DNA of 64,000 nucleotides. Origin: Planctomycetota bacterium. GTDB taxonomy: Bacteria; Planctomycetota; JAJSAM01; JAJVHW01. The translations under genes and the position numbers were made by a program. Shown here one piece after another: positions 1 through 64,000 of the stretch. A model generated the notes under the pieces. That model had not been told where the DNA came from. It did no database searches and saw only the letters and a list, made by a program, of their open reading frames with translations. Each line of letters starts with the position of its first letter. Positions within the stretch are counted from its first letter, which is position 1. The stretch covers positions 17,283 through 81,282 of the forward strand of contig JAJFFG010000051.1 in NCBI GenBank assembly GCA_021776825.1, in the 5' to 3' direction.

Positions 1-265
1 ACGATCGTCGTCCTGCAGGAGCGCCGCCAATGCGGGCACCTTGTCGGAAGCGACGGCCGCGAGCTCCCAGGCGGCGCGCGAGCGCGCCTCCCAGCCAGCC
101 GCTGCGGTCTTGCCACGACGCGGCTTCGCCGCGGCCGCGTGATCGACCTTCCGGAAGGCCACGAGAGCCTCCTCGGCGCTGGCCGGCAGACGTGGAACGG
201 CGTCCGGTTCGGCCGCCGTTGCGGTCAATGCGAGGGCGGCGGTGACGAGCACGATCAGGGTGCGC
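1..265 (-). CDS. partial CDS (N-terminal part, continues beyond window start): secreted hypothetical protein with signal peptide
   Basis: Reverse-complement of 1-265 translates from ATG (rc of 263-265) as MRTLIVLVTAALALTATAAEP... with no stop before the window edge. Hydrophobic signal-peptide-like N-terminus. Not in the ORF track because it runs off the edge. Confidence 0.4.
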
Positions 266-501
266 ATGGAGATCTCCGAGGCGTTCCGATTCAAGGAGTC
301 ATCGGAAACCTGGCATCGTCGGGTTGAATCGCCCACCCGATGTCCTCTCCCCTCGTCTTCCCGATCTTCCCGCTCGAAGCGGTGCTGCTCCTCCCCGGGG
401 CGCTGCTCCCGCTGCACATCTTCGAGGCGCGCCTGAACTGAGAGGCCGCCCTCGTCGGCGACACGCGTCGTCACAGTGCCCCCGTCGGGGTAGAGTCCGG
501 C

Positions 502-1875
502 GTGCCCCACGAGACTGCGGCGGACCCGACGCTCCCCTCCGCACGAGGCGCGGTTCGGAACACGCTCGCCATCCTCGGCGGTCAGTCCGCCGGCATGCTC
601 GTCCGCACGCTCGGCACGCTGCTGCTGATCGCGCTGCTCCCCCGCGATGCGTACGGCGTGCTCACGGCGGCCATCGCGTTCGTGGACCCGATCCGATTCC
701 TCGCCGTCCTGAACCTCGACACGATCGCCATCCGCCAGGCCACCGTCGCGCCGCGCGACGCCGCTCGGATCGTCGGGACGCTCCTGCGGCTGCGTCTCGC
801 GCTCGCTGGTGTCGCGTTCCTCCTCGCAGGCGCGGCGGGGTTCCTCATTCGCGGCGCTGCGCCCGGCGGCGGCGTGGTCATCGTGTGCGCGGCTCTGCTC
901 CTGCTCCCGCAGGGGTTCCAGGGACCGTTCGAGGTCGCGTTCCAGGCTCGACAGCGCATGCGTCGCATCGCGGCGGTCCCGGCGCTCGCGGGCAGCGTGA
1001 ACCTCCTCGCCTTCGTCTGCCTGTGGAGGCTCGACGCACCGATCGCCTTCTACATCGCTGCGCCCGCGCTGGGCGACGCGGTCGGGTGCGCGGTCACGTG
1101 GCGCGTCCTCCGTCGCGACCTGACCGAATGGAACAAGTCGGCCGAGTTGAACAAGTCGGCCGAATCGAACGAGTCGGAGGTGTCGGAGGTGTCGGCCAGG
1201 GAGACGCGACTGGCAGGCGATGCCTCGATCGCGCGCGCCATGGTGCGCGACGGACTCCCGCTCGCATACGTGGGGCTCTTGACCGTGCTGTACACGCGCA
1301 TCGGGTTCTACCTGGTGGAGTGGAGTCATGGACTCGGCGACGTCGCGGACCTCGGCGTCGCCGTGAAGCTCTCGATGCCGTTGCTCCTGATCGGGTCGGC
1401 ACTCTCCGTGTCCGCTCAGCCCTACGCGACGAGGCTGGCCACGGAGGGGCGCTTCGACGACCTGCGACAGTTCTTTCGAACGACACTCGTCCGCGTGATC
1501 GGGACGCTGCTCCCCGTCGCCGTACTCGCCGCGCTCGTCGCGGAGCCCATGGCGCAATGGCTGAAGCCCGAGTACACCGGGGGCGCCCTGGCATTCCGCT
1601 GGCTGGTGTTCGGGGCGCTCTGGATGCTGGTCTGCCAGTTCTCCTCCGCGTGTCTGATCGCTCTCGAGCGCTATCGCGTCATCGCGTTGATGACGACGTT
1701 CAACCTGGTGCTCTTCCTCGCTCTCGCCATTCCCCTGACACCGTTGCTCTCCGCCGAGGGCGTCGCGGTGTCGACGTTCGTGATGGAGCTCGTCAACGCC
1801 GTGGTTCAGGTGACGATCGTCTTCTGCCTGCTCGGCCGCGGCGTGCCACGACTCGGCGCAGGACGCGGCGCATGA
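502..1875 (+). CDS. polysaccharide biosynthesis membrane protein, Wzx-like flippase (MOP superfamily)
   Basis: 457 aa, about 12 predicted hydrophobic segments, typical Wzx/MATE-like composition. Stop overlaps the start of the downstream GT4 gene (ATGA at 1872-1875). Contains an internal NKSAE/SEV low-complexity insertion encoded by a tandem DNA repeat around 1130-1200. Confidence 0.55.
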   Translation: MPHETAADPTLPSARGAVRNTLAILGGQSAGMLVRTLGTLLLIALLPRDAYGVLTAAIAFVDPIRFLAVLNLDTIAIRQATVAPRDAARIVGTLLRLRLALAGVAFLLAGAAGFLIRGAAPGGGVVIVCAALLLLPQGFQGPFEVAFQARQRMRRIAAVPALAGSVNLLAFVCLWRLDAPIAFYIAAPALGDAVGCAVTWRVLRRDLTEWNKSAELNKSAESNESEVSEVSARETRLAGDASIARAMVRDGLPLAYVGLLTVLYTRIGFYLVEWSHGLGDVADLGVAVKLSMPLLLIGSALSVSAQPYATRLATEGRFDDLRQFFRTTLVRVIGTLLPVAVLAALVAEPMAQWLKPEYTGGALAFRWLVFGALWMLVCQFSSACLIALERYRVIALMTTFNLVLFLALAIPLTPLLSAEGVAVSTFVMELVNAVVQVTIVFCLLGRGVPRLGAGRGA

Positions 1876-3068
1876 GTCGAGGATCGCCGCCGCGCCGCTA
1901 CGCCCTGGACGCCTCGCCGTTGCTCGGACGACGCACCGGCATCGGGCGCTACGTCGAGGAGCTGGTCGATCACTTCGTGCCGCTCCTGTGCGAGGACGAG
2001 CGGCTGACGCTGTTCGCCGGGACCTTCCGCCAGAACCCGCTCTTCGGGATCTCGCACGAGCCCCTGACCCGTCGCGCGCGCGCTGACCGACGCGTGCGAG
2101 TGCGCCGCTCGTGGCTGCCCTTCAGCGTGCTGCGGACAGGCTGGAACCTGCTCGACTGGCCGGGCGTCGATCGTCTAGCCGGGCGCCCGCACGTCTTTCA
2201 CGGGACGAACTACAGACTCCCACCACCCGGGCGAGCCGCGGGGATCGCGACGTTCCACGACATGGCGGTGCTGCGGTATCCGGACACCGTCCCGCCGGCC
2301 TTCCGTCAGTGGTTCCGCACGACTGTCGACGCCGCGGCACGTCGCGCGAGCTGGATCGTGGCCGACTCGGACGCCTCGCTGCGCGACACGCTCGAGCTGA
2401 CGGACGCCGACCCCGAGCGCATCACGTCGATCCCGCTCGCGGTCAGTGAGGCTTACCTGGTCCCAGGTGACCGTGATCAGGACCGGCGCCACATCGCGGA
2501 GCGCTACGGGATCACCCAGCCGTACGTGCTGTATGTCGGGACGACGCATCCTCGGAAGAACCTGCCACGGCTGTTGGACGCCTTCGCGAAGGCACGTGCC
2601 GCGGTGGACCTGCCGCATCGTCTCGTCCTCGTCGGCGACAAGGGCTTCGGTTCGGGCGACGTGCAGACCCGCGTCGCGCGCCTCGGCCTCGCCGACACGG
2701 TGTCCCTGCCCGGGTACGTCCCGGAGGACGACCTGCCGCGCTTCTATCGTGCGGCCGACCTGTTCGCGTTCCCGTCGCTGTACGAGGGCTTCGGGTTCCC
2801 CGTCCTCGAGGCGATGGCCACCGGCTGCCCCGTCGTCACGTCGTCGGTCTCGTCCCTGCCGGAGGTCGCCGGTGACGCGGCGCTGATGGTCGATCCGCTC
2901 GACGTCGACGGCATCGCCGAACGGATCGAGCAGGTTCTGACGCGACCCGAACTCGCCGCCGAACTCCGCGAGCTCGGACGTGAACAGGCGGCGCGCTTCT
3001 CGTGGCAACGGACCGCCGAGGCACACGTGGCCCTCTATCGCCGCCTCGCAGAGGAGAGTGAAGCGTGA
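1872..3068 (+). CDS. glycosyltransferase family 4 (GT-B fold, RfaG/WbaZ-like)
   Basis: C-terminal GT4 signature EGFGFPVLEAMATGCPVV...SLPEV. Forms the C-terminal third of the 914-aa ORF 324..3068, whose upstream part I reject. Confidence 0.85.
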   Translation: MSRGSPPRRYALDASPLLGRRTGIGRYVEELVDHFVPLLCEDERLTLFAGTFRQNPLFGISHEPLTRRARADRRVRVRRSWLPFSVLRTGWNLLDWPGVDRLAGRPHVFHGTNYRLPPPGRAAGIATFHDMAVLRYPDTVPPAFRQWFRTTVDAAARRASWIVADSDASLRDTLELTDADPERITSIPLAVSEAYLVPGDRDQDRRHIAERYGITQPYVLYVGTTHPRKNLPRLLDAFAKARAAVDLPHRLVLVGDKGFGSGDVQTRVARLGLADTVSLPGYVPEDDLPRFYRAADLFAFPSLYEGFGFPVLEAMATGCPVVTSSVSSLPEVAGDAALMVDPLDVDGIAERIEQVLTRPELAAELRELGREQAARFSWQRTAEAHVALYRRLAEESEA

Positions 3069-4195
3069 CGCGCCTTCACCTGGCGTTCGACGGGCTCACG
3101 ATCACCGCGCGCCCCGCCGGCGTCGGCAGTGCGGCACGAGAGATCCTGACGGGCCTGCTCGCTCTGCCCGACGGGCCGCGCATCACCGCAACGCTGCCGC
3201 GTGGGACCAGCCTATCGGCCGCCGCGCTGGGGTCCGACCGCCTCTCGGTCATCGAGGCTCCGGTCGACGGCCCCGACACGCCGCGCGCCCTGCTGCAGCA
3301 GCATGTGCGCCTGGCTCGACGACTCGCGGCGACGCGCCCCGACGCGTATCTCGGGCCGGCGTTCGTCCTACCGCTGCATCCGGTCCGGGCCCCGATGGCG
3401 GTCATCGTCTACGACGCCGCGTGGCGACGCTTCCCCGCGACGAAGACGCGCCGCTTCCGCGCGTACATGGATCGAGTGGTCCCGTCGTCCATGCGTCGCG
3501 CTGCCGCGGTCATCACGTGCTCGCGCTTCACCGCGGGCGAGTGTCGCGAGCTCGCACCCGACCTTCCGAACGAGCGACTTCACGTCGTGCCGCTCGGCGT
3601 GCCACCGCGTCCCGCCACCGCCGATCCCGGTAGCGTCCTCGAGGAGCTGGGCATACGTCGGCCATACGTCCTGGCCGTCTCGAACTTCGATGCGCGCAAG
3701 AACCTCCCGCGTCTCATCGATGCGTGGCGGACGCTGCGCGACATGTTCGCGTTCGAGACGACGCTCGTCCTCGTCGGCCACCCGGAGCGGGCGGCGCTGC
3801 TCCGCGCCGAGCGCGAGGTCGGTCCTCACGAACGCGTCGTGACCCCCGGCTACGTGAGTGACAGCCGGCTCGGGGCGCTGTACGCGGGAGCCGGGCTGGT
3901 CGTCGTGCCCAGCCTCTACGAGGGCTTCGGGTTCCCGGTGCTCGAAGCGTACGCCGCGGGAGCGCCCGTGGCGTGCGCGGAAGCGGGCAGCCTGCCGGAG
4001 GTCGCCGGCACGGCGGCGCTACTGTTCGATCCGACGGACGTGGCCGGCATGGCCCAGGCGATCGCCGAGGGACTCCGACCGAGCGCGGCGCGACAGCATC
4101 GCGTGGAGACCGGTCGTGAGATCGCAGCGAATCACTCTTGGGAGTCGACGGCGAGCGGCGTGCTCGACGTGCTGCGCGCGATCACTCGGGCGTGA
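3065..4195 (+). CDS. glycosyltransferase family 4 (second paralog)
   Basis: GTG start overlapping the previous stop (GTGA). Motif EGFGFPVLEAYAAGAPV...SLPEV. Confidence 0.85.
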   Translation: MTRLHLAFDGLTITARPAGVGSAAREILTGLLALPDGPRITATLPRGTSLSAAALGSDRLSVIEAPVDGPDTPRALLQQHVRLARRLAATRPDAYLGPAFVLPLHPVRAPMAVIVYDAAWRRFPATKTRRFRAYMDRVVPSSMRRAAAVITCSRFTAGECRELAPDLPNERLHVVPLGVPPRPATADPGSVLEELGIRRPYVLAVSNFDARKNLPRLIDAWRTLRDMFAFETTLVLVGHPERAALLRAEREVGPHERVVTPGYVSDSRLGALYAGAGLVVVPSLYEGFGFPVLEAYAAGAPVACAEAGSLPEVAGTAALLFDPTDVAGMAQAIAEGLRPSAARQHRVETGREIAANHSWESTASGVLDVLRAITRA

Positions 4196-5717
4196 AGACC
4201 ACGCCGGTGTTCAGCGCGTTCGACGCCTCTTCCGTAAAGCCGCCTGCGAAGAGAATGCGGCCATCGCGCAGCGCGGTCGCCGTGTGCTGGGAGCGCGACT
4301 TCTCGAGCACGACTTGCGTCCGAACGACGCGACCGGTCCCGGTGCCCGAGAAGTCCGGCAAGTAGAGATCCATGGACGACAGCGCAATGAAGTTGTCGCC
4401 CTGCTTGTCGAACCCACCGACGATCAGGACGCGGTTGCTCGGTAGCCGCGTTGCGGTCGCAAACGTGCGCCGCACGAAGCTGGCGCCGCCGGCATCGAAG
4501 AAGCGCTCCTGCGTGGAGTCGTAGAGCTCGAGCTTGCCCTGACCGCCGTCGGCGATCAGCACGGCGCCACCCTCGAGGTACGTCGCGGTGTGGAGCGAGC
4601 GCAGCCCGGCTGTGGGTGGACTGGTCGTGAACGTGAACGTCTCGCCTGACGGGTCGAAGAGCTCGGCCGTCGCTCCACTGGGACTTCCCGGCGGGTCGCC
4701 GCCGACGATGAGCACACGCCCGTCGTCCAAGAGCGTCATCGTGTGGCCGGCGCGGCGCTGGTTGGGACGACTGCGCGTGACACGCCACTCGCCGCGAGCC
4801 ACGTCGTAGATCTCGGCATCCAGGCTGAACTCGGCTCCGTTGGCGCCGTAACTCAGCCCGCCCATCACAAAGATGCGACCATCCGCCAGGTTGATGGCTC
4901 GGATGAAGTCACGCTCCTCGAGCATCGGTGGACCAGGCCGGAACGCACGCGCCGAGGGATCGTAAATCTCCGTCGAGGCGAGTGAGGAGGGAGCGGCGAT
5001 GGGGCCTCCGAACCCGCCGAGCAACATGACGGCTCCGCCGAGTTCGGCCGAGGTGTGGAACGCGCGCGGATCGATCAGCCGTGACCCGACGGCCCGGAAC
5101 TCGTCGGAAGCCGGGTCGAAGACGTCGGCGGTGTCCGTGATCTGGACGAAATCGGTCTGCCCACCCGCGAGGAGCACGGTGCCGTCGCGCATGCGCGTCG
5201 CCGTGTGGGCCGCACGGCCCTCGAACATCGCGCTCGTGAGCGTCCGGAACTGCTCCGGATGGAGGAAGGCAAACTGCTCGAAGGTCGGGTCGGTGAAGAA
5301 GTTTGCCTGCTTCTCGCGCTTCAGCACGCGGCCGTCGACGGACTGTATGCCGAAGCGAATGCGCACCTGGTAGTCGGTTCCCGGCTCGAAGAACGCCGTC
5401 GGCGAGAGGACGAGGACGCGATCGTTCTTCTCAAACCGCGCGTTCCACGATCGCGCCGTGCCGTTCAGACGGCAGAGGTGGATGGTCGACGGCGTGATGG
5501 AGGCGCGGTTGACGGGCCGCGAGAAGCGGATCCGGACCTCGGTCGTCGGGTCGACGAACTTCTTCCCGTGCCGCGGCTTGATGCGCTTGACCTTGATGAA
5601 GCGCTGCCGCTTCGCGGTCGGCTGGGAGCCGTCATCGGCGTGCGCCAGGCGAACGTCTGCGAACGCCAACAGCGCGAACGCTGCCAGAAGAGTCGCGATC
5701 CCAGTCCTGATCCTCAC
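4182..5717 (-). CDS. secreted Kelch-repeat beta-propeller protein with N-terminal Ig-like domain
   Basis: Signal peptide MRIRTGIATLLAAFALLAFA. Repeated GG-x-D/Y-x-W-like blades (VLLAGGQ, VMLLGGFGG, IFVMGGLSY, VLIVGGD, VLIADGGQ, VLIVGGFD, ILFAGGF) typical of Kelch/galactose-oxidase-type propellers. Confidence 0.7.
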   Translation of the reverse strand: MRIRTGIATLLAAFALLAFADVRLAHADDGSQPTAKRQRFIKVKRIKPRHGKKFVDPTTEVRIRFSRPVNRASITPSTIHLCRLNGTARSWNARFEKNDRVLVLSPTAFFEPGTDYQVRIRFGIQSVDGRVLKREKQANFFTDPTFEQFAFLHPEQFRTLTSAMFEGRAAHTATRMRDGTVLLAGGQTDFVQITDTADVFDPASDEFRAVGSRLIDPRAFHTSAELGGAVMLLGGFGGPIAAPSSLASTEIYDPSARAFRPGPPMLEERDFIRAINLADGRIFVMGGLSYGANGAEFSLDAEIYDVARGEWRVTRSRPNQRRAGHTMTLLDDGRVLIVGGDPPGSPSGATAELFDPSGETFTFTTSPPTAGLRSLHTATYLEGGAVLIADGGQGKLELYDSTQERFFDAGGASFVRRTFATATRLPSNRVLIVGGFDKQGDNFIALSSMDLYLPDFSGTGTGRVVRTQVVLEKSRSQHTATALRDGRILFAGGFTEEASNALNTGVVFTPE

Positions 5718-5819
5718 CCGAACAGCATAGCGCGGTCGGGCGTCCCGTGGGGACCCCGGTCTCCCGGAAACGCAACTTCGACCGAGGTCTCCGCCACCTC
5801 CGGGTGAGATCCGGCCGGG

Positions 5820-6512
5820 CTACGCCACCGGGGCGTCGAGCTCAGAGGCCTCGGCCTCCGCTGCCACGGCCGCGTCGGTGCTCACGGCCAGCTCGGCCTC
5901 GGGCATCGGAACCGACTCGACACCGTCAGCGTCGGACGAGACGTGTCGATCGAGGCGCTCGGCGGCGTCGAGCGCAGCGTGCGAGAGCGTCAGGAGCTCA
6001 GCGGTCGGCGCGCTACGCTCGACCGCGGCGATCACGGCGCGAGCGGACTCCAGCGTCATCTGGTTCATGCGGGTGACGCGCACCTGATCCTCGCGCAGCG
6101 CCTGGACCGTGACCGTCATCGCCTCGGCGACGTCGAGCATGTAGTCGCCCTCGCGGAACGTCACGCGCTCTGGGAAGCGACGCTGTGCGATCTGCGCCAG
6201 CACGGCCTTGACGCGATAGACGGGTCCGGCGAGGCGGTGCGTGAGGAAGACCCCGTGCACAGCCATGGCCACGAACGTCAGCGTGAGGGGCACGACGACG
6301 AAGCTCCCGAACGCGCGCAACTGCGAGACGGCCTCGGCGTACGCCGGGTCGCCGATCTTGGCGAACACGAGGTCGCTCATGGCGGCCGCGTTCGAGCCGA
6401 GCGCGAAGAGCACGATGTAGAAGTAGAGCCAGCTGACCAGATGCAGGCCGAGCCCGAGCTGGAGCTTCGGATCCACGAGCTTCTGACGACGTCGATGAGC
6501 AGTCTTGGACAT
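5820..6512 (-). CDS. membrane protein with two TM helices and a HAMP-like linker, no output domain
   Basis: Likely start MSKTAHRRRQKL (ATG rc at 6510-6512). The upstream part of ORF 5820..6968 is another frame of the downstream gene's tandem repeats and is rejected. TM helices LHLVSWLYFYIVLFAL and FVVVPLTLTFVAMAV, then a HAMP-like LAGPVYRVKAVLAQIAQRRFPERVTFREGDYMLDVAEAM segment. Confidence 0.45.
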   Translation of the reverse strand: MSKTAHRRRQKLVDPKLQLGLGLHLVSWLYFYIVLFALGSNAAAMSDLVFAKIGDPAYAEAVSQLRAFGSFVVVPLTLTFVAMAVHGVFLTHRLAGPVYRVKAVLAQIAQRRFPERVTFREGDYMLDVAEAMTVTVQALREDQVRVTRMNQMTLESARAVIAAVERSAPTAELLTLSHAALDAAERLDRHVSSDADGVESVPMPEAELAVSTDAAVAAEAEASELDAPVA

Positions 6513-6660
6513 GAGGGGACTCCGCGGTGCCGTGTCTCGCATCGGCACGATCCTCACCATCGCTTGAGCCCATCGACCCTGGCGGTGGGTGGCGGCCTCG
6601 CCGCCGCACGCGATCCGCGGCAGGCGATCCGCGGCAGGCGATCCGCAGCGACGTGTGCCG

Positions 6661-8004
6661 TCAGCGATCGTCGGCCGGGGGGACCGGCGCATCGTCGTCG
6701 GGAGTCGGCGCAGGCTCGTCGGGAGTCGGCGCAGGCTCGTCGGGAGTCGGCGCAGGCTCGTCGGGGCTCTCGCCAGCAGCATCGTCCCCCCCCTCCGGGG
6801 CGGCATCATCCGGCGCGGCATCATCCGGCGCGGCATCATCCGGCACGGCATCATCCGGCACGGCATCATCCGGCACGGCATCGGCTGGCGCGCCATCGAC
6901 CGGAGCCCGGCGCTTGGCACGGACCTTCTCGAGCCGGTCCTGGATGCGCTCGCCCTCCTCGACCTCACCCAGTTCGAAGAGGAAGCGGCCCAGCGAGCTC
7001 ATGATCGTCTCGTCCTCAGGAGAGAGACGGTGCGCCCGGCGCAGGATCTTGACGGCCTTGTAAGGCTCGCCGCGCTCCTTCTGGATCATGGCCAGGAGGA
7101 ACAGCCCGGCGGGCGCATCGCGACGGACGGCGAGGTAGCCCTCGGCGGCGCGCTCGCACTCGTCGAGGCGCCCCATCCGCAGGAGAACGCGGGCCTTGGC
7201 GACGAGCGTGTCGTCGAACGGGATACGTGTCGCTGACGCCTTCAGGATCGATCGGTCGAACGCATCGAGAGCGTCGTCCAAGCGCCCCATGTCGTTCAGG
7301 ACCTGACCCAGCGTGTGCCAGGCGCGGGCGGCATCGGGGTGCTCCTTGACGACGCCGAGGAGGATCTCCTCGGATCGCTTGCGCTCGTCGCGATGCCGAT
7401 GCGCGTCGGCCAGGTTGATCTTCGCGGCCACCTCGTCGCCGTGACCCGGTACGAGTTCGAGCGCAATCCCGATGTCCTCGATCGCCTCGTCGAACCGCGC
7501 GGCCTCGATCAGCATCCCCGCTCGGTTCACGAGCCCGCGGTAGTACCAGCGCCGCGCCATCTCGACGTCGAGGCCGACGGCCTCGGCGCCTTCGTACGCC
7601 TCCTTGAACATGTCGTGCGCGAGCGCGAAGTCACGATCGACCCACCGCAGCCGGCCGATGGCGAACGCCAGTCGCGCATCGCCCTTGCCGCCGCGCGAGA
7701 CGGCGTGCCGGATCAGATCCTCGGCCACCCGGTAGTGGCGAGACGTCTTGGTCAGGCCACCCGGGCGGGCGACGCCAGACTCGATCGCGAGGATCGCGGC
7801 ATCGGCCAGCTGGCCCATCGCGCTGGCCTTGATGGCAGCGCACGCGAACAGTTCCTCGACGGCCTCATCGACACGACCGGCCGCCAGAAGCTCGTCCGCA
7901 CGTGCTTGATGCCAGGCGAACCACTCGTCGGAGGTCTCCTCTCCCGCGTACGTGGGCGTGGCGAGGGACGCGAGGACGATCAGCAGCAGGGGGGCGATGC
8001 GCAT
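6661..8004 (-). CDS. secreted TPR-repeat protein with C-terminal acidic Pro-rich tandem repeats
   Basis: Signal peptide MRIAPLLLIVLASLATPTYA and multiple TPR-like helical repeats. C-terminus (DDAVP/DDAAP)x6 and (DEPAPTP)x3 is encoded by 15-bp and 21-bp DNA tandem repeats at about 6700-6900. Confidence 0.75.
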   Translation of the reverse strand: MRIAPLLLIVLASLATPTYAGEETSDEWFAWHQARADELLAAGRVDEAVEELFACAAIKASAMGQLADAAILAIESGVARPGGLTKTSRHYRVAEDLIRHAVSRGGKGDARLAFAIGRLRWVDRDFALAHDMFKEAYEGAEAVGLDVEMARRWYYRGLVNRAGMLIEAARFDEAIEDIGIALELVPGHGDEVAAKINLADAHRHRDERKRSEEILLGVVKEHPDAARAWHTLGQVLNDMGRLDDALDAFDRSILKASATRIPFDDTLVAKARVLLRMGRLDECERAAEGYLAVRRDAPAGLFLLAMIQKERGEPYKAVKILRRAHRLSPEDETIMSSLGRFLFELGEVEEGERIQDRLEKVRAKRRAPVDGAPADAVPDDAVPDDAVPDDAAPDDAAPDDAAPEGGDDAAGESPDEPAPTPDEPAPTPDEPAPTPDDDAPVPPADDR

Positions 8005-8030
8005 GGCGGCAGTCTACGGGACACCGCGCA

Positions 8031-9011
8031 TCACGGGATCCACGCCCGGGCGCGATACCACGCGGCCGTCTCGCGCAGTCCGTCATCCAGGGTGCGAGCC
8101 GGTTCCCAGCCTAGGTCCCGCCGGGCTCGGGAGACGTCGCACGCCCAGCCTGACGCCGTGAACTCGACGGCCTTGTCGCGCGAGAACTCGGGCACGCGGC
8201 CTCGAATCCGCGCGATCTCCTCCGCGACGACGCCCACGGCCTGGATGACGCACTCGGGGACGCGCACTGTCACGCCACGTCGACCGACCGCATCGGCGAT
8301 CTTCTCCAGCACGGCGTCGATCGGCAGGCTGCCTGGATTGGCGAGGTAGTACGTGCGCCCGGCGGCCGACGGCGCCTCGAGGGCCTGCCGCAGACCGACG
8401 GCGAGATCCGCGCCGTGCACGATGGAGACCCGACGCGGGCGCGTGCCGATGCGAAGGCGCACGCCGCGCGCCGCCGCTCGAAACAGGTCCAGGATGCCGC
8501 GGTCCCATGGCCCGTAGACCGCCGGCGGACGGATGACGGTGAGCTCGACCTGACCGGGCAGCGCGCGTCGGGCCGCGTGCTCCCCGAGCAGTTTCGTGAG
8601 GCCGTAGCGGCTGACGGGACGGTCGTCGTCCTCCTCCGACACGCCCCGATCGACGCTCGGCCCGCCGGCTGCCAGCGACGAGACCAGGAGGAAGCGTCGC
8701 ACGGTGCCCGCGGCCGCGCAGGCAGCCGCCAGGCGTGCCGCCCCACCCTCGTTCACCGCCCGCATTGCCTCGAACGAGCGTGCCGTGATCAGCCCAGCGA
8801 CGTGAACCACGGCGTCGCAGCCCTGGAGCGCGTCTCGGAGGAGCAACGTCGAGGAGAGGTCTCCCACGACCAACTCGTGACCGGCGGCCGCCAGGTGCTC
8901 GGCGCGAGGCTCCGACCGCACGAGGCAGCGCAGATCGTGCCCCGCCCGCGCCAGCTCGTCGGCGGCGTGGCGGCCGACGAACCCCGTCGCTCCGGTGAGC
9001 AGCACCTTCAT
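8031..9011 (-). CDS. NAD-dependent epimerase/dehydratase (extended SDR); candidate CerR-like ceramide reductase
   Basis: Rossmann motif MKVLLTGATGFVGRH at the likely start, and a YxxxK-type catalytic region. Divergently adjacent to an Spt-like gene. Confidence 0.75.
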   Translation of the reverse strand: MKVLLTGATGFVGRHAADELARAGHDLRCLVRSEPRAEHLAAAGHELVVGDLSSTLLLRDALQGCDAVVHVAGLITARSFEAMRAVNEGGAARLAAACAAAGTVRRFLLVSSLAAGGPSVDRGVSEEDDDRPVSRYGLTKLLGEHAARRALPGQVELTVIRPPAVYGPWDRGILDLFRAAARGVRLRIGTRPRRVSIVHGADLAVGLRQALEAPSAAGRTYYLANPGSLPIDAVLEKIADAVGRRGVTVRVPECVIQAVGVVAEEIARIRGRVPEFSRDKAVEFTASGWACDVSRARRDLGWEPARTLDDGLRETAAWYRARAWIP

Positions 9012-9262
9012 CGAGCCTCGCGACCTCCTGGACATGTGACCCTGCGCGCACGGGCATTCGAACGTCTAACGCCGCCCCGTCCAAGGCCTGCAGTCAGGCG
9101 GCTTCCTCAACGCCGCACGAGCCTCCAAACACATTGACACGCAATCGCGACGCTCCCTACCCTCCGTCCGCGCCTGACCTTGCGTGCGTCGCAGTGACGC
9201 ACCGCCGCCGCGAAGACCGCTTCGGCCACCGTCGCAACGGGCGCACAGCGAGAGACCGCCCG

Positions 9263-10452
9263 TGGATCTGTTCGAGAAGTGCAACCGTTTCGATCGCGCG
9301 AACGCGCTGAAGCGGCAGGACCTCTATCCGTACTTCCTCGAGATCTCCGAGAACCACGCGGAGGAGGTCGTCTGCGAAGGCCGGTCGATGATCATGATCG
9401 GCTCGAACAACTACCTCGGGCTGACGCATCATCCGCGTGTCAAAGAGGCCGCTGTCGAGGCCGTCCGACGCTACGGATCGGGATGCACGGGCTCGCGCTT
9501 CCTCAACGGGACGCTGGACCTCCACAACGAGCTCGAGCGGCGACTGGCGCGTTTCGCCCGCAAGGAAGCGGCGCTGACCTTCTCGACGGGGTTCCAGGTG
9601 AACCTGGGCGTGATCTCCACGCTGGCCGGCAAGAACGACGTGATCCTCTGCGACCGCGAGAACCACGCGTCGATCTTCGACGGTTGCCGGCAGTCGTACG
9701 CGACGCTGCGCAAGTACCGCCACAGCGACATGGAGGACCTCGAGCGCCAGCTCGCGATGGTCCCCGAGCACGCGGGCCGCATGATCGTCACCGACGGTGT
9801 CTTCTCGATGAAGGGCGACCTCTGCGACCTGCCGAGCATCGTGCGACTCGCGCGCAAGTACGGCGCGCGGATCGTGCTCGACGATGCCCACGGCATCGGC
9901 GCTCTGGGTGTGGGCGGCCGCGGCACGGCGGAGCACTTCGGGCTCGAGGACGACGTCGACCTCGTCGTCGGGACGTTCTCGAAGTCGCTCGCGTCGCTCG
10001 GCGGCTTCGTCGCCGGCCAGGCGAACGTGATCGACTACGTGAAGCACACCGCCCGGGCGTTGATGTTCTCGGCGTCGCCGGCGCCGGCCTCCGCTGCCGC
10101 CACGCTGGCCGCGCTCGACATCGTCGAGAACGAGCCAGAGCGTCGCGCACGCCTCTGGTCGAACGTGCGTCGGATGTGCAAGGCGTTCCTCGAACTCGGC
10201 TACGACGTCGGAATGAGCAAGTCGCCCATCATCCCGATCCCGGTCGGGGGAGACGTCGAGACCTTCCGCTTCTGGCGACAGCTCCACGAAGAGGGGATCT
10301 TCACGAACCCCGTGGTGTCGCCCGCGGTGGCGGCCGGCGAGGGGCTTCTGCGCACGTCGTACATGGCGACGCACACGATCGAGGAGCTCGACCGCGTCAT
10401 CGAGGTGTTTGCGCGCCTCGGGCGAGCGGCCGGGCTCCTGCACGTCGCGTAG
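9263..10452 (+). CDS. alpha-oxoamine synthase, serine palmitoyltransferase (Spt)-like PLP enzyme
   Basis: Motifs GSNNYLGL and DDAHG. The PLP-lysine motif VGTFSKSLASLGGFV is the Spt form (GTFSKS, versus GTLGKA in KBL or GTLSKA in BioF). C-terminal RERLWSN-like region. Probable GTG start at 9263 (VDLFEKCNRF); the ORF track's maximal start is 9184. Confidence 0.85.
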
Positions 10453-10455
10453 GCG

Positions 10456-11592
10456 ATGCACCCCGAGCTCGCCGCGATCCCGATCGGCCGCGGCCGGGCC
10501 GAGCGCGCGCGCTTCTGGCGCTCCGGACTCCCGCCGTACGAGGGCGACCGGCACCACGTGGTCCCGCTGCTCATGGACTGCCACGCACGGTGGCACCCGG
10601 AGCACCCGTTCTTCCGGCACGCCGAGACGCAGCACTTCGTCCTCACCGGACCAGGCCGCCACGATGGGCGCATTGCCGCGACCGTGGACCGTGCCAACGA
10701 CGCGCTGGGCGAGGCGCATGTCGGACTGTTCGGCTGGTTCGAGTGCACGCAGAGTCCGAAGCGCGCCGAGTGCTTACTCGACGCCGCTGCGGCCTGGCTC
10801 CGCGAGCGCGGCTGCACGCGGATGCGCGGGCCCGTCTCGTACACGACCAATGGCCTGAGCGGGCTGCTCGTCGAGGACAACCACCCGGGCCCGCCGACGC
10901 TCGACATGCCCTACAACCCGCCGTGGTACGCGGAGCTCCTGGAGGGCTGGGGGCTCGAGAAGGCCCAGGACCTGGTCTCCCTGCGCCTCGACGTCGGTGC
11001 TGCGCCCGACCCGCGCCACGTACGGGTCACGGATCGCGCGCTGGCGCGAGGCGGGTTCTCGATCCGGCACGTCCGCGCCGATACTGCTGGGTTCGCCGCC
11101 GACGTCGAGCACGTCCTGCGCATCTACAACGGAGCCTGGGAGCAGAACTGGGGCTTCGTGCCGCTCACCGCGGGCGAGATCCGACACGAGGCGAAGACGC
11201 TGAAGAGTGTGCTCGTCCCGGAGCTGATGCTCTTCGTCGAGAAGGACGGAGAGCCAGTGGCGTTCTCGCTCACGCTCCCCGACCTCAATCAGGCTCTGCG
11301 CACGATTCGCGGACGCCTCTGGCCGTGGTCCGTGGTGCGGTTCCTGCGAGCGCGGAAGCAGATTGACCACGTCCGCGTCATCACCCTCGGCGTCCTGCCG
11401 GAGTTCCGGCGCAACGGGCTCGACATGGCGCTCATCGTTCGAACCCACCTGGCGGCGTATCCGCGCGGGGTCCGGAGCGCCGAGTGCGGTTGGGTCCTGG
11501 ACGACAACGACGCCATGATCTCGGCCATCCGACGGGTCGGCGGAGAGATCAGCCGAACCTATCGGGTGTACGAGCGCGACCTGTCACATTGA
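10456..11592 (+). CDS. GNAT-fold N-acyltransferase-like protein (candidate bacterial ceramide synthase)
   Basis: 378 aa. Only a 3-nt gap after the Spt-like gene, same strand. C-terminal acyl-CoA N-acyltransferase-like region (VITLGVLPEFRRNGLDMALI). Family assignment is from motif resemblance only. Confidence 0.45.
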   Translation: MHPELAAIPIGRGRAERARFWRSGLPPYEGDRHHVVPLLMDCHARWHPEHPFFRHAETQHFVLTGPGRHDGRIAATVDRANDALGEAHVGLFGWFECTQSPKRAECLLDAAAAWLRERGCTRMRGPVSYTTNGLSGLLVEDNHPGPPTLDMPYNPPWYAELLEGWGLEKAQDLVSLRLDVGAAPDPRHVRVTDRALARGGFSIRHVRADTAGFAADVEHVLRIYNGAWEQNWGFVPLTAGEIRHEAKTLKSVLVPELMLFVEKDGEPVAFSLTLPDLNQALRTIRGRLWPWSVVRFLRARKQIDHVRVITLGVLPEFRRNGLDMALIVRTHLAAYPRGVRSAECGWVLDDNDAMISAIRRVGGEISRTYRVYERDLSH

Positions 11593-11764
11593 CAGCCAAC
11601 GAGCCGAATCAAGTAGCCCCGCGCAGGGGGTCCGGCTAACCTGCGCCCCGCCCGAGGGCGTTCGGATTCGGACGCGGCACCGGGGCGCCACCCGACGTCC
11701 TGCGTGCGTGATCGCACATCTGGCGTCAGGCCGCTCCATCCGCTTCGACGCGTGAACGAGCGCC

Positions 11765-13591
11765 ATGCAGGAACGCTCGGGAGAACGACGGTTCACGCAC
11801 ACGGAAGGACCAGGCGTGGCGACCAGATCCAAGGCAGCGAAGTCGAAGGCAGCGAAGACGGGGCCTTCGAAGGCCGCGCGAGCGGCTCCAGCCCGCAAGA
11901 CGTCGACGAAGCCCACCGCCAAGAAGGCCCCATCCAAGAAGGCCACGTCGAAGAAGGCCCCATCCAAGAAGGCCCCATCCAAGAAGGCCACGTCGAAGAA
12001 GCCCGTGGCGAAGAAGTCCGCCGCCAAGCGGGCGACGCGCAACGCCCCGGCGAAGAAGGCCCCCGCGAAGAAGGCCCCCGCGCGAACGACCTCAGCGCGG
12101 AAGCCGACCGCGAAGAAGGCCCCGGCGAAGAAGATCACGGCGAAGAAGTCCACCGCCAGGAAGACGCCGGCTAAGAAGGCTCCGGCCAAGAAGGCCGCGT
12201 CGAAGCGCCCGGCTGCCAAGAAGCCCACCGCCCGCAAGGCTCCCGCACGGACGTCCACGACGAAGCGCTCGGCCACCAAGAAGCCGACGAAGTCGTCCGC
12301 GCGGAAGCCAGCGAAGAAGACCGCCAAGAAGCCCGCGGAGCGCACCGCGTCGACCAAGCCGGCCACGAAGTCGACGACGCGCCGCACGACATCGAAGAAG
12401 GCGCCCGTCAAGAAGACCACCGCGAAGAAGGCGGCGACCCGGAAGGCGCCCGCTAAGAAGGCGACCATCAAGAAGTCGCCGGCCAAGAAGGCGCCCACGA
12501 AGAAGGGCTCTGCGAAGAAGCCCGCCGCCAAGAAGTCCACAGGTAGGAAGACGGCGACGAAGCCGGCTGCAAAGACCACCGTGGCAACGAAGAAGACAGC
12601 GGCCAAGAAGGCCGCACCCAAGACGAAGAGGAGCACCCAGTTGGCCGATAGCCAGACCGGGTCCTCGGCGGAAACCGCCGGGGACCTCAGTACGAAGAAG
12701 TCCAAGTCCGCCTCGTCCGTCGCGACCGCGACGAAGACGGCGGGCGCGCGCCCGAAGCGCAAGCGTGAGCGCAAGCCGAAGCCGCCCGCGAAGACCATGA
12801 ACGCGCCCGAGCCGGTGCGCGACATCCTCCTGTCGATGGACATGCCCGACGTGCGCCGGGCGCGGACGGCGAACCAGCGTCGCCAGGCCTCCCGCGGCCA
12901 CCTCAAGCCGGCCCACACGGATGACCTCGCACAGGACGACATCACGGCGCCGCGTGAGCCGCTCGACGCGACGCTCATCATGAACACGCTGGCCGTCGAC
13001 GTGCAGCCGCGCATCGAGGATCACTACGACTACACGGTGCTCGAGGAGTTCAGCGAGTCCGACGAGTGCCCGCGCTCGACCCGCATGGTCAACACTGGCT
13101 GCGGTGGTGGCGAGGCAGCCGTCTTCTTCGCGAAGCGTGGGTTCCACTGCGTCGGGATCGATCCCGATCGCGGCGACGTCGGCCTCGCCCGCGAGCGTGC
13201 GTGGCTGGCCGGAGTGGACATCGACTTCATGGTCGGTGACCTCTTCGAGACCCCCAACCTCCTCCCCGGTGGTTCGTTCGGGCTCGCTGTGGATCGCGGC
13301 GCGTTCCACCGCATCGAGGAGCCGCGCGAACGTCAGCGCTACCTGGCGAACATTCGTCGGCTTCTCTCTGAGGGCGGCGTGCTGCTCCTCAGCGCCGGGT
13401 ACTTCCCGGTACGCTCCGAGAAGGGTCAGAGTCGCTCACGCCGCACCGGCGAGACGATCCTGCTCGCCGAGGAGGGTGGAGTCGTCGTCGGCGAGATGCG
13501 CACGGCGGGCTTCGCGTTGCTCCACCGCGTGCTGAGGCAGACGGCGGACTCGGGCGAGTTCGGCGAGCTGGTCCTCTACCTGCGGAAGTAG
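11765..13591 (+). CDS. fusion protein: histone H1-like Lys/Ala/Pro-rich repeat domain (about 300 aa) plus C-terminal class I SAM-dependent methyltransferase
   Basis: N-terminal (A/P/T)KK(A/P) repeats (AKKAPAKK, SKKAPSKK and similar). C-terminal Rossmann MTase motif I VNTGCGGGEAAVFFAKRGFHCVGIDPD and post-I acidic motif DFMVGDLF. Confidence 0.7.
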   Translation: MQERSGERRFTHTEGPGVATRSKAAKSKAAKTGPSKAARAAPARKTSTKPTAKKAPSKKATSKKAPSKKAPSKKATSKKPVAKKSAAKRATRNAPAKKAPAKKAPARTTSARKPTAKKAPAKKITAKKSTARKTPAKKAPAKKAASKRPAAKKPTARKAPARTSTTKRSATKKPTKSSARKPAKKTAKKPAERTASTKPATKSTTRRTTSKKAPVKKTTAKKAATRKAPAKKATIKKSPAKKAPTKKGSAKKPAAKKSTGRKTATKPAAKTTVATKKTAAKKAAPKTKRSTQLADSQTGSSAETAGDLSTKKSKSASSVATATKTAGARPKRKRERKPKPPAKTMNAPEPVRDILLSMDMPDVRRARTANQRRQASRGHLKPAHTDDLAQDDITAPREPLDATLIMNTLAVDVQPRIEDHYDYTVLEEFSESDECPRSTRMVNTGCGGGEAAVFFAKRGFHCVGIDPDRGDVGLARERAWLAGVDIDFMVGDLFETPNLLPGGSFGLAVDRGAFHRIEEPRERQRYLANIRRLLSEGGVLLLSAGYFPVRSEKGQSRSRRTGETILLAEEGGVVVGEMRTAGFALLHRVLRQTADSGEFGELVLYLRK

Positions 13592-13713
13592 GCATCGGCG
13601 TCGCGGGGCGTCTCGGAGACCGGCTGGAGTTACGGCTCGGGCTGGCCTTCTGGTGCGTCACCGCGACGACTGCATCCCTGACCGGCGCCGGGGCGGCGTT
13701 CCTGCCGTACGCG

Positions 13714-14484
13714 GTGCCGGTGGTGGTGCTCATCCTGCTCTGGCCGCGGCTACGCACGCTGCGGCTCGCGCCCGCGGTGCTTGACTGGCTGCCGCTCCCG
13801 TTCGTCGTCCTGACGTACGAGATGCTGCACGCTGTCGTGCCACGGTGCTGGAGCGCGACCATCGATCCATGGCTGCGCCAGGCCGACCGCGCGTTGCTCG
13901 GCGCGGACGCCGCCTCGTTGCTCGAGCCGTGGGTCGACGCGGGTCTGACGACCGCGCTCTCCACGGCCTACGCGAGCTACTACGTCCTGCCGGTCGGTCT
14001 CGCGATCTGGTGCTGGCGACGGAACCGCGTCGCGTTTCGATGCCTCATCGTGGGCGAGGTGGGCGCACTCTTCATCGGGTACCTCGGGTATCTCTTCCTC
14101 CCCGCCATCGGCCCGCACCTGTTCTTCGAGCCGGGCACGTTCGCCGCCGCGCTCGACGGCGACTTCATCGGGGAGCTCATTCGCTCGCTGAACGGCGCGC
14201 ACGACGGGCGCTATCCACGGGACGCCTTCCCGAGCCTGCACACGGCGAACGCCGTGACCGCCGTGATCGTCGCCTGGCGACACGAGCGCCGAGCGCTCGC
14301 CGTCGTCGCCCCGCTCGCCGCGGGAATCATCGCCGCGACGGTGTACCTGCGATTCCACTACGTCATCGACGTCGCGGCCGGAGCCGCGCTCGCCGTGGCC
14401 TGGCAGGCCTGGGTGCCACGGCTGGTCGCGAGCGAGACTCACGCGACGTCCACTGTCCCTTCGCCGGAGCGCAGCACGACATGA
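13714..14484 (+). CDS. PAP2-family (type 2 phosphatidic acid phosphatase / sphingolipid phosphotransferase-like) membrane protein
   Basis: PAP2 motifs: PSLH (PSGH-like) in DAFPSLHTANAV and the SRxxxxxHxxxD-like YLRFHYVIDVAAG. Multiple TM segments. The N-terminus may extend upstream, since the frame is open from 13594. Confidence 0.7.
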   Translation: MPVVVLILLWPRLRTLRLAPAVLDWLPLPFVVLTYEMLHAVVPRCWSATIDPWLRQADRALLGADAASLLEPWVDAGLTTALSTAYASYYVLPVGLAIWCWRRNRVAFRCLIVGEVGALFIGYLGYLFLPAIGPHLFFEPGTFAAALDGDFIGELIRSLNGAHDGRYPRDAFPSLHTANAVTAVIVAWRHERRALAVVAPLAAGIIAATVYLRFHYVIDVAAGAALAVAWQAWVPRLVASETHATSTVPSPERSTT

Positions 14485-15656
14485 ACCCCGCGTCGACCTC
14501 TCCCGCCCTCGCCGGTGCACTGGTGCCGCTCCAGCGCCGTGACGCGGGGAGTGGTGCGAAGATCGGAGCGGCGATCCTCGTCCGGCTCGACCACGCTCAG
14601 GCGTACGCACCGCGGGCGGTGACGGCCGTGGCGGCAGCTGCGGCTGACGGAGTCGAGCGGCTCTCGGCCTACGGAGCCGGATGGGCCGCGGATGTCGCCG
14701 CCGTCGCTGCTGCGCGCGACATCCCGTGCACTGCGGTGATCGAGGAGGACGCGCCGACGACGTACGTGACGCTCCTCGCCGCACTGGGCGCGGAGATCCA
14801 GCGTGGGCCCGGCGACGTGCCGGGGAGCACGCTCGTCGATCCCGCAGAGGGGCTGGACCCGCCCGCCGAGGACGTCGAAGGAGATGTCCTCGTCGGCTAC
14901 GGCCGCGCGCCGGAAGGGGCCGCCACGCGCCGTGTGGGGGTGACGGTCTCGGGCACCTCATCGAGCGGCCTGTTCCCGGCATCGCGGATGGACGCCGCGG
15001 ACGAGCTCATCAGCGTCGACGCGCGCGAAGCGATCGCTGCGGCGCGCGCGGTGGCGCGCGACGATGGCCTGCTGGTCGGACCGGCCTCGGGTGCCGTTCT
15101 CGCGGTGGCTCGGCGCCTCGCGGGCGAGATCGCCGACGACATGCGCGTCATCGCCGTCCTCCCGGACGGTGGCGCCGCCGCGCTGGCGACGATCCACGAC
15201 GAGGCCTGGCTGCGTCGACACGGGCTGCTCGCCGACACTCCGGCCCTGACCGCCGCCGACCTTCTCTCGCGCAAGGGCGGCGGGCCCCAGGACATGGTGA
15301 TGCTCGCACCCGACGCGAGCGTCGATCATGCGATCCGGATCATGCAGGACCTCGAGGTCTCGCAGATCCCGATCGTCGATGAGGGCGAGGTCGTGGGCAC
15401 GATCCGCGAGGATCAGGTCATCGACCTCCTCCTGCACACGCCGGAGCGCAAGGACGGCCCGGTGGCGGACGTCATGGACGATCCGCTCCGCGAGATCACG
15501 CCCGACGCGGATATCGAAGACATCCAAGCGATGATCGTGGCCGGCGGCTCCGCCCTGATCGTGCGGTGGCCCGACGGCCGACGAGAGATCCTCACGAAGT
15601 ACGACCTGATCCACGGACTCGCGCGCGAGTCCGGCGACCGAGACGAGGAACGATGA
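14481..15656 (+). CDS. cystathionine-beta-synthase-like protein (fold-type II PLP domain plus tandem CBS domains), probably catalytically degenerate
   Basis: ATG at 14481 overlaps the PAP2 stop (ATGA). The C-terminal half carries two CBS-domain-like segments. The N-terminal CysK/CBS-like fold lacks the conserved SVKDR lysine (replaced by AQAYAPRA). The upstream part of ORF 13845..15656 is rejected. Confidence 0.6.
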   Translation: MNPASTSPALAGALVPLQRRDAGSGAKIGAAILVRLDHAQAYAPRAVTAVAAAAADGVERLSAYGAGWAADVAAVAAARDIPCTAVIEEDAPTTYVTLLAALGAEIQRGPGDVPGSTLVDPAEGLDPPAEDVEGDVLVGYGRAPEGAATRRVGVTVSGTSSSGLFPASRMDAADELISVDAREAIAAARAVARDDGLLVGPASGAVLAVARRLAGEIADDMRVIAVLPDGGAAALATIHDEAWLRRHGLLADTPALTAADLLSRKGGGPQDMVMLAPDASVDHAIRIMQDLEVSQIPIVDEGEVVGTIREDQVIDLLLHTPERKDGPVADVMDDPLREITPDADIEDIQAMIVAGGSALIVRWPDGRREILTKYDLIHGLARESGDRDEER

Positions 15657-16813
15657 GCGACCACGACGACCAGGGGTTCGGAACGCGCTGCATCCACGGC
15701 GGACAGAAGCCGTGCGAGGCAACCGGGGCGATCATGCCGCCCGTCTACATGACCAGCACGTACGTGCAGAGCTCGCCCGGCGTCAACCAGGGCTACGACT
15801 ACTCGCGCACGATCAACCCGACGCGCCGCGCGCTGGAGCGCAACCTGGCGTCGCTCGAGGGTGGTCGGCACGGGCTCGCCTACTCGAGCGGGATGGCCGC
15901 TGCCGACTGCGCGGTGCACCTGCTCTCGCAGGGCGATCACATCGTCGCGTGCAACGACCTGTACGGCGGCAGCTACCGTCTGCTGCGCGCCGTGTACGAG
16001 CAGCTCGGGATCGAGTCGACGTTCGTCGACACAACCGACGAAGCCGCGTTCCGCGAGGCCTTCCGCCCGACGACGCGCATGGTCTGGATCGAGACGCCGA
16101 GCAACCCCCTGCTGCGGATCACCGACATCGAGCTCTGCACGTCCATCGCGCGCGCGAGCGGCGCGCTCTCGGTCGTCGACAACACGTTCGCGACGCCGTA
16201 CCTGCAGCAGCCGCTGGGACTCGGCGCGGACATCGTCCTGCACAGCACCACCAAGTACATGGGCGGCCACTCCGACGTCGTCGGGGGCGCGCTCGTGGTG
16301 AACGACGATGCGCTCCACGAGCGGCTCCGCTTCCTGCAGAACTCCGTCGGCGCGGTGCCCGGACCGATGGACTGCTTCCTCACGTTGCGCGGCGCGAAGA
16401 CGTTGCACCTGCGCATGCAGCGTCACGCCGAGAACGCCTCGCAGATCGCTGCCTGGCTAGAGGCGCACGAGGCCGTCGACACGGTCATGTACCCGGGCCT
16501 GCCGTCGCACGCGCAGCACGCGCTCGCGATGCGGCAGATGAAGAATGGCGGCGGGATGGTGAGCTTCGAAGTGCGCGGCGGGCTCGACGCGAGTCGCATC
16601 GTCGCGGAGCGCGTGCGCCTGTTCGCCCTGGCCGAGAGTCTGGGCGGCGTCGAGTCGTTGCTCGACCACCCGGCGATCATGACGCACGCCTCGATCCCGG
16701 TGGCCGAGCGTCACGCAGCGGGTCTCACCGACGGACTACTGCGTCTCTCGGTCGGGGTCGAGGACGTCGCCGATCTGATCGGAGACCTCACGCAGGCTCT
16801 CGCGGAGATCTGA
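15652..16813 (+). CDS. cystathionine gamma-lyase / gamma-synthase family (Cys/Met metabolism PLP-dependent enzyme)
   Basis: ATG at 15652 overlaps the previous stop. PLP-lysine motif HSTTKYMGGHSDVVGG. Family-typical N-terminus GTRCIHGG. Confidence 0.85.
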
Positions 16814-16903
16814 TTCGAGTCCTCGCGGAAAAGCGCTTCCTCCCGTCGCGATCTCGATCCGTCTCACGGAGACAGGGATGGCAGGGGACTCCGGGAGGGT
16901 GCC

Positions 16904-18160
16904 ATGCGCAACACGTTGAGGTTCACTGCGTTCGTCGCGGGTCTGCTACTCGTCTCCGCCTGCTCGGGCGGCTCGTCGGAACGAGGTGCCGCCCCGGATG
17001 GGAGCGGGATGCCGAGCGCGACCGAGGTCGCGCAGCTCGACGAACACCGCTCGCTCGGCGAGCCCGTGTCGATCGACAACCTGACCGTCTGGCCCGTGCA
17101 CACGGACGCCCCGCTCGAGATCGGCGAGTTCCTGACGCTCCAGGAGGCGCAGGCCGACGGCGTCGCGGCAGTTCGCGAGGTCGGCGGCAGCGCTCCGGGC
17201 GAGGCGCCGAACGGATCGAGCTCGAATCGCAGCGGCCGTCAGGTCGACAACCATCTCGCGAACGGCTCCGCGACGGTCAACACGCTCGTGGTCGAGAACT
17301 CCGGCGACAAGCCGATCCTGATCTGCGCCGGCACGATCGTGAAGGGCGGCAACCAGGATCGCCAGATCGGGCAGGACCTCGTCATCGCTGCCGGGAAGAC
17401 GGTCCCCGTCGGCGCGTTCTGCGTCGAGCAGGGCCGCTGGACGAACGTCCGCGAGGGCGTGGCGAACGACGGGACGTTCGCGGCCATGAACGTCGTGGCC
17501 CCGATGAAAGTGCGCACGAACGCCCAGTACGAGAAGGACCAGGGCAAGGTGTGGGAAGAGGTCGCGGCGGCACGCGTCGTCGCGTACCGGATGAGTGGCG
17601 GGGGCGGTGAGAGCACTGCGGCGCGCCGCTTGGCCTTCGAGTTCGAGGCCGACCCTCAGGCCGACGACATCCAGGTCCAAACCGCCAGTTTCGGCGGCGG
17701 CACGAGCTTCGTCGACGCCCTTGAGAAGGCGGACGGCTCCGTGCAGAAGGCGCGATCCCAGCGGACCGACGCGATCCGCGCGCACTTCGCCGAGCTAGCG
17801 GGCGACGACGCCCCCATCGGCTTCGCGTACGCCATCAACGGCAAGCCCGTCACCGTGCGCGTGTTCGCGCACCACCGTCTGCTCGAGCAGAACCTCGACC
17901 CGTTCCTGAACGCCATGGCGCTCGAGGCCGAGGCCGCGGAGGAGCAGGAGTTCACGCCCTGCACGGCGCACGACGTGGTGACGATGGTCAACGAGATCAA
18001 CGTGGCTGCCGAGCAGCGCGAGGAGACGAAGGCCGCCAACTGGAACGGACTCCGTCAGAACGACCGCGGCTTCAACGGGAACTGCTACTTCGGGGACGGA
18101 GACGCTGAGGACGCGGAGTTCCTCTACATCCCGGTGACCCAGGACTGGACGTCTCGGTAA
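16904..18160 (+). CDS. hypothetical lipoprotein
   Basis: Lipoprotein signal with lipobox (MRNTLRFTAFVAGLLLVSAC). Coding-like composition, no recognisable domain. Confidence 0.55.
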   Translation: MRNTLRFTAFVAGLLLVSACSGGSSERGAAPDGSGMPSATEVAQLDEHRSLGEPVSIDNLTVWPVHTDAPLEIGEFLTLQEAQADGVAAVREVGGSAPGEAPNGSSSNRSGRQVDNHLANGSATVNTLVVENSGDKPILICAGTIVKGGNQDRQIGQDLVIAAGKTVPVGAFCVEQGRWTNVREGVANDGTFAAMNVVAPMKVRTNAQYEKDQGKVWEEVAAARVVAYRMSGGGGESTAARRLAFEFEADPQADDIQVQTASFGGGTSFVDALEKADGSVQKARSQRTDAIRAHFAELAGDDAPIGFAYAINGKPVTVRVFAHHRLLEQNLDPFLNAMALEAEAAEEQEFTPCTAHDVVTMVNEINVAAEQREETKAANWNGLRQNDRGFNGNCYFGDGDAEDAEFLYIPVTQDWTSR

Positions 18161-18164
18161 GTTC

Positions 18165-18339
18165 GATCCGTCGTCGGCGCGGGTGGGTCACCCCGCACAC
18201 AGTCGCGTGGCCCGTCGGTCGCAGCCTTGCGTGGCCTCAATCCACGCGTCACCGACGGCGCCTGCGCGAAGCGCAACCTCCGCGCCCCGGGTTCGGATTC
18301 GGGTGGGTGTCGTCTCCTCCAATCCAACGCGATCGCTAC
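18165..18339. repeat. truncated copy of composite repeat (unit tail plus GC stem-loop connector)
   Basis: Contains cggtcgcagccttgcgtggcctca and gcgcaacctccgcgccccgggt, shared with the loci at 21313, 43323 and 55036. Confidence 0.6.
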
Positions 18340-18630
18340 GTCAACGGCGGCGTAGGGGCGGACCCCCTGGTCCGCCCCGCCCGCTGGGGTTGCTCGCGCC
18401 ATGCGGGTCCGATGGCGCACTGCGAACGACCGGCGCGACGCGGACGGCCATCGGACGACGGCGCCGAACCCGATGGACTTCCCTGTGCGTCGGCGTCATC
18501 GGGTCGCGACGGGGATCGCCCGTGACGGACCGATCCACCCCCCCAGCGGTCGCTCGCTGACCGCCATCCACCCGCCTCATCCGGGCGACGCGTGTCGGCG
18601 GGGCGGACCGGGGGGTCCGCCCCTACGGGC
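18340..18630. repeat. MITE-like element copy A (about 290 bp) with about 22-bp terminal inverted repeats containing nested palindromes
   Basis: 5' end GTCAACGGCGGCGTAGGGGCGGACCccctGGTCCGCCCC. 3' end GGGGCGGACCggggGGTCCGCCCCTACGGGCGG. The ends are inverted with respect to each other, and each holds its own palindrome. Confidence 0.7.
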
Positions 18631-18687
18631 GGTCCCGGAAGTTCCCGACGCCGTCCGGGCGGCATACCCGATCGAACGGTGTCGCAA

Positions 18688-18880
18688 CTCAACGGTCCCG
18701 TACGGGCGGATCTCCTGATCCGCCCGCGCCCGCTGGGGTCGCTCGCTCTGGGCGGGTCCGACGGCGCTCGGCGGACGACTCGCGTGATGCGGACAGCCGT
18801 CGGTCGATCTGATGGCGGCTCGACGTCGGGGCTCGATCCCTCGATGACGCCGTCGGCGCCCCCGCCTACCCCTCGTCGGG
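18688..18880. repeat. MITE-like element copy B (partial, 5' TIR of the GATCTCCTGATC variant)
   Basis: Starts CTCAACGGTCCCGTACGGGCGGATCTCCTGATCCGCCCGCGCCCGCTGGGG. Core is homologous to copy A (gcccgctgggg...gggtccgacggcgc...gatgcggacagccgtcgg). Confidence 0.6.
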
Positions 18881-19456
18881 CTTCGGCCGATCCACGCCCA
18901 CCCAGCAGTTCGCCGAATCGAGCGCGCTCGCCCCGGCCTGCTTGGCGTAGAGGAAGAGCTGCATCCGGTACGCCACGAGCGTCTTCAACACCATGTCGAC
19001 GAACCCCTGGCCCTGCTTGCACGCAGTCCCCCACGGCATGGTCCGATCCGTCTCGAGCGCGTCGGCAACCTCGATCCCGTCGAGGATCTTCTCGAGCGCA
19101 TCCATCTGCGCGTCCATCGCATCGCAGAAGCCCTCGGGCGTAACCGCCTGTGCGCGCTCGTTGTGCTCGGGCCCGTGATCCCAGTTGTCGTTGACCAGGT
19201 TCACGGCGGGCAGCCACGCCGAGATCGCCATGTACTGCAGCAGTTCCCGCATCGACCGTTGCCCGTCAGTGGGACGCCAGTCCATCTGTCCTTCGGGGAT
19301 CTTGGTCGAGAGGTGCTTGATGATCTCCACCTCGTGACGCATCGAGGCGAGCAGCTGTTCCTTCGTGATCAACGGGGCCTCCGGGAGCAAGCAGAATGGT
19401 CGCGACGAGCGTCCAGCATACAGCGCACCGTGACCAGGCCCCGCGGCTCCCGCCAA
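18866..19456 (-). CDS. DinB/YfiT-like four-helix-bundle protein (hypothetical)
   Basis: Coding-like 196-aa ORF. The probable true start is MRHEVEIIKHL (ATG rc at 19340-19342), giving about 158 aa. Weak resemblance to the DinB_2 family. The stop abuts repeat copy B. Confidence 0.4.
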   Translation of the reverse strand: MAGAAGPGHGALYAGRSSRPFCLLPEAPLITKEQLLASMRHEVEIIKHLSTKIPEGQMDWRPTDGQRSMRELLQYMAISAWLPAVNLVNDNWDHGPEHNERAQAVTPEGFCDAMDAQMDALEKILDGIEVADALETDRTMPWGTACKQGQGFVDMVLKTLVAYRMQLFLYAKQAGASALDSANCWVGVDRPKPDEG

Positions 19457-19493
19457 CGTTGCACCGCTCCCGCGCCTCCCCCACCCTCTGCGG

Positions 19494-21311
19494 ATGAGCG
19501 CCGACTCCGCTCCGCTACTCGTCGATGTCGAGCGTCCGATGCGCCGCCTGTTCCGCTACCTGCGGCCCATGCGAGGTCGACTGACGTTCTCGGTCGTCTC
19601 GAGCGTGCTGAACAAGGTCTTCGACCTGATGCCGCCGCTGCTCGTGACGTGGTTCGTGGACGTTGCGCTGCGCGAGTCGCCAGAGTGGCTGTCGGCCATC
19701 TCCGGAGAGGGTATCCAGCCGGAGCTGATCGCTCTGGGCGTCCTCACCGTGATGATCTTCGCGGGCGAGAGTCTGTTCCAGTGGATGTACAGCTGGGGGT
19801 TCATGACGCTCGCGCAGAACCTGCAGCACCGCCTCCGTGTCGACGCCTACGACCGCATGCAGGAGCGCGAGCTGCGCTTCTTCGAGGAGCACCGGTTGGG
19901 CCGGACGCTCTCGATGCTGAACGACGACGTCAATCAGCTGGAGCGCTTCCTCAACGCGAGCCTCAGCGATCTGGTGCAGCTCACCGTGCTCGTGCTGTTC
20001 GCGGGCACGGTGCTGCTCTCGACGGCGCCGACGCTGGCGCTGATCGGGCTCGCGCCGGTGCCGCTGATCATCTGGGGCAGCCTCCGATTCTCGAAGCTGC
20101 TCGAGCCGCGCTACGCGCGAGTCCGCGCCGCGGTCGGTGAGCTCGCCGCGCGCCTCGAGAACAACATCGCTGGCATCCTCGTCATCAAGAGTTTCACCGC
20201 CGAGGAGCACGAGAGCGCCCGCGTCGAAGAGGTCTCCGACGACTACCGCCGCGCCAATCACGACGCGATCCGGCTCTCGGCCGTCTTCGTCCCTCTGATC
20301 CGCATGGCCATCGCCGTCGGCTTCGCCGGGGCCCTCGTCGTGGGCGGAACGTGGGTGGCTTCCGGCGAGCTGAAGGTGTCGGTCTTGGTGCTGTTCGGGA
20401 TGATGATCCAGCGCATCCTCTGGCCGATGACGCGGCTCGGAACGACGTTCGACGAGTACCAACGCGCAGCGGCGAGCGCTCGGCGCGTCTTCAGCCTCCT
20501 CGACACGCCGTCACAGGTGGTTGACCCCGCCGAGCCGCTGGAGCTCACAGCCGTGCGCGGCGAGATCGCGTTCGACGACGTCGTCTTCGACTATCACCGC
20601 GGCGAGAGCGTTCTGCGCGGGCTGTCGTTCCGGGTCGCTGACGGTGAGACCGTCGGCGTCGCCGGCCCGACCGGAGCCGGCAAGTCCACGCTGATCAAGC
20701 TCCTGCTCCGCCTCTACGACGTGACCGGTGGAGCCGTCCGCATCGACGACACCGATGTGCGGGGCGTGCGTCAGCGAGACCTCCGGCGTCAGATCGCCGT
20801 GGTGACGCAGGACGTCTATCTGTTCCACGGGACCATCCACGAGAACATCGCCTACGGTCAGCGCGCGAACGGCGTGACCGAACCGACGTTCGAAGAGGTC
20901 CGCGCCGCGGCACAGGCGGCGCATCTTCACGAGTTCGTGGCGACGCTGCCCGACGCCTACGAGACGGTGGTCGGCGAGCGCGGCATCAAGCTCTCCGGCG
21001 GGCAGCGCCAGCGGCTGAGTCTGGCGCGCGCCATCCTGAAGGACGCTCCCGTACTCGTGCTGGACGAGGCGACGAGCTCCGTCGACACCGAGACGGAGCG
21101 CCAGATCCAAGAGAGTCTGCGCAGTCTGGCCGCGGGACGGACGGCCATCGTCGTGGCGCACCGACTGAGCACGATCCGTCACGCAGATCGCATCCTCGTG
21201 CTCGACGACGGCCGCGTCGTCGAGGAGGGTCGCCACGACGATCTGGTGGCATCCGGCGGGCTGTATGCGGATCTGTGGAACGTGCAGTCGGGGAACATTC
21301 GGCCGGAGTAG
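19494..21311 (+). CDS. ABC transporter, fused permease/ATP-binding exporter (MsbA-like type I exporter)
   Basis: Six N-terminal TM helices. NBD with Walker A GPTGAGKST, ABC signature LSGGQRQRLSLAR, Walker B VLVLDEATSSVD and an H-loop. Confidence 0.9.
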   Translation: MSADSAPLLVDVERPMRRLFRYLRPMRGRLTFSVVSSVLNKVFDLMPPLLVTWFVDVALRESPEWLSAISGEGIQPELIALGVLTVMIFAGESLFQWMYSWGFMTLAQNLQHRLRVDAYDRMQERELRFFEEHRLGRTLSMLNDDVNQLERFLNASLSDLVQLTVLVLFAGTVLLSTAPTLALIGLAPVPLIIWGSLRFSKLLEPRYARVRAAVGELAARLENNIAGILVIKSFTAEEHESARVEEVSDDYRRANHDAIRLSAVFVPLIRMAIAVGFAGALVVGGTWVASGELKVSVLVLFGMMIQRILWPMTRLGTTFDEYQRAAASARRVFSLLDTPSQVVDPAEPLELTAVRGEIAFDDVVFDYHRGESVLRGLSFRVADGETVGVAGPTGAGKSTLIKLLLRLYDVTGGAVRIDDTDVRGVRQRDLRRQIAVVTQDVYLFHGTIHENIAYGQRANGVTEPTFEEVRAAAQAAHLHEFVATLPDAYETVVGERGIKLSGGQRQRLSLARAILKDAPVLVLDEATSSVDTETERQIQESLRSLAAGRTAIVVAHRLSTIRHADRILVLDDGRVVEEGRHDDLVASGGLYADLWNVQSGNIRPE

Positions 21312-21312
21312 G

Positions 21313-21737
21313 GCGGGGCCGGATGAGGTCACGTCGATTGCGAGCAGTCGGTTGGTGACGCGCTTCGGGACATGCGGCAATCGCCGTGCCCACGGTGTCT
21401 CTGGTCGGCTCCGCGGCCGCGTCACCTCGCTAGCGAGCGCGTTGCCCCTCGGTCGCACCCTTGCGTGGCCTCCACTACCCGCGTCACGGCGCGGGGTCAC
21501 GCCGATTGCGGGCGGTTCGTTGGTGACGGGCATCGGGGCCTGCGGCAATCGCCGCGCCTCCGTTGTTGTTGGTCGGCTCCGCGGCTGCGTCTGCTCTCAC
21601 GCAAGAGCAGACCCCTCGGTCGCAGCCTTGCGTGGCCTCATTCCCCGCGTCACGGCGCTTGCGCTGACGCGCAACCGCAGCGCGCAGGGCTAGGATCCGG
21701 GTCGGCCTCGCCCCCGCCAACCTCACGCGATCGCTGT
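21313..21737. repeat. tandem array of about 169-bp hairpin units plus GC stem-loop connector (composite repeat, plus orientation)
   Basis: GTCACGnCGATTGCG at 21328 and 21497; GCGGCAATCGCCG(T/C)GCC at 21374 and 21543, so period 169 bp. Connector CGCGTCACGGCGCTTGCGCTGACGCGCAACCGC at about 21645-21680. Confidence 0.7.
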
Positions 21738-22073
21738 GTCAACGGCGCCGTAGGGGCGGACCCCCTGGTCCGCCCCGCCGACGCGCGCCGCACGCACGAC
21801 TCGGGTGGATGGCGCACCGCGGACGAGGACCGTCGTGTGTTCGGCGACCGGCCGACGGCGCGGTCGCGGCGAGGCGGATGGGAAGCCATCCGGATTGACC
21901 GACGACCGTGCGCATCAAGTCATCGTTCGCTGAGCGCCCGCGTGCCCGAGTCCTCCGCGCGCGCCCCAGTCGGCGGGGTGGATCAGGAGATCCACCCGTA
22001 CGGCAGTTCGGGCACCGATCCGCGAGGTCCTCGTAGGGGCGGGCCCCCGGGCCCGCCCCTACGGCGCCGTTGA
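21738..22073. repeat. MITE-like element copy C (336 bp) with perfect 22-bp TIRs
   Basis: 5' GTCAACGGCGCCGTAGGGGCGG and 3' CCGCCCCTACGGCGCCGTTGAC are exact reverse complements. Nested palindromes GGGGCGGACCccctGGTCCGCCCC and GGGGCGGGCCcccGGGCCCGCCCC. Confidence 0.75.
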
Positions 22074-22079
22074 CCTAGC

Positions 22080-22490
22080 GTGTCCGTGGGATCGGAGGAG
22101 ACGACACCCATCCGGATCCCCACCCGGGGCGCGGAGGTTGCGCGTCAGCGCAAGATCCGTGACGCGGGTATGGAGGCCACGCAAGGCTGCGACCGGGGGG
22201 AACCGCTCTCGCGTGCGAGGTGACGCAGCCGCGGAGCCGACCAGAGACAAACGAGGGCGCGGCGATTGCCGCATGTCCCCGATCAGCGCCCGCCGATCCA
22301 CGGGCCCGCAATCGCCGTGACCGCCACGCAAAGGCAATGGAGGCCACGCAAGGGTGCGACCGAGCAGGCAACGCCCTCGGCAGCGGGGTGACGCACCCGC
22401 GGAGCCGACCAGACAACAAACTAGGGCGCGGCGATTGCCACATGCCCCCGACGAACGCCCACCCACCGGGCGCCCAGCAATCGCCGTGAC
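22080..22490. repeat. inverted (reverse-complement) copy of the connector plus tandem hairpin-unit array
   Basis: ggcgcggcgattgccgcatgtccccgat is the reverse complement of the unit atcggggacatgcggcaatcgccgcgcc. gcgcgtcagcgcaag...cgtgacgcggg is the reverse complement of the connector. Confidence 0.7.
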
Positions 22491-23912
22491 CTAGTTCCTC
22501 TGCAACTCCGCCGGGGTCATCGACACGCCTTCGGGCGGCGTGTCCTTGTTCTTGTCCCACCACTTCTTCGCGGTGCGCGCTCGGCGGCGGCGCTCGGCGA
22601 GGGACTGGTCCTGCGTGACCTCGAAGTCCTGCTGCGTGATGTTGCGCAGGGCGAAATTCGCCTGCTGCGCGACGTACGCCTCCTTGTCCTCGAGCGCCTC
22701 GATCAGGTACGGCGTGGCGAACCACGACTTCAACATCGAGAGCGAGCGGGCACAGGCGCGCCGCACCAGGAAGTGCTTGTCGTTCACAAGAGCCCAGGCG
22801 AGCGCCGGCGTGGCGGCGGGATCGCCAATGCGGCCGAGTTCGTTGGCGGCCGGGAAGCGCACGCCGTCCTCACCGGACTCGAGCAGGTCCTTCGAGAGAC
22901 GCACGACCTCCTCGTTGACCTCGGGAACCACTGGCTGGTCGTCCCGCGGCTGGTCGTCCACTCTTGTTCGCTCGGGAGTCGTGTCGGTCTTCTTGACGAC
23001 GACCTCGGGTCGCGTGACGGTCGCGTTCGCACGCGAGACGACATCGTCGATCCGCTGCTGCAGTCCCTTGAGCTCGCCCTCCATCCGTGCGACGCGCTGG
23101 TCGAGTCGCACGTCGTCCCGAGCCAGGTCGGCGCGCACGCCGGCCAGATCGGTCCGGAGTTTCCCGATCTCGTCGGCGACGTCGCCACCCACGGCCTCGG
23201 CGAACTTCTTGAGTTCACCGGTGATCGCGGCGCGATCGTCGTCGCGCTGCTTCGCGATCTTCGCGATGCGCCCGTCCATCTCGGCGCGGAGTGCGGCGAC
23301 CTCGTCGCTCGGAGTCGGACCGCCCGCCATGCGTTTCTGCACCATCGGACCGATCACGTAGCCGATGCCGCCAGCCAGCGCTGCAACGATGAGGAAGACG
23401 GCCAGCACGCGCAGACCACCGCCGCCCGACTTCGACGACGAGACGGCGCGACAACTCTCACAGACGACGCGGTCGCCCTGGACGAGTGCCTTGCCCGTCA
23501 CGACATGACTGTGCGGCACGACCGCTGAGCAGACGTTGCACCGCGTCGGCTTGACGGGGTCCTCCGCCTCGATGTCGGCAGCCATCTCGGCCTCGACCGC
23601 CTCACGACGCGCGGCCCGCTTGCCGGGATCAGCCTTCGTGCACACGGCGCAGAGGAGCGAGCCGTACTCCTTTCGAGCACGACCCGAGCGCTGGTCCGAC
23701 GCAGGGACCGACACGCGGCAGTTCGCGCAGAAGAGAAGCTCGAGCTCGGTGCCGTCGTCGGTGGCCGGCGCGGTCTCCGCTGGCTTCGCGTCGGCCGCTC
23801 CGTCGCGATGCTCCGAGCAGAGGTTCTTGCCGCCTTCGCCCATGGCGAGGCCAGACTCGACCTCCACGTTGGGGATCGACACGCCACACACACTGCAGAA
23901 ATGGAGTTCCAT
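22491..23912 (-). CDS. membrane protein: three N-terminal CxxC zinc ribbons, one TM helix, coiled-coil region, C-terminal HEAT/PBS-lyase-like repeats
   Basis: Probable start MELHFCSVCGVSIP (ATG rc at 23910-23912), with GGAGAG 7 nt upstream. CxxC pairs: CSVC...CSEH, CANC...CAVC, CNVC...CESC. TM helix LRVLAVFLIVAALAGGIGYVIG. C-terminal segment DPAATPALAWALVNDKHFLVRRACARSL is HEAT-like. Confidence 0.6.
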   Translation of the reverse strand: MELHFCSVCGVSIPNVEVESGLAMGEGGKNLCSEHRDGAADAKPAETAPATDDGTELELLFCANCRVSVPASDQRSGRARKEYGSLLCAVCTKADPGKRAARREAVEAEMAADIEAEDPVKPTRCNVCSAVVPHSHVVTGKALVQGDRVVCESCRAVSSSKSGGGGLRVLAVFLIVAALAGGIGYVIGPMVQKRMAGGPTPSDEVAALRAEMDGRIAKIAKQRDDDRAAITGELKKFAEAVGGDVADEIGKLRTDLAGVRADLARDDVRLDQRVARMEGELKGLQQRIDDVVSRANATVTRPEVVVKKTDTTPERTRVDDQPRDDQPVVPEVNEEVVRLSKDLLESGEDGVRFPAANELGRIGDPAATPALAWALVNDKHFLVRRACARSLSMLKSWFATPYLIEALEDKEAYVAQQANFALRNITQQDFEVTQDQSLAERRRRARTAKKWWDKNKDTPPEGVSMTPAELQRN

Positions 23913-24420
23913 CAAGGTCTCTCCGTGGCCTGCCATTCTAGCCCCCGTTCGCAGCCTGGCGCGTTCGTCGTCGGGAAACCGCGGTGCGAGGCCCCGTGCC
24001 CACGACCGCGAGTCCGATCTCGATCGCCAGAAGGGCCGCAAGGGGCGTGCCCGCCGCGAGCGCTATCGCTCGCGAGCGACCACGAACGCGCCCGGCAGGG
24101 AGCGCGAGGAAGTTCGCCGTGGCGTGAAGGTCGCGCGAACAGGTTGCGCGCGGCCGGGAGTTCGGTCAGATCGAGTCGTGACGAGCCCGGTCTGTCAGAA
24201 GGCGCCACGTCGGCCATCTGAACGGTGACCATCTGAACGGTGAATATCTGAACAGTGACCATCTGCACGGCGGCAGACGGAGCCGCTGCGGGCCGCGGGT
24301 CGGGACACGATGCGCGGAGACACCGTGCGTTGAGACACCGTGCGTTGAGACACGGTGCGTTGAGACACGGTGCGTAGAAGTACCGTGCGTCGAAGTACCG
24401 CGCGCCGCGAGGGCGCGGCG

Positions 24421-24501
24421 CTACATCACGAAGAAGGCGACGACCACCATCACGATCGCGACGAGAACGGGCAGCTCGGATGCAGCCTGGCGAACGGACA
24501 T
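24421..24501 (-). CDS. possible small hydrophobic peptide (26 aa)
   Basis: Reverse-complement ATG..TAG ORF: MSVRQAASELPVLVAIVMVVVAFFVM. GAGG is upstream of the ATG. Too short to validate. Confidence 0.2.
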   Translation of the reverse strand: MSVRQAASELPVLVAIVMVVVAFFVM

Positions 24502-24626
24502 CTCGACCTCCTGTCGAGAGCCTCAGATCGCGGCCTACCGGGGCCACGGCCTCTCGACACGGGGAGCCTACGATGAGGGAGGGACACCGATTCCCAGTCG
24601 CCGTCATGCGCAGGCTCGGGAGGCTC

Positions 24627-24950
24627 TCAGGAGAGCGCCGTGGGAGGTCGCGGGCTCGGACTGGGGTCGTCGGTGACCCGCTTCTTCATGAGGCGGCCAA
24701 CCTTGAACTTCACGACGCGCTTGGCCGGGACATCGACTTTCTCGAGCGTGCGGGGGTTCTGGGCGCGCCGTGCAGGGCGTCCCTTGATCTCGAACACCCC
24801 GAACTCGCGGAACTCGAGACGGTTGCCCTTGGCCAGCTCGTTGATGATCTCGTCGAGGAAGCGCTGCAGGATGTCCTTCGTGACGACCTTCGTCTCTCCG
24901 GTCTGCGATGCGATTCGTGCGACGAGTTCCTTCTTGGTGATCGTGGCCAT
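24627..24950 (-). CDS. HU/IHF-family nucleoid-associated DNA-binding protein with Pro/Ser-rich C-terminal tail
   Basis: MATITKKELVARIASQTGETKVVTKDILQRFLDEIINELAKGNRLEFREFGVFEIKGRPARRAQNPRTLEKVDVPAKRVVKFKVG is the canonical HU/IHF fold sequence. The upstream part of ORF 24627..25061 is rejected. Confidence 0.85.
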   Translation of the reverse strand: MATITKKELVARIASQTGETKVVTKDILQRFLDEIINELAKGNRLEFREFGVFEIKGRPARRAQNPRTLEKVDVPAKRVVKFKVGRLMKKRVTDDPSPSPRPPTALS

Positions 24951-25061
24951 GCTCAACTCCGCGGTGTCCGGCGGCTCGGCCGGGCGCCTTGGCGGCCCCC
25001 TCACGTTTCGACTTATCTCCGCTCTCCAACGAGAGTTAGAAGAACGTAGCCAAGTGGCCAC

Positions 25062-25958
25062 ATGGGAATCAAGCGCGAATCCGAGGTGGACGTGACGGAG
25101 CCCCGCCCTGAGCCATCACCCGCACGGGCCGGCGACACCGTCCGGACCCAGGTCACGTCTCGCTGGGAACGCGTGTTCCCGGACGAGACCACGCGCGACC
25201 GTCTCGCGCGACTGCGAGCATCTTACGAGGCGCTCCCGGTAGAGACCTGGGCGACGAGTCGCACCACGGACACGTCGGTGATCGAGGTCGGCGCACTTGG
25301 GCGCATCGTCCGTAAACGGTGGAGATTTCACGAGTTACGGGATCGTCTCCGCGGCATCGGGCGGACGACGGCGTGGGCCGACTCGCCAGCGGCCCGCGAG
25401 TTCGCCAGCCTCCAGGCTGGGGCGGACGTGCACGAGCAGGACGCCTCCGGGCTTCGGTACCCGCGACCGCTCGCAGTCCTCGAACTGCGTCAGGGGGGGC
25501 TCCTGATGGACTGCCTCCTGCTGCTCGAGGAGGTCGCGGGCGCCCGCGATCTGGCGACATGGCTGCGCGCGACGGATCGGCGGCGCGCGAGACGAGACGT
25601 CCTCGCTCAGCTGGGCCGCAGAGCGGCCGGCATGCACGCCCTCGGCATCGTCGACGGCGACTTTCATCTGCGTAACCTGCTCGTGGACCCCGAGTTGAGG
25701 CTCTGGAAGGTCGATTGTCGGCGTCTCCGGACGCGGGCGCTCTCGCGACGTCGGCGGGTCTACGATCTGGCCAGCGCCGACGTCGGCCTGCGCGTGCTCG
25801 CGTCGCGCACGGAGCGCGCGCGGGCTCTGCGCGCCTACGCTGACGGTCTCACACGGGCCGAGCGACACGCGCTCGCGAGACTCGTCGAGAGACTCCGCGC
25901 TCGGCTGGCTCCCGACGAAGAACGGCGTCTTCCGCCGATCGACGCGTCCGGCGACTGA
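25062..25958 (+). CDS. lipopolysaccharide kinase (Kdo/WaaP) family protein
   Basis: Kinase-like catalytic motif VDGDFHLRNLLV (the family's GDxHxGNxL). Divergent from the HU gene. Start uncertain. Confidence 0.6.
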   Translation: MGIKRESEVDVTEPRPEPSPARAGDTVRTQVTSRWERVFPDETTRDRLARLRASYEALPVETWATSRTTDTSVIEVGALGRIVRKRWRFHELRDRLRGIGRTTAWADSPAAREFASLQAGADVHEQDASGLRYPRPLAVLELRQGGLLMDCLLLLEEVAGARDLATWLRATDRRRARRDVLAQLGRRAAGMHALGIVDGDFHLRNLLVDPELRLWKVDCRRLRTRALSRRRRVYDLASADVGLRVLASRTERARALRAYADGLTRAERHALARLVERLRARLAPDEERRLPPIDASGD

Positions 25959-26099
25959 CCAGCGGCCCGTTTGGGACAGGGTGAGGAACAACGTTTCCAC
26001 TCGATCGTTCTCTCTCGATAACGATCGTTCTCTGGATCCCGACGGCTAGGGGGGGAAGTCCAGTGGTACGGCGTGTGCAAAAGGAACGGTGCGATCCCC

Positions 26100-26537
26100 T
26101 CAAAAAGGCGGCGTCAGGAGAGTCCCAAGCGGGGCCCTGGCGCCGTCGATCGTTTGGGGCCGGCCTACCGGGCTCACACGCACGGTCGCGCGCCCGGTAC
26201 GCCGGCCCCTCGACGGAGTGGTACCCGGGACGACACAGTGAGGAACACGGCGCGACGCGCTACGCACGCAGCACGAAGCGGCGAACTGGGCCGGAGTCGT
26301 CGACGTCGAACGCATCGGGGTCGGCGCAGCACGCGCGGAAGTAGGCCAGCGAGGCGGCGGGTCGAGGGTCGTGGTGTCGCTGAACCCGTCGAAGGTGAGG
26401 CCAGTCGCCGTGACGCGGAACGTGTAGCGGAACACGAGGCCGCGCTCCGGCACGAGCGCTCCCGTCCAGACGAGCTCCTTCAGCGCGTGTCCCTCGGGCC
26501 ACGGGTTCCCCGGGAACCAGATGCGGCCGTTCACGAC
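26100..26537 (-). CDS. hypothetical protein (only the N-terminal roughly 70 aa look protein-like)
   Basis: The frame continues downstream of the LAB_N gene: NGRIWFPGNPWPEGHALKELVWTGALVPERGLVFRYTFRVTATGLTFDGFSD, followed by an R/S/P-rich tail that may be spurious. Confidence 0.2.
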   Translation of the reverse strand, partial: VVNGRIWFPGNPWPEGHALKELVWTGALVPERGLVFRYTFRVTATGLTFDGFSDTTTLDPPPRWPTSARAAPTPMRSTSTTPAQFAASCCVRSASRRVPHCVVPGTTPSRGRRTGRATVRVSPVGRPQTIDGARAPLGTLLTPPF

Positions 26538-26836
26538 GGTGGTGCCTCGGCCGCGCGACGCTTGCGGTACACGAGCACGAGGTTCCGCGTGTAGACGACG
26601 AGGCCGAACATCTGGCCGAGCACCGCGGGCGGGGATGCGATCTGGATGAAGTAGACGAGCGAGATCGCGCCGCCGACGAGCGAGCACCACCAGAACCCGA
26701 TCGGGATGACGCTCTCGCCGCGACGCTCCGACACGACCCACTGCAGTGCGAAGCGCGTGAAGAAGATGCCCTGCCCCACGAAGCCGAGGATGTGGATCGG
26801 GTCCTGGAGAGCCCCGAGGAGCTCGCTCCAGTTCAC
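26531..26836 (-). CDS. lipid A biosynthesis N-terminal (LAB_N) domain small membrane protein
   Basis: About 101 aa, three hydrophobic helices (ILGFVGQGIFFTRFALQWVVSE...IGFWWCSLVGGAISLVYFI...). GTG start overlaps the stop of the upstream GT2 gene. This family characteristically partners GtrB/ArnC-type GT2 enzymes. Confidence 0.65.
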   Translation of the reverse strand: MNWSELLGALQDPIHILGFVGQGIFFTRFALQWVVSERRGESVIPIGFWWCSLVGGAISLVYFIQIASPPAVLGQMFGLVVYTRNLVLVYRKRRAAEAPPS

Positions 26837-27576
26837 GACTCCTCCTCGCCAACCGACACGACCCGGTAGCTCAGCCGCCGACGCTGCATCCACCGGATCG
26901 CGCGGAGATCGACCATCCCTCGAAAGACGCGGTTCCACACGCCGTACTTCGAGGTGCCACCGCGTCGTGGACGGTGTCGCACGGGGACCTCGACCACCGA
27001 GAAACCCGCCATCTCGGCGAGCGTCGGGAGGAAGCGGTGCATGCCGTCGAACGGGAGGAAGGCATCCCGCACGTCGCGGCGGAACGCCTTCAGCGGGCAG
27101 GTCACGTCCCGGATCGAGCTGGAGGTCCGGAGGTTTCGGAACGAGTTGGCGACACGCGACGAGGCCCGTTTGACGAACGAGTCGTGGCGCTCGCGTCGCC
27201 AGCCGCACGCCATGTCCGCGTCGCCGCGGCGCACGACGTCCACCAGGCTGGGCAGATCCCGCGGGTCGAGCTGACCGTCGCTGTCCATCATCGCCAGGAT
27301 CTCGCCACGCGCAGCGCGGAAGCCACAGTGCAGGGCGGCCGAGAGCCCGTGGTTGCGATCGAGACGCAGCACTCGCACAGTGGGATGGAGCCGCGCGAGC
27401 TCGTCCAGTTGCGCGGAGCTCCCGTCCTGCGAGCCATCATCGACGAACACGACCTCGTACGCGGGCGCGAGGTCCTCGAGCACCGGCAGGATCTCGTCGA
27501 GCAGCGTGCGCAGCGACTCGCACTCGTCGTAGACCGGCAGCACGAGACTGAGTTCGACGTCGTCGCGACCGCTCAT
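26833..27576 (-). CDS. glycosyltransferase family 2, polyprenyl-phosphate hexose synthase (ArnC/GtrB/DPM1-like)
   Basis: Start MSGRDDVELSLVLPVYDE (ATG rc at 27574-27576). DxD region VVFVDDGSQDGS. The upstream extension of ORF 26833..27885 is rejected. Confidence 0.85.
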   Translation of the reverse strand: MSGRDDVELSLVLPVYDECESLRTLLDEILPVLEDLAPAYEVVFVDDGSQDGSSAQLDELARLHPTVRVLRLDRNHGLSAALHCGFRAARGEILAMMDSDGQLDPRDLPSLVDVVRRGDADMACGWRRERHDSFVKRASSRVANSFRNLRTSSSIRDVTCPLKAFRRDVRDAFLPFDGMHRFLPTLAEMAGFSVVEVPVRHRPRRGGTSKYGVWNRVFRGMVDLRAIRWMQRRRLSYRVVSVGEEES

Positions 27577-27730
27577 CACACTCCATTCTCGTCCGCCGCG
27601 GACCGGCCGCGTCAGTCTACGTCGGCCGCTCCACGGCGAACGTACACTCCCGCGATGCGTCTCAGCGTCCGCGTCGCGATCGGCTCTCCGGGCGGAGTGA
27701 GGAGCCCGGCGTCGTGAGGAAGCCAACGTC

Positions 27731-28957
27731 GTGAGATCCGATCGTCGCTTCATCGCGGGTGTCGTCCTGCTGGCGCTCCTCGTGCGGTCGATCGCGCTCG
27801 GTCGGGACGACCTGTGGGCGGACGAGATCCACACGCTGCAGGCCATCGAGCTCGACTGGCGAGCGATGATCGTCGAGCGGTTCACGCAAGGTCACGTGCC
27901 CGGCTACTTCGCGATCGCGAAGGCGTGGTCCATCGCGGCCGGAACGTCGCAGGCCGCCCTGCGAGGGCCGTCGGTCGCGTTCGGCGCCCTGGCGATTGTG
28001 CCCCTGTTCGCGGTCGCGCGTCGCCTGTCTCCGTCCGCCGGCGCCGCACGGTGGACGGTCGTGCTGCTCGCGGCCCACCCGCTGCTGATCGAGTTGTCCC
28101 GCGAGGCGCGCATGTACCCGCTGCTGCTGCTGGTCGGGGCGGTCTTCGTCGCAGCGACTCTGCGCATCCTCGACGGCGGCGCGGGCTGGGCGTGGCTCTT
28201 CCCAGCAGCGATCGCCGGCCCGCTCATCCACCCCACGTGGGCGTTCATGCTCGTACCGCTCCTTGCCGCCGTGCTCTGGAGTCGCAGCGACGGAGAGCCG
28301 CGCCGCCGCCGTGGCATCGTCCTCGCCTGTCTTCTCAGCGCCGCCGTGACCGTCGCGGTGCTGCTCCCGGTCGACGCCCAGACTGGTCAAGAGCTCCTCC
28401 GGCGCCCGTGGTGGCGAGAGATCGGCGTGTTCGTCGTACGGCTTGTCGCCGGCGCCGGTGTCCGCGAACACTTCCTCCTCTGGTACGCACTGCTCCTGGC
28501 TGCCTCGACCTGGTGCGCGGTGCGCGGGTGGTCGCTGCTCGATGCACGCGCACGCCGTTTCGCCGTCTGCCTCGGACCGGGGGTCGTGGCTGCGGGGGGG
28601 TTCGCGTCCGTGTTCGGGCTGACGCTCGGCCCGATGCGCTACGTGCAGTTCGCGACGATCGGGATGTGCTTGGTCATCGGGGCCGGTGCGTCGACGGGTC
28701 GCGCGCGCTGGCTGCTCGTGCCGGCGCTGGTGCTGGTGCTCGGTCTGCGCTTCGTGCCGGCGCGTACGGCATGGAGCACCGCGCTCGCCGGCGTCGATCC
28801 CGCGCTGCCGCTCGTCTTGGTCGATCCCTCGGCGCGGATGGTGGCCGAGCACTACGCAGGGCGTCCGGTCTCGATCGGAGATCCACCGGCGGGCGCGGCG
28901 GCGTGGATCGAGCTCGCGGCGAACGCGGACGAGGTGCGGGTCATCGAGCGTCCCTGA
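27731..28957 (+). CDS. GT-C fold membrane glycosyltransferase, ArnT/PMT-like (GT39/GT83-type), paralog 1
   Basis: About 11 TM segments. N-terminal periplasmic-loop DE motif LWADEIHT. Divergent from the GT2 gene. Confidence 0.7.
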   Translation: MRSDRRFIAGVVLLALLVRSIALGRDDLWADEIHTLQAIELDWRAMIVERFTQGHVPGYFAIAKAWSIAAGTSQAALRGPSVAFGALAIVPLFAVARRLSPSAGAARWTVVLLAAHPLLIELSREARMYPLLLLVGAVFVAATLRILDGGAGWAWLFPAAIAGPLIHPTWAFMLVPLLAAVLWSRSDGEPRRRRGIVLACLLSAAVTVAVLLPVDAQTGQELLRRPWWREIGVFVVRLVAGAGVREHFLLWYALLLAASTWCAVRGWSLLDARARRFAVCLGPGVVAAGGFASVFGLTLGPMRYVQFATIGMCLVIGAGASTGRARWLLVPALVLVLGLRFVPARTAWSTALAGVDPALPLVLVDPSARMVAEHYAGRPVSIGDPPAGAAAWIELAANADEVRVIERP

Positions 28958-28984
28958 GGAGTTCCGACGCGCGACGCCTCGGCT

Positions 28985-30565
28985 TCAGCGTGGGCCGCGG
29001 CGGAGTTCCCAGATGCGGATCACGTTGCCGCCTTCGCCGTACTCACCAACCCGCGAGACGCGTTGGTTGCCCTCCGCGTGGAGCGCCAAGTAGAGCTGAC
29101 GCTGCAGCGCGAGTTCCTCCGACCTCGGGTGATCCGGTGGGATCGCGGACCGCACGAAGCGGTCCGACCATGCGCTCGCTTCGACGAGGAACACACGCCC
29201 CGTGGCCTCCGCCAGCGCGTCCCAGTCGGGAACCGGTGTACGGACCACGCGCGCTCGGGGCAGCCGCCGCCAGTGATCGTCGAGCACGTCGCGCGCCCGA
29301 GCATCCACGTGCGGTCGCTGCGACCACGGCACGGCGTCAACATCCACGACGACGGGAACGTAGTCGGGGGCCAGCCACACGGTGTCGCCCGGCTGCAGTA
29401 GATCCCGGAGGTACTCGCCTGCGGCGGCGCGTCCGTCCGACGCCTTCGTCGCGAACGCGTCGCGGGCCTGGATTCCCAGAATGGCGAGGAGCGCCATCCA
29501 CGCCACGCCTCGCAACCAAAGCGGTTCGGCCAACGACGTCCCGTCGTCACGCCGCGGCTGTAGCACGCCGTACGCCACGGTCGAGAGCAGCGGCAGCAGG
29601 TAGTGGGCCGACTTCTTCTCGATCCCCCAGAGCAAGACAAGCGCCCCGACAGCCCCCCACACCCACGGCTCCCGCAGCATGCGTCGCTGCCGGACGAGCA
29701 CGGCCACGGCGACCGCCGCGGCGAGGAACACGATCCCGTCGGGCACGAGCCGCTCGATCAGCCAGACGCCGTCGATGCCCCAGTCCACAAGGTGACCGTC
29801 CACGCGGACATGCGCGTTCTCGGCGAGCAACGCCTCGAGATGCGCGCGTCCCGCGACGAGCCACGACGGAGCGCCGACGACGAACCCGATCAGTCCGCCC
29901 ACGGCGAGCCGACCCGCAACGCGAGCCCGCCCGCGGAGATCGTTCGCGAGAAGCAGGGGCGCTGCGATCCACGCGAACCCGACCGTAGCGGCGGTCGCCT
30001 TTGCGGCGAACGCGAGCCCGAACGCGAACCCCGCCCGGCCCGGTCGCTCGGCGTCCCACTGCGCGAGCGCAACGACAGCGAGGAGCGAAACGAGCACGTC
30101 TGGCACCGCGAACGCGCCGTAGCGCAGGAACGGCGGCCACAGGAGGAGCCCGACCACCAGCAGCGCCCCCACGGCGGGCGTCCGACTCCCCGCGGCCCGG
30201 CGCAAGAGCAAGCGAGCCAAGACGACGTACGCGACCAGCGACGGGACGCGCGTCCACCAGACCAGTCGCTCCGGCGTGGCGAACCAGTCCACGAAAGCCT
30301 GGACGACGATCGACTGACCGTCGCTCCACGCCTGCAGCGCGATCCCGAGCGCGGCGAACGGCGCGGCGAGGTACGAGTAGAGGGGGCCGTACGCGAAGTG
30401 GCCCGGAACGAGCGTCCGGCCCTGCGCGAACGTGAACACGTTGCGGCTCGTCGCCAACTCGTCTGAGAAGACTGGTTGGTCCCATGCGCCGAACAGCATC
30501 ACGCCGACGGCGACCAGCAGCACGTCGACCCAGCGGTTCCGCAGTCGCTGCAGCGGCTCGCTCAC
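28985..30565 (-). CDS. GT-C fold membrane glycosyltransferase, ArnT/PMT-like, paralog 2
   Basis: Probable GTG start VSEPLQRLRNRWVDVLLVAVGVMLFGAWDQPVFSDELATS (DE motif). Many TM helices. The 5' extension of ORF 28985..31327 is R-rich and rejected. Confidence 0.6.
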   Translation of the reverse strand: MSEPLQRLRNRWVDVLLVAVGVMLFGAWDQPVFSDELATSRNVFTFAQGRTLVPGHFAYGPLYSYLAAPFAALGIALQAWSDGQSIVVQAFVDWFATPERLVWWTRVPSLVAYVVLARLLLRRAAGSRTPAVGALLVVGLLLWPPFLRYGAFAVPDVLVSLLAVVALAQWDAERPGRAGFAFGLAFAAKATAATVGFAWIAAPLLLANDLRGRARVAGRLAVGGLIGFVVGAPSWLVAGRAHLEALLAENAHVRVDGHLVDWGIDGVWLIERLVPDGIVFLAAAVAVAVLVRQRRMLREPWVWGAVGALVLLWGIEKKSAHYLLPLLSTVAYGVLQPRRDDGTSLAEPLWLRGVAWMALLAILGIQARDAFATKASDGRAAAGEYLRDLLQPGDTVWLAPDYVPVVVDVDAVPWSQRPHVDARARDVLDDHWRRLPRARVVRTPVPDWDALAEATGRVFLVEASAWSDRFVRSAIPPDHPRSEELALQRQLYLALHAEGNQRVSRVGEYGEGGNVIRIWELRRGPR

Positions 30566-30702
30566 TCGGCCCGGTCTCGCGGAACTCTCGTCGCGACGGC
30601 GCGCGCAGGCGACGCGCGCGTTCGCGGGGCGAGCGCGACGACGGCGCAGCGGCAGAGTAGTCTCCGACTCATGAGTTCGGGACGAGCGTAGCGGCAGGCG
30701 GA

Positions 30703-32175
30703 ATGGAGTCGAACAGCGGAACTTCGTCGCAGCCCGACCGCTCCGGGCGGGATCGCCTCGTTCGCGCGAGCTGCAACGTCGGCGTGTTCGGTCTCGCCCT
30801 CGGGATCGCGCTGTATGGGCTCGGTCGAGCGGACCTCTGGCACGACGAGGCCGCGTCGCTTCACTTCGCACGGCTCTCGCTCTCGGAGCTGCCGGGAGAG
30901 CTCGCGCGGCGGGACAACCACGGGCCGACGTACTTCGCGTTCCTGCACGCCTGGGCGTCGGTATTCGGCGAGGGCGCGTTCGCTGCGCGTCTGCCCTCAG
31001 CGCTCGCTGCGGCGCTCGCTTGCGTCGGGACGACGTGGATCGGGCAACGGATCGCCGGGCTTCGCGCCGGAGTCGCCGCTGGGGTCCTCCTCGCCACGAG
31101 CCCGATGCACCTCTGGCACGCGCAAGAGGTGCGCTTCTACGCACCCGCTCTGATGCTCGTGACGGCCCAGGTGGCTGCGGCGATGACGCTCTGTGATCGA
31201 CCGACGCGACGGAGAGCAGCGGTGCTCGGCGCCACCGCCCTACTGGGCTTCTCCACGTTCTACCTGGTCGGGCTGGTGTCGATCGCGATCGCCGCCGGCG
31301 CGTTCCTCGGGCGCGACGACGCCGCACGCGCCAGTCGGCGGCACGTCATCGGCGCGTTCGCGGGCGCGGCGGCGGTCGGCCTGCTCTGGGTGCCGTCGCT
31401 GATCGAGCAGTCGCGTCACGCGCTGCGGTTCCTGTCGTGGATCCCCGATCGACCGATCGGACAGTTCCTCGTGGACGTCGGTCTGGAGGCGGTCGCCGGC
31501 GAGGGTGGCGCAGGCATCCTCCCTTCGATGGCGATCATCGCACTCTGCCTCGCGAGCGCCGTGTTCGTCGCGGCCACGATCCGACGGCGGCGGCCCGACG
31601 ATCTGCTCATCACCTTCTGGCTCGTCCTGCCTCTTGTCGTGGTGCTCGTTCTCTCGCTGCGGCAGTCGTTCCTGTTGGTGCGCTACCTCTACATCGCGCT
31701 GCCGGCGCTGTACGTTGCTGCGGCCGCGGGGATCGCACTCCTGTCGCGTCGACGACCGGGACGTCTCGGCGGATGGGCGCTCGCCGCCGTTGGTGCCGGA
31801 CTCGTGCTCCCTGCGCAGGGTCTGGGTCTGCTCGATCAGCACAGCGCCCCGAAGCGCCCCGAGCGCTGGCGGGAGGCGGTCGCGTGGGTCCGTCCGCAAC
31901 TTCGCGCCGGCGACGTGCTGGCGGTGGCTCCGCACTGGGACCTGTACACGCTGGAACTCCACTTCGACGGCGCCGGGCCATTCGTCGCCCTGCGGGCTGA
32001 CGAGGACTCGCTCTCCTCGCTCGGCAACGATGCGCGTCGTCTGTGGGTGCTGCAGTCGTTCGACGAGGGGGAGCCGACGCGGATCGCCCTGCGCGAGGAC
32101 CTGACCCTCAGCGACGAGCGCACCTTCGGCACGCTTCACGTCGACCGGTTCGAGTTGGCGCGAGACGACCGTTGA
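30703..32175 (+). CDS. GT-C fold membrane glycosyltransferase, ArnT/PMT-like, paralog 3
   Basis: DE motif LWHDEAASLHFA after the first TM. About 12 TM helices. Confidence 0.7.
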   Translation: MESNSGTSSQPDRSGRDRLVRASCNVGVFGLALGIALYGLGRADLWHDEAASLHFARLSLSELPGELARRDNHGPTYFAFLHAWASVFGEGAFAARLPSALAAALACVGTTWIGQRIAGLRAGVAAGVLLATSPMHLWHAQEVRFYAPALMLVTAQVAAAMTLCDRPTRRRAAVLGATALLGFSTFYLVGLVSIAIAAGAFLGRDDAARASRRHVIGAFAGAAAVGLLWVPSLIEQSRHALRFLSWIPDRPIGQFLVDVGLEAVAGEGGAGILPSMAIIALCLASAVFVAATIRRRRPDDLLITFWLVLPLVVVLVLSLRQSFLLVRYLYIALPALYVAAAAGIALLSRRRPGRLGGWALAAVGAGLVLPAQGLGLLDQHSAPKRPERWREAVAWVRPQLRAGDVLAVAPHWDLYTLELHFDGAGPFVALRADEDSLSSLGNDARRLWVLQSFDEGEPTRIALREDLTLSDERTFGTLHVDRFELARDDR

Positions 32176-33695
32176 ACGAGCTGGCTCCGCTGCTTCGCCT
32201 TGGTCCAACGCTCGTCGCCGCGCTCGCGATCTGGGCGCTCACGACGGCGTGGCTCTCGTGGTGTGGGCGCACCGGGCGCGACCGACTCGCGTTCTGGCCG
32301 CTCGCCGCCGTCGCGAGCGGCGCTGCGCTGTTCTGGGCGGCGCAGGTCGGGGTGGACTGGGACGAGTCCGAGCACCTGCACGCCGCGTGGCGCGTCGCGG
32401 TCGGTGAGCGGCCGTTCGTCGACTTCTGGCAGCACCACTCGCCGACACTCTGGTTCGTGACGTCGCCACTCGCCGGAGCGCTCGGCGAGTCGCCGTGGCT
32501 CATTCCGGTCGCAAGGGCGCTGAGCACGATCGCGACCATCATCGCGGCCTGGATCGCATGGCGTCTCGCCCGGCGACTGCATGGCGACGTCGCGTCGCCG
32601 TCACGGTTCGTGTTCCTGTTCGCTGCGGGCGCGATCACGTGGCAGTTCGCCTGGCTGCGGCCGGACGTGCCCGCCCTGCTCTTGCTCCTCGGTGCCGGTC
32701 ACGCGTGCGTCGACGTCGCCGAGGGTCGCCGCCGCGGCGCGCTGCTCGCGGGAGCGATGCTGGCACTCGCGTGGGGCTTCGCGCCGAAGCAGTTGGCCTT
32801 CGCCGTGCTGCCGCTGGGCGCCATCGTCTTGGGCGGGATCGGTCCGGGCAGGCGAGACCGGCTCCCGCATCGGCTCGGAGCCTTCGGGATCGGCCTCGTC
32901 CTCGGCGCCGCGCCCCTCGTCGGCGTGCTCCTGCAACAGGACCTCGCCCACGCGTTCTGGCAGAACGTGGTCCGCTTCAACGCGCAGCACGTCGGACCCG
33001 GGTTCCCGTTCGGACCAGCGTGGCTGGTGCTCGGGACCGCGGCGGCCGTTGCTGCGTGGCGGCGGTCGGATCGCTCAGCTGCGGGCAGCGTACTCGTCGT
33101 TGCACTGGCTCTCGTCACGCTCGGTTCCGTGGTCGCCGTGCAACACACGGCCCGCTACCACCTGGCGCCGTGGATGGTGCTGGTCGCTGTGCTTGCGTGC
33201 GGTGCAGACGTTCCGGCCGGACTGGGCGGACTGGGCGGCCGCGTCCGACCCGCCGTGATCGGCCTCCTCTGCGCACTGCTTCTCGTGCCCGGTCTCCGGC
33301 AGGCCTGGAACGCGCGCGGCGAACTCTCCCAGGACATCGCGCGGCGCACGGAGTTGCTCGCGGTCTCGCGCGGCGAGAGCGTCCTGTGTGTCCATCCCGA
33401 CCATCCGATCGCTCGGCCGGACGCGACGCGCCTGCACTCGACGTGGCAGCTGCGCTTCACGCGGCGCAATCAGCTGACGCCGCTGGAACCCGACACCGGC
33501 GCGGGGTTCCTGGACCGCATGCGCGCGGCCCGCCCTGCTGTCGTCGTCACCGAGATCGATCAGGTGCCGATCGCCGAAGCCCTTGCCGCGCGCGGCGTTC
33601 TCTCCGAGGCTGAGGCGCTGGAGCTGAAGACGCTCCTCAGCAGTGCCTACGCGCTGCGAGTCGTCGCAGGCCGGACGTTCTACGTTGCGGAGTAG
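32172..33695 (+). CDS. GT-C-like polytopic membrane protein, paralog 4
   Basis: TTG start overlapping the upstream stop (TTGA). DWDESEHLHAAW acidic loop motif. Many TM helices. The upstream part of ORF 32043..33695 overlaps paralog 3 and is rejected. Confidence 0.5.
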   Translation: MNELAPLLRLGPTLVAALAIWALTTAWLSWCGRTGRDRLAFWPLAAVASGAALFWAAQVGVDWDESEHLHAAWRVAVGERPFVDFWQHHSPTLWFVTSPLAGALGESPWLIPVARALSTIATIIAAWIAWRLARRLHGDVASPSRFVFLFAAGAITWQFAWLRPDVPALLLLLGAGHACVDVAEGRRRGALLAGAMLALAWGFAPKQLAFAVLPLGAIVLGGIGPGRRDRLPHRLGAFGIGLVLGAAPLVGVLLQQDLAHAFWQNVVRFNAQHVGPGFPFGPAWLVLGTAAAVAAWRRSDRSAAGSVLVVALALVTLGSVVAVQHTARYHLAPWMVLVAVLACGADVPAGLGGLGGRVRPAVIGLLCALLLVPGLRQAWNARGELSQDIARRTELLAVSRGESVLCVHPDHPIARPDATRLHSTWQLRFTRRNQLTPLEPDTGAGFLDRMRAARPAVVVTEIDQVPIAEALAARGVLSEAEALELKTLLSSAYALRVVAGRTFYVAE

Positions 33696-33782
33696 CCGGG
33701 CTCGGTCACGGCGCGCGCGAAGGATCTCGGCGCTCCGATGACAGAATCCACCGCACTGGCACGGCCGCCACCCGTTGGTGAG

Positions 33783-35996
33783 ATGGAGACCCCCATGCGC
33801 CCCTCGACCGCCTCGATCGCCGCCGCTCTCCTCCTTGCCGTCGCCGCCTGCGGGACGCCACGCGCCGAGGAGGCGCCGAGCGCGACGAACCCGGACGCCC
33901 CCGTGACGGTCGCGGAGCCGGTCGCCGAACCGATCAAGATCGTGTTCGAGCCTCCGTTCACCGGGCCGTACGTCGACATCGACACGCCGGTCGTCACCAC
34001 GGCGCCGCAGCCGCATCCCGTGCGGCGATTGACGACCTCCGACCGTGTTCTCGTGACCGCGACCGATTGGGGCTTGCACGACGATCGCGAGACCGAGGGC
34101 ACACGTCCGTTCCGCCTGCTGGTGGTCGATGCCGTGACCGAGGCGGTGGTACCGGACGCCGAGATCCGCTTCTTCCGGGTCTCCGACCGCGGTCCGGACT
34201 GGCGCCAGCAGCTCCCCGCGCGGCTGTACGCGGACGAGACCGGCACGGTGAACGTCGACGTCGCGCTCGATGCGCGTGTCGCCATGGTCGCCCGCGCTCC
34301 GGAGTGCCTGCCGGTGACGGCGATCCTCGATCCACTGGCCGGCGTGCGCACGCGAGAGGGTCTGCTCGGTCGCGGCCTGGTCGTCGGGCCGTCGGGTGAG
34401 TCGGCGACGCTCTTCGTCGGCGGCGGCGGGCGCCTCCACGGAGTGGTCACGGACGAGGACGGCCTGCCGCTCGCCGACGCCGTGGTGAGGATCTCGCCGC
34501 CGGACGAGACGCAGCGACAGCCCTGGCGACACGGCTACCTCGTCGACGCCGATGCGAAGCGCTTCCTGTCCCCCATGTGCACAACGGACGCGGAGGGCGC
34601 GTACGACCTCCGCGGGGTCGCGGTCCCGGGCCGCTACGTCGTCCTCGCCGGGCGGGCCCACGATGCGACGGGGCGCTCCGCTGAGACGCTCTTCCTTCCG
34701 GAAACCGACGAGGCCTGCGCGGACGTCCGACTCGAGCCGAGGTCCATGCTGATCGTGCGCGTCATGGACGCCGACGAGACACCGCAGCCGGAGGCGTGGA
34801 TCGAGCTGCAGGCCACGTGGGGCCCGAAGACTCCGGACGTCAGCGACGGTGCCGCTACCGGAGAGTGGCGCTACGGACCGCTGCTCGCAGGCGAGTACCG
34901 CATGTCGGTCAACGCGCCGGACCTGGTCGGAGAACGCCGTGTCGTCACCGTCGACGGGCTCCGAGAGAGCACGCAGACATTCCTGCTGAACCGCGGCGGC
35001 GCGCTGACTGGTCGCCTCACGAACCCCTCCGGCACGCCGATCTCGGGCGTCGAGGTCCGCTTCACGAACCGCAGCTCGCGGCACTCCGCCAAGTCCGACG
35101 ACGACGGCCGCTTCTCGATCCCGGGCGTCTCCGCGGACCCCGGCACCGTGCAGATCTTCACCCCGCCGGGACATCGATCGTACCTCCGACGCAAGGTCGT
35201 CCCCACCGGCGACCCGCTCGAGATCACGTTGGAGCCGCTCTCGTCGATCCGCGGACGCGTGCTCCCCGTGCCGGCCTGCGGCACGGTCACGTACTCCGGT
35301 CCGGGCGGCTCCCGCACGGGCTGGAAGACGCGCGAGATCGCGGTCGACGACGACGGCACGTTCCTTATCGATGGCATCGACGGGGTGCGCGCGTTCGACA
35401 TGCTGCTCTGGCCCGGCGGCGGCGCGTGTCACATCCTGCGTGGCACGAAGCTTACCTCCGGCAAGACACTCGACATCGGCACGATCGACGGCTCCCCCGA
35501 GGCGCGCCTCACGGGTCACGTTGTCGACGAGAACGGAGAGCCGCTCCCCGGCGCGACGGTGTTCCTCGAGCAGTTCCCGGTGGCGCAGCGCGTCCGCACG
35601 CGGACCGACGCGGACGGCTCGTTCACGCTGCCGCTGAACGCGCGAGGCGACGGGCTGCTCGTCGTCAAGGCCGACGGCCTGCCCACGACCCACGTGCCCC
35701 TCGCCGTCGATCCCGATCGTCGACGTGTGTCGCTGCAGGTCCTTCCGGGCGGCACCGTCGCCGGCACGCTCCCCACGACGGGCAGCGGGCGGCAGTCCTC
35801 GTACATCGAGTTCCGGCGCAAGGCGGGCCCCGGGCGCTGGGTCGCGAACGCGACCGCCGGGCTGGGTCTCTACGAGGTCCGGCTCCCCGCGGGCACGTAC
35901 ACCACGCGTGGACGCATCAACGGCAAGTGGGTCGCCGGCGACGAGGTCGAGGTCCGGAGCGGCGGAAAGCACGTCGTCTCGATTAAGGCGCGCTGA
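33783..35996 (+). CDS. lipoprotein with repeated carboxypeptidase-regulatory-like (CarbopepD_reg/Big-like) beta-sandwich domains
   Basis: Start METPMRPSTASIAAALLLAVAACG (lipobox). Repeated G(R/V)V-x-DE-x-G-x-P-L-x-GA-x-V motifs (GVVTDEDGLPLADAVV, GRLTNPSGTPISGVEV, GHVVDENGEPLPGATV). Confidence 0.65.
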   Translation: METPMRPSTASIAAALLLAVAACGTPRAEEAPSATNPDAPVTVAEPVAEPIKIVFEPPFTGPYVDIDTPVVTTAPQPHPVRRLTTSDRVLVTATDWGLHDDRETEGTRPFRLLVVDAVTEAVVPDAEIRFFRVSDRGPDWRQQLPARLYADETGTVNVDVALDARVAMVARAPECLPVTAILDPLAGVRTREGLLGRGLVVGPSGESATLFVGGGGRLHGVVTDEDGLPLADAVVRISPPDETQRQPWRHGYLVDADAKRFLSPMCTTDAEGAYDLRGVAVPGRYVVLAGRAHDATGRSAETLFLPETDEACADVRLEPRSMLIVRVMDADETPQPEAWIELQATWGPKTPDVSDGAATGEWRYGPLLAGEYRMSVNAPDLVGERRVVTVDGLRESTQTFLLNRGGALTGRLTNPSGTPISGVEVRFTNRSSRHSAKSDDDGRFSIPGVSADPGTVQIFTPPGHRSYLRRKVVPTGDPLEITLEPLSSIRGRVLPVPACGTVTYSGPGGSRTGWKTREIAVDDDGTFLIDGIDGVRAFDMLLWPGGGACHILRGTKLTSGKTLDIGTIDGSPEARLTGHVVDENGEPLPGATVFLEQFPVAQRVRTRTDADGSFTLPLNARGDGLLVVKADGLPTTHVPLAVDPDRRRVSLQVLPGGTVAGTLPTTGSGRQSSYIEFRRKAGPGRWVANATAGLGLYEVRLPAGTYTTRGRINGKWVAGDEVEVRSGGKHVVSIKAR

Positions 35997-36043
35997 CCCG
36001 AATCGCAGACGCCGGGGACCGACCGGCCTCGTAGGCTCCGTCC

Positions 36044-37513
36044 ATGCGACGACGGCTCATCGGCTTGGCGGTTGCGCTCGGAGGCCTCGCGGTCGTCGGC
36101 GATGCGCTCGCCGTGGATGCCGAGACCCGCAAGCTGGCGCGCTCGGACGACTGGTCGGAGCGAACCGACGCCGCGATACTGCTCGCGACAGAGGGCACGC
36201 CGGAGGCCGTGAAGTTGCTGCGCAAGCTCCTCACCGACGACCAGCCCTACGTCCGTGATTGGTCCGTCTACTACTGCGACCGGCTGAAGAACGAGGCGGG
36301 GATCGCCGCGCTCGAGCCGCTGACGCGGTCGCGTCACGAGTGGGCGCGGCTCAACTGCGCATCCGCGCTCGGCCGCACGGAGTCGCCGTTCGCGGCGCCA
36401 CTGCTGACGCAGATCACGCTCAACGACCGATCCGCCGGAGTGCGGGCGGCCGCGATGACGGGCCTGGTCCAGCTGAAGAAGCAGGTCGATGTCGACAGCG
36501 TGCTGATGGAGGCATTCCAGAACACCGACGCCGACGTTCGCGCGGCCGCGGTCGTGGCCCAGGACAAGCTGCGCGGGGCGAGCGCGAAGGTCATGGCACT
36601 CGCCGCGTGCGACGACCCAGACGAGGGCGTGCGATGTGTCGGAACGTGGCTGCTGCGGCGTGTCGACCGATCGGCGCTGCTCGCACGTCTCGGCCAGACG
36701 CACAAAGGCGACCGATGGCGCAGTCGAGTTCAGCTCGCAGAGAACGCGACCTTCCTCCGCGCGCGGGAGTCGATCGACGTGCTCGTCGCGCTCCTCGACG
36801 ATGCGAACCCGCGTGTGGCGTCACAGGCGCATCGCGGGCTGCGCCGTCTGAGCGGCACGCGTCTGGGCCGCGACCGGGATCTGTGGGACAGCTGGTGGAA
36901 GGCGAACCGCGCCGGGTGGACGGTGACCAAGGAGATGCCACCCGCCCCGTCGGTCGAGGCCGGCGACACGTTCGCGCGCTACCACGGAATGGAGGTCGAT
37001 TCCGCCGGCGTGCTGTTCGTGCTGGACGCCTCCGCGAGCATGTACGGGCGGCTGGACGAGGACGCCACCGAAGGTCCTTCCAGGTGGGAACTCGCGACGA
37101 CCGAGCTGTTCGCCACGCTCGATCAGCTCCCAGACGGACTGCCCGTCAACGTCGCGCGCTTCCACGAGGATGCCAAAGCAGCCTTTCCGACGCCGCGAGC
37201 TCTCAGCAAGTCCACCCGAAAGGCGCTGCGGGCCTTCATCGAGGGCACCGAGCTCGAGGCGGCGACCAACCTCTACTCGGCACTCCGCCTGACGCTCCGC
37301 ATGAAGGGCATCGACACGGTCTTCATCCTGTCGGACGGCGACTCCACGCACGGCGAGATCGTCCGCGACGACCGCATCGCACCGATCTTCTGGCGCGCGA
37401 ACCGGAGCCGAAAGCTCGCCGTGCACACGATCGCGTTCGGCGCGGACCAGTCCGGGAGCGAACTGCTGACGCGACTTGCAACGAACAACGGCGGCCGCTT
37501 GGTGAAGAAGTAG
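36044..37513 (+). CDS. secreted HEAT-repeat protein with C-terminal von Willebrand factor A (vWA) domain
   Basis: Signal peptide. HEAT/PBS-lyase-like repeats (DWSERTDAAILL, DRSAGVRAAAMTGL, DADVRAAAVVAQ, DPDEGVRCVGTWLL, NPRVASQAHRGL). The vWA MIDAS-containing segment VLFVLDASASM...TNLYSAL...VFILSDGD. Confidence 0.7.
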   Translation: MRRRLIGLAVALGGLAVVGDALAVDAETRKLARSDDWSERTDAAILLATEGTPEAVKLLRKLLTDDQPYVRDWSVYYCDRLKNEAGIAALEPLTRSRHEWARLNCASALGRTESPFAAPLLTQITLNDRSAGVRAAAMTGLVQLKKQVDVDSVLMEAFQNTDADVRAAAVVAQDKLRGASAKVMALAACDDPDEGVRCVGTWLLRRVDRSALLARLGQTHKGDRWRSRVQLAENATFLRARESIDVLVALLDDANPRVASQAHRGLRRLSGTRLGRDRDLWDSWWKANRAGWTVTKEMPPAPSVEAGDTFARYHGMEVDSAGVLFVLDASASMYGRLDEDATEGPSRWELATTELFATLDQLPDGLPVNVARFHEDAKAAFPTPRALSKSTRKALRAFIEGTELEAATNLYSALRLTLRMKGIDTVFILSDGDSTHGEIVRDDRIAPIFWRANRSRKLAVHTIAFGADQSGSELLTRLATNNGGRLVKK

Positions 37514-37531
37514 CGGCGGCGTTTCCGCGCT

Positions 37532-40500
37532 CTACCGGTCGAAGAGGCCGTGCTTCTCCATCTTCTTCCGCAGCCACACGCGGGAGATGCCGAGGTCCTT
37601 CGCAGCGCGGGTCTGGTTCCCGCCGGTGTGATCGAGGGCCTTCTCGATCAGCGCGCGCTCCATCTTCTCGAGGTTCTCCTTGAGCGTGCGGCCGGCCTCG
37701 GGGCGCACGAGTTCGGGCTCGGGGCCAGCACGCTCGCCCTGGATGGCGAACGAGAGGTCCTCGAGCGTGACGCGGTCGTCGGAGAGCGTCAGCGCCTTCT
37801 TCACCTCGTTGTCGAGCTCGCGGACGTTCCCGGGCCAGGCGTAGCCGGCCATGGCGTCGAGGGCGTCCGCGTCGAACGCCTTGCGCGTCAGGCCGAGCTC
37901 GATCGCGGCGCGATCGGCCATGTGCTCGATCAGCAGCCGGATGTCGCCGTCGCGGTCGCGAAGCGGCGGCATCGCGATGCTGATGACGGCGATGCGGTAG
38001 TACAGGTCCTCGCGGAACGTGCTCTCGCCCATCATCTTGCGCAGGTCGCGATTGGTGGCCGAGATGACGCGTACATCGACCTTCTTCACGTCCTTGCCAC
38101 CGACGGCGCGCACCTCGCGCTCCTGGAGCACGCGCAGGAGCTTCTTCTGCATGTCGAAGCTCATCTCCCCGATCTCATCGAGGAAGATGGTGCCGCCGTC
38201 GGCCGCACTGAAGAGACCCTGCTTGTCCTCGTGCGCGCCGGTGAACGAGCCGCGCACGTGGCCGAAGAGTTCGCTCTCCATCAGCGACTCGGTGATCGCG
38301 CCGCAGTTGACGGTCACGAACGGTCCCGCCTTGCGGCGCCCGTACTGGTGCAGCGCGCGCGCGATCAGCTCCTTGCCCGTGCCCGACTCGCCGTGCACGA
38401 GCACCGGGACCTCGGTGTCGACGACCTTGTCGACGAGTAGGAGCACGCGGTGCATCTGCGGGGACTCGCCGATGAGCTCCGTATACGGGTACTTCGTGGC
38501 GCGCTCCGCGAGGGCCCGCGACGCCTGCTCGAGCTCCGCACTCTTCTGCTCGAGGTTGTGCTCGAGCTGACGGTTGAGCTGCTGCATGCTCTCGGCCTGC
38601 CGCAGGTTGCGGATGGCGAGCGCGGCCTGGTCACCGAGCGCCGTCAGGAACTGCAGGTCGCCGGTCCCGAACTGACCGTTGCGGGCCGGGTTGTCGAGGT
38701 AGAGAGCGCCGATCGTCTCCTCGCCCAGACGGAACGGCACCGAGATGATCGACTTCAGTTCGAGGCGCTCGACGCTCTCGAACTCGCTGAAGCGCTGATC
38801 TTCGGTCGCGTTGTCGGTGAGGATCGGCTGGCCGCTCTTCATCACGCGCGTAACGAGCGTGCGGCTGACCTTCAGCTCCGGCTTCGGGACCTCCTCGCGG
38901 CGGAAGTTGCGCGCCGTCTGGAAGGAGATCTTCTTCGCGTCGTCGACCAGGATCAGGAATCCGCGCTCCGCGCCCGTCGCCTCGGTGGCGACGTCCATGA
39001 TGGTGTCGAGCAAGCCGCGCACGTCGGTGGCCAACGCGAGCTTCTTGTTGATCTCGAGCAGTTTGAACAGGCGTTCCTGGTCCATTTCGTCCTCTCGAGC
39101 GGCCTCCGGCGTCGCGTCCGACCCTGAACCAACAAGCAGCGCCATCTCATCCGCGAGCCGGTCCAAGCGCTCCTTCTTCGCCCCCGCGGCACGCGTCCCT
39201 CGTAGCGCCGGCGGCAGCGAGGCCTGGAGGTCGTCTTCACACTGGATCGCCTCCGCCAGCGCGGTGCTCGCGCCGTCGCGATCACCGGCGGAGAAGCGAC
39301 CCCGCGCCAGAGCGTACGCGGCGGTGGCGCGGTAGTCACGACGCCCTGCCGCGTGGACGTATCGATGGAAGCGTTGGAGGGCTGCGAGAGCCTCGTCCGA
39401 GGCCTCGCGATCGGCATCCAGACGCCCCCGGACGAGGTCCACCCGAGCGCGCAGATCGGCCGGCCCGTGTTCCGCGGCGATGTCCTTGGCAGCCCGCCAC
39501 GACTTGATCGCCGTGCCGCGGCGATTGCGGGCGTGATCCGCCAGCGCCGTCTCGAGCATCACTTCGGCGAGGCCCGCCCGATCGCCGGCCTCTTCGTGCA
39601 ATCGAGCCGCGGCCTGGAGATGTGCCTGCGCTGCGTCGCTGTGAGGATCCAGGCGGCTCTCGAGACGACCGAGCAGCATCTCCGCTACCGCCTGGTGGCT
39701 GCGCAGTGAGGCCGAGGCGGCCCGCGACAGCGCCCGTATCAGAAGCGGCCGAACGCCCACGAGGTCGTCGGCAAGCAGGTGGATGTCGGCCATCTGGATC
39801 AGGAACTGCACCTCTCCGCGGGCGTCGCCGAGCGCGCGCAGGCGGCGCGTCGCGGTGTGGAGCAGTGTCAGGGCGGTCCCAAGGCGGCCACGAGCGCGAT
39901 ACAGTCCGGCGAGGTTGCCCGTCGTCACGGCGATCCCGGCCAGGTCACCGATACGACGGCGCAGAGCGAGACTCCGTCGCTGCAGTTGCTCGGCTTCCGT
40001 GAAGTCGCCGTGCTCGGCGCGCAGGTTCGCCAGATTGCCGAGCGTCTGGGCGACGCCCTGCAGGTCCTTGGCGCGGCGTGCCAGTCGCAGCGACTGGCGA
40101 TAGCTCGCAGCAGCGTCAGCCGCGCGCCCCTGCTGGGCGGAGACCACACCCAGATTGTGCAGCGCGGTCGCCATGCCACGCCGCCGCCCGAGCGCACGAC
40201 ACGCGGCCAGACAGCTCTCGTGGAACTGCCGCGCGCGTCCGAGTTCGCCGAGCTGGAGGTACACGTTGCCGAGCAGGGTCAGGAGCGTCGCGCGCTCGGC
40301 GCCACGCCCCTCTCCCGCCAGCGGCAGTGCTCCACGGACCGTCTCGATCGCGCCGCGCAGATCGCCCAGGCCGCGCTGGGCGCTCGCCATTCGCGCGAGC
40401 AGTTGGAGGCGTAGGTCGCCCCTCTCGGCCGGATCGAGCGAGGTCCCCGGCTCTTCGATCAGGTCGAGTGCGCCGCGGCAAGCCGGCTCGACATCGGTCG

Positions 40501-42916
40501 CCTGCCCCGCCGAATCGAGGGCTTCGACGAGACCGAGGAGCAGGCGCACGCGTGCCCCGGTGTCGGTCTCGGCATCGAGGAGGTCGCGATAGACGTTCGC
40601 CGCAGCAGCCGGACGCCCCGAGCTGACGAGGAGCTCCGCCAGCGAGCGACGCACGTGCGGCACGCGCGGGTCCGACTCGTCGAGGGTCCGCAACGCCTGC
40701 CGGACGCAGTCGGCCGCACGTCCCGGCTCGCCGTCGCCACGCAGCCGACGCGCAGCGGAGGTGGCTGCCTGGAAGCCCTTGTCCGGGTCGGTTCCGCGCG
40801 CGACGTGATACGCCCGTCGGATCTCCGTCGCCGCCCCATGCCCGACGATGCCCCGCGCGAGCAGGTCATGGAGTTTCGCCCGCCCGCGCGGCGACAGCAT
40901 CTTCAGCGCCGCCTGGCCGATGACGGAGTGCACGACGGTGACACCGCTCCCGTCGCCGGTCGGCGTGATGAGGCCCTCGGCTTCCAGCTCCGCGAGCAAC
41001 GCCGCGGTCTCTGCGCCGAGGTACATCCCCGCGCGAGTCCGTGCGAGCGGCAGCTCGTGCCCGGCGACGATCTGGAGTGCCGCGCGCTCCCGCTTCGGCA
41101 GCGCTTCGAGACGCACACTCACGGCATCGGTGAGGCTCGCCGGCAGTCGCGGCGCCGCCTTCGTGTCGACGATCCAACGGATGCCGTCGTGACGCAGTCC
41201 GCGTCCCTGCACGAGCTGACCGAGGAGCTGCTCGGCGAACAGCGGGAGCGCACCACCGTGGGCATGGACGACCTCAGCCACCCACTCGGCGGGCGCCCGG
41301 GGACCGAGGATGCCGGCGACCATCTCGGCGACGCCCGCGGGCCCCAGCGTCCGCACGGGCATCGAGAGCACCAGTTCCTCGGTCGTCATCGCGGCGAGCG
41401 TCTCGACGATCTCCTCCGCGACCGGGACGCCCTCGGTGAACGACGCCACGGTCATCAGGAATGGCGCCTGGCCGGCGGCGTGGCTCTCGGTGATGGTGCG
41501 GGCGATGGCTCCGAGGACCCGGAGCGTCATCGCCGTGGCGTTCTGCAGGTCCTCGACGACGAGCAGGATGCCGCCGCACTCGACTGCCCGTTCCAGGAGG
41601 AAGCGTGCGGCCGTCTCGGCGCCGCTCTGGTCACCCTTGGCCGCCAGGAGGCTCGCCACAGCGCGTCCGCGCCGCTCGATCGCCGGCGAGTCCGCGGGCG
41701 CCGAGCGCAGGACTGCATCGATCAGCGTGCCGAGAGCGGGCAGCGGTCGATCGCGTTCCTCGGAGCACGAGGCCGACACCGTCGACCACCCCGCCGCGAT
41801 CGCGCGCAGACGCATCTCGAACAGCAGGCTCGACTTGCCGACGCCGGACTCACCCTGGACCAGCACGAGACCGGCGAGATCTGGAGTCGGGCCCTCGGTG
41901 GCTGCGGTCGCGGCACCGGAACGCGCCTCGACCAGGTGACGCTCCAGACGCGCCAGCTCCGCCTCGCGCCCCGCGGGTTCGGGAGCGTGCGGCAAGGGGC
42001 GTGGGGATCGCCGGAAGCCGTCGGGACCGAGGGCGGCCTCGAGTTCTTGGAGCGCCACCTCCGCCGACTCGAAGCGTCGCTCGGGGCGTGGGTGGAGAAG
42101 CACGCGCAGCCAGTCTCGCGGTAGCGGGATGTCGCCGTCGGGCACGTCGTCGGGACCGAGCGTCGCCACGGGCGGGAACTGACGCCCGAGGACGAGCTGC
42201 AGCAGGACCGCGCCCGCCGCCCACAGATCGGAGCGAGCGTCGGCGGGCTCCCCAGCGAGCACCTCCGGAGCCACGTACGGCAGCGTGCCGCGCGGCGGAA
42301 CGTCACAGCCTTCGCGGACGGCGAAGCCGTAGTCGAGGAGGACCACGCGTCGACCGCGGGCGACGACGACGTTCGCCGGCTTCACGTCCTGATGGAGCCA
42401 GCCATGGCGGTGCAGGTGACCCAGCACGTCGAGCAGGCCTCGCGCGACGTGTGCCGGGTCCTCGTCCTCGGTCGGCGTCTCCGACTCGACGTAGTGCATG
42501 AGGATCCACGGCCCGCTCTCGGGCTCGCGTCCGATCTCGACAAGCCGCGGCACGCCGCGATGCACGATCGAGGCCAGGACCCGGGCCTCGTGGAGCAGGC
42601 GCTCTCCGGCCTCCGCGGACGGCAGCGGACCGTCCTCGCCGAGAGTGCCGACCGTCTTCAGCGCACGGAGCACGCCGCCCCGTCTCAGATCCCGCACCAG
42701 AACGACCTGCCCGCCGCCGCCAGAACCGAGCGGGCGGACGACCTCGAATCGCCCACGCAGGCCGTCGGGAGGAGACCCCGCGGGCTGATCGGTCTCGGTG
42801 GTCGGCGGGGCCTGAGGGCTCTGAGATTCCACGCGTGCGTTCGCAGCGGCACCGTAGGTTGAGCGCTTCATCCTACGACGCGAACCGCATCTCGGGCGCG
42901 CCCCCTGGAGACGCAC
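37532..42916 (-). CDS. multidomain regulator: Ser/Thr protein kinase - AAA/NTPase (STAND-like) - TPR repeats - GAF - sigma-54 interaction (EBP) domain - Fis-type HTH
   Basis: Single open frame of 1794 aa. Kinase motifs GSGGGGQV, LHQDVKPANVVV, DYGFA. P-loop GESGVGKSSL. Multiple TPR-like repeats. GAF segment IMDVATEATGAERGFLILVDD. Sigma-54 EBP Walker A GESGTGKELIARALH with the GAFTGA-type GSFTGA loop, ESELFGH and Walker B IFLDEIGE. C-terminal HTH NQTRAAKDLGISRVWLRKKM. The true start may be the ATG at 42869-42871 (MKRSTYG). Confidence 0.85.
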   Translation of the reverse strand: MRLQGARPRCGSRRRMKRSTYGAAANARVESQSPQAPPTTETDQPAGSPPDGLRGRFEVVRPLGSGGGGQVVLVRDLRRGGVLRALKTVGTLGEDGPLPSAEAGERLLHEARVLASIVHRGVPRLVEIGREPESGPWILMHYVESETPTEDEDPAHVARGLLDVLGHLHRHGWLHQDVKPANVVVARGRRVVLLDYGFAVREGCDVPPRGTLPYVAPEVLAGEPADARSDLWAAGAVLLQLVLGRQFPPVATLGPDDVPDGDIPLPRDWLRVLLHPRPERRFESAEVALQELEAALGPDGFRRSPRPLPHAPEPAGREAELARLERHLVEARSGAATAATEGPTPDLAGLVLVQGESGVGKSSLLFEMRLRAIAAGWSTVSASCSEERDRPLPALGTLIDAVLRSAPADSPAIERRGRAVASLLAAKGDQSGAETAARFLLERAVECGGILLVVEDLQNATAMTLRVLGAIARTITESHAAGQAPFLMTVASFTEGVPVAEEIVETLAAMTTEELVLSMPVRTLGPAGVAEMVAGILGPRAPAEWVAEVVHAHGGALPLFAEQLLGQLVQGRGLRHDGIRWIVDTKAAPRLPASLTDAVSVRLEALPKRERAALQIVAGHELPLARTRAGMYLGAETAALLAELEAEGLITPTGDGSGVTVVHSVIGQAALKMLSPRGRAKLHDLLARGIVGHGAATEIRRAYHVARGTDPDKGFQAATSAARRLRGDGEPGRAADCVRQALRTLDESDPRVPHVRRSLAELLVSSGRPAAAANVYRDLLDAETDTGARVRLLLGLVEALDSAGQATDVEPACRGALDLIEEPGTSLDPAERGDLRLQLLARMASAQRGLGDLRGAIETVRGALPLAGEGRGAERATLLTLLGNVYLQLGELGRARQFHESCLAACRALGRRRGMATALHNLGVVSAQQGRAADAAASYRQSLRLARRAKDLQGVAQTLGNLANLRAEHGDFTEAEQLQRRSLALRRRIGDLAGIAVTTGNLAGLYRARGRLGTALTLLHTATRRLRALGDARGEVQFLIQMADIHLLADDLVGVRPLLIRALSRAASASLRSHQAVAEMLLGRLESRLDPHSDAAQAHLQAAARLHEEAGDRAGLAEVMLETALADHARNRRGTAIKSWRAAKDIAAEHGPADLRARVDLVRGRLDADREASDEALAALQRFHRYVHAAGRRDYRATAAYALARGRFSAGDRDGASTALAEAIQCEDDLQASLPPALRGTRAAGAKKERLDRLADEMALLVGSGSDATPEAAREDEMDQERLFKLLEINKKLALATDVRGLLDTIMDVATEATGAERGFLILVDDAKKISFQTARNFRREEVPKPELKVSRTLVTRVMKSGQPILTDNATEDQRFSEFESVERLELKSIISVPFRLGEETIGALYLDNPARNGQFGTGDLQFLTALGDQAALAIRNLRQAESMQQLNRQLEHNLEQKSAELEQASRALAERATKYPYTELIGESPQMHRVLLLVDKVVDTEVPVLVHGESGTGKELIARALHQYGRRKAGPFVTVNCGAITESLMESELFGHVRGSFTGAHEDKQGLFSAADGGTIFLDEIGEMSFDMQKKLLRVLQEREVRAVGGKDVKKVDVRVISATNRDLRKMMGESTFREDLYYRIAVISIAMPPLRDRDGDIRLLIEHMADRAAIELGLTRKAFDADALDAMAGYAWPGNVRELDNEVKKALTLSDDRVTLEDLSFAIQGERAGPEPELVRPEAGRTLKENLEKMERALIEKALDHTGGNQTRAAKDLGISRVWLRKKMEKHGLFDR

Positions 42917-42917
42917 G

Positions 42918-43328
42918 ATGCCCTTGGCGAAAGAACCCGCTCACCCGCTCGACAAGCGCGAGCTCCTCCACGCCGATCCTCCGGACGCGAAGCGCATCGA
43001 TGCGGTGGCGTCGAAGCTCCTCGACGAGGGCCGTGAGGGCGAGTCCGTGGAGTACATCGAGGTGACGCGCAACGCGGAGCTCATCGCGCGCCTCACCACC
43101 GCCGCGAAGAAGAAGGGCTCGCCCTTCCTGCTCGAGCAGTCGCAGCGCCTGTCCGGCGAGATCCAAGACGAGACGGCCTGGCGCGACATTGCCGACGCTG
43201 CGCAGCGAGCGGAGCGTCATGTCGACGTCGTGCGCGCGTACTCGGCCGCCGGGCTCGAGGCAGAGGCCGAGGAGTACCGGGTGGTGAACTGCCCGGACTA
43301 CGACCCGTTCAAGCCCCATAACAAGTAG
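42918..43328 (+). CDS. hypothetical protein
   Basis: ATG with GGAG 7 nt upstream. Divergent from the megaregulator gene. 136 aa with no recognisable domain. The stop TAG at 43326-43328 abuts the composite repeat. Confidence 0.5.
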   Translation: MPLAKEPAHPLDKRELLHADPPDAKRIDAVASKLLDEGREGESVEYIEVTRNAELIARLTTAAKKKGSPFLLEQSQRLSGEIQDETAWRDIADAAQRAERHVDVVRAYSAAGLEAEAEEYRVVNCPDYDPFKPHNK

Positions 43329-43934
43329 CGGTCACGGCGATTGCGGCGGGCGTCGAAGGTGGGCGCGCGTCGACACAGTGGCAATCGCCGCGCCCGCTAG
43401 TGCTGTCTGGTGTGTGCTCGGACTCGTCACGCGTCACGCGAGGGAAACCGGCGCCGGTCGAGGACCTCCGCGCACACATTCCCCGCGTCACGGCGCGGGG
43501 TCACGTCGATTGCTGGTCGTGGGTTGGTGACGCACATCGGGACATGCGGCAATCGCCGCGCCTCCCATGTTTCTGGTCGGCTCCGCGGCTGCGTCACCTC
43601 TCACGCGAGAGCAACCCCCTCGGTCGCAGCCTTGCGAGGCCTCATCTCCCGCGGGGGCGGTCACGATCTCCCGCGGGGGCGGTCACGGCGATTGCGGGCG
43701 GTCGGTTGGTGACGCCGATCGGGGCATGAGGCAATCGCCGCGCCCTCGTTGTTGAGTGGCGTGTGCTCGGTCTCATCACGCGTCACCCGAGGGCAATCGG
43801 CGCCGGTCGAGGACCTCCGCGCACACATTCCCGCGTCACGGCGCTTGCGCTGACGCGCAACCGCCGCGCCCCGGGTGAGGATCCGGGTGCCGGTCGCCTC
43901 CTCCCGTCCAACCGGTCCATTACCTCAACGGCGC
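43323..43934. repeat. tandem array of three about 180-bp hairpin units plus GC stem-loop connector (composite repeat)
   Basis: GTCACGnCGATTGC at about 43323, 43500 and 43681, each followed about 45 bp later by GCAATCGCCGCGCC. Connector CCGCGTCACGGCGCTTGCGCTGACGCGCAACCGCCGCGCCCCGGGTG at about 43835-43880. Confidence 0.7.
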
Positions 43935-44205
43935 CGTAGGGGCGGATCTCCTGATCTGCCCCGCCCGCTGGCGTGCGCGCGATCGATGCGGGTCCGATGG
44001 CGCTCGGCGCGCGGCTCCCGTGATGCGGACGGCCATCGGTCGACCGCGCCTCACTTCGGCGATCCGCCCGATCGTGATTCGTGCGCATCGCCGTCACCGG
44101 TCGGACGCGCCAGCCACCACCGTCGCCCGCGCGATCCGTCGTCGGCGCGGGTGGGTCAGGAGACCCACCCCTACAACGCCGTTGACCAGGCGAACCCCGT
44201 CGTAC
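43935..44205. repeat. MITE-like element copy D1 (GATCTCCTGATC variant)
   Basis: 5' CTCAACGGCGCCGTAGGGGCGGATCTCCTGATCTGCCCCGCCCGCTGG. 3' GGGTGGGTCAGGAGACCCACCCCTACAACGCCGTTGAC. Confidence 0.65.
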
Positions 44206-44214
44206 GGGCGGATC

Positions 44215-44345
44215 TCCTGATCCGCCCCGCCCGCCGGGTCACGCGCGGTCAACGCGATCCGATGGCGCTCCGCGGACGATCCCGCTCATGCGGACGGCGA
44301 CCGGTCGAGGGCGTCGCAGGCGATCGGCCGCGCAACCGACGCCTC
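44215..44345. repeat. partial tandem second copy (D2) of MITE-like element
   Basis: CGTACGGGCGGATCTCCTGATCCGCCCCGCCCGCCGGG followed by core-homologous sequence. No 3' TIR is seen before the next gene. Confidence 0.5.
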
Positions 44346-44347
44346 TC

Positions 44348-45472
44348 CTACCACCCGCGTACCGGTCTCCACTCCCCCACCACGTCACCGCCCCGCGCCA
44401 CATGAAAGCGCTCGAACAGGGCCGCCGTCAGGCACGAGTGGTTCGGGACGATACGGAGGCGACGACCGACACGCAGGCTCGCGAGGGCCGCGGCGTCGCC
44501 ACGCAGCTCGCCGTGCTCCTGCGAGAGCGACGCGAGTGTCAGGCCTGTGTCCGCACCGCTCTCCGCGTCGAGCACAGCGCCGTACCCGCCGTCCCAGCCG
44601 GACACGTGCGTCGCGCCCGCGTCCTTCGAGAATGCCGTCGCTCCGCCGTCGACGATCGCTGTGCCGCGTGCTGGGTACGCGCCGATCACGGTCACGATCA
44701 CCGACAGCGCACAGTCCTCCGGCGCGCACGAGTCGATGGCGGACTGATAGCGGTCGAAGAACACGTAGTTTCCCGGGCGCACCTCCGTGATGCCCGACAG
44801 GTCGTCGATCACGGCCATCGTCGGGGTGGACCCGATGCTCACCTCCGGTACGTCCAGGCCCTCGGCCCGCAACCGCTCGGCGAACCCGACGGTCACGTCG
44901 CGCTCAGCGGCGGCGACGACGGCGATCGCCTCGCGTCCGGCCGCGTAGTACGCGTGTCCGCCGTGTGCGAGCACGCCACGGAACTCGATGCCACGCGCGT
45001 CGGCGAGTCGCCGCGCGAGGCGCGGCCCAACGGCGCCATCGGGCGCAACTCCGGCGCGGTGGTAGCCGCAGTCGAGCTTCAGGTAGACGGGGACGTCCCG
45101 CGCGGCCGAACGCCCCGCGTGCGCCACGGCATCGGCCGCCTCGTCGGAGTCCACGAGCAACGCGAGCCGTCCGACTTCCGCTCCCAGAGCCACGGCAGCG
45201 GCCGCCTTCGCTGGGGCGAGCGGCACCGCGTACGTGATGTCGGCGAAGCCAGCCGCTCCGAACGCGCGCGCCTCGGCCAGGGTCGACACCGTGATCCCGC
45301 CGAAGTGGCCCTCCACGGAGAGAAGCGCCGCCTCCACGCACTTGTGCGTCTTCACGTGGGGACGCAGGCGCGTTCCGAGTCGGGACATCCGCTCGGACAT
45401 GTGCGCGCAGTTGCGCTCGACGACGTCGAGGTCCACGACGGCTACGGGAGTCGGGAGATCGGTCACGCTCAC
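44348..45472 (-). CDS. alanine-racemase-fold PLP enzyme (DSD1 / D-threonine aldolase / D-serine dehydratase-like family)
   Basis: Probable GTG start VSVTDLPTPVAVVDLDV. PLP-lysine motif LRPHVKTHKC typical of the DSD1/D-TA family. C-terminal beta-domain. The 5' extension of ORF 44348..45853 overlaps the divergent gene and is rejected. Confidence 0.7.
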   Translation of the reverse strand: MSVTDLPTPVAVVDLDVVERNCAHMSERMSRLGTRLRPHVKTHKCVEAALLSVEGHFGGITVSTLAEARAFGAAGFADITYAVPLAPAKAAAAVALGAEVGRLALLVDSDEAADAVAHAGRSAARDVPVYLKLDCGYHRAGVAPDGAVGPRLARRLADARGIEFRGVLAHGGHAYYAAGREAIAVVAAAERDVTVGFAERLRAEGLDVPEVSIGSTPTMAVIDDLSGITEVRPGNYVFFDRYQSAIDSCAPEDCALSVIVTVIGAYPARGTAIVDGGATAFSKDAGATHVSGWDGGYGAVLDAESGADTGLTLASLSQEHGELRGDAAALASLRVGRRLRIVPNHSCLTAALFERFHVARGGDVVGEWRPVRGW

Positions 45473-45524
45473 CACGAAACGGTAGCGCCGGCGCTCACGC
45501 GACCCGGGCCGGAATCCCGATGGG

Positions 45525-46118
45525 ATGCTGATGAGCCCGAACTCGAACTCTCTGCGCGAGAATTCCCTGCGCGATCCGGCTTGCGGCCTGACGGACGTCC
45601 ACGGCGTCGCGATGGCGTACGCGGTGGCGGTCACGCCGGTCGAGAGCGAGCTGCCACAGCGCACGCTACTCATGCGGGCACGCGGCAAGGATTGGCTCCC
45701 GGTGCTCCGGCTCAACGCCAAAGGACAGCTCGTCGCGCGTGAGGACGACGCACGGGCGCTCGTCGATGATCTCGGTGTGAGCGGTCCATTCTGGGCGGTG
45801 TGGCTCACGAACCTGATGGTCGGGTGCCTGGTGCTCTTCGGATGCCTGTGCATCCTGGCGCCGTTCGCACTGCTGACCGCCCCCCTGGCGAGCGCGACCT
45901 GGGCGGTCTTCTCCGCAGCGGGCGTGTTCTTCGGGCACTCGGTTCAGACGACCTTCCGCAACCACGTCGCGGTCTCGCTCCAGCGCACGATCGACGATCT
46001 CGAGATCTCGCTCCGCGCGGGCCTCCTCGAGCGCGCGACGCTCGATGCAGCGTCGCCCACGCCGCGGAGCGTCGACGCGGACCCCACTCACGCGCCAAGC
46101 CCTGCCCCAACTAACTAA
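45525..46118 (+). CDS. hypothetical membrane protein
   Basis: Hydrophobic helices (FWAVWLTNLMVGCLVLFGCLCILAPFALL, WAVFSAAGVFFG). Alternative start MAYAVAVTPV at 45612. Confidence 0.4.
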   Translation: MLMSPNSNSLRENSLRDPACGLTDVHGVAMAYAVAVTPVESELPQRTLLMRARGKDWLPVLRLNAKGQLVAREDDARALVDDLGVSGPFWAVWLTNLMVGCLVLFGCLCILAPFALLTAPLASATWAVFSAAGVFFGHSVQTTFRNHVAVSLQRTIDDLEISLRAGLLERATLDAASPTPRSVDADPTHAPSPAPTN

Positions 46119-46210
46119 CCAGCAGCCTCGAGTTGCTCGGCGCCCCGGGCGGACCCCTCGTGTCGCTTTCAAGAAGTTGAGGCCGCAAGTTAGTTAGTCA
46201 GGGCAGGGCT
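46098..46210. terminator. bidirectional intergenic hairpin between convergent genes (21-bp near-perfect inverted repeat, about 60-nt loop)
   Basis: GCCCTGCCCCAACTAACTAAC (46098-46118, includes a stop) pairs with GTTAGTTAGTCAGGGCAGGGC (about 46188-46208), with one mismatch. Confidence 0.5.
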
Positions 46211-46220
46211 GAGAACGGGA

Positions 46221-47861
46221 CTACCGCAGTCGAGCGCGCAGCTTAGTGGCCACGGACAGCGTCGGCATGCGTTCGAGCGCCTCGTCCAGCAGCACCAGCG
46301 CCTCGGACTTGCGCTCCGTGCGCGCGAGGAGCACGGCCAGGTTGTACCGCGCGATGGCACCGGCCTCGGGCTTGCCACCCGCCAGCGCCACCGCCCGCCG
46401 GAGAGGGCTCTCGGCGTCCGCGTCGCGGTGCGCCTCGAGCAGGATCGCACCGAGGATGCGCACCTCCTCGTCGGGTCGCGCGAGGCGATCAGCGGCCGCG
46501 CGGAGAAGACGCAGCGATTCGTCGAGATCCGCCGCGTCGCCGGTGTCGCTCAGCGCCGCTGCCAGTCGCTGCGTCGCCCCGCGGCTCTCGGGGTAGCTCT
46601 GCAGCACGTTGCGGTTCCACGTGATCGCGTCGTTCCAGGCGAGCACACGCACGTGAGACAGAACCCCCAGGGTCGCCATCAGCAGGAACGTCACCACGAC
46701 GACGCCCGGCGAACGAACGCGGTCGAAGACGCGCTCGAGTCCCTCCCCGGCCAGCAGGTAGACGAACAGCGCCGGCAGGTAGACGAAGCGGTCGGCAACG
46801 ATCGCCCCGATCGGCACGATCTGTAGGACTGGCACGAGCATCAGCGCGAACGCGAGGAGTGGGAATCCCACCTTCGGTCGCGAGCGTAGGAACGCGATGC
46901 CCAGACCGACGCACGCGGCGAGCAACGCCAGTCCCAGCGCGGCCTGCGGACCGAGCCCACCCAGCGCCGGCTGGAATGCCGCGTCAGGTCCGTAGTCGCC
47001 GCACAGTCGTGCGGGGAGGACGATCTGCGACATCATGATCGAGACGGCGCGACCGACGCCGAGCAGGCGATCGCCGACGGCGACCTCCTTCCACGCGACG
47101 CCAACGTCGGCCGGCAGCGCGTTCTCCAGCACCGCGGCGCGGGCGGCCAACCAGATCGCGATCGGCGCCGCAAATGCGGCCAGCCGCGGTCCGTGACGGC
47201 GACCGAGCAACTGCCGCGGCGGGAGACCGCGGTATGCCACGACGCCGAGAAACGTCACGACGGGCAGCATCACGGCGCTCGCCTTCGCGAAGAGCGAGAG
47301 CGTGAAGCAGAGGAGCGCCGGCACGAGCAGCATCCGGCGTGCAGGCGCGCGAAGGAGCAGGATGCCGGCGGCGAGCCCGAACGCCGTCGCGAGCAGGTCT
47401 CCGCGGCCGACGATCCACGCCACGGGCTCGACCGCGAGCGGGTGCACCGCGAACAGCGCAGCGCCGAGCATCGGAGCGCCGAGCTTGCGCCCGGTGAGGT
47501 GCGCCAGGAACAGGTACGCCAGTCCGGCGTTCAACGCGTGGAGCAGGAGGTTCGTCAGCTTGAACCACGCCAGGTCGACGGCCTCGGGCGTGCTGCCGGA
47601 CAGGAACCAGTCGACCGCCAACGACGCATTGACGAGCGGCCGGTACGTCTCGTGGCGTGTCAGCCCGCCGAACACCGAGTCGCCGAATGCAGTGAGGACC
47701 GAGGAGAGGCTGCGCAGGCGCTCGTCGTGCAACAGGAGGGTCGCGTCGTCCCAGACGGGAGCGTCGCCCCCCATCGCGCCGAACTGAGCCAGCACCGCCA
47801 GAGCCGCCGCGATGACGAAGCCCGTGAGCGGAGCGCCGGGGGAGAGTCGGGGTGGGGTCAC
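46221..47861 (-). CDS. polytopic membrane protein with C-terminal TPR repeats (TMTC/DUF1736-like GT-C-type glycosyltransferase candidate)
   Basis: Probable GTG start near 47861 (VTPPRLSPGAPLTGFVIAAALAVL). Acidic loop VWDDATLLLHDERL. About 10 TM helices, then a TPR-like C-terminus (LRRAVALAGGKPEAGAIARYNLAVLLARTERKSEALVLLDEALE). The Arg-rich 5' extension is rejected. Confidence 0.55.
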   Translation of the reverse strand: MTPPRLSPGAPLTGFVIAAALAVLAQFGAMGGDAPVWDDATLLLHDERLRSLSSVLTAFGDSVFGGLTRHETYRPLVNASLAVDWFLSGSTPEAVDLAWFKLTNLLLHALNAGLAYLFLAHLTGRKLGAPMLGAALFAVHPLAVEPVAWIVGRGDLLATAFGLAAGILLLRAPARRMLLVPALLCFTLSLFAKASAVMLPVVTFLGVVAYRGLPPRQLLGRRHGPRLAAFAAPIAIWLAARAAVLENALPADVGVAWKEVAVGDRLLGVGRAVSIMMSQIVLPARLCGDYGPDAAFQPALGGLGPQAALGLALLAACVGLGIAFLRSRPKVGFPLLAFALMLVPVLQIVPIGAIVADRFVYLPALFVYLLAGEGLERVFDRVRSPGVVVVTFLLMATLGVLSHVRVLAWNDAITWNRNVLQSYPESRGATQRLAAALSDTGDAADLDESLRLLRAAADRLARPDEEVRILGAILLEAHRDADAESPLRRAVALAGGKPEAGAIARYNLAVLLARTERKSEALVLLDEALERMPTLSVATKLRARLR

Positions 47862-47947
47862 GATCGGAGTCCCAGAACGACCACGACCCGCGTCAGACGC
47901 GGGTCGTGGTGATGCAGTCGGTGCGAGCAGGGCGAGCGGTGCCCGTC

Positions 47948-50569
47948 CTAGTCGTCCTTCTTCTCGTCGTCGTCCCCGTCGTCCCCGTCGTCGTCGTCGT
48001 AGTCGCCGCCGCCGCCGTCTTCCTCGTCCGGCTCCCAACGTCCCTCAGGGGGCGTCGTCAGGGGCGTCTCCCACTGACTCGAACCGCGCTTGCGGCCGAC
48101 CTTGCGGCGGAGGAGGAGGTTCCAGTACCAGTCGAACTCCTTCTGCACGTTGCCGAAGTCGTCCGGACCGGCCACACCGAGCGCCTTGGCGAATGCCTCG
48201 GGCCCGTGCTCCTGCTGGAACACACGCTCCTGGTAGTCCAGGAGGTTCCCTCGGTACTTGCCGTTGTCGTAGTACCACATGAAGTGGATGAGGCCCCACG
48301 CCTGGGCGTAGAAGATGTTCGCCATGAACGTGGGGTTGTGCGGCAGGAGCTCCGCACTCTTCTGCAGCAGCTCACCATTGTGATTCGGCTCGAGCAGATC
48401 GCTGATCGTCCACCAGCCGCCGTTCGCACTCTGTGACTCGTTGCGACGGTGGCGCCGCGCCTGAGCGATGCGCTCGAGCAGCAGGCGGTTGTGGAACCAC
48501 TCAACGCCTTCGAGGTCGTAGGACTTGTCCTCGGCGATCTCGACCGCGCCCATGAACTCCGCCATGCCCTCGTCGAACCACATCGACTTGCGAGGCGCGA
48601 CCGGGTCGTCACCGTCGGTGAGCGGCGTGCCGCGGAGGATCGCACCGTACTCGTGCTGGAGTTGGTGCGTGCCCTCGTGGAACGTCACCTGGTCACTGCC
48701 CTTCTGGATGTGACCGTCGGCGCAGTAGATGGCGTCCTTCTCCTGCAGCGCCTCGTCCCCGAGGTAGTGCACGATGTGCTTCTCGGTCGGGCTGTAGTAC
48801 GCCCGGATGAAGCCCGAGATGCCGGAGTCCTGGCGCCGGTGCCACTCGTCGAACGTCGTGCGGTTCCAGAGGATCAGGACCTTCAGCAGGCGGTTCTTAT
48901 CGCGCAGCTCGGGCATCCCGTAGCGCTCGGCGAACAGCTCGCGATAGCGGTGGTTCAACTCAGAGAAGATCTTGGCGTCACGCTTGATGAAGAGCTGCGC
49001 CTTCTTCGACCGATCCTTGTTGGCGCTGTCGACGTCGATTCCGCGCTTGACCACGATCGGGTGGTCGGCCGTGTAGACCTCCCACTCCTGGAAGATCACG
49101 TACGGGTCCGAGTAGCGCGAGATGACCTCGAGATCCTTGAAGAGGTCGTTCTTGCGGATCCAGTCGCGCGCCTTCTCGACCTGCACCATGCGCGGGTCGT
49201 TGTCGAGCGAGTCGCTGCGCACGCGAACGGCGTCGACGAGCGTCTGGAGCTGCTTCAGCTTCTTCGCGTCGACCCACTTCGACGAGTCCTCGAGCGCGGC
49301 GAGCGCCTCGCGGACCTTCCCCTCGTTCTCGTCGGCGAATTCGAACGCCTTCGGACACTCGTCCATGCACGTCTGCAGGAGATCGAGCCCGTTGGCGTGG
49401 CCGAGCGAGACGTGCGCCCACTCGCAGTCCTTGTCCTGGTCGAGGGCGGCCTTCGCGATGCGCTTCACGCCCTCCTTGGCGGCGGCGCTGCTCTTGAAGT
49501 CGTCCTTCGCGTAGAAGTCGAGCAGTTCCTTCAGCGCGACGACGCTGCCCTTGTTCGCAGCGAGCTTGCGCGTGATCTCGTCGCTCGCCGCCTGCAGATC
49601 CAGGGCGAGGAACTTGCCCTCGGGTGTCGTCGGCGCGGGCGTGTTCGCACCCGCCGTCGAGGTCCCGCCGGTCCCGGCTCCCGGAGCCGTCCCCGTCTCG
49701 GTCGTGCCGTCCGGGTTCGTGACGCCAGGCGGGTTGCCGTTCGGGTTGGCACTCTCGCCGCCGCCGTCGTCGCCCATCATGACGAAGCCGACGACGCCGG
49801 CGATGAGGACGACCGCGCCGATGCCGATGAACAGCGGCGCCTGAGACTTCTTCTGCGCTGGGGCCGCGCGACCGCTCGCAGCGGGCTTGCGACCGCCGCC
49901 CTTCGACGACTTCCCAGCCGCGCCGCGCTTCGAGCCCTTCTGCGCCTTCTTCTGAGCGGGCTGCTGGGCTTGCTGCTGCGCCTGCTGCTGGGCGGCTCCG
50001 GCGCGCTGCGCCGGTGCCGCCTTCTGCGCACGCTTCTGCATGGCCTTGGGGAGCTGAGCCTGCGGCTTCGCGGCGCCGGCCGGAGCAGCCCCGGCTGAGC
50101 GCTGCTGACGGGCCTCGTTCATCGCCTTGCGCATCTGATCCGGCGATAAAGCGACCGTCGGCGGCGGCGCGACGCCACCGCGCGGCGTGCCCGGCTGGAT
50201 GGGCGTCCGCGCAGGCTTCTTGCCAGGCTGGATCGCCTTCTTCCCAGGCTGGATCGCCTTCTTTCCAGGCTGGACAGGCTGGCGTCGGGCAGCGGGAGCA
50301 GCCTTGGGCTTCGGGGTCTGCGTGTCGCCGACCTCTTGCGAAGCCTGCAACGCCTTCCGCATCTGCGCCGGGCTCAGCGCCACGGTGGGCGGCGGCGCGG
50401 TAGAGCCAGCTCGACGGCCGGACTGACCGGGCTGGATCGGCTGGACGACGGGCCCCGCGGCCGGCACCTGGAGCACGGTGCGGCAGCTGCCGCACACGAA
50501 GCTGGTGCCCGCCGTCATCGTGGAGACGTCGAACTGGGAGTTGCACTTCTGACAGGTGATCAGCCGCAT
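47948..50569 (-). CDS. membrane protein: N-terminal MJ0042-type CxxC zinc ribbon, Lys/Pro/Gln-rich repeat linker, one TM, large extracytoplasmic domain with HExxH motif, poly-acidic C-terminus
   Basis: Start MRLITCQKCNSQFDVSTMTAGTSFVCGSCRTV (GAGGAA upstream). Repeats (QPGKKAI)x3 from a 27-bp DNA tandem repeat at about 50200-50290. TM LFIGIGAVVLIAGVVGFVMM. FHEGTHQLQHE is an HExxH...E gluzincin-like motif. Tail DEEDGGGGDYDDDDGDDGDDDEKKDD. Confidence 0.6.
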   Translation of the reverse strand: MRLITCQKCNSQFDVSTMTAGTSFVCGSCRTVLQVPAAGPVVQPIQPGQSGRRAGSTAPPPTVALSPAQMRKALQASQEVGDTQTPKPKAAPAARRQPVQPGKKAIQPGKKAIQPGKKPARTPIQPGTPRGGVAPPPTVALSPDQMRKAMNEARQQRSAGAAPAGAAKPQAQLPKAMQKRAQKAAPAQRAGAAQQQAQQQAQQPAQKKAQKGSKRGAAGKSSKGGGRKPAASGRAAPAQKKSQAPLFIGIGAVVLIAGVVGFVMMGDDGGGESANPNGNPPGVTNPDGTTETGTAPGAGTGGTSTAGANTPAPTTPEGKFLALDLQAASDEITRKLAANKGSVVALKELLDFYAKDDFKSSAAAKEGVKRIAKAALDQDKDCEWAHVSLGHANGLDLLQTCMDECPKAFEFADENEGKVREALAALEDSSKWVDAKKLKQLQTLVDAVRVRSDSLDNDPRMVQVEKARDWIRKNDLFKDLEVISRYSDPYVIFQEWEVYTADHPIVVKRGIDVDSANKDRSKKAQLFIKRDAKIFSELNHRYRELFAERYGMPELRDKNRLLKVLILWNRTTFDEWHRRQDSGISGFIRAYYSPTEKHIVHYLGDEALQEKDAIYCADGHIQKGSDQVTFHEGTHQLQHEYGAILRGTPLTDGDDPVAPRKSMWFDEGMAEFMGAVEIAEDKSYDLEGVEWFHNRLLLERIAQARRHRRNESQSANGGWWTISDLLEPNHNGELLQKSAELLPHNPTFMANIFYAQAWGLIHFMWYYDNGKYRGNLLDYQERVFQQEHGPEAFAKALGVAGPDDFGNVQKEFDWYWNLLLRRKVGRKRGSSQWETPLTTPPEGRWEPDEEDGGGGDYDDDDGDDGDDDEKKDD

Positions 50570-50770
50570 GACTGGGGGTTCCTCGCGGTCTCTTCGAGGT
50601 CGCTCGATCCCTCCCGTCGCGGGAGGGCCGGACAGTCTAGTTTCCCTGGTGGCGGTTGTCGCGGACTCCGACGCGCCCGGACGTCGCCCGCGTGCCCGGG
50701 AACCCTTGCCGGAGCGTGCCGCAAGCGACACACTCGGAGCCGGTGCGTCAGTTGCGCGCCTCCACCGCCA

Positions 50771-51750
50771 TGCGATCCCCCCCGCGCCGTCCCCTCTCTA
50801 CGCTCGTCGCGGCGCTCGCGATCGCGGCCGTGGTGCCGGCGGCGGCGCAGGACCGTGAGTCCCCGCGCGTCGCGCTGTTCGAGATCGGCGAGGGGCCGCT
50901 GCAGAAGGCGGCGTCGGCCGGCGTCCGCGACGGGCTCCGGCTCGCCGAACTCGAGCCGACCCTGGACCTGGTCGTGGCCCCCGGTGATGAGGCGCGCGAG
51001 GCGCTGGCCGAGCTGGCGTTCGAGCCGCTCGACGTCGTCATCGCAGTCGGACCTCGGGCGGCGATGGCGTTGCGGGACGCGCGCCGAGCGAATCCCATCG
51101 TGTTCACGGGCGTGCGCCATCCGGAGGCCCTCGAGCTCCCCGGCCGCTCCACGGTCTGCGGTACGGCCGGAGGCGTGGACATCGACGAGGTCCTCCGCAC
51201 AGTGCGTCGAGCGGCGCCGAGGGCGCGCACGTTCGAGATCTTGTATCGCGCCGACGATACCGAGGGGGCCTGGTTCGCAGAGCGGCTCGCCACGGCAGCC
51301 GAGGACTCACCGCTCACCGTCACGACGATCGAGTGCTCGCCCTACGACCGCACCGGGCTCGTCGCGATCGACGGCGTCTCCGTCGGGGGCGCGCAGCAGG
51401 AGGCGGACGTGGTGCTCATGACCGGGGGATTCAGCCCGCGGCAGGTCGAGACCATGGCGGAGTGCATGGCAGCCGACGGTCACGCGCTGATCGGCTCGCG
51501 GCGTGACCACCTGCTCGCTGGATGCGGGGTCGTGATCCGCACGGACGCGCGCAGGCTCGGCACCCACGCGATCGCCCTAGCGAGGCGCGTGCTCGACGGC
51601 GAGGCGCCGTCGGAGATCGGCGTGCACCGCCCCCGCCGACGACTGGTCGAGGTCAACCTCGATGCCGCGCGGCGGCTCGGCTGGGAGATCCCGCTGCCGG
51701 TCGTCGCGGGAGCCGACCACGTGATCCCTGCGCTGGGAGGACGACGATGA
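50771..51750 (+). CDS. ABC-transporter-type periplasmic substrate-binding protein (YhfZ/PF04392-like), frequently HK-associated
   Basis: Signal peptide MRSPPRRPLSTLVAALAIAAVVPAAAQ. Periplasmic-binding-fold composition. Stop overlaps the HK start (ATGA). Confidence 0.6.
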
Positions 51751-53246
51751 GCGATCCAGAACCGCTGGCGGATCGAGAGCGCCAAGCGGACGAAGTGCCG
51801 CTGCGGCGTTCGCTACTGATGCGGACGACCGTCGCGCTGGGCCTCGGTCTGGCGCTGGCCGCGCTCGTGCTCGTCCTGCTGTTCCAGCCGTACCTGAAGT
51901 CGGAGTTCCAAGACCGCAGCGGCGCCCTCCTGAGCGATCAAGCGCGCCGCGCGCGGAACGCCGCACAAGCGGACGCGACGGACGCCGGCACGTGGGTCCG
52001 CGAGTCAGTAACGCAGGCCCTGACGGCGTCGTCCGACGCCGTCGCCGATCTCCCGCTGGAGCTGGTCACGAACAACGCCGACGGCGTGCGCGCACTGGCG
52101 GACGAGCAATTCGCGGTGCTGCGCACCGACTCTCAGGGCAACCTCGACGCCCTCGCCGCTGAGATCAGCGAGCGCACGGAAGCGCGTCTACGACGCGAGG
52201 CCGGGCGCGTCGCGGAACGCAATGCCGAACGAGCCGAGGAGTTCGGTGCCGGAACATCTCGCCGGGCCGCCGCGCTGATGATCTCGCTGCTCGCCGCCCT
52301 GTTCCTCCTGCATGGCGCCTTGCTCTACCGCAGTGTGCTCTCCCCCATCCGCCGCCTCAGCCAGGCCACGCGCGACGTCGCCCACGGCGACCTCGAAACG
52401 CGACTCCCCGTCGCGGGCGACGACGAGGTCGCTCGTCTCGCCGGCTCGTTCAACGCAATGACCGCGAGCCTCGCCACGGCGCACTCAGATCTCGCCACGC
52501 TGAACGCCGAGCTCGAGGAGCGCGTCCGGAAGAAGACCGAGGAGCTACGCGAGAAGGATCGCGCCCTGCGCCATGCCGAGCGCATGGCGTCTCTCGGCAC
52601 GCTCGCGGGCGGCGTCGCCCACGAGTTCAACAACCTGCTCGGAGGCATTCTCGGCTGCGCCGAAGATGCAGCCCGCGAGGACGACCCCGACGAGATGCGA
52701 GCGACGCTGGCGATGATCGAGCGCACCGCGCGTCGCGGCACGGCGATCACCGCGAACCTGCTGCGTTTCGCGCGGCCCGGGACCGGCTCGATGGAGACGG
52801 TCGACGTCGCGCATCTGCTCGATGACGTTGCCGGGCTGATCGAACCCGAGGCCGTCCGTCTGGGGGTGACGGTTCACGTCACACGCGGCGCGGCGCTGCA
52901 AGTCCGGGCCGAGGCATCCGGGGCGCATCAGGTGTTCCTCAACCTCGCCACGAATGCGCTGCACGCAATGCCGGACGGTGGCGAGCTGACGCTGTCTGCT
53001 GAGCAACGCGGCGACGAGATCGGCGTGAGTGTGGCGGACACGGGTCGCGGCATCGCGGCCAAGGATCGCGAGCGGCTGTTCGAGCCGTTCTTCACGACGC
53101 GCCCCGAGGGCACCGGACTCGGGCTCTCGGTCAGCTACGGAATCGTGAACGCGCATGGCGGGCGCATCGAAGTGGAGAGCGAACCCGGTCACGGAGCCAC
53201 GTTCCGCGTGTGGCTGCCGGCCGCGGACAACGGAGGCCGCTCATGA
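51747..53246 (+). CDS. sensor histidine kinase (TM - HAMP - HisKA - HATPase_c)
   Basis: H-box HAERMASLGTLAGGVAHEFNNLL. N-box NLATNALHA. G-boxes DTGRGI and GTGLGLSVS. HAMP LSPIRRLSQATRDVAHGDLETRL. Confidence 0.85.
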   Translation: MSDPEPLADRERQADEVPLRRSLLMRTTVALGLGLALAALVLVLLFQPYLKSEFQDRSGALLSDQARRARNAAQADATDAGTWVRESVTQALTASSDAVADLPLELVTNNADGVRALADEQFAVLRTDSQGNLDALAAEISERTEARLRREAGRVAERNAERAEEFGAGTSRRAAALMISLLAALFLLHGALLYRSVLSPIRRLSQATRDVAHGDLETRLPVAGDDEVARLAGSFNAMTASLATAHSDLATLNAELEERVRKKTEELREKDRALRHAERMASLGTLAGGVAHEFNNLLGGILGCAEDAAREDDPDEMRATLAMIERTARRGTAITANLLRFARPGTGSMETVDVAHLLDDVAGLIEPEAVRLGVTVHVTRGAALQVRAEASGAHQVFLNLATNALHAMPDGGELTLSAEQRGDEIGVSVADTGRGIAAKDRERLFEPFFTTRPEGTGLGLSVSYGIVNAHGGRIEVESEPGHGATFRVWLPAADNGGRS

Positions 53247-54010
53247 TCGAACGTCGTTCCGTGGTGCTCGTCGTCGACGACGAGGAGAGCATGCGCTACT
53301 TCCTCGCGAAGACGCTGCGCCGCGAGGGGTATGAAGTGATCGAGGCCGAGGACGGCCCTGCCGCGCTCGCTGCCGCGAACGCTCGTCCACCCGACGTCGC
53401 GTTGCTCGACGTGCGCATGCCGGGCATGGACGGCGTGTCGCTCATGCGCGCGCTGCGTTCCACGCTGCCCGGGCTGCCGGTCGTGCTCATGACTGCGTAC
53501 GGCTCCGTCGAGAGCGCACTCGCCGCGATGAAGCAGGGCGCGAACGACTACGTCACGAAGCCGTTCCGCGTCGACGCCATCCGCACGACGGTCGCCAAGG
53601 CACTCTCCAAGTCAGAGCGACCGGAGCCGCTGCGCACCGTCCGAAACGTACCGACGGTCGACGAGCCGCCCGTGCCGCGCCCGCTGCCCGAACCGACGAC
53701 GCCGCCCCGCTCGGCCGCCAATGTCGAGGTCCCGGAGCGATCACTGGCCGCATTCCTGCGCGAACGCACCGAGGCGCGCGCGTTGCCGGCTCCGGTGGAG
53801 AGCGCGGCGGGCGACCTCGGATTGCGCGACGTCGTGCGTCTGACCGAACTCGTGTACGTCGACGAGCTGTTGCGACTTACTGGAGGGAACGTGAGCCGCG
53901 CGGCAGAGATCGCCGGGATCACGCGCCCGAACATGCACCGCAAGGTGATCGACCTCGGACTCACCGCGGACGCGTACCGCGGCAACGATGACAACGGAGG
54001 ATCGCGATGA
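53243..54010 (+). CDS. response regulator: REC domain plus C-terminal Fis-type HTH (no AAA domain)
   Basis: Start MIERRSVVLVVDDEE with GGAGG upstream, overlapping the HK stop. Phosphoacceptor region VALLDVRMPGMDG. C-terminal HTH_8-like NVSRAAEIAGITRPNMHRKV. Confidence 0.85.
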   Translation: MIERRSVVLVVDDEESMRYFLAKTLRREGYEVIEAEDGPAALAAANARPPDVALLDVRMPGMDGVSLMRALRSTLPGLPVVLMTAYGSVESALAAMKQGANDYVTKPFRVDAIRTTVAKALSKSERPEPLRTVRNVPTVDEPPVPRPLPEPTTPPRSAANVEVPERSLAAFLRERTEARALPAPVESAAGDLGLRDVVRLTELVYVDELLRLTGGNVSRAAEIAGITRPNMHRKVIDLGLTADAYRGNDDNGGSR

Positions 54011-55035
54011 AGCCCAAGGTGTTCCTGTCTCTGGTCGCGGCGCTCGTCGTCGCGGTGGTCACGGTGACGTTCCTCTGGCCCCGGCAGGAGGGCGTCACGC
54101 TCTACTGCGCGGTCGACGACGTGCACGCGATCCCGATCCTCGACGCGTTCGAGGCGCGCACGGGCATCCACATTCATCGCAACTTCGACACCGAGGCGAA
54201 CAAGACGGTCGGCCTGGTCGCGAAGCTGCGCGAAGAGCGCGCGAACCCGCGTGCCGACGTGTTCTGGAACAACGAGATCATGCACACGATCCGCCTGGCT
54301 CGGGAAGGCGTGCTGACTCCGTACGCGTCCGACTCCGCGAAGGACATCCCCGATGCCCTCAAGGACGCCGACGCGCTCTGGACCGGGTTCGCTGCGCGCG
54401 CGCGCATCCTGATCGTCAACACCGAGCTGCTCCCCGACCAGGCTGAGCACCCGACGTCGATGCAGGACCTCCTCGCCGAGCCGTGGAAGGGCCGCACGTC
54501 GTTCGTGCGTCCACTGACGGGCACGACGTTGACCCACGCCGCCGTGCTCTACACCGTGCTCGGTGACGACGGCGCGCGCGACTGGTTCAAGGGCATGCAC
54601 GCGAACGGCACCGTGTTCCCGAGCGGCAACGGTCAGCTCGCCCGCGCGGTCGCCGGCGGTCAGTCGACGTTCGGGTTCACCGACACCGACGACTTCGAGA
54701 AGGTGCGCCGCGATGGCCGGCCAGTCGCGAAGGTCTACCCCGATCAGGGCGAGGGCCAACCTGGCACGCTGCTCATCCCGAACACCATCGGTCTCGTGAA
54801 GGGCGGCCCTCGCCCCGACCTGGGCCAACAGCTCATCGACTTCCTCCTGTCGAGGGAAGTCGAGGCGATGCTCGCCGCCGGCGACAGCGCTCAGATCCCG
54901 GTCCGCAGCGACGTCGCTCGCCCCCCGAGCGTCATCGGACCGCCGACGTTCCGGACGATGGTGGTCGACTGGAATGACGTGGTCGAGAACTTCGATCAGC
55001 GGCTGGGGGAGTTGGAGGCCCTCTGGCGGCCCTAG
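54007..55035 (+). CDS. extracellular solute-binding protein (iron(III)/SBP family 1-like)
   Basis: ATGA overlap with the RR stop. N-terminal TM/signal MKPKVFLSLVAALVVAVVTVTF. Periplasmic-binding-protein-like sequence. Confidence 0.7.
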   Translation: MKPKVFLSLVAALVVAVVTVTFLWPRQEGVTLYCAVDDVHAIPILDAFEARTGIHIHRNFDTEANKTVGLVAKLREERANPRADVFWNNEIMHTIRLAREGVLTPYASDSAKDIPDALKDADALWTGFAARARILIVNTELLPDQAEHPTSMQDLLAEPWKGRTSFVRPLTGTTLTHAAVLYTVLGDDGARDWFKGMHANGTVFPSGNGQLARAVAGGQSTFGFTDTDDFEKVRRDGRPVAKVYPDQGEGQPGTLLIPNTIGLVKGGPRPDLGQQLIDFLLSREVEAMLAAGDSAQIPVRSDVARPPSVIGPPTFRTMVVDWNDVVENFDQRLGELEALWRP

Positions 55036-55279
55036 TCACGCCGATTGCGAGGCGCGTCGCAGGTGGGCGCGCCTCGGCTGAGAGGCAATCAGCGAGCCTT
55101 GCGTTGTTGTCTGGCGTGTGCTCGGTCTCGTCACGCATCTGACGAGGGCCATCGGCGCCGGTCGAGGACCTCCGCGCACACACTCCCCGCGTCACGGCGC
55201 CTGCGCTGACGCGCAACCGCCGCGCCCCGGGCGGGGATACGGGCGGGCTGGGTCTTCTCCGATCCCACGGGTCCGCTCT
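55036..55279. repeat. single hairpin unit plus GC stem-loop connector (composite repeat) directly after stop codon
   Basis: GTCACGCCGATTGCG...GGCAATCAGCG, then CGCGTCACGGCGCCTGCGCTGACGCGCAACCGCCGCGCCCCGGGCGGGG. Confidence 0.65.
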
Positions 55280-55572
55280 GTCAATGGTGCCGTAGGGGCG
55301 GATCTCCTGATCCGCCCCGCCCGCTGGGGTGGCGCGCGCTCGATCGGGGCGGATGGCGCTCTGCGGACGATGTCGGTGATGCGCGCGGCTCCCGGTCGAG
55401 GGCGTCGGCGCCGATCGGCGATGCGACGACTGGCGTCATCGGGTCGCGACGGTGATCGCCCGTGGCCGTCCGATCCACGGCCGTCGTCCGCTGTCCGCCA
55501 CTCACCCGCCGGGTCCGAGCGACGCGCGTCGGCGGGGCGGATCAGGAGATCCGCCCCTACGAAGCCGTTGAG
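55280..55572. repeat. MITE-like element copy E (293 bp) with inverted ends each holding the GGGGCGGATCaggaGATCCGCCCC palindrome
   Basis: 5' GTCAATGGTGCCGTAGGGGCGGATCTCCTGATCCGCCCC. 3' GGGGCGGATCAGGAGATCCGCCCCTACGAAGCCGTTGAG. Confidence 0.7.
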
Positions 55573-55600
55573 CTGTCGTTCCCCTGATGGCATCGACGGA

Positions 55601-55963
55601 TCACAGGCTGTCCACAATCCACACCGCAACCGTCACGAACGGCGGCAACAGACCCGCCAGCGCGGCAACGCCGACAAGACGTCGCTCGACGTCCGACAGA
55701 CCGCGCTCCTTCTGCGCGTCGCGACGCAGCGTGACCGTGGCGGCCACCGGTCCGCAGAGCCAGATCAACGTCACGGCGATGCCCAGGCTGCCTCGCTCGC
55801 CCACCGTGCCGCCGAGGATGATCGCGCACGCGGCGACGGCGGCTACGCAGAGGAGCAGGCAGGCCGCACCAAACCGCACCCGCAGCCACAGCGAAACGAG
55901 CGCGGTGTGGACCGACGCCGTCGCCGGTTTGCGCGGACGGGGGACGGGGGTGGGAACGGCCAC
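55601..55963 (-). CDS. hypothetical small membrane protein
   Basis: 120 aa, three hydrophobic segments. Weak call. Confidence 0.3.
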   Translation of the reverse strand: MAVPTPVPRPRKPATASVHTALVSLWLRVRFGAACLLLCVAAVAACAIILGGTVGERGSLGIAVTLIWLCGPVAATVTLRRDAQKERGLSDVERRLVGVAALAGLLPPFVTVAVWIVDSL

Positions 55964-56023
55964 GAACGGAAGACTACCACTCGCCTCGGATCCGCTGAGC
56001 GACAGCCACTCTCGTCGCCCGCG

Positions 56024-56722
56024 TCAGACCGACCGCGCCGTCACAAACTCCGCTAGCGCCGTCCGCTGCACGGCGGTCAGGCCCGCACGCGGACGACGCT
56101 CGCAGATCAGTGCCTCCGCTTCGGTAGCATCCGCGACTCGTTCGAGAGTCACCAACAGCGCCGCCACGAACGTGGCGCTGCGACCGTGACCCATCGCGCA
56201 GTGCACGTACACCGTTCCGTCGCTCATCTCGCGCTGGAGCCAGGCCACGCCGCGCTCGAGGTCGACGGCCGTCGGTGCCTTCGTGTCGAGCAGCGGAATG
56301 CAGAGGTAGCGCTGCGTGCGCCGGAGAAACGCGATCTCCGAGAACTCACACGTGAGGTCGAGCACGCCGGAGAGCCCGTGCTTCGCAAGCGCCGCCTCGT
56401 CGCGGGCGTACAACCGGGCGCCCAGCACGACGCCGTCGGCGACCTCGTCGAAGGCGTTCTCGCGTGTGAACAACCGGTACCCAAGCAGGAGGAGATGGTT
56501 GAGCGCGAAGTACGGCCAGAACAGCACGTACGTCGCGGGCGGCAGGCGACCGTCACGCCGCTTTCGGAAGATCCGAGCGCCGACCCCTGAGTACGCCAGT
56601 GCGACGCCGAGGAATGCGATGGCGACGCTGGTGAGAATGACCCGCTCCGCCATCGTCTCCGCGAGGAGCGCCATGAGGCCGACCGTGGCGCCGAAGACGG
56701 AGAACGCTAGCGCGAACTTCAT
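56024..56722 (-). CDS. membrane-anchored dual-specificity (Cys-based) phosphatase
   Basis: Two or three N-terminal TM helices, then a DSP/PTP domain with CX5R active site VHCAMGHGRSAT. Confidence 0.7.
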   Translation of the reverse strand: MKFALAFSVFGATVGLMALLAETMAERVILTSVAIAFLGVALAYSGVGARIFRKRRDGRLPPATYVLFWPYFALNHLLLLGYRLFTRENAFDEVADGVVLGARLYARDEAALAKHGLSGVLDLTCEFSEIAFLRRTQRYLCIPLLDTKAPTAVDLERGVAWLQREMSDGTVYVHCAMGHGRSATFVAALLVTLERVADATEAEALICERRPRAGLTAVQRTALAEFVTARSV

Positions 56723-56731
56723 CGAGTGAGT

Positions 56732-57184
56732 CTAGTCGAGTCGAGAGCGCGGCTCGCTCGGCTCGCTCACCCGCGTCCGAACGTCCCCGGCGCCCAGGAG
56801 GCCAGGAGGCCAGGAGGCCAGGAGAACGAGCAGGGGCACGAGGCCGGCGATCGCGACGAGGCGGACGAGGGTGCGTTCCAATCCGACCAGATTCCGGGAC
56901 CGCAGCGCGCGATAGCGCAGGAGCAAGGCCGCCAGCAACACCAGCACATCGAAGGACACCGCTGCGCCGAACACCATCGCGTGGACGGCCAACTCGACAT
57001 CCGGCGGGGTGGGCTGGCCGGCGACGATGAACGACACGATCGACGCGACAGCGACCGCGATGAGGACGATGCCCACGTACACCACGTAGCCCGAGCGCAC
57101 CGTCACTGGCGCGATCGTCGCCCCGACCGTGGCCGTCGCCGGTCGGCGAGGGTCATGCGCCGCCGCCGGTTCGTCGTCACTCAC
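56732..57184 (-). CDS. hypothetical membrane protein
   Basis: 150 aa, 3-4 TM segments. Contains an in-frame GGAGGCCA x3-4 DNA tandem repeat at 56800-56830. Confidence 0.35.
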   Translation of the reverse strand: MSDDEPAAAHDPRRPATATVGATIAPVTVRSGYVVYVGIVLIAVAVASIVSFIVAGQPTPPDVELAVHAMVFGAAVSFDVLVLLAALLLRYRALRSRNLVGLERTLVRLVAIAGLVPLLVLLASWPPGLLGAGDVRTRVSEPSEPRSRLD

Positions 57185-57247
57185 GCCCTCGACGATAGCC
57201 GATCGAAGTCGAAGCCGGGTTGGCGAGGGACTCCCCCACGACTCCGC

Positions 57248-58048
57248 CTACATCTCCAGGTCGAGCTCTCCGCTGAAGTAGTGGCTCGTGTTCTGCGCGC
57301 TCGTCAGCGGCGACTCGGCGGGGTTGTCCACCACCCCGACGATCCAGCCGTCGTAGCGGATCATTCGAAGCGTGTCGGCGACGCCGCGTAGATCGATGCG
57401 GCCGCGGCCCGGATCCACGAACTCGTCACCGCTGATCGAGTCGTCGTCCTCGCGACGCAGATCGCGGATGTGTACGACACCCAGACGGTGCTTCTGGGTC
57501 AGCAGGAACATCGTGGGGTCGAAGCCCATCTGCTCCAGGTGCGCCGTGTCGGCCGACAGCGAGAGCAGAGAGGGGTCGGTCTCACGCATGAGGCGCGCGA
57601 CGCCCTCGCGAGAGTTGAACGGGCAGTGCCGATCCGGCTCGTAGCAGAGTTTCACCCCGACCTCGAGACCGATGGCGCCAACGCGATTCAGCAGCGCGGC
57701 TGCCCGCTTCGTGTCGGCGTCCGCATCGCCGGTGCCCTCACCGCCGTAGTAGATGGCGTAGTCGCCGCCGGCCGCCTTCACCCACTCGAGCAGTCGCCGC
57801 CACTCGAGCTCTTCGGCCTCGTGGAACTCCTCGTTCGTCAGGAGCCCGCCCGAGTGGATGCCGGCAAGCGGGACGCCCGTGATCTCGAGGATGTCCTTGA
57901 ACTCCTCGGGACGGTCCGCGAACACGTGCGAGACATCGGCGTAGACCTCGATGCCGCCGAAGCCGCATCGGGCAAGGCCATGCAGTGCGGCCAGGAGGTG
58001 GTCGCTGCCCCACGCACTCGCGTGGAATCCGATCCGCGGGTTCCCCAC
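57248..58048 (-). CDS. sugar phosphate isomerase/epimerase (xylose-isomerase-like TIM barrel)
   Basis: Probable GTG start VGNPRIGFHASAWG. Typical TIM-barrel family segments (GFGGIEVY, LEVGVKLCYEP, HLGVVHIRD). Confidence 0.65.
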   Translation of the reverse strand: MGNPRIGFHASAWGSDHLLAALHGLARCGFGGIEVYADVSHVFADRPEEFKDILEITGVPLAGIHSGGLLTNEEFHEAEELEWRRLLEWVKAAGGDYAIYYGGEGTGDADADTKRAAALLNRVGAIGLEVGVKLCYEPDRHCPFNSREGVARLMRETDPSLLSLSADTAHLEQMGFDPTMFLLTQKHRLGVVHIRDLRREDDDSISGDEFVDPGRGRIDLRGVADTLRMIRYDGWIVGVVDNPAESPLTSAQNTSHYFSGELDLEM

Positions 58049-58062
58049 AGTTCGCTTCGGCT

Positions 58063-58869
58063 CTACTTGAAGAGCTTCTTGTTGGCCGAGACCCAGGCCT
58101 TCCACTCGCGGTGCGTGCGGAACTCGTTGCCCGTGATCTCTTTCAGCGCCCAGCGGATGTACCCTTCCGTCTCCTGCCAGATCTTGTACCGCTTCTCCCA
58201 GTACGAGGCCGGGGGGTTGTTCTCGGAGTTCGGATTCTCGGGATACGGCTCACGTATCTGAGCCACGAGCATCGGAACGGACTTCATGTACTTCATCTTG
58301 CCGAAGTACATCGTGGCGCTCTTCACGAGGCCGGGAGCCCAGCTGGCGGTCATCCGTCGCTCGTTCGTGTAGAGCGGCCGGAAGTGATCCTCGAGGACCT
58401 TCTCCTCGTGACCCTCGATGGCGAACTTCGCAAAGTACGTGATGCACGCCGCGCCCAGACTGCCGTTGATGCCGCCACCCTGACTCTTCGGCTTCTTCTT
58501 CTCCGCGCGCTTGAAGGCCTTCTTGATGGCCTTCTCCTGGTCGTGCATGCCGTTGGCGACGGCAGCGAGCACCGCCGACTCGAGCACCCGCGCGTTCTTG
58601 CTCGCGAGACCCGCGAGGATCACGGGGACGAACTTCTCGTGACTGCGACGGCCCATGTCGTGCAGCGCCGCTGCGAGGAGCTCGGTGTCCTTCTTGCCGG
58701 CCTTCTCCACCGCATCGAGGAGCTGCGTCACCTCGTCGTCGGTGGCGGGGAGCACCGCCTCGAGCGTCGGCTCCTCGGGCTCGTTGCCCGCCGACGCATC
58801 GGGTGGGTGGACGAGCAACGTCAGGAGTCCAACCGCCATGAGTCCCAGGATGGTGACCGTGGTACGCAT
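58063..58869 (-). CDS. secreted hypothetical protein (HEAT-like N-half, Lys-rich C-half), locally reduced GC
   Basis: Signal peptide MRTTVTILGLMAVGLLTLLVHPPDASA. Local GC is about 58-60% versus about 70% in the flanks. Confidence 0.5.
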   Translation of the reverse strand: MRTTVTILGLMAVGLLTLLVHPPDASAGNEPEEPTLEAVLPATDDEVTQLLDAVEKAGKKDTELLAAALHDMGRRSHEKFVPVILAGLASKNARVLESAVLAAVANGMHDQEKAIKKAFKRAEKKKPKSQGGGINGSLGAACITYFAKFAIEGHEEKVLEDHFRPLYTNERRMTASWAPGLVKSATMYFGKMKYMKSVPMLVAQIREPYPENPNSENNPPASYWEKRYKIWQETEGYIRWALKEITGNEFRTHREWKAWVSANKKLFK

Positions 58870-58878
58870 GAACCCAGT

Positions 58879-59655
58879 CTACGTCGTCGGTGGGTCCTCG
58901 CGCACGTCCGCGCCGTTTCGAGAGGCGCGGCGAGCCCGAAGTTCCAGCGTGAGCTTGCGTCCGCGCTGCCAGACCACAAAGAGCACGACCCCCAGGACAC
59001 CCAGCCCCGCAGCCTGGAACTCCCACGAACGGCGGAGCTCCTCGGTGAAGATCGCGCTGAACGTCTCGGCGAACGCGGCCATCGTGGAACAGCCGATCGC
59101 AGCGCCCGTCGCGATGGCGATCAGGGTGCGGATCGGAGACAGACCGAGCAGGCGCCCGAAGATGCTCCCCCCGATCGCTCCCGTGCCCGTGAGCGGGAAC
59201 ATCACGAACACGATGACGCCGAAGAACGTCACGCGGCCGAGCCAACTGCGCTTCTCCAGCATGTAGAGGCCGTGCTCGGCGAGATCCTCGATCGTCGTGC
59301 CGACCCGTGGCAGCCGGTAGAGGCGCGGCAGGTTCAGGACGAGGAGCGTTGCGACCGTCACGTCCAGGTAGGCGACGAGGCCGGCCCACTCCCAAACCGA
59401 GAACGGGCTGTCGCCGCTCACGCCGGCCAGGATCGCGAACTTCCCGAGCACCGTGAACACGAGGACGGACGAGACGACCAGGCTCCACGCCGTCTCCGGC
59501 CCGCGCAAGACGCCGGCGACAATCAGCAGACCGATCGAGACCGCGATGGGCGCGATGAACGTGGCCGCGGCGATCTTCCCGGCGTGCCGGTGTCCGGATC
59601 GAGACTCCTCGTCCTCGAGGAGGCGGCGGATGTCGGGAGGGCCTGGAGGAGTCAT
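58879..59655 (-). CDS. small polytopic membrane protein (COG2426-like putative small multidrug export protein)
   Basis: Probable start MTPPGPPDIRRLLEDEE (ATG rc at 59653-59655). 5-6 TM helices. Confidence 0.45.
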   Translation of the reverse strand: MTPPGPPDIRRLLEDEESRSGHRHAGKIAAATFIAPIAVSIGLLIVAGVLRGPETAWSLVVSSVLVFTVLGKFAILAGVSGDSPFSVWEWAGLVAYLDVTVATLLVLNLPRLYRLPRVGTTIEDLAEHGLYMLEKRSWLGRVTFFGVIVFVMFPLTGTGAIGGSIFGRLLGLSPIRTLIAIATGAAIGCSTMAAFAETFSAIFTEELRRSWEFQAAGLGVLGVVLFVVWQRGRKLTLELRARRASRNGADVREDPPTT

Positions 59656-59815
59656 GAGTCGTCGGGTGGGGCCGGGCATTGTCCCCAAACACCCGAGGCC
59701 GCCCAGTTCTGCCGGGAGCTCCCCTTGCACGCCTCCGTCTCGCCGCGAACGGCTCGACGGAGGCGGCGATCGGTTGCGCCGGGCCATCGCGCCGCGCCGT
59801 CGATATGATCCCGCC

Positions 59816-60289
59816 ATGCCGCCGCCGCCGATCATCGATCCGGAGCTCTGGGACGTGGGCAACGTGCTCTACGGTCCCGAGGAGATCCGCGCCACCAACC
59901 AGCAGCGCTTCGAGATGGAGCAGCTCGACGCCGTCAGCTACTTCGACATGGAGGTTGGCGAGATCGTCGGCTGGAAAGACGTCGCCGCCGACGAGTTCTG
60001 GGTGCCCGGCCATGTGCCCGGTCGCCCGCTCATGCCCGGCGTGATTCAGATGGAGTGCCTGGCGCAGCTCATGAGCTTCGCCACGACCCGGGTGATCGAG
60101 GACATCGGGTTCGTCGGCCTGGCCGGCATCACCGACGCGAAGTTCCGCGCAACGGTCGAGCCCGGTCAGCGCTTCGTGCTGCTGGCGAAGAAGATCGAGC
60201 TGAAGCGACGACGCGCCATCTACGACGCCCAAGGCTGGGTCGACGGCCGCCTCGCGATCGAGTGTCGGATCACCGGCGTCCGCGTCTAG
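59816..60289 (+). CDS. FabA/FabZ-like hotdog-fold 3-hydroxyacyl-ACP dehydratase
   Basis: Active-site region FWVPGHVPGRPLMPGVIQMECLAQL (His ... conserved Glu). Confidence 0.8.
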   Translation: MPPPPIIDPELWDVGNVLYGPEEIRATNQQRFEMEQLDAVSYFDMEVGEIVGWKDVAADEFWVPGHVPGRPLMPGVIQMECLAQLMSFATTRVIEDIGFVGLAGITDAKFRATVEPGQRFVLLAKKIELKRRRAIYDAQGWVDGRLAIECRITGVRV

Positions 60290-60580
60290 CCCGACCTTCT
60301 CACCACGTCGCCACGCCTGACACGTCGCGGGGACCACGATCTCTGCGTTGACACAGCTCGTTGGGGGGATGGGCCACGACCACGCCGCGTCCGCCTTGAT
60401 CTCGCGGCCCCCGCTCGGTCAGGACACTCTGTCTTCGGTCCAACACCAGTTCTCACGTCGACCATCCCTTGTAGTTCCTGCCGTCCGGCCGCGGGCCGCG
60501 CCGACGTGGAGAGAAGGCCCGGCGAGGCGCAGGTCCTCCGACCGGGGTCACTCGTGCTCGTTCTCGTGTTGCTCGCCGTG

Positions 60581-62431
60581 TTAGTGATCGTCGTGCTCGT
60601 GGTCGTCGTACGTGGGGTCGAGCTCGACGTGGGCCTCCCCCGACGCCAGCAACGCGTGCGCTCCACGCCCGGTTTCCCCAGCCATCACGCGCAGCTTCAC
60701 GCCACGCACGCCCGGCGGCAGGCCACGCAGAGTGAGGTGACCGAGTGAATCCGTGCGTCCCCACGTCGAACCGGAGCCCGCTCGCGCATCGAGCGAGAAC
60801 GCGCCGACGCTGACAATCGCATCAGCCACCGCCCGCCCGCGCCGCGTGACACGCACGTCGAGAATGGCACCGACGTGCGCCGGATCGACCTCGACCCGCA
60901 GCGTACCGGCCACCGCACCCTCCAGCACCTCGAACGGAGTCTCGCCCCAGCGCTCCCCGTCGCGCACAGCAGCGCGATACGAACCGACGATCATCGACTC
61001 ACCTAGAGCGACCGAAGCGCCATCGGCCACGTCCCGGAACGCCCGCAGGACACGGTCGCCATCCAGGACCATCAGTTCGACCGGCGCGCCGGAACGAGAT
61101 CGCACGGTCACCGTCGGGCCCCCGGCGACCACGACACGAGCGGGAGGCGCCACCTCGACCTGGATCTCGGCGACGGCGGAGTCGACGAGCGCCTCCCCCG
61201 TCGCGAGCACCTGTGCAGTCGGCAGCAGCGGATGGCGCGAGATCGAGTACATGAGCGACCCCACGGGAAGACCGCGCAGCACAGCAACGCCATCGGCATC
61301 GAAGGGGACCGGGCCGAGCGTCGCGAAGACGGGCACGCCATCGCGGCGCGTCGATGAGCTCGCCAGAACGTGCACGCCGGAGAGATCCGAGACGCCCGAG
61401 AGTCGAAGCGTGAGCTGGGTCGGCGCGACGGCGAGGTCACCCACGTCGTGTCGGCCGATGCCGAGGTTCCGGAACTCTCGGTCCAGCGTCCACGCATCGG
61501 ACGAGCGTGAATCGAACGCGCTGACGCGGATGAACGACAGCGGCTCGAGCGCCACCGTGCGAAACGCGCCGTCGGCGCGCGTGCGTACCCACGAATCCGC
61601 CTCGTAGCGTCGCACGCCGTTCGAGTGCCCAGCCACGAGACAGTGCACCTGCACGCCGGCAAGAGGTTGCCCGGCGTGATCGACCAGGCGACCGATGACC
61701 ACGACGCCTTCACGCAGCGAGAGGGACAGTTCCGCGGTCTCTCCCGGAGTGACCTCCACGCGCTCGACGACCTCCTTGCGGTGGTCCGGATGCCGAACCT
61801 CGAGCGAGTAGGCGACGCGCGGGTCGAGGCCGCGGATCAGCAGGACTCCGTTCGCGGCCGTCACGGCCTGGCGCTCCGTCTCGCCGAACACGCCGCCGGT
61901 GGGCCGCTTCTCTGGCAGCACAGCCAGTGTGGCGCGTGCGCCCTCGACCGGCGCTCCGGCGCTCGTTGCCTGGACTCGCAGCGCGGCGACCGCGACCAAC
62001 GTCAGCCGGATCGGGTTCACCGGCGCCAACCCCGGACGGAGCCGCAATCGGTCGCCGATGCAACCATCGGCCTCGAGTTCGAGCGAGAACCCGTCCTCTG
62101 TGCTGGCGACTGCGTGTGTGACCGTTCGCGCACTGCGGCCGGCGATGCTCGTCGGTCCCTCACCGGCGTCGACGACCAACGTCCATTCGAGCTCGGGAGC
62201 GTCGGGCTCGAGCACGACCTCCACCTCGATCTCGATCGCCTCGTCGGTGTCCACGCGACGTGTCTCGGCTGGCGGGAGTCCGCGGGCTGGAGACTCCGCA
62301 GCGCGCCCCCCCGGCCCCCCGGGGTTGCTCACCGATCCGCACGCCCTGGCCGCGAGCAGGGCGACGAGGAGCACGACGGCGAGACCCCCGCAGCCCATGA
62401 CCCAGCGTCCGATTCTCCGCCGACCTGTCAT
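60581..62431 (-). CDS. secreted protein with carboxypeptidase-regulatory-like beta-sandwich repeats and His/Asp-rich C-terminus
   Basis: N-terminal TM/signal. Repeated beta-sandwich-like segments. C-terminal DPTYDDHEHDDH. Confidence 0.6.
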   Translation of the reverse strand: MTGRRRIGRWVMGCGGLAVVLLVALLAARACGSVSNPGGPGGRAAESPARGLPPAETRRVDTDEAIEIEVEVVLEPDAPELEWTLVVDAGEGPTSIAGRSARTVTHAVASTEDGFSLELEADGCIGDRLRLRPGLAPVNPIRLTLVAVAALRVQATSAGAPVEGARATLAVLPEKRPTGGVFGETERQAVTAANGVLLIRGLDPRVAYSLEVRHPDHRKEVVERVEVTPGETAELSLSLREGVVVIGRLVDHAGQPLAGVQVHCLVAGHSNGVRRYEADSWVRTRADGAFRTVALEPLSFIRVSAFDSRSSDAWTLDREFRNLGIGRHDVGDLAVAPTQLTLRLSGVSDLSGVHVLASSSTRRDGVPVFATLGPVPFDADGVAVLRGLPVGSLMYSISRHPLLPTAQVLATGEALVDSAVAEIQVEVAPPARVVVAGGPTVTVRSRSGAPVELMVLDGDRVLRAFRDVADGASVALGESMIVGSYRAAVRDGERWGETPFEVLEGAVAGTLRVEVDPAHVGAILDVRVTRRGRAVADAIVSVGAFSLDARAGSGSTWGRTDSLGHLTLRGLPPGVRGVKLRVMAGETGRGAHALLASGEAHVELDPTYDDHEHDDH

Positions 62432-62525
62432 CCGTGCCCCCTCTCGGCTCGCCCGCCGATGTCCGTTGAGGCGGAGCGGCGCACTCGGCGCCGCTCCGCC
62501 GTGTCTCTCCTTCGCCGACCCGCGG

Positions 62526-63398
62526 CTACGGCGCCGGGAACGTGTTGTGGTTCAACACGCGCATCGTGCGCCCGCACATCCCGTCGCACGTCGCGTCGAC
62601 GATGGCATGCCAGTAGATGTTGTCGATGTCCCCGACCGCAACGTCCAGCATGTCGAGGTCGAGTTTGAACGCACAGTCCGTGGCTGTGTGCAACTGGAGT
62701 GGGGTCTTGCCGCCCTTGCCGATGTCGAAGTCCTTCACGATCTGCGTCTCCGAGCCACCGGTCGAGGCCTTCAGCGTCAGCGTGATGCCGAACGCCTGGA
62801 CCTGAACCGTCGAGCTCGAGGAACTGTGATCGTCGTCGATCGACACGCCGCCCGCAGCGTCCGAGTGGACGATGCTGGGCGGGTTCACGGTGCTCGGGAT
62901 GCCGGCCCAGAACTGCAGCCGCCCCATCACCTCGCACACCTCGTCGGCGTTGAGTGACGCAGAGGCACGGAACTCCTGACGCACGTCGGCCTCGATGTCC
63001 TCGAGCGGTGCCTCGCACGCCTGGACACGCGAGACCGTCCAGATCGCACCGCCGGAGATGGCGCCGGATACAGCCCCGAAGCCCCAGTCACGCGAGTACG
63101 CGTCGAGATCCATGTGAATCTTCCAGACGCCCGCGTCTTGCAGAACCCGCCAAGACCACACCTTCAAGGGATCGAACGCGTCGACGGTCGTGTCGTTCAC
63201 CGTGTCGTAGTAGTCGGTCAGCGGGAACGTCCACGTGGACGACTCCCCGGCCAGGTACTCCAATGGTGGATCACTCGTCAGCACGGGCAGCAGCGCCCAC
63301 TGACAGACGGACTCCTCGCCGCCCTCGTGAGCCAGAGCGGGAGAGGGGAGCGCAAGGGCCGCGAGCGCGGCGGCGAAGAGAGCATGGCGAAGTCGCAT
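62526..63398 (-). CDS. secreted hypothetical protein (Cys-containing)
   Basis: Start MRLRHALFAAALAALALPSPALA with a perfect AAGGAGG RBS 5 nt upstream. The upstream part of ORF 62526..63482 is rejected. Confidence 0.6.
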   Translation of the reverse strand: MRLRHALFAAALAALALPSPALAHEGGEESVCQWALLPVLTSDPPLEYLAGESSTWTFPLTDYYDTVNDTTVDAFDPLKVWSWRVLQDAGVWKIHMDLDAYSRDWGFGAVSGAISGGAIWTVSRVQACEAPLEDIEADVRQEFRASASLNADEVCEVMGRLQFWAGIPSTVNPPSIVHSDAAGGVSIDDDHSSSSSTVQVQAFGITLTLKASTGGSETQIVKDFDIGKGGKTPLQLHTATDCAFKLDLDMLDVAVGDIDNIYWHAIVDATCDGMCGRTMRVLNHNTFPAP

Positions 63399-63771
63399 CG
63401 AACCTCCTTGAACGGGGCGCTCCGGCTGTGCTGTGCACGCCAGAACGCGATCCCGGCCAGACCATGGCTCCCACCCAATCACCCCGGCCGACCGTCGGCG
63501 CGGGGATCGCCCGTTAGTAGGACGGTCTCAGAGTCGCGAACGTGACATCCGGTTGCCCGTGAGTTCCGGCTCATCCACGGCCAGATCCGGAACCTGTTGA
63601 CATGAAACGACTTATGAGAATCGGTGCGCGCGACGAGGGACGCAGGCGGTGGTGATTGCGGACGAGACTCGGCGGGCGGCACACGTTCGTCGACGCACCG
63701 AGCGCGTGCGTGCCCCGCAATCGCGCCAGATTGCGCCGGCATGCGGCGGCGCGAGCGCCTGGAGGCCGGAT

Positions 63772-64000
63772 CAGCCCGAGGCGCGGTGCGGATCGAACGG
63801 CGAGAGGTCGCGGCGTCCCTCTCCGGCGACGAGCTCGCGGACGATCTCCGCGGTCACCGGCGCCAGCATGATGCCGCTGCGGTAGTGCCCCGTCGCCGCG
63901 ATCAGACCCGGCTCGACGTGCCCCAGCACGGGAAGGTGGTCCGGTGTGTCCGGTCGCAGGCCGGCCCACGCTGTCTCGACCGGTGCGGAGGCCAGCCCGG
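63772..64000 (-). CDS. partial CDS (C-terminal end): FAD-dependent oxidoreductase of the DAO/glycine oxidase (ThiO-like) family
   Basis: The reverse complement translates to ...WAGLRPDTPDHLPVLGHVEPGLIAATGHYRSGIMLAPVTAEIVRELVAGE...*, the conserved DAO-family C-terminus. Confidence 0.5.

Follow-up and report, generated by a model that had tools for sequence, protein, structure and literature searches.

In Caulobacter crescentus, spt (CC_1162), bcerS (CC_1154/CCNA_01212) and cerR (CC_1164/CCNA_01222) are clustered; E. coli B carries an orthologous cluster (spt ECD_02854, epi ECD_02852, yghO ECD_02850), and another is found in Sphingomonas, where the reference arrangement epi-acpR-spt-...-lptF-lptG-desaturase-aca agrees with DRN02_007875..007910 and Swit_3905/3906/3908. 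Co-localization of Spt, bCerS and CerR has likewise been described in a wider survey, which includes the same co-localized triad in Black Sea metagenome clusters of uncultured bacteria, and in which the three ceramide genes of Bacteroidota are dispersed, not clustered (PMC11334938). Myxococcota loci (e.g. L051, Myxococcus dinghuensis) have the order spt-bcerS-cerR on a single strand. Head-group chemistry of bacterial sphingolipids is still poorly defined beyond Bacteroides and Caulobacter; one enzyme, BT_1522, has been shown experimentally to be a bacterial PI-dihydroceramide synthase (PMC9246714).

Here we describe a locus with the same three gene families and the same predicted chemistry as in Caulobacter, on a 64,000-nucleotide stretch of DNA (hereafter the window, to which all coordinates refer) from an uncultured high-GC lineage. 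Judging from sequence, the three genes very probably encode a bacterial de novo (dihydro)ceramide pathway. The triad is a typical copy of an already-described, widely surveyed cluster type that is common across many bacterial phyla, and so adds one more confident Spt-bCerS-CerR instance, its nearest labelled relatives being metagenome-assembled genomes (MAGs) of Planctomycetes. Its value is one of annotation, as the automatic names '8-amino-7-oxononanoate synthase', 'GNAT N-acetyltransferase' and 'epimerase' conceal a lipid pathway. In the literature on this uncultured lineage we found no experimentally demonstrated sphingolipid.

Layout of the locus

The features discussed below are as follows.

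8031..9011, minus strand: extended SDR of 326 aa (Pfam Epimerase, 93 bits), predicted CerR-type ceramide (3-oxo) reductase
9012..9261, no strand: divergent cerR-spt intergenic region, 250 bp, promoters presumed within
9262..10452, plus strand: Spt, serine palmitoyltransferase-type alpha-oxoamine synthase (AOS) by homology, 396 aa, GTG start
9970..9987, plus strand: GTFSKS motif with the PLP-binding lysine (Spt residues 237-242, Lys241), aligned to GTFSKS of 3A2B
10456..11592, plus strand: predicted bCerS, tandem-GNAT N-acyltransferase of the YghO/CC_1154 family, 378 aa (homology, fold, linkage)
11765..13591, plus strand: probable accessory methyltransferase gene, 608 aa (Pfam domains, conserved position)
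13714..14484, plus strand: probable accessory AUR1-like PAP2_3 integral-membrane phosphotransferase, 256 aa (PF14378)

A preliminary description of this DNA had proposed three open reading frames (SDR, AOS and GNAT-like), and all are present where it placed them. The other elements it listed also stand, namely the divergent pairing of the SDR and AOS genes across what is a 250-bp spacer, the GTFSKS PLP-lysine motif (which occupies residues 237-242 of the AOS), and the 378-aa GNAT-like frame directly 3' of the AOS gene, with a gap of exactly 3 nt (TAG GCG ATG). Its coordinates for the AOS gene (9263-10452) were right at the 3' end and wrong at the 5' end: position 9263 lies one base out of frame, and the correct start is the GTG at 9262, within a maximal open reading frame of 9184-10452. 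This start gives a 396-aa product with a length in agreement with close homologs and a sequence identical to one in a public protein collection. The 326-aa CerR product likewise has an exact match in a public protein collection; its N-terminus is MKVLLTGATGFVGR, and an AGGAGG ribosome-binding site lies upstream of the gene. With its start 3 nt past the spt stop, bcerS is probably co-transcribed with spt, and promoters are presumed to lie in the spacer between cerR and spt, where a search of the 250 bp (9012..9261) gave no match to the sigma-70 consensus.

The window triad is contiguous, whereas in Caulobacter and Sphingomonas bcerS lies several genes away from spt. Unlike Caulobacter-type clusters, the window contains neither dedicated AcpR or AasR genes nor LptF2/LptG2 genes. 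It also differs from the Myxococcota loci, with their three genes on one strand, in its divergent cerR<->spt-bcerS layout.

Family membership and conserved linkage

The AOS is a fold-type I PLP enzyme of the alpha-oxoamine synthase family (PF00155, 195 bits) and, by homology, a serine palmitoyltransferase-type enzyme. Among NCBIfam models NF047600 (Spt) scores highest (544.8 bits), ahead of those for the BioF/Kbl subfamily (413 bits), BioF (382 bits) and Kbl (378 bits), and Spt models occupy ranks 1 and 3 among its NCBIfam matches. NF047600 is an equivalog specific to the CFB group, of which the AOS is no member, as it does not reach the 640 bits set as cutoff by the curators. Among solved structures the best match is Spt of Sphingobacterium multivorum (3A2B; also 8GUH), an organism of a different phylum from the window source, at 443 bits: the two align collinearly over residues 3-388 with 51% identity, GTFSKS is common to both, and the window protein has 396 residues as against 398; Kbl (260 bits), BioF (~200), ALAS (~195) and CqsA (127) score far lower. 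In a neighbor-joining tree the AOS branches within the Spt clade, to which neither Kbl nor BioF of E. coli belongs. Identity to Spt of the Sphingomonas and E. coli reference clusters is 36-40%, and the subgroup is that of Bacteroidetes/delta-proteobacteria, not Rhodobacteria. Myxococcota Spt, at 51-54% identity, differs in carrying a C-terminal extension of ~120 aa. In the terms of PMC11334938, the window Spt would fall in 'Spt-like clade B', with bCerS and CerR adjacent.

The second gene is predicted to encode a YghO/CC_1154-family bacterial ceramide synthase, an assignment supported by full-length homology. The 378-aa protein aligns with the Sphingomonas 'aca' ortholog over residues 14-376 (11-382 in the latter; 32% identity, E 1e-52), identified as 'aca' by a position equal to that of DRN02_007910 / Swit_3908, and with E. 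coli YghO at 31% identity over 92% of YghO. YghO, the Sphingomonas protein (S. paucimobilis DRN02_007910 / Swit_3908) and CC_1154 are all listed as ceramide N-acyltransferase 'aca' (PMC9386255), and CC_1154 orthology designations are also given in the supplement of PMC11324152. The link from the window to Caulobacter runs, for bCerS and for CerR, through named orthologs at 31-32% identity and not through CCNA_01212 and CCNA_01222 themselves. A profile built from GNAT homologs at 80 independent loci recovers YghO at 376 bits and the Sphingomonas protein at 355 bits. The AF2 model (pLDDT 94.2, pTM 0.91) has a tandem-GNAT fold, and its best Foldseek matches in the PDB are the tandem GNATs 3tt2, 2wpw, 7q3a and MshD (probability 1.0, TM 0.55-0.63, E ~3e-13). 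Pfam gives a weak Acetyltransf_1 match at residues 254-322, no NCBIfam model matches the protein, and at the position of the RxxGxx CoA loop R318 is conserved and G321 invariant.

The product of 8031..9011 is supported as a predicted CerR-type reductase. It carries a glycine-rich NAD(P)-binding motif (TGATGFVG, residues 6-13) and a YxxxK motif (YGLTK, residues 136-140), and Pfam matches it to Epimerase (93 bits) and NAD_binding_10. It aligns over its full length with the 'epi' orthologs of the Sphingomonas cluster (32% identity, E 3e-34) and the E. coli cluster (31%, E 2e-40), and like those two proteins it has no N-terminal extension ahead of the Rossmann motif. Against a profile of cluster-adjacent SDRs it scores 364 bits, with reference CerRs at 229 and 222 bits and an unrelated SDR at 109. 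Among 72,556 plasmid records, several of the SDRs most closely related to it either adjoin bCerS homologs (Rubrobacter, Streptomyces and Nonomuraea) or are found near them, at most ~17 kb away (Roseomonas, Sphingomonas and E. coli). NDUFA9/39-kDa complex I subunits, a likeness of which has been noted for Caulobacter CerR, are matched only weakly (E 1e-9 to 3e-9) and rank behind several other SDRs. HpnA (TIGR03466), the best NCBIfam match, was rejected as an identity for the protein at 138.2 bits against a curated cutoff of 367.65.

To sample linkage across many phyla, we located 80 genome loci with the 378-aa protein as the only query and counted neighbors within 3 kb. An Spt-like AOS homolog is near the GNAT homolog at 61 of the 80 loci, an SDR homolog at 48, and both at 47; since the linkage recurs in this way, the adjacency of the three genes is not due to chance. 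The phyla with linked genes include Gemmatimonadota, Planctomycetota, Acidobacteriota, Ignavibacteria, Bacteroidota, Myxococcota and Actinomycetota, among others. The divergent layout of the window recurs at 12/80 loci, some of them labelled Planctomycetota. At 18/80 neither partner is nearby, so the family of the 378-aa protein may also have roles outside ceramide synthesis. Within the window, the Sphingomonas and E. coli reference proteins each have one match, at these three genes.

Homology, fold and conserved linkage thus bear out the composition that the preliminary description had put forward, a bacterial ceramide triad of Spt, bCerS and CerR. Its separate assignments are supported as well: the AOS is of Spt type rather than Kbl or BioF (by top model, bits to solved Spt and tree placement), the 378-aa protein has the GNAT fold that had been suggested for it and resembles bCerS, and the homology of the SDR to the epimerase/dehydratase-type CerR proteins of Sphingomonas and E. 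coli extends over its full length. A Myxococcota origin, also suggested there, finds no support, as the nearest relatives with extended shared synteny are MAGs labelled Planctomycetes.

A predicted route to dihydroceramide and its alternatives

We infer substrates, step order (acylation before reduction) and products from the Caulobacter literature (PMC11087976). Spt would form 3-ketodihydrosphingosine by condensing L-serine and a long-chain acyl thioester, the acyl donor probably being acyl-CoA because dedicated ACP and acyl-ACP synthetase genes are absent from the window. The product of bcerS would then attach a second acyl chain to the nitrogen of 3-ketodihydrosphingosine, giving 3-oxo-dihydroceramide, and CerR, using NAD(P)H, would reduce this 3-keto compound to dihydroceramide. 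An AUR1-like PAP2_3 protein encoded two genes past bCerS would probably transfer a phospho head group onto the ceramide.

The same enzymes might instead act in a eukaryote-like order, the SDR making sphinganine from 3-ketodihydrosphingosine and the GNAT protein acylating it afterwards. According to a summary in PMC11324152, Olea-Ozuna et al. put forward this order for the Caulobacter orthologs, and bCerS is reported to take 3-oxo-sphinganine and sphinganine alike (PMC11324152 supplement); the end product would be the same. Deletion of cerR in Caulobacter leads to accumulation of oxidized ceramide, which speaks against reduction first, and we consider that order unlikely here. Nothing in the window distinguishes the two step orders. 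Far less probable is a sphingolipid-like lipid built on another amino acid, either a 1-deoxy or glycine-derived base or a capnine-type sulfonolipid, for which a CapA-like PALP would provide cysteate, a CapB-like AOS would condense it, a CapC-like SDR would reduce the product and the GNAT protein would N-acylate it. Capnine synthesis uses identical enzyme classes, with PALP, AOS and SDR reductase (CapA/CapB/CapC) in one neighborhood as in the window, where the third gene 3' of bCerS is conserved and encodes a PALP-fold, CBS-like protein. The substrate specificity of an AOS can be shifted by a few residues. Yet, unlike the capnine enzymes, the window AOS is much closer to Spt (443 bits) than to the solved cysteate-C-fatty acyltransferases (CFAT; 261 and 247 bits), and the PALP protein is CBS-like rather than CapA-like: cystathionine beta-synthase is its best match (98 bits), a CBS domain is present, and it reaches 43 bits with the CapA cysteate synthase model NF053679 (cutoff 600), CysK scoring no worse.

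It is scarcely credible that the adjacency is incidental, bringing together a Kbl/BioF-type housekeeping AOS, a sugar-nucleotide or HpnA-like epimerase and an unrelated GNAT acetyltransferase. Names at the JGI source do point that way, with '8-amino-7-oxononanoate synthase' for AOS homologs and 'GNAT N-acetyltransferase' for GNAT homologs, as does the rank of HpnA as the top NCBIfam match of the SDR (138 bits). That match is well under its cutoff (138 vs 368), however, and Kbl and BioF are clearly farther from the AOS than Spt is; this reading is already contradicted by the linkage of all three genes in 47/80 loci of many phyla and by the full-length homology of all three proteins to genetically defined Rhodobacteria ceramide genes.

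A probable accessory block downstream

The triad is followed 3' of bCerS by a lineage-conserved block encoding a methyltransferase, an AUR1-like PAP2_3 phosphotransferase, a CBS-like protein and a cystathionine gamma-synthase, the only item at the locus that is even mildly new. In the 608-aa methyltransferase protein the first ~330 residues or so form a K/A/P-rich, histone-H1-like region (Pfam HC2, 59.6 bits), to which a class I SAM methyltransferase domain is joined (Methyltransf_11/25, ~49 bits); searches of curated families and structures gave no informative match. Its gene follows that for bCerS in the relatives L083, L088, L002 and L050 and on a JGI contig.

The 256-aa PAP2_3 protein (PF14378, 76.4 bits, cutoff 27) is a candidate ceramide phospho-head-group transferase on sequence grounds. 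The inositol-phosphoceramide synthases AUR1 and BT_1522 belong to the same Pfam family and share its FPSxH and HYxxD catalytic motifs, which are invariant among the cluster-linked PAP2_3 homologs (F172 P173 S174 H176; H215 D219). A profile of 13 cluster-linked homologs has yeast AUR1 as its top PDB match (E 3e-7, 188/220 positions), a match that spans the whole membrane core. The relationship to BT_1522 is very distant: the phosphoinositol dihydroceramide synthase model NF052609 (the BT_1522 equivalog), the sole NCBIfam match, scores 24.1 bits against a cutoff of 480, and no inositol-synthesis genes were identified beside the PAP2_3 gene.

The block suggests an uncharacterized phosphosphingolipid head group. 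One could go further and picture the triad as the opening part of a conserved block, translationally coupled in part, that might build an undescribed phosphosphingolipid. Here the PAP2_3 protein would take a phospho head group off a glycerophospholipid and pass it to ceramide, methylation of the head group (e.g. ceramide phosphoethanolamine to a sphingomyelin-like product) or of the long-chain base would fall to the SAM methyltransferase, and the transsulfuration genes would recycle the homocysteine produced; we regard this scheme as a long shot. At 14 of the 80 loci a PAP2_3 homolog is no more than 3 kb from bCerS. The AUR1-like gene and the methyltransferase are concrete candidates for head-group chemistry.

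Gene structure and family assignment of the triad

G+C content is uniform at ~70% throughout the window, so that long spurious open reading frames (ORFs) are plentiful; the three ORFs named in the preliminary description, for a reductase, an alpha-oxoamine synthase (AOS) and a 378-aa protein, are real genes.

Genes of the triad
8031-9011, minus strand: reductase (SDR), 326 aa, beginning MKVLLTGATGFVGR, start 11 bases past AGGAGG
9262-10452, plus strand: AOS, GTG start, 396 aa; maximal ORF 9184-10452
10456-11592, plus strand: 378-aa ORF, start 3 bases beyond the AOS stop

The reductase and AOS genes form a divergent pair, as first described, with 250 bp between them; a promoter/terminator scan of the window gave no usable operon boundaries. 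While the AOS ORF stands, the start originally placed at 9263 misses the reading frame by one base, and we assign it instead to the GTG at 9262, since the 396-aa product has the length of close homologs and is recorded as an exact sequence in the public protein collection, as is the 326-aa reductase. The reductase contains the SDR catalytic motif YGLTK, and the GTFSKS motif attributed to the AOS is present at residues 237-242.

NCBIfam scores, PDB scores and a simple neighbor-joining tree bear out the assignment of the AOS to the serine palmitoyltransferase (Spt) type, and Kbl or BioF identity is rejected on these grounds. The top NCBIfam model is NF047600 (serine palmitoyltransferase) at 544.8 bits, against 413 for the BioF/Kbl subfamily, 382 for BioF, 378 for Kbl and 245 for ALAS; because 544.8 bits is below the lineage-specific NF047600 cutoff of 640, the AOS is not a member of the CFB-group equivalog. 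In the PDB the best match is the crystallised Spt of Sphingobacterium multivorum (443 bits, 51% identity, collinear over residues 3-388), compared with ~290-298 bits for Sphingomonas-type Spt, 261 for cysteate-C-fatty acyltransferase, 260 for Kbl, ~200 for BioF and ~195 for ALAS. The tree places the window AOS within a clade of S. multivorum Spt and AOSs adjoining homologs of the 378-aa protein, with E. coli Kbl and BioF outside, in agreement with a published division of bacterial Spts between a Rhodobacteria subgroup and one of Bacteroidetes and delta-proteobacteria (PMC9386255). A capnine/sulfonolipid pathway was rejected on the PDB scores of the AOS together with the model scores of the CBS-like PALP protein encoded downstream.

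For the 378-aa protein, Pfam returned a sub-threshold GNAT match alone, no NCBIfam model was found, and a PDB sequence search gave insignificant matches only; the family is large (at least 5,415 relatives), and the best name given to it is 'GNAT N-acetyltransferase'. The solved folds closest to its AlphaFold model (35 homologs; pLDDT 94.2, pTM 0.91) are the tandem-GNATs 3tt2, 2wpw (clavulanate tandem GNAT), MAB_4324 and mycothiol synthase MshD. The decisive link for the identification as bCerS comes from annotated records: tblastn found full-length relatives in plasmid-labelled records of Sphingomonas parapaucimobilis and E. coli. The order in the Sphingomonas record (NAD(P)H-binding protein, ACP, AOS, ATP-binding protein, lptF, lptG, desaturase, N-acetyltransferase) agrees with that of S. 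paucimobilis DRN02_007875 (epi), 007880 (acpR), 007885 (spt) and 007910 (aca), and also with S. wittichii Swit_3905/3906/3908, orthologs of CC_1156/1155/1154, while the E. coli match is YghO, neighboured by a fatty acyl-AMP ligase, an epimerase-family protein, an ACP and an AOS. The gene aca (Caulobacter CC_1154, yghO ECD_02850, Swit_3908, DRN02_007910) encodes an N-acyltransferase required for dihydroceramide synthesis (PMC9386255). As the preliminary description had supposed, the window protein resembles these enzymes, with 32% identity to the Sphingomonas protein (E 1e-52, nearly entire length) and 31% to YghO, and with a profile made solely from the 80 genome loci considered below, YghO scored 376 and the Sphingomonas protein 355 bits. 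By this route, via designated orthologs of CC_1154, the 378-aa protein is a predicted bCerS-family enzyme.

As noted at locus L082 (E. coli PN43, NZ_MG591698.1) and at H24/H25, some entries of the plasmid collection are clearly chromosomal or of chromosome size, for example E. coli records of 4.8-4.9 Mb, a Nonomuraea record of 11.85 Mb, and the Sphingomonas 'plasmid' record, which bears obgE and proB. The E. coli yghO-aasR-epi-acpR-spt-lptG-lptF block adjoins glcC.

The reductase is a putative CerR-type enzyme, aligning end to end with epi of the Sphingomonas (32%, E 3e-34) and E. coli (31%, E 2e-40) clusters, both designated orthologs of CC_1164/CerR (PMC9386255). With a profile made from 47 SDRs beside homologs of the 378-aa protein, the window reductase scored 364 bits, as against 229 and 222 for the two reference CerRs and 109 for the sole unrelated background SDR. 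Across 72,556 plasmid records, several of the closest reductase relatives are immediate neighbours of a bCerS homolog (Rubrobacter, Streptomyces, Nonomuraea) or have one no more than ~17 kb away (Roseomonas, Sphingomonas, E. coli). The resemblance to NDUFA9 that has been reported for Caulobacter CerR is at most faint in the window protein. Membership in HpnA or OleD was rejected, with scores far under the cutoffs (138 vs 368 and 103 vs 580 bits, respectively).

Linkage across bacteria and proposed pathway

A linkage scan with a motif of the 378-aa family, taking one genome per species, yielded 80 loci, which belong to Gemmatimonadota, Planctomycetota, Acidobacteriota, Ignavibacteria, Bacteroidota, Myxococcota, Chloroflexota, Actinomycetota and several candidate divisions. 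Within 3 kb of the 378-aa homolog, an AOS homolog is present at 61 of the 80, a homolog of the window SDR at 48 and both at 47; where at least 3 kb of flank is available on both sides (n=50), the counts are 39, 32 and 31. The divergent layout of the window is found at 12 of the 80 loci. This linkage agrees with a published survey in which Spt-like proteins with bCerS and CerR next to them occur in MAGs from 38 phyla, 138 of these MAGs being Planctomycetota (PMC11334938). Homology and linkage support the ceramide-triad interpretation first offered for these genes, and the triad as a further case of a known, widely distributed Spt-bCerS-CerR cluster type.

Beyond the observed gene structures, families, fold and linkage of the triad, we infer the substrates and products of its enzymes from homology and from work in Caulobacter (PMC11087976). 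Spt would catalyse the condensation of serine and an acyl thioester that yields 3-ketodihydrosphingosine, bCerS would N-acylate this to 3-oxo-dihydroceramide, and CerR would reduce the ketone to give dihydroceramide. A reversal of the last two steps, with reduction preceding N-acylation, is a proposed alternative to the order that homology and the Caulobacter work suggest. Matches to proteins of the Sphingomonas and E. coli reference clusters are restricted, inside the window, to the triad genes; homologs of AcpR, AasR and LptF2/G2 were absent within it, and on this basis a dependence on AcpR/AasR was rejected.

Candidate head-group genes

The interest of the locus lies mainly in its downstream genes, which may act on the head group.

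Genes downstream of the triad
11765-13591, plus strand: methyltransferase fusion, 608 aa, with a K/A/P-rich, low-complexity, histone-H1-like N-terminal region of ~330 aa
13714-14484, plus strand: PAP2_3 membrane protein, candidate ceramide phospho-head-group transferase
14481-15656, plus strand: divergent CBS-like protein with PALP and CBS domains, start overlapping the PAP2_3 stop by 4 nt
~15566-16813, plus strand: cystathionine gamma-synthase-family gene

The 608-aa protein matches Pfam HC2 (59.6 bits) and has a class I SAM methyltransferase domain at aa ~425-545, for which no informative curated-model or structural relative was found. A methyltransferase gene also follows bCerS at the numbered loci L083, L088, L002 and L050 and on a JGI contig. 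Among curated models, the PAP2_3 protein matches only that for Bacteroides phosphoinositol-dihydroceramide synthase, and its 24 bits fall far short of the cutoff; a profile of 13 cluster-linked homologs, in which FPSxH and HYxxD are invariant, found the yeast IPC synthase AUR1 as best PDB match over the whole membrane core. The Bacteroides AUR1 homolog BT_1522 has been shown experimentally to be a PI-dihydroceramide synthase (PMC9246714). At 14 of the 80 loci, bCerS has a PAP2_3 homolog no more than 3 kb away.

In the CBS-like protein, profiles match the C-terminal half of the PALP domain only, and its N-terminal part seems degenerate; the cystathionine gamma-synthase-family gene is bona fide (NF005871, 541 bits, cutoff 513). 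The two are linked to ceramide/PAP2_3 genes in L083, L087, L088 and the JGI contig. Taken as a block, the downstream genes tentatively suggest a phosphosphingolipid, possibly methylated, as the end product.

Relatives of the cluster and other genes in the window

The nearest relatives, with 56-64% identity in bCerS and 74-82% in Spt (the closest among the matches listed), share extended synteny with the window in the order Big_5/Kelch, TPR, cerR, spt, bcerS, methyltransferase, PAP2_3, CBS-like, cystathionine gamma-synthase. They include GCA_021414065.1; its proteins appear at NCBI under the label 'Planctomycetes bacterium', which is also that of all named Spt matches above 65% identity. MAG labels and gene trees do not prove taxonomy. 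Myxococcota loci, in contrast, have a different layout, identity of only 51-54%, and an Spt that seems to be longer by ~120 aa at its C-terminus. In Myxococcus dinghuensis (L051, 6257-7915), this apparent extension of the Spt occupies the ~450-bp space ahead of bCerS, a spacing repeated in the Myxococcota loci L023, L038, L040, L042 and L059; the Spt of the window and that of S. multivorum are without it. The appeal to Myxococcota as sphingolipid producers is not supported and was rejected as an argument for the pathway. Neither an Rfam nor a tRNA scan of the window gave anything informative for taxonomy, and the phylum question has no bearing on the functional call of the triad.

A few genes downstream of the cluster, an MsbA-like ABC exporter (19494-21311, plus strand, 605 aa, ABC_membrane and ABC_tran) is a possible lipid flippase, with a similar gene at the equivalent place in L083 and L087. 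Upstream, at 324-4195 (plus strand) and 4182-5717 (minus strand), are two GT4 glycosyltransferases and a secreted Big_5/Kelch-repeat protein; genes of the GT4 and Big_5/Kelch kinds are again found upstream in most relatives (L083, L084, JGI contig), with Big_5/Kelch in L087 too. These are candidates for a tie to the lipid pathway, e.g. through a glycosphingolipid. Further away, 37532-42916 (minus strand) encodes a 1,794-aa multidomain regulator with Ser/Thr protein kinase, AAA_16, TPR, GAF, sigma-54 activator and HTH_8 domains.

Between 5820 and 7004, both strands carry overlapping long ORFs in which short peptides are repeated in tandem: PDDAV/PDDAA and PTPDEPA in the C-terminus of the TPR protein, and MMPCR/MMPRR on another frame. 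These ORFs are frame shadows of the kind typical of high-GC DNA, at the repetitive end of the TPR gene (6661-8004).

Follow-up and report, generated by a model that had tools for sequence, protein, structure and literature searches.

A methyltransferase with a polycationic N-terminal tail in a conserved sphingolipid-type gene cluster of Planctomycetota

Closest described systems

To our knowledge, the synthesis of sphingolipids in bacteria has only recently been worked out, and the enzymes that modify these lipids are largely unknown. The genes for Spt, bCerS and CerR frequently form a cluster, and many metagenome-assembled genomes (MAGs) of Planctomycetota carry Spt-like genes (PMC11334938). 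The cluster of Caulobacter crescentus holds the same triad of enzyme types, matched by class, as the locus described here (PMC11087976, PMC11334938), whereas the planctomycete clusters add a methyltransferase, which is found in three clades, and those of the tailed clade also contain PAP2_3, CBS-like and cystathionine-lyase genes. In the literature consulted here, the characterized Spt/bCerS/CerR clusters are not described as including a methyltransferase. A planctomycete lipid head-group methyltransferase encoded in the operon of its own lipid is known from Singulisphaera acidiphila, where OlsG N-methylates ornithine lipids (PMC12493201); the likeness would be one of function and context. OlsG serves another lipid class and has no reported polybasic tail.

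A disordered extension on a lipid methyltransferase has been described for the S-type PmtA of Agrobacterium tumefaciens (PDB 9KO3/9KO5), a soluble enzyme whose N-terminal appendage is needed for membrane binding and activity, and which resembles our enzyme in having a class I SAM core of about 200 residues and, under the role proposed below, in modifying lipids where the membrane meets the cytoplasm (PMC12139422). However, PmtA has an amphipathic helix of about 20 residues, whereas the tailed methyltransferases have a polycationic tail of 24–340 residues and a basic loop, with no amphipathic helix detected; PmtA belongs to PC synthesis and not to a sphingolipid-type gene context, and the profile of the tailed family did not reach it in the PDB at E <= 0.01.

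Low-complexity Lys/Ala/Pro repeats like those of the tail are present in Chlamydia Hc2, Pseudomonas AlgP and PhaF/PhaM. PhaF and PhaM use their H1-like tails to anchor PHA granules at the nucleoid, and AlgP is associated with granules of polyphosphate (PMC9239181, PMC11894788, PMC12818456). In PhaF/PhaM, such a tail is joined to a module for a hydrophobic storage polymer; here it is placed N-terminal to a methyltransferase. The ligands of these proteins are DNA, RNA or polyphosphate, and they lack such an enzyme domain; the likeness of the methyltransferase tail to them, although it exceeds the HC2 threshold, appears to be compositional only. The methyltransferase core itself is nearest, among solved structures and sequences, to 6mro/8gdu of Methanosarcina acetivorans (CpaM-like; profile search E 2e-25 and 5e-23, Foldseek E ~2e-13, target TM-scores 0.75–0.79) and to thiol/halide methyltransferases, which differ from it in their low identity (22–23%), in having no tail, junction motif or basic loop, and in their unrelated gene contexts.

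Gene neighbourhood and family distribution

The window, i.e., the whole 64-kb stretch of DNA that was analysed, contains the following genes and elements around the methyltransferase:

8031..9035, minus strand: NAD-dependent epimerase/dehydratase-family SDR, divergent from the Spt gene (Pfam Epimerase and related, NCBIfam HpnA-like)
9184-10452, plus strand: Spt-like alpha-oxoamine synthase (best NCBIfam model SerpalmtaseCFB)
10456-11592, plus strand: GNAT-superfamily N-acyltransferase of 378 aa, directly downstream of Spt (weak Acetyltransf_1 match)
11589..11616, plus strand: conserved 28-nt element TTGACAGCCAACGAGCCGAATCAAGTAG, overlapping the GNAT stop, ~150-225 nt before the start codon of the methyltransferase
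11765..13591, plus strand: tailed methyltransferase ORF of 608 aa, comprising tail, junction and class I methyltransferase (ORF list, Pfam matches)
13594..14484, plus strand: PAP2_3 (Aur1/SMS-like) integral membrane protein, called start GTG 13714
14481..15656, plus strand: divergent PALP + CBS-domain protein (CBS-like), its ATG overlapping the PAP2 stop (ATGA)
15653..16813, plus strand: cystathionine gamma-lyase/synthase family enzyme, its ATG overlapping the CBS-like stop (ATGA; Cys_Met_Meta_PP 505 bits)

The Spt-like protein scored best against the serine palmitoyltransferase model NF047600 (544.8 bits, below the cut-off of 640), and the BioF, KBL and HemA models gave 245–413. Judged by enzyme class and gene position, the GNAT protein is a candidate bCerS-like enzyme and the SDR a candidate CerR-like reductase. 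The position of the SDR is kept in 15 loci, and enzyme classes of the bCerS/CerR type adjoin Spt in at least 15 loci as well as in a deltaproteobacterial MAG, in which the GNAT gene also directly follows Spt; more than 5400 homologues of the GNAT protein were found, annotated as GNAT N-acetyltransferases of Planctomycetes, Myxococcales and Deltaproteobacteria. The PAP2_3 protein matched PF14378 at 76.4 bits (GA 27), and its motifs PSLH and (RF)HYVIDV, read from the sequence and corresponding to the catalytic His...His-Tyr-x-x-Asp pair, lie in or beside acidic loops opposite Arg-rich loops; the predicted location of the catalytic motifs is on the non-cytoplasmic side. PDB sequence searches with the PAP2 and GNAT proteins gave spurious or very weak matches only. 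The cystathionine-lyase gene product matched NCBIfam PRK07811 at 541 bits.

The Spt and GNAT genes and the PAP2 family assignment agree with a previous sequence-only reading of this DNA, but the PAP2_3 gene, which that reading began at 13714, probably starts near 13594: a conserved N-terminal transmembrane segment is encoded upstream of the called start, from 2 nt after the methyltransferase stop, its peptide (RLELRLGLAFW...) is kept in seven orthologues, and orthologous PAP2 genes begin 5–12 nt after the methyltransferase stop. The exact TTGACAGCCAACGAGCCGAATCAAGTAG pattern is also present in three related loci (L008, L010 and L020), chance alone would give zero occurrences in the window, and the element is a candidate promoter or operator. 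A sigma-70 promoter scan found no promoter, terminator-like matches occurred only at the level expected by chance, and no Rfam family, including the SAM and SAH riboswitches, matched within 8900-14600.

The gene order around the methyltransferase is conserved. Among the 17 loci analysed first, all from independent Planctomycetota assemblies, 16 have the order SDR(-) / Spt - GNAT - methyltransferase, the exception (1/17) being a locus disrupted by IS elements, and two further contigs likewise show GNAT - methyltransferase - PAP2. This order spans three methyltransferase clades (58–74%, 43–50% and ~35% identity), which makes the sphingolipid-type context considerably firmer than could be known from the window. 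In tailed relatives, PAP2_3 is always immediately downstream, followed by the CBS-like and cystathionine-lyase genes; tail-less relatives have a strongly basic internal loop in the core and keep the methyltransferase also where no PAP2 gene is adjacent. The family is rare, with 11 representatives among 1.84 billion proteins, in line with the earlier suggestion that the combination is an uncharacterized protein type; its members all come from uncultured MAGs, and the same search found none outside the Spt/GNAT context. Because this rare family always lies within a sphingolipid-type cluster, it probably represents an uncharacterized lipid-modifying enzyme with an unusual electrostatic anchor.

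Translation, composition and turnover of the tail

The ORF lies on the plus strand with the extent and length given in the sequence-only reading. Its start codon is ambiguous, being either ATG 11765 (608 aa) or GTG 11816 (591 aa), the latter with GGAAGGA 6 nt 5' of it. The part preceding the methyltransferase core consists of two features:

11816..12796, plus strand: Lys/Ala/Thr/Ser/Pro-rich disordered tail with a net charge of ~+107, encoded by degenerate 15/45-bp repeats with KKAPA-type pentapeptides
12797..13006, plus strand: conserved junction, residues 345-414, with an invariant Met after KPKPPAKT, then P-x-P, LPDVRRA, RG and P-V-DA-x-LI

The fusion of tail and methyltransferase is a genuine single gene, as at least 11 independent Planctomycetota assemblies share the identical architecture, in frame and with a coding signature. 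The concern that a frameshift or an assembly artefact had joined two separate genes is thereby removed. The fusion hence recurs among orthologues, but the tail is not always fused, since tail-less relatives exist. The tail is translated, because the GC content by codon position, the synonymous changes under conserved residues and the dN/dS of a strain pair (0.30) all bear the marks of a coding sequence. At the window locus, GC3 of the tail is 0.89 in the methyltransferase frame; across eight loci it is 0.76–0.91 (0.83–0.91 in seven of them), in phase with the methyltransferase along the entire tail, and this frame is the sole one without stops in all eight. In the codon alignment, the residues KPKPPAKT before the junction Met are kept via synonymous codon changes.

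These observations leave it highly improbable that the tail stays untranslated, always or sometimes, with the true start at the internal ATG 12797 (the Met of KTM) and an open frame arising from T-poor DNA, or with long and short isoforms. The conserved Met is the first in-frame ATG in five loci (L002, L006, L008, L009 and L011), several database gene calls (262–263 aa) begin there, and T-poor DNA leaves the other frames nearly stop-free. Against this stand the phased GC3, the synonymous changes under KPKPPAKT, the strain-pair dN/dS together with an indel of 3 nt, and the many orthologues that have an ATG at the head of the tail. A short isoform may be made besides the long one.

Residues 1–339 of the protein, which form the tail, contain 26% K, 8% R, 23% A, 15% T, 10% S, 9% P and 3% D+E. 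The H1-like Lys/Ala/Pro character that had been proposed for this region was evident from this composition and from the match to HC2 (PF07382), which reached 59.6 bits with the full protein and 67.6 bits with the tail alone (Pfam GA 40); NCBIfam H1-like models matched below their cut-offs (48.3 vs 80; 31.1 vs 135). The resemblance to HC2 and H1-like proteins is compositional, as far as can be judged from the alignments: orthologous tails share their composition, while their sequence cannot be aligned and turns over even between strains. In the tail DNA, Tandem Repeats Finder detected repeat units of 15 bp (5 aa) and 45 bp (15 aa) at 66–78% match, not the 24–30 bp assumed previously. No other K-rich tail was found in ~310 kb (the 64-kb window plus 247 kb of related loci), and within the window this tail is the only long K-rich tract; the tail is therefore gene-specific and not a lineage-wide or proteome-wide habit, and it is far beyond chance in a genome of 69% GC. 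A metagenome scan returned no relative of more than 72% identity to the window.

The variability in repeat length that had been anticipated is supported by tails of 24 to ~340 residues between species and, in the strain pair L010/L020, by one codon (3-nt) indel plus many substitutions. In this pair, dN/dS is 0.30 in the tail and 0.04 in the core, and both dS and dN of the tail are ~4- to 25-fold above those of the core. Selection on the tail is purifying but relaxed, with charge and composition preserved. One could argue that such a sequence has no specific ligand and serves as a disordered spacer that evolves rapidly (an entropic bristle, a regulatory/degradation handle, or a tag that keeps an enzyme of hydrophobic substrates soluble) and was produced by tolerated replication slippage of the 15-bp repeats, given the range of tail lengths, the high strain-level rates with an indel, the degenerate repeats and an adjoining junction without modelled structure. 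We consider this distinctly unlikely: although their sequences have turned over completely, all orthologues retain a net positive charge of 0.12–0.38 per residue and have hardly any acidic residues, a dN/dS of 0.30 still indicates constraint, and a basic character is also conserved in the internal loop of the core and in the extensions of clade B, which are rich in Arg.

An alternative explanation is that the enzyme is a methyltransferase of the lipid pathway whose tail binds another polyanion, such as chromosomal DNA, RNA/ribosomes or polyphosphate, by which the enzyme would be positioned or sequestered. Its HC2 score above the Pfam threshold, the matches to histone-H1-like models, and the Lys and Ala content with KKAPA pentads resemble nucleic-acid and polyphosphate binders (PMC9239181, PMC11894788, PMC12818456), and in length and charge the tail equals several full H1 C-terminal domains. 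However, some orthologous tails have only 10–13% K, with 20% P and ~30% A, S/T-P-K-K motifs are absent from the tail, and all conserved neighbours are lipid or membrane enzymes; together with this lipid context, the basic loop that tail-less relatives have in the catalytic domain itself fits an interfacial enzyme better. We therefore regard binding to another polyanion as unlikely, albeit a serious contender.

The region between tail and core had been described as an acidic linker, which it is not: it is a conserved junction of 70 residues (M-x-x-P-x-P...LPDVRRA...RG...P-V-DA-x-LI in the clade-A conservation line) with both basic and acidic patches. The junction is probably flexible, because the confidence of the structural model is low there (pLDDT 50–65), and no amphipathic helix was found in it, as none of its 18-residue windows has a hydrophobic moment above 0.45.

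Methyltransferase core and proposed role at the membrane

The C-terminal part of the protein contains two features:

13007..13588, plus strand: class I SAM-dependent methyltransferase core, residues 415-608 (Methyltransf_11/25, AF2, Foldseek)
13406..13468, plus strand: variable basic loop within the core, residues ~548-568 (alignment over three clades; low pLDDT, model residues 217-222)

An HMM search confirmed the SAM-dependent methyltransferase that had been recognized from its motifs, with Methyltransf_11/Methyltransf_25 matching residues 444–541 at E ~1e-12 to 1e-13 (PF08241 49.1–50.7 bits vs GA 21.2; PF13649 48.8–50.8 bits vs GA 27). Motif I (VNTGCGGGE, residues 442–450) and GIDPD (464–468) are invariant or nearly so in 59 family members, and the motif DFMVGDLF is present. 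The AF2 model of the core has a pLDDT >90 and alternating strands and helices, as expected of the seven-stranded alpha/beta fold, and Foldseek assigned probability 1.0 to many class I and small-molecule methyltransferases. The best matches of the PDB profile search were 8gdu and 6mro, and the enzymes closest to the core in structure act on small molecules (6mro/8gdu, NovO/CouO, RebM, UbiG and thiol/halide methyltransferases); the model thus shows the fold to be that of a small-molecule class I methyltransferase. The match to TPMT (PF05724) lay around the threshold (GA 26; full protein 25.4 bits, C-terminal part 28.6) and was surpassed by those to the generic methyltransferase families. Phospholipid N-methyltransferases, including the solved PmtA structures, were not among the 58 PDB sequences that the family profile matched at E <= 0.01, nor were Pmt models among the NCBIfam matches of the protein. 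A DNA methyltransferase or restriction-modification enzyme was rejected, as no such Pfam or NCBIfam family matched, and an exported protein was ruled out because the first 420 residues contain neither a signal peptide nor a hydrophobic segment.

RNA-binding proteins often have polybasic tails, and the enzyme might be an RNA or protein methyltransferase (e.g., an rRNA enzyme of the Bud23 type that carries a Lys-rich extension) to which the lipid genes are mere neighbours. The class I fold is generic, and the Foldseek matches include a human pre-40S ribosomal-subunit chain and PrmA with similar scores (ranks 20, 22 and 35). Nevertheless, this is very unlikely in view of a gene order that persists in three clades at identities as low as 35%, the neighbours lying on the same strand and being coupled or separated by short gaps, of the confinement of the family to the lipid-gene context, and of the small-molecule methyltransferases that are its nearest sequences and structures.

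In all three clades, a loop of variable sequence and positive charge occupies one and the same position in the core. Its charge is +3 in the methyltransferase of the window and mostly +5 to +9 in the tail-less relatives (clade C; range +3 to +9), while clade B has Arg-rich extensions. The loop is most basic in proteins without a tail and least basic (+3) with a long tail, suggesting, from the alignment, that loop and tail serve one shared electrostatic function.

Our preferred reading, which we hold tentatively, is that the protein is a cytoplasmic lipid methyltransferase of a sphingolipid-type pathway that works at the membrane surface, held on the anionic membrane by its polybasic elements. 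The type of enzyme is supported by the lack of a match to DNA-methyltransferase families and by the small-molecule enzymes among its nearest structures. The proposed pathway would comprise Spt-like condensation, GNAT/bCerS-like N-acylation and CerR-like reduction, to which the tailed clade would add the Aur1/SMS-like PAP2_3 head-group transferase, with the methyltransferase as an accessory enzyme. We infer that the enzyme has a lipid substrate, that its tail binds the membrane and that its activity is linked to homocysteine. On the cytoplasmic face, the globular core would transfer the methyl group to a polar moiety of an intermediate lipid, and the candidate substrates are the long-chain base, the N-acyl-3-keto intermediate, or an amine head group carried by a donor lipid or a product lipid. 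Methylation of the PAP2 product by this enzyme has become less likely, since relatives without an adjacent PAP2 gene keep the methyltransferase and the PAP2 motifs are predicted to be non-cytoplasmic, whereas the methyltransferase has no export signal. Having no hydrophobic anchor, the enzyme would be held at the anionic membrane, with access to its lipid substrate, by disordered polybasic elements, namely the basic internal loop in every clade and, in the tailed clade, the expanded N-terminal Lys/Ala/Pro tail of up to ~340 residues and a charge of +107. The coupled downstream CBS-like and cystathionine-lyase genes may serve to dispose of homocysteine from high-flux methylation. In animals, PEMT drives homocysteine production and provides an analogue of such high-flux lipid methylation.

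Several points count against this preferred reading. About 340 residues with a charge of +107 are far beyond what membrane tethering needs, no amphipathic helix was found in the junction, and Lys/Ala/Pro tails are chiefly known for binding DNA, RNA or polyphosphate. In addition, the Spt-like score lies below the NCBIfam cut-off, the core has no specific family, the profile does not reach PmtA at E <= 0.01, and all members come from uncultured MAGs. A wider proposal, which we regard as doubtful, is that this uncultured Planctomycetota lineage makes methylated sphingolipids by means of a dedicated methyltransferase, whose new membrane or polyanion tether expanded from a basic loop or extension, and that the coupling to reverse-transsulfuration genes marks high-flux methylation of membrane lipids. 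The product could then be an N-methylated phosphoethanolamine- or choline-type, sphingomyelin-like lipid, or a methylated long-chain base or ceramide.

Recent metagenomics has pointed to Planctomycetota as a phylum rich in potential producers of sphingolipids. The methyltransferase family is a conserved fourth gene of their Spt, bCerS-like and CerR-like cluster; it predicts a methylated sphingolipid of a kind not known to have been described from these organisms and provides a defined gene set to express. The tail is an extreme example of a natural polycationic disordered region on a metabolic enzyme, and the family offers an evolutionary series, from tail-less proteins with a very basic loop via a short Arg-rich extension to Lys/Ala/Pro tails of up to 340 residues, that could reveal the origin of electrostatic targeting modules and the length of sequence they require. 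If the tail instead binds DNA or polyphosphate, lipid synthesis would be linked to the organization of the nucleoid or of granules.

The tailed methyltransferase and its reading frame

The window (GC ~69%) carries an ORF in which a polycationic tail leads through a junction (residues 345-414) into a methyltransferase core, in the following setting:

8031-9035 (-): SDR, a candidate CerR-like ceramide-synthesis reductase
9184-10452: Spt-like protein (Spt, serine palmitoyltransferase)
10456-11592: GNAT protein
11765-13591 (+): tailed methyltransferase ORF, 608 residues
to 14484 (+): PAP2_3 protein
14481-15656 (+): PALP and CBS-domain (CBS-like) protein, overlapping PAP2_3 as ATGA
15653-16813 (+): cystathionine gamma-lyase/synthase-family enzyme, with an ATGA overlap with the CBS-like gene

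The tail (first ~340 residues) is 26% Lys, 23% Ala, 15% Thr, 10% Ser, 9% Pro and 8% Arg, with just 3% acidic residues and a net charge of +107. Coding-strand AT skew over the tract reaches up to +0.75. When the 64-kb window and 247 kb of related loci were scanned for K-rich tracts, nothing else like it turned up. Tandem Repeats Finder resolved the tail DNA into degenerate repeats with a period of 15 or 45 bp (66-78% match), instead of the 24-30 bp proposed by the sequence-only reading, and the repeat units are pentapeptides such as KKAPA, SKKAP and AKKST. The start codon is ambiguous (ATG 11765 or GTG 11816), the GTG being preceded by GGAAGGA at a Shine-Dalgarno-like distance. The HC2 model (PF07382) scored 59.6 bits on the full protein and 67.6 on the tail alone (GA 40); the likeness of the tail to HC2, AlgP and H1 is one of composition only. 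DNA-methyltransferase families gave no match in the Pfam and NCBIfam scans. We regard it as rather unlikely that the tail tethers DNA, RNA or polyphosphate in the manner of PhaF, PhaM or AlgP.

With residues 345-608 as query among 5.8 billion protein clusters, we found 74 relatives, ~47 of which share 58-74% identity over the whole 264 residues and bear N-terminal K/A/P-rich extensions of very different lengths. When frames were extended in the fetched loci, the tails of the closest relatives (L008-L011, L020 and L021 (= P0196)) measured 215-340 residues and occupied the entire gap back to the upstream gene. Because several frames are open in this T-poor DNA, the coding signal was tested directly. 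The methyltransferase frame was the only one without stops in all eight loci examined from the clade of the window protein (clade A), and tail GC3 in phase with it was 0.76-0.91 (0.83-0.91 in seven of the eight), with core GC3 at 0.88-0.98. The sequence K-P-K-P-P-A-K-T, just 5' of an invariant internal Met, was kept despite synonymous codon changes.

Substitution counts in a strain-level pair of loci (L010 6338-7792 versus L020 526-1983)
Core: 1 nonsynonymous and 8 synonymous differences; dN/dS 0.04; dS 0.042
Tail: 26.5 nonsynonymous and 27.5 synonymous differences; dN/dS 0.30; dS 0.186; one 3-nt indel (1 codon)

The substitutions and the indel were concentrated mid-tail, while the last ~60 tail residues and the junction were identical. 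GC3 phase, the stop-free frame, synonymous conservation and the strain-pair counts together indicate that the tail is translated, and a tail left untranslated, or translated only sometimes, is scarcely credible; a second, shorter product may also start at the internal ATG 12797. The fusion is a genuine gene: at least 11 independent Planctomycetota assemblies share its architecture, in frame and with a coding signature, which excludes the frameshift or assembly artefact that the sequence-only reading had named as its refutation. Constraint on the tail acts mainly on charge and composition, and the tract is a mutational hot spot; we consider a disordered spacer without a ligand improbable.

The protein is a bona fide class I methyltransferase. 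Pfam Methyltransf_11/25 matched residues 444-541, with TPMT borderline, and an AlphaFold2 model of residues 345-608 built on a 59-sequence alignment had a mean pLDDT of 81 (>90 in the core, residues ~416-608; 50-65 in the 70-residue junction; <50 in one internal loop). Foldseek against the PDB returned class I methyltransferases only, the top matches being small-molecule enzymes (6mro/8gdu, NovO/CouO, RebM/AtmM, UbiG and halide/thiol methyltransferases). A PDB-sequence profile search likewise put small-molecule methyltransferases nearest, and the solved PmtA structures were not among its matches at E <= 0.01. We consider it very improbable that the enzyme is an unrelated RNA or protein methyltransferase. 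The junction, previously described as an acidic linker, is not simply acidic: motifs conserved clade-wide (M-x-x-P-x-P, LPDVRRA, RG and P-V-DA-x-LI) surround an acidic patch that varies. The junction contains no strongly amphipathic helix.

Gene neighbourhood in three clades

Neighbourhoods, compared by tblastn, came from exact-protein look-ups, from scanning 185,579 species genomes, which yielded 11 loci, each in a Planctomycetota MAG, and from a metagenome scan. The order SDR (-) / Spt-like - 378-aa GNAT - methyltransferase was found in 16 of the 17 first-analysed loci and is common to the three methyltransferase clades; two further contigs (L020 and L021) likewise had GNAT - methyltransferase - PAP2. 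L001 (re-fetched as L011) is the exception, with IS transposases on its flanks. Its IS elements (DDE_Tnp_1 and IS66 families; 7902-9284, 14513-15880 and 17338-18720) flank and interrupt the cluster, the methyltransferase-PAP2-CBS-lyase genes are split from Spt and GNAT, and there is an inositol-1-phosphate synthase gene upstream.

Methyltransferase clades, with identity to the window protein
Clade A: 58-74%; K/A/P tail and junction motif; PAP2_3 directly downstream in 11 of 11 distinct loci, followed by the PALP-CBS protein and then the cystathionine-lyase-family enzyme in every locus reaching there
Clade B: 43-50%; extended by 60-140 residues rich in Arg, Ser, Ala and Pro; PAP2 not adjacent; L014 and L015 have the CBS-like and lyase genes
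Clade C: ~35%; 198-201 aa, no extension; neither adjacent PAP2 nor CBS-like/lyase genes downstream

The Spt-like protein scored best with the NCBIfam serine palmitoyltransferase model (545 bits against a cut-off of 640; next model 413). The GNAT has >5400 family members, which in Planctomycetes, Myxococcales and Deltaproteobacteria go by the annotation GNAT N-acetyltransferase. Genes for Spt, bCerS (the bacterial ceramide-synthesis acyltransferase) and CerR are reportedly often clustered, and 138 Planctomycetota MAGs with Spt-like genes have been reported from the Black Sea (PMC11334938). The gene content argues strongly that the locus is a sphingolipid cluster. In a deltaproteobacterial MAG (L019 3293-7167) the GNAT again follows Spt, and a PAP2_3 32% identical to that of the window is divergent from Spt-GNAT; outside Planctomycetota, too, PAP2_3 may recur in bacterial sphingolipid clusters.

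The window PAP2_3 gene probably extends 5' of its called start (GTG 13714). Its conserved N-terminal transmembrane segment begins 2 nt past the methyltransferase stop, the transmembrane-like peptide RLELRLGLAFWCVTATTASLTGAGAAFLPYA, in frame at 13594-13713 (+), is conserved in 7 orthologues, and orthologues start with ATG, GTG or TTG 5-12 nt past that stop. The extended window N-terminus has no canonical start codon (candidates only ATC or CTG); initiation may be non-canonical or coupled, or the window may contain a sequence error. ATGA overlaps at both following joins (PAP2 to CBS-like, CBS-like to lyase) tightly couple translation of these genes to that of PAP2_3, and in clades A and B the pair stays with the methyltransferase. 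The CBS-like protein has diverged, scoring only for the C-terminal part of PALP (~60 profile positions) and the CBS domain, with 98 bits for TIGR01137 against a cut-off of 510, so canonical CBS activity appears doubtful. In the closest subclade, the conserved 28-nt element TTGNCAGCCNNNGNGCNNAATNAAGTAG (window 11589-11616 (+), L008 6070-6097, L010 6202-6229, L020 390-417) overlaps the GNAT stop codon and lies ~150-225 nt 5' of where the tailed methyltransferase begins. It includes a TTGACA-like hexamer, its chance expectation in the window is none, and it may be a promoter or operator of a methyltransferase-PAP2 sub-operon.

Other genes of the window were also recorded. A TPR protein (6661-8004 (-)), a conserved neighbour in clade-A loci, adjoins the SDR gene; it begins with a signal-peptide-like segment and ends in a strongly acidic tail of Asp/Pro/Ala repeats (DAVPD and DEPAPTP), which is of low complexity and sits beside a cluster whose methyltransferase tail is basic. 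Downstream of the lyase lies an ARPP-1 domain protein (PF20208, 165 bits; window 16904-18160 (+), L001 15966-17231). A 927-aa predicted membrane protein (47948-50731 (-)) starts with a zinc-ribbon-like CxxC...CxxC, followed by a basic repeat region rich in Gln, Lys, Ala and Pro (QPGKKAI x3), a single transmembrane segment, a large domain predicted to be extracytoplasmic, and an acidic poly-Asp C-terminus.

Basic loop, membrane association and substrate

A positively charged loop of variable sequence lies between the last core strands in every clade (residues ~548-568 in the window protein); an outgroup methyltransferase lacks it. In tail-less clade C it spans 14-23 residues with a charge of mostly +5 to +9 (range +3 to +9); clade B loops carry +5 to +7 and clade A loops mostly +3. 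Because the clades form a graded series, from loop only, through loop plus Arg-rich extension, to loop plus long Lys/Ala/Pro tail, we infer one electrostatic function progressively shifted to, and amplified in, the N-terminus.

The methyltransferase should be cytoplasmic, since it has no hydrophobic segment or signal peptide (maximum 17-residue hydropathy 0.66 in the first 420 residues). PAP2 enzymes generally have their active site away from the cytoplasm. In the window PAP2_3, short Arg-rich loops (WPRLRTLR, WCWRRNR, WRHERR) alternate with longer acidic loops carrying PSLH and RFHYVIDV, and the positive-inside rule together with the PAP2 generality predicts the same placement. Direct methylation of the PAP2 product is less likely because of this placement and because the methyltransferase persists in clades B and C, where no PAP2 adjoins it. 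A substrate accessible from the cytoplasmic side is more plausible; candidates would be a long-chain base or N-acyl-3-keto intermediate, or an amine-containing donor lipid later transferred by PAP2_3.

We tentatively favour, at a little short of an even chance, an interfacial lipid methyltransferase whose polybasic loop and tail would keep it at the anionic membrane. The CBS-like and cystathionine-lyase genes might then dispose of homocysteine from heavy SAM use. In Caulobacter, bCerS is a peripheral membrane enzyme working on the cytoplasmic side (PMC11087976), and PmtA, a soluble lipid methyltransferase of ~200 residues, depends on an N-terminal appendage that binds the membrane (PMC12139422). 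The likeness to PmtA, proposed by analogy, lies in the outline of working, whereas the window methyltransferase lacks two features tested as marks of PmtA membership. For a lipid methyltransferase gene within a planctomycete lipid operon, as proposed here, OlsG is a precedent (PMC12493201).

Rarity of the family

When 1.84 billion representative proteins were searched exhaustively with HMMER, only 11 representatives reached E <= 1e-30, and below them scores fell sharply to generic methyltransferases (~75 bits or less). The junction was covered in 5 of the 11, three of them with tails of 221-294 residues, and all family members come from uncultured Planctomycetota. No characterised protein joining a polycationic tail to a class I methyltransferase was found. 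As judged from sequence, a polycationic tail as putative targeting module on a probable lipid-pathway class I methyltransferase appears unprecedented, and the enzyme would mark an undescribed methylated sphingolipid pathway.

Follow-up and report, generated by a model that had tools for sequence, protein, structure and literature searches.

Short repeats of bacterial genomes include MITEs derived from DDE insertion sequences, e.g. Correia elements. GTAG-tagged REPs consist of an unpaired GTAG, a stem of 6-13 bp and a short loop; they form head-to-head (HH) dimers and are preferentially located in convergent or unidirectional gaps (Di Nocera, De Gregorio and Rocco 2013, PMC3733652). Sub-families of GTAG-REPs differ by complementary changes in their stems, and the spacing within dimers is typically 20-100 bp (PMC3733652). 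Biochemical work on three systems has shown that the substrate of TnpA(REP)/RAYT is the REP folded as single-stranded DNA, with GTAG as part of what is recognised, and that cleavage takes place at a CT or CA close by (PMC8266576). Perfectly palindromic REPs, termed "group 3", occur in Stenotrophomonas and Pseudomonas, and a change of the tag to GTAC abolished cleavage in the S. maltophilia system (PMC8266576). An inverted REP doublet that forms a hairpin was recognised as a replicative unit and named REPIN (Bertels and Rainey 2011, PMC3116915); Pseudomonas REPINs are 71-110 bp in length (PMC3116915). BIMEs of enterobacteria, as summarised in PMC2817692, are extragenic arrays that join REPs of alternating orientation to other conserved motifs in regular order.

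The window, i.e. the whole 64-kb stretch of DNA that was analysed, has a G+C content of about 70% throughout. At least six copies of a MITE-like family had been predicted in it from the sequence, and the six that were listed are all present. The terminal motif TCAACGGCGCCGTAGGGGCGG has 8 matches at three or fewer mismatches compared to 0.00 expected (none in 100 shuffles; 64-kb window), and the REP-type motif GTAGGGGCGG has 16 matches at no more than one mismatch in the same window, where 5.1 are expected. Since the count of TCAACGGCGCCGTAGGGGCGG is far above chance and a repeat search of the window recovers the same places, the six copies are real. The family goes far beyond chance occurrence.

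Boundaries of the copies according to a nhmmer profile are 18340-18628, 18689-18820, 21738-22005 (followed by an extra hairpin at 22033-22073), 43925-44186, 44193-44322 and 55281-55571. Compared to these, two of the predicted extents, 43935-44205 and 44215-44345, are off by about 10-20 nt. The 22-bp terminal inverted repeats (TIRs) ascribed to the copy at 21738-22073 (copy C) are perfect as stated, being located at 21738-21759 and 22052-22073, and every copy end has a hairpin of its own. The two shorter copies, at 18689-18820 and 44193-44322, turned out to be single units.

With the unit profile, ten copies and no more are detected in the window; one bare hairpin is found besides. The ten units form four head-to-head inverted pairs, which are the full copies of the original prediction, and two single units. 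They are listed below together with the bare hairpin.

Unit c1L, 18340..18471, plus strand: left arm of doublet 1, composed of TCAACGG, four bases, a GTAG-tagged REP at 18352-18378 (10-bp stem, 4-nt loop) and the tail; nhmmer E=5.9e-27.
Unit c1R, 18501..18628, minus strand: right arm of doublet 1; REP at 18600-18626; outer TCAACGG heptamer degenerate; nhmmer E=3.8e-19.
Unit c2, 18689..18820, plus strand: single unit of L-type; REP at 18700-18726 with GTAC tag, first stem pair compensated (C-G instead of G-C); nhmmer E=2e-27.
Unit c3R, 21738..21864, plus strand: R-type arm of doublet 3; REP at 21750-21776; nhmmer E=7.6e-26.
Unit c3L, 21883..22005, minus strand: L-like arm of doublet 3; REP at 21975-22001, stem GGGTGGATC/GATCCACCC; nhmmer E=1.6e-25.
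Bare extra REP, 22033..22073, minus strand: GTAGGGGCGGGCCC..GGGCCCGCCCCTAC with outer CCGTTGA heptamer, joined to an inverted B unit (see below); fully palindromic, with a GTAG-REP on both strands; predicted ssDNA hairpin of -20.2 kcal/mol.
Unit c4L, 43925..44053, plus strand: left arm of doublet 4; REP at 43936-43962; nhmmer E=2.9e-30.
Unit c4R, 44055..44186, minus strand: right arm of doublet 4; REP at 44148-44174, stem GGGGTGGGTC/GACCCACCC; nhmmer E=9.3e-22.
Unit c5, 44193..44322, plus strand: single unit of L-type; REP at 44202-44228 with GTAC tag; nhmmer E=1.6e-26.
Unit c6L, 55281..55413, plus strand: left arm of doublet 6; REP at 55292-55318; nhmmer E=4e-29.
Unit c6R, 55441..55571, minus strand: right arm of doublet 6; REP at 55534-55560; nhmmer E=2.4e-27.

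Pairwise identity among the units in the window ranges from 57 to 83%. The copies are thus old, and recent activity is not indicated. No pair in the window exceeds 83% identity, so that neither a "master sequence" nor current activity is indicated, and a population of near-identical copies as expected of a REPIN-RAYT system does not occur within the window.

All copies lie inside the four largest non-coding gaps of the window, as delimited by a codon-position G+C scan (18161-18865, 21312-22490, 43329-44347 and 55036-55600). The predicted strictly intergenic location is thereby confirmed.

The basic unit of about 135 nt consists of TCAACGG, four variable bases, GTA(G/C), a perfect 10-bp GC stem with 4-nt loop and a tail of about 100 nt. 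When hairpins preceded by GTA(G/C) were searched for, 11 of this family were recovered (8 with GTAG, 3 with GTAC); in all 11 the stem starts directly after the tag, and GTA is invariant across the aligned units. Two palindrome variants had been proposed; five stem variants were found instead (ACC/GGT, ATC/GAT, GTC/GAC with T/A, TGGATC/GATCCA and GGCC/GGCC) and they differ by complementary changes. Sequences of the variants are GGGGCGGACC/GGTCCGCCCC, GGGGCGGATC/GATCCGCCCC, GGGTGGATC/GATCCACCC, GGGGTGGGTC/GACCCACCC and GGGGCGGGCC/GGCCCGCCCC. Predicted folding of the hairpins as single-stranded DNA amounts to -10 to -20 kcal/mol.

The REP stem is maintained by compensatory changes. In the ten aligned units, 90 of 90 stem cells are paired and double changes are present in three of nine pairs. 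The covariation score of the stem was reached by none of 500 shuffles, and pairing is lost on sliding the partner columns. Mean pairwise identity is 88% in the REP hairpin, 72% in its immediate flanks and 56-63% in the tail.

When the left half of a full copy is aligned with the reverse-complemented right half, homology extends over about 130 nt. A full copy (about 290 nt) is therefore a head-to-head doublet of the unit of about 135 nt, and no distinct module corresponds to the separate conserved "core" that had been proposed between the ends. Four such inverted doublets take in 8 of the 11 REPs, with REP-to-REP spacing of about 240 nt. Copy C (doublet 3) aligns much better when reverse-complemented, which means that it is inverted relative to the others. 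L-type arms, recognised by the GCCCGCTGGGG inner flank, are 69-79% identical across loci, whereas L and R arms within one doublet are 61-65% identical. Since L arms are alike across loci and less like their own R partners, the difference between left and right predates the spread of the repeats, and the doublet was copied as a unit.

According to structure prediction, the full copy folds into a single long rod, its left 100 nt or so pairing with the right 100 nt or so. This strong folding, along with many internal inverted repeats, would suit a family of structured non-coding RNA genes, and a structured-RNA core had indeed been suggested. The folding and covariation analyses argue otherwise. 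The fold of copy 6 is equally good on the two strands (z-scores of -8.6 and -8.8; copy 1 has -5.2), and covariation is confined to the REP stem, as no predicted pair outside it covaries in the alignment of ten units. Arms are no more complementary to their own partner than to partners in other doublets, so that the long doublet stem is without detectable selection. In addition, no promoter-like sites are present in clusters 1 and 2, the region scanned for them, and Rfam yielded no family at gathering threshold in the whole window, nor any relevant one when three of the four clusters were searched at E<=1. Non-coding RNA genes are therefore extremely improbable as an explanation of these repeats.

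The doublets are embedded in larger mosaics. Convergent genes border all four gaps, and units together with two other modules, here called A and B, occupy the gaps over their full length. Clusters 1, 3 and 4 have the module order A(n)-B-unit(+)-unit(-)-unit(+), and cluster 2 (1.18 kb) consists of two such A-B-unit arrays facing each other. The B unit is about 100 nt long and is present in five copies with 82% mean column identity. In every case it is joined directly to the TCAACGG-REP.

B unit, 18240..18339, plus strand: directly joined to TCAACGG of c1L; from the alignment of five copies and the repeat search.
B unit, 21643..21737, plus strand: joined to c3R; from the alignment.
B unit, 22074..22169, minus strand: inverted, joined to the bare extra REP; from the alignment, inverted repeat.
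B unit, 43829..43923, plus strand: joined to c4L; from the alignment.
B unit, 55185..55279, plus strand: joined to c6L; from the alignment.

The A unit has a length of about 168 nt and is found ahead of B, one to three times in tandem; eight of its copies are full and one is a half copy.

A unit, 3' half, 18166..18255, plus strand: located just past the stop of the ARPP-1 gene; nhmmer E=6.8e-17.
Two tandem A units, 21324..21660 (21324-21493 and 21493-21660), plus strand: begin 13 nt past the TAG stop of an ABC-transporter gene; two hairpin domains each; nhmmer E=1.5e-42 and 1.2e-41.
Inverted A units, two in tandem, 22152..22495 (22152-22324 and 22326-22495), minus strand: abut the TAG stop of a minus-strand HEAT-repeat gene; nhmmer E=4.8e-40 and 4.9e-32.
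Three tandem A units, 43327..43846 (43327-43496, 43497-43654 and 43679-43846), plus strand: begin at the TAG codon that ends gene 42918-43328; nhmmer E=6e-36, 6.6e-42 and 9.6e-41.
One A unit of beta subtype, 55033..55201, plus strand: overlaps the TAG stop of a solute-binding-protein gene; nhmmer E=6.3e-35.

Each A unit combines a 14-bp 5' stem (GTCACGGCGATTGC/GCAATCGCCGYG) with a long 3' stem, and five double changes between the alpha and beta subtypes preserve the latter. Strand asymmetry of the A-unit fold (-29.9 kcal/mol in sense compared to -27.1 kcal/mol in antisense) is not decisive. Constant sense orientation of A units relative to the adjacent gene was rejected as a signal, being a geometric necessity in a convergent gap.

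The mosaic organization bears directly on the question of where a copy ends. Copies had been thought to terminate at their TIRs, but similarity runs on leftwards into the B unit of about 100 nt and then into the A units of about 168 nt. As this homology continues into B, the "TIR" end is no junction with unique DNA; what had been taken for a terminal repeat is a REP hairpin to which a conserved outer heptamer belongs, as opposed to a repeat for transposase binding that has a clean boundary. This has consequences for interpretation of the repeats as classical MITEs, that is, deletion derivatives of an insertion sequence with DDE transposase, moved in trans via the 22-bp TIRs. Such an origin would account for inverted ends that are conserved and, in copy C, perfect over 22 bp, as well as for the size of about 290 nt and for a non-coding, multi-copy, intergenic nature. 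On the other hand, no consistent direct repeat that could represent a target-site duplication was detected at any of the four full copies, even with boundaries shifted by up to 3 nt. Homology continues into a B unit left of every copy, the arms are homologous over about 130 nt, single arms occur alone, and the ends are formed by GTAG plus hairpin, a signature of Y1 substrates. What stands of the MITE-like description is a dispersed non-coding family with inverted, hairpin-folding ends. The classical MITE does not agree with the missing target-site duplications, the composition of each copy as a doublet of a smaller unit or the constant placement in an A-B mosaic, and we consider it highly unlikely.

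Position of the mosaics relative to genes raises another explanation. The REP-like hairpin modules might have no dedicated transposase, and the mosaics might be host 3'-end elements (transcript stabilisers, terminator substitutes or protein-binding sites) that were spread by recombination or segmental copying and kept by selection on their hairpins. In accordance with this, every cluster fills a convergent gap and begins at, or within about 20 nt of, a stop codon, while classical terminator-like sites are absent from the convergent region scanned (clusters 1 and 2). Compensatory change keeps both the REP stem and, through the five alpha/beta double changes, the 3' stem of the A unit. Mosaics correspond collinearly from locus to locus over their whole extent, and the copies are old. 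For CGTC-type REPs, a dedicated transposase was reported absent (PMC3733652). However, RNA stability alone hardly explains the conserved unpaired GTAG and the outer heptamer, the two strands fold equally, and the L and R arm types common to the loci indicate that a defined unit was copied. We therefore regard the host-element explanation as a serious one that is nevertheless unlikely to be correct. TAG ends six of the eight genes flanking the clusters, but because TAG already accounts for 45% of stops in the window, this enrichment is marginal (p about 0.04).

The predicted absence of a transposase from the window was borne out: there is none among the 38 window ORFs scanned with Pfam, and tblastn with an approximate E. 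coli RayT sequence as query found nothing in the window. Among the proteins encoded here is a 1,794-aa kinase-TPR-GAF-sigma54 activator fusion. Judged by this fusion and the G+C content of about 70%, the host would probably be a myxobacterium; the assembly record lists it under Planctomycetota. The window proteins are singletons at 90% clustering and derive from a single NCBI contig (132,047 bp) and from Logan assemblies of run SRR15505515. In a metagenome, one locus (L065) gave a weak tblastn match to the approximate RayT; it contains an ORF with HUH- and Y-like motifs that has no Pfam match at E<=1e-4.

In a further alternative, the repeats are non-autonomous derivatives of the IS200/IS605 type (palindrome-associated transposable elements) moved by TnpA(IS200) instead of a domesticated RAYT, with the tail of about 100 nt as a remnant of an IS end or of an associated RNA. 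A subterminal hairpin with a 5' tetranucleotide, units without target-site duplications and conserved sequence reaching about 100 nt inward from one end only would all be in agreement with it. Nevertheless, the ends of IS200/IS605 elements are distinct from each other and are not inverted repeats, whereas left and right ends of our doublets are the same hairpin in inverted orientation. Neither tnpA nor tnpB was detected in the window, nor does Rfam provide a match at E<=1 (three of four clusters) or at gathering threshold (window). Descent from IS200/IS605 elements is accordingly quite improbable.

Occurrence of the repeats outside the window was examined through proteins. The copies were translated in the open frame most common among them, a profile of these translations was searched against a protein collection, and a second search was done with four other frames concatenated. 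The first search retrieved the spurious ORF of the window itself and nine others, all NCBI singletons of 201-254 aa; these nine ORFs are on contigs of 53-170 kb that have eight distinct sizes (two ORFs share one), all different from the size of the window's contig. One further ORF, on a 61-kb contig, was found by the second search. The spurious ORFs P0009-P0018 run through modules A, A, B, left unit, right unit and left unit, in that order. At least 25 further REP-encoded peptides are present in ORFs of ten other contigs, for example VGADLLIRP, VGADPLVRP and VGAGPLARP, with GWVRRPTPT and GRIRRSAPT as reverse-strand forms. Copy 4 together with the start of copy 5 is 63% identical to ORF P0010 over 111 aa without a frameshift, and copies 1+2 are 52% identical to ORF P0009 over 227 aa.

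The doublet, and even the larger B-L-R-L block, therefore recurs collinearly at other loci. Since collinear copies are translated in ORFs on ten other contigs, the family is dispersed to other contigs and does not represent a purely local duplication, which would have spoken against the original prediction. The ten contigs probably belong to the same genome as the window, judging by the similar sizes of these NCBI singletons.

The REP pattern has four exact matches in the window, and among 185,579 species-representative genomes, which include neither the source genome nor close relatives, it matched only two unrelated MAGs; in none of these 185,579 genomes do the ATC/ACC stem variants occur in a comparable high-GC context. 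A scan of viral contigs found nothing, and neither the mosaic nor the REP had a meaningful BLAST match among plasmids. With a broader pattern, a metagenome scan recovered the 26-mer hairpin in unrelated organisms, with the TCAACGG flank or the tail in none of the matches listed. A literature search for the sequence string of the repeat returned nothing specific. Logan contigs of SRR15505515 are 3.4-10.9 kb long; some of them end inside repeats (L123) and none extends past the window. As such contigs are short everywhere, their ending in repeats is weak evidence.

Taken together, we think it probable that these repeats are GTAG-tagged REPs which head units of about 135 nt, are arranged in inverted doublets within BIME-like mosaics and would have been moved by a RAYT-type Y1 enzyme. 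The family is best read as a lineage-specific REP repeat. Movement by a RAYT-type Y1 HUH enzyme is the most likely one because the ends have the form of GTAG-REPs and because of the published biochemistry of TnpA(REP)/RAYT. An enzyme of the RAYT/TnpA type, as was initially proposed, fits the GTAG-plus-palindrome ends as far as these can be judged from sequence. With respect to the enzyme, the strand acted on, the cleavage site and any RNA role, we infer the following course. The REP hairpin would form in single-stranded DNA at the replication fork. A Y1 HUH transposase of the RAYT/TnpA(REP) type, its gene being located in another part of the genome, would then recognise the hairpin along with the unpaired 5' GTAG and would cut at a nearby CT or CA dinucleotide. 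In this way, REP-bounded segments could be moved or copied without target-site duplications. Copies would persist where they are harmless, downstream of convergent genes, and are probably transcribed there as 3'-end hairpins.

Four features weaken the interpretation as a simple REPIN: REP spacing of about 240 nt, identity of 83% at most, three GTAC tags and collinearity of whole mosaics. Recombination or segmental copying could produce mosaics collinear between loci (A-B-L-R-L) just as well as REP-directed transposition. It is also conceivable, although we find it rather unlikely, that the relevant module is larger than the doublet and comprises the entire polar mosaic, A(n)-B-REP unit(s). This would be a composite module, mobile or functional, of a kind that has not been described before, in a high-GC lineage from which few genomes have been sampled. 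Mosaics might then be long "arms" of a REPtron/TIRtron-like element, with the symmetric cluster 21324-22495 as its solo form. Alternatively, they might represent a 3'-end RNA cassette that is under selection and is transferred as an intact copy from one convergent gene pair to another. If the whole mosaic were such a module, REP/RAYT biology would be extended to elements about three times the known length of REPINs and equipped with obligatory accessory modules.

If the interpretation as REPs is right, a lineage-specific REP family is added by this genome in a bacterial group for which few descriptions of such repeats exist, which does not challenge current understanding. Long doublets and strict modular syntax make it a useful case for what RAYT-type enzymes copy: the REP, the doublet or the mosaic. 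In addition, the repeats yield spurious ORFs of 200-280 aa in public protein sets.

Among the systems introduced above, DDE-derived MITEs such as Correia elements resemble the repeats in being small, non-coding, multi-copy and intergenic with inverted ends, but our repeats are devoid of target-site duplications and of a clean junction with unique DNA, and their ends are GTAG hairpins. Resemblance to BIMEs, as summarised in PMC2817692, concerns alternating REPs and other motifs in regular order and the extragenic location. Compared to BIME motifs, A (about 168 nt) and B (about 100 nt) are accessory modules of far greater size; they are hairpin-rich tandem units, and the sequences are unrelated. 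With REPINs, our doublets share inverted REPs and a spacer that fold as one long hairpin, as well as the doublet as the copied unit; single REPs look like remnants or additions in both. Doublets of the window are, however, about 290 nt in total and only 57-83% identical, whereas REPINs measure about 70-110 bp.

Features shared with GTAG-tagged REPs include an unpaired and sometimes degenerate 5' GTAG, a GC-rich perfect stem, a short loop and sub-families distinguished by complementary changes, as well as predominance of head-to-head dimers and location between convergent genes, downstream of coding regions. Being perfectly palindromic, REPs of the window fall into "group 3" of PMC8266576, although three of them bear GTAC, unlike the cleavable GTAG REPs of S. 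maltophilia. REPs in our dimers are about 240 nt apart instead of 20-100. In contrast to GTAG-tagged REPs described before, they possess a conserved outer TCAACGG heptamer and a homologous tail of about 100 nt, and they are tied to two other repeat modules. The family is thus best read as belonging to a class of bacterial repeat that is already known and not as a new class of element; its long arms and obligatory A and B modules are its unusual traits.

Each repeat cluster of the window combines the REP unit with two further repeat families, A and B. The A family comprises 8.5 copies of a unit of about 168 nt, with a mean column identity of 67%, arranged in tandem arrays that begin at a stop codon or within about 20 nt of one. 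Every A unit contains a 14-bp stem at its 5' side and a long stem at its 3' side; two subtypes, alpha and beta, can be recognized, between which the 3' stem is preserved through five double changes. The B module, about 100 nt long, is present in five copies (82% identity), all of them joined to a TCAACGG-REP, and its initial 15 nt resemble the start of the A unit. Positions in the window are as follows:

A units, tandem arrays: 18166-18255, 21324-21660, 22152-22495, 43327-43846, 55033-55201
B units: 18240-18339, 21643-21737, 22074-22169 (-), 43829-43923, 55185-55279

TAG accounts for an unusually high share of stop codons among predicted window genes (18 of 40). It terminates six of the eight genes flanking repeat clusters, a marginal enrichment (p ~0.04), and three A units directly adjoin it.

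Profile searches with translated repeat copies retrieved proteins P0008-P0018 from a public collection. These are repeat mosaics annotated as hypothetical proteins (201-277 aa), that is, spurious ORFs produced by high-GC repeats.

Repetitive, composite or paralogous coding sequences were also observed in the window:

11863-12615: 15-nt coding tandem repeat, 27 copies, within gene 11765-13591
6685-6903: coding tandem repeats (21-nt and 15-nt periods) within the overlap of ORFs 5820-6968 (-) and 6661-8004 (-)
37532-42916 (-): fusion protein of 1,794 aa with Ser/Thr kinase, AAA_16, TPR, GAF, sigma-54 activator and HTH_8 domains
1872-3068 and 3065-4195: paralogous adjacent pair of group-1 glycosyltransferase genes

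The product of gene 11765-13591 joins a methyltransferase domain to an N-terminal region that is encoded by the 15-nt repeats, rich in Lys, Ala and Pro, and similar to histone H1/HC2. The 1,794-aa fusion protein provides the principal ground for regarding the host as a probable myxobacterium. The glycosyltransferase genes share 70-77% DNA identity across conserved stretches and lie in a polysaccharide synthesis neighbourhood.

Outside the window, the same 26-nt GTAG hairpin, most commonly GTAGGGGCGGGTCTCCTGACCCGCCC among the matches listed, was found on more than 120 further contigs (metagenome contigs L003-L122 together with MAG loci L001 and L002). Since these contigs range from 37 to 71% G+C, originate from gut, sediment and other samples and carry several kinds of hairpin flanks, the hairpin sequence is common to organisms far outside the window's lineage. 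Only the REP part of the window's unit is matched. Three loci contain ORFs of interest:

L065, 1478-2143 and 6467-9214: GTAG hairpins and ORF with HUH-like and tyrosine motifs
L089, 4287-7697 (-): restriction/methylase-like ORF of 1,136 aa
L001, 5015-5578 (-), Patescibacteria MAG JBGSIU010000042.1, 37% G+C: dihydrofolate-reductase-like ORF with in-frame hairpin

At least four distinct types of GTAG hairpin are present on metagenome contig L065. Its ORF combines HUH-like PNHVHLL with tyrosine motif YIDTNPAKW and has two GTAG hairpins inside it; Pfam search of this ORF gave no match at E<=1e-4. An internal stretch of the L089 ORF (VLRDHVHML ... YNYIKENHLKH) is weakly similar to Y1 transposases.

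In L001, the in-frame GTAG hairpin contributes peptide FVGADLLVRPNSAAGG to the dihydrofolate-reductase-like ORF. Intragenic REP insertions of this kind have been reported for Opitutus and Rickettsia.
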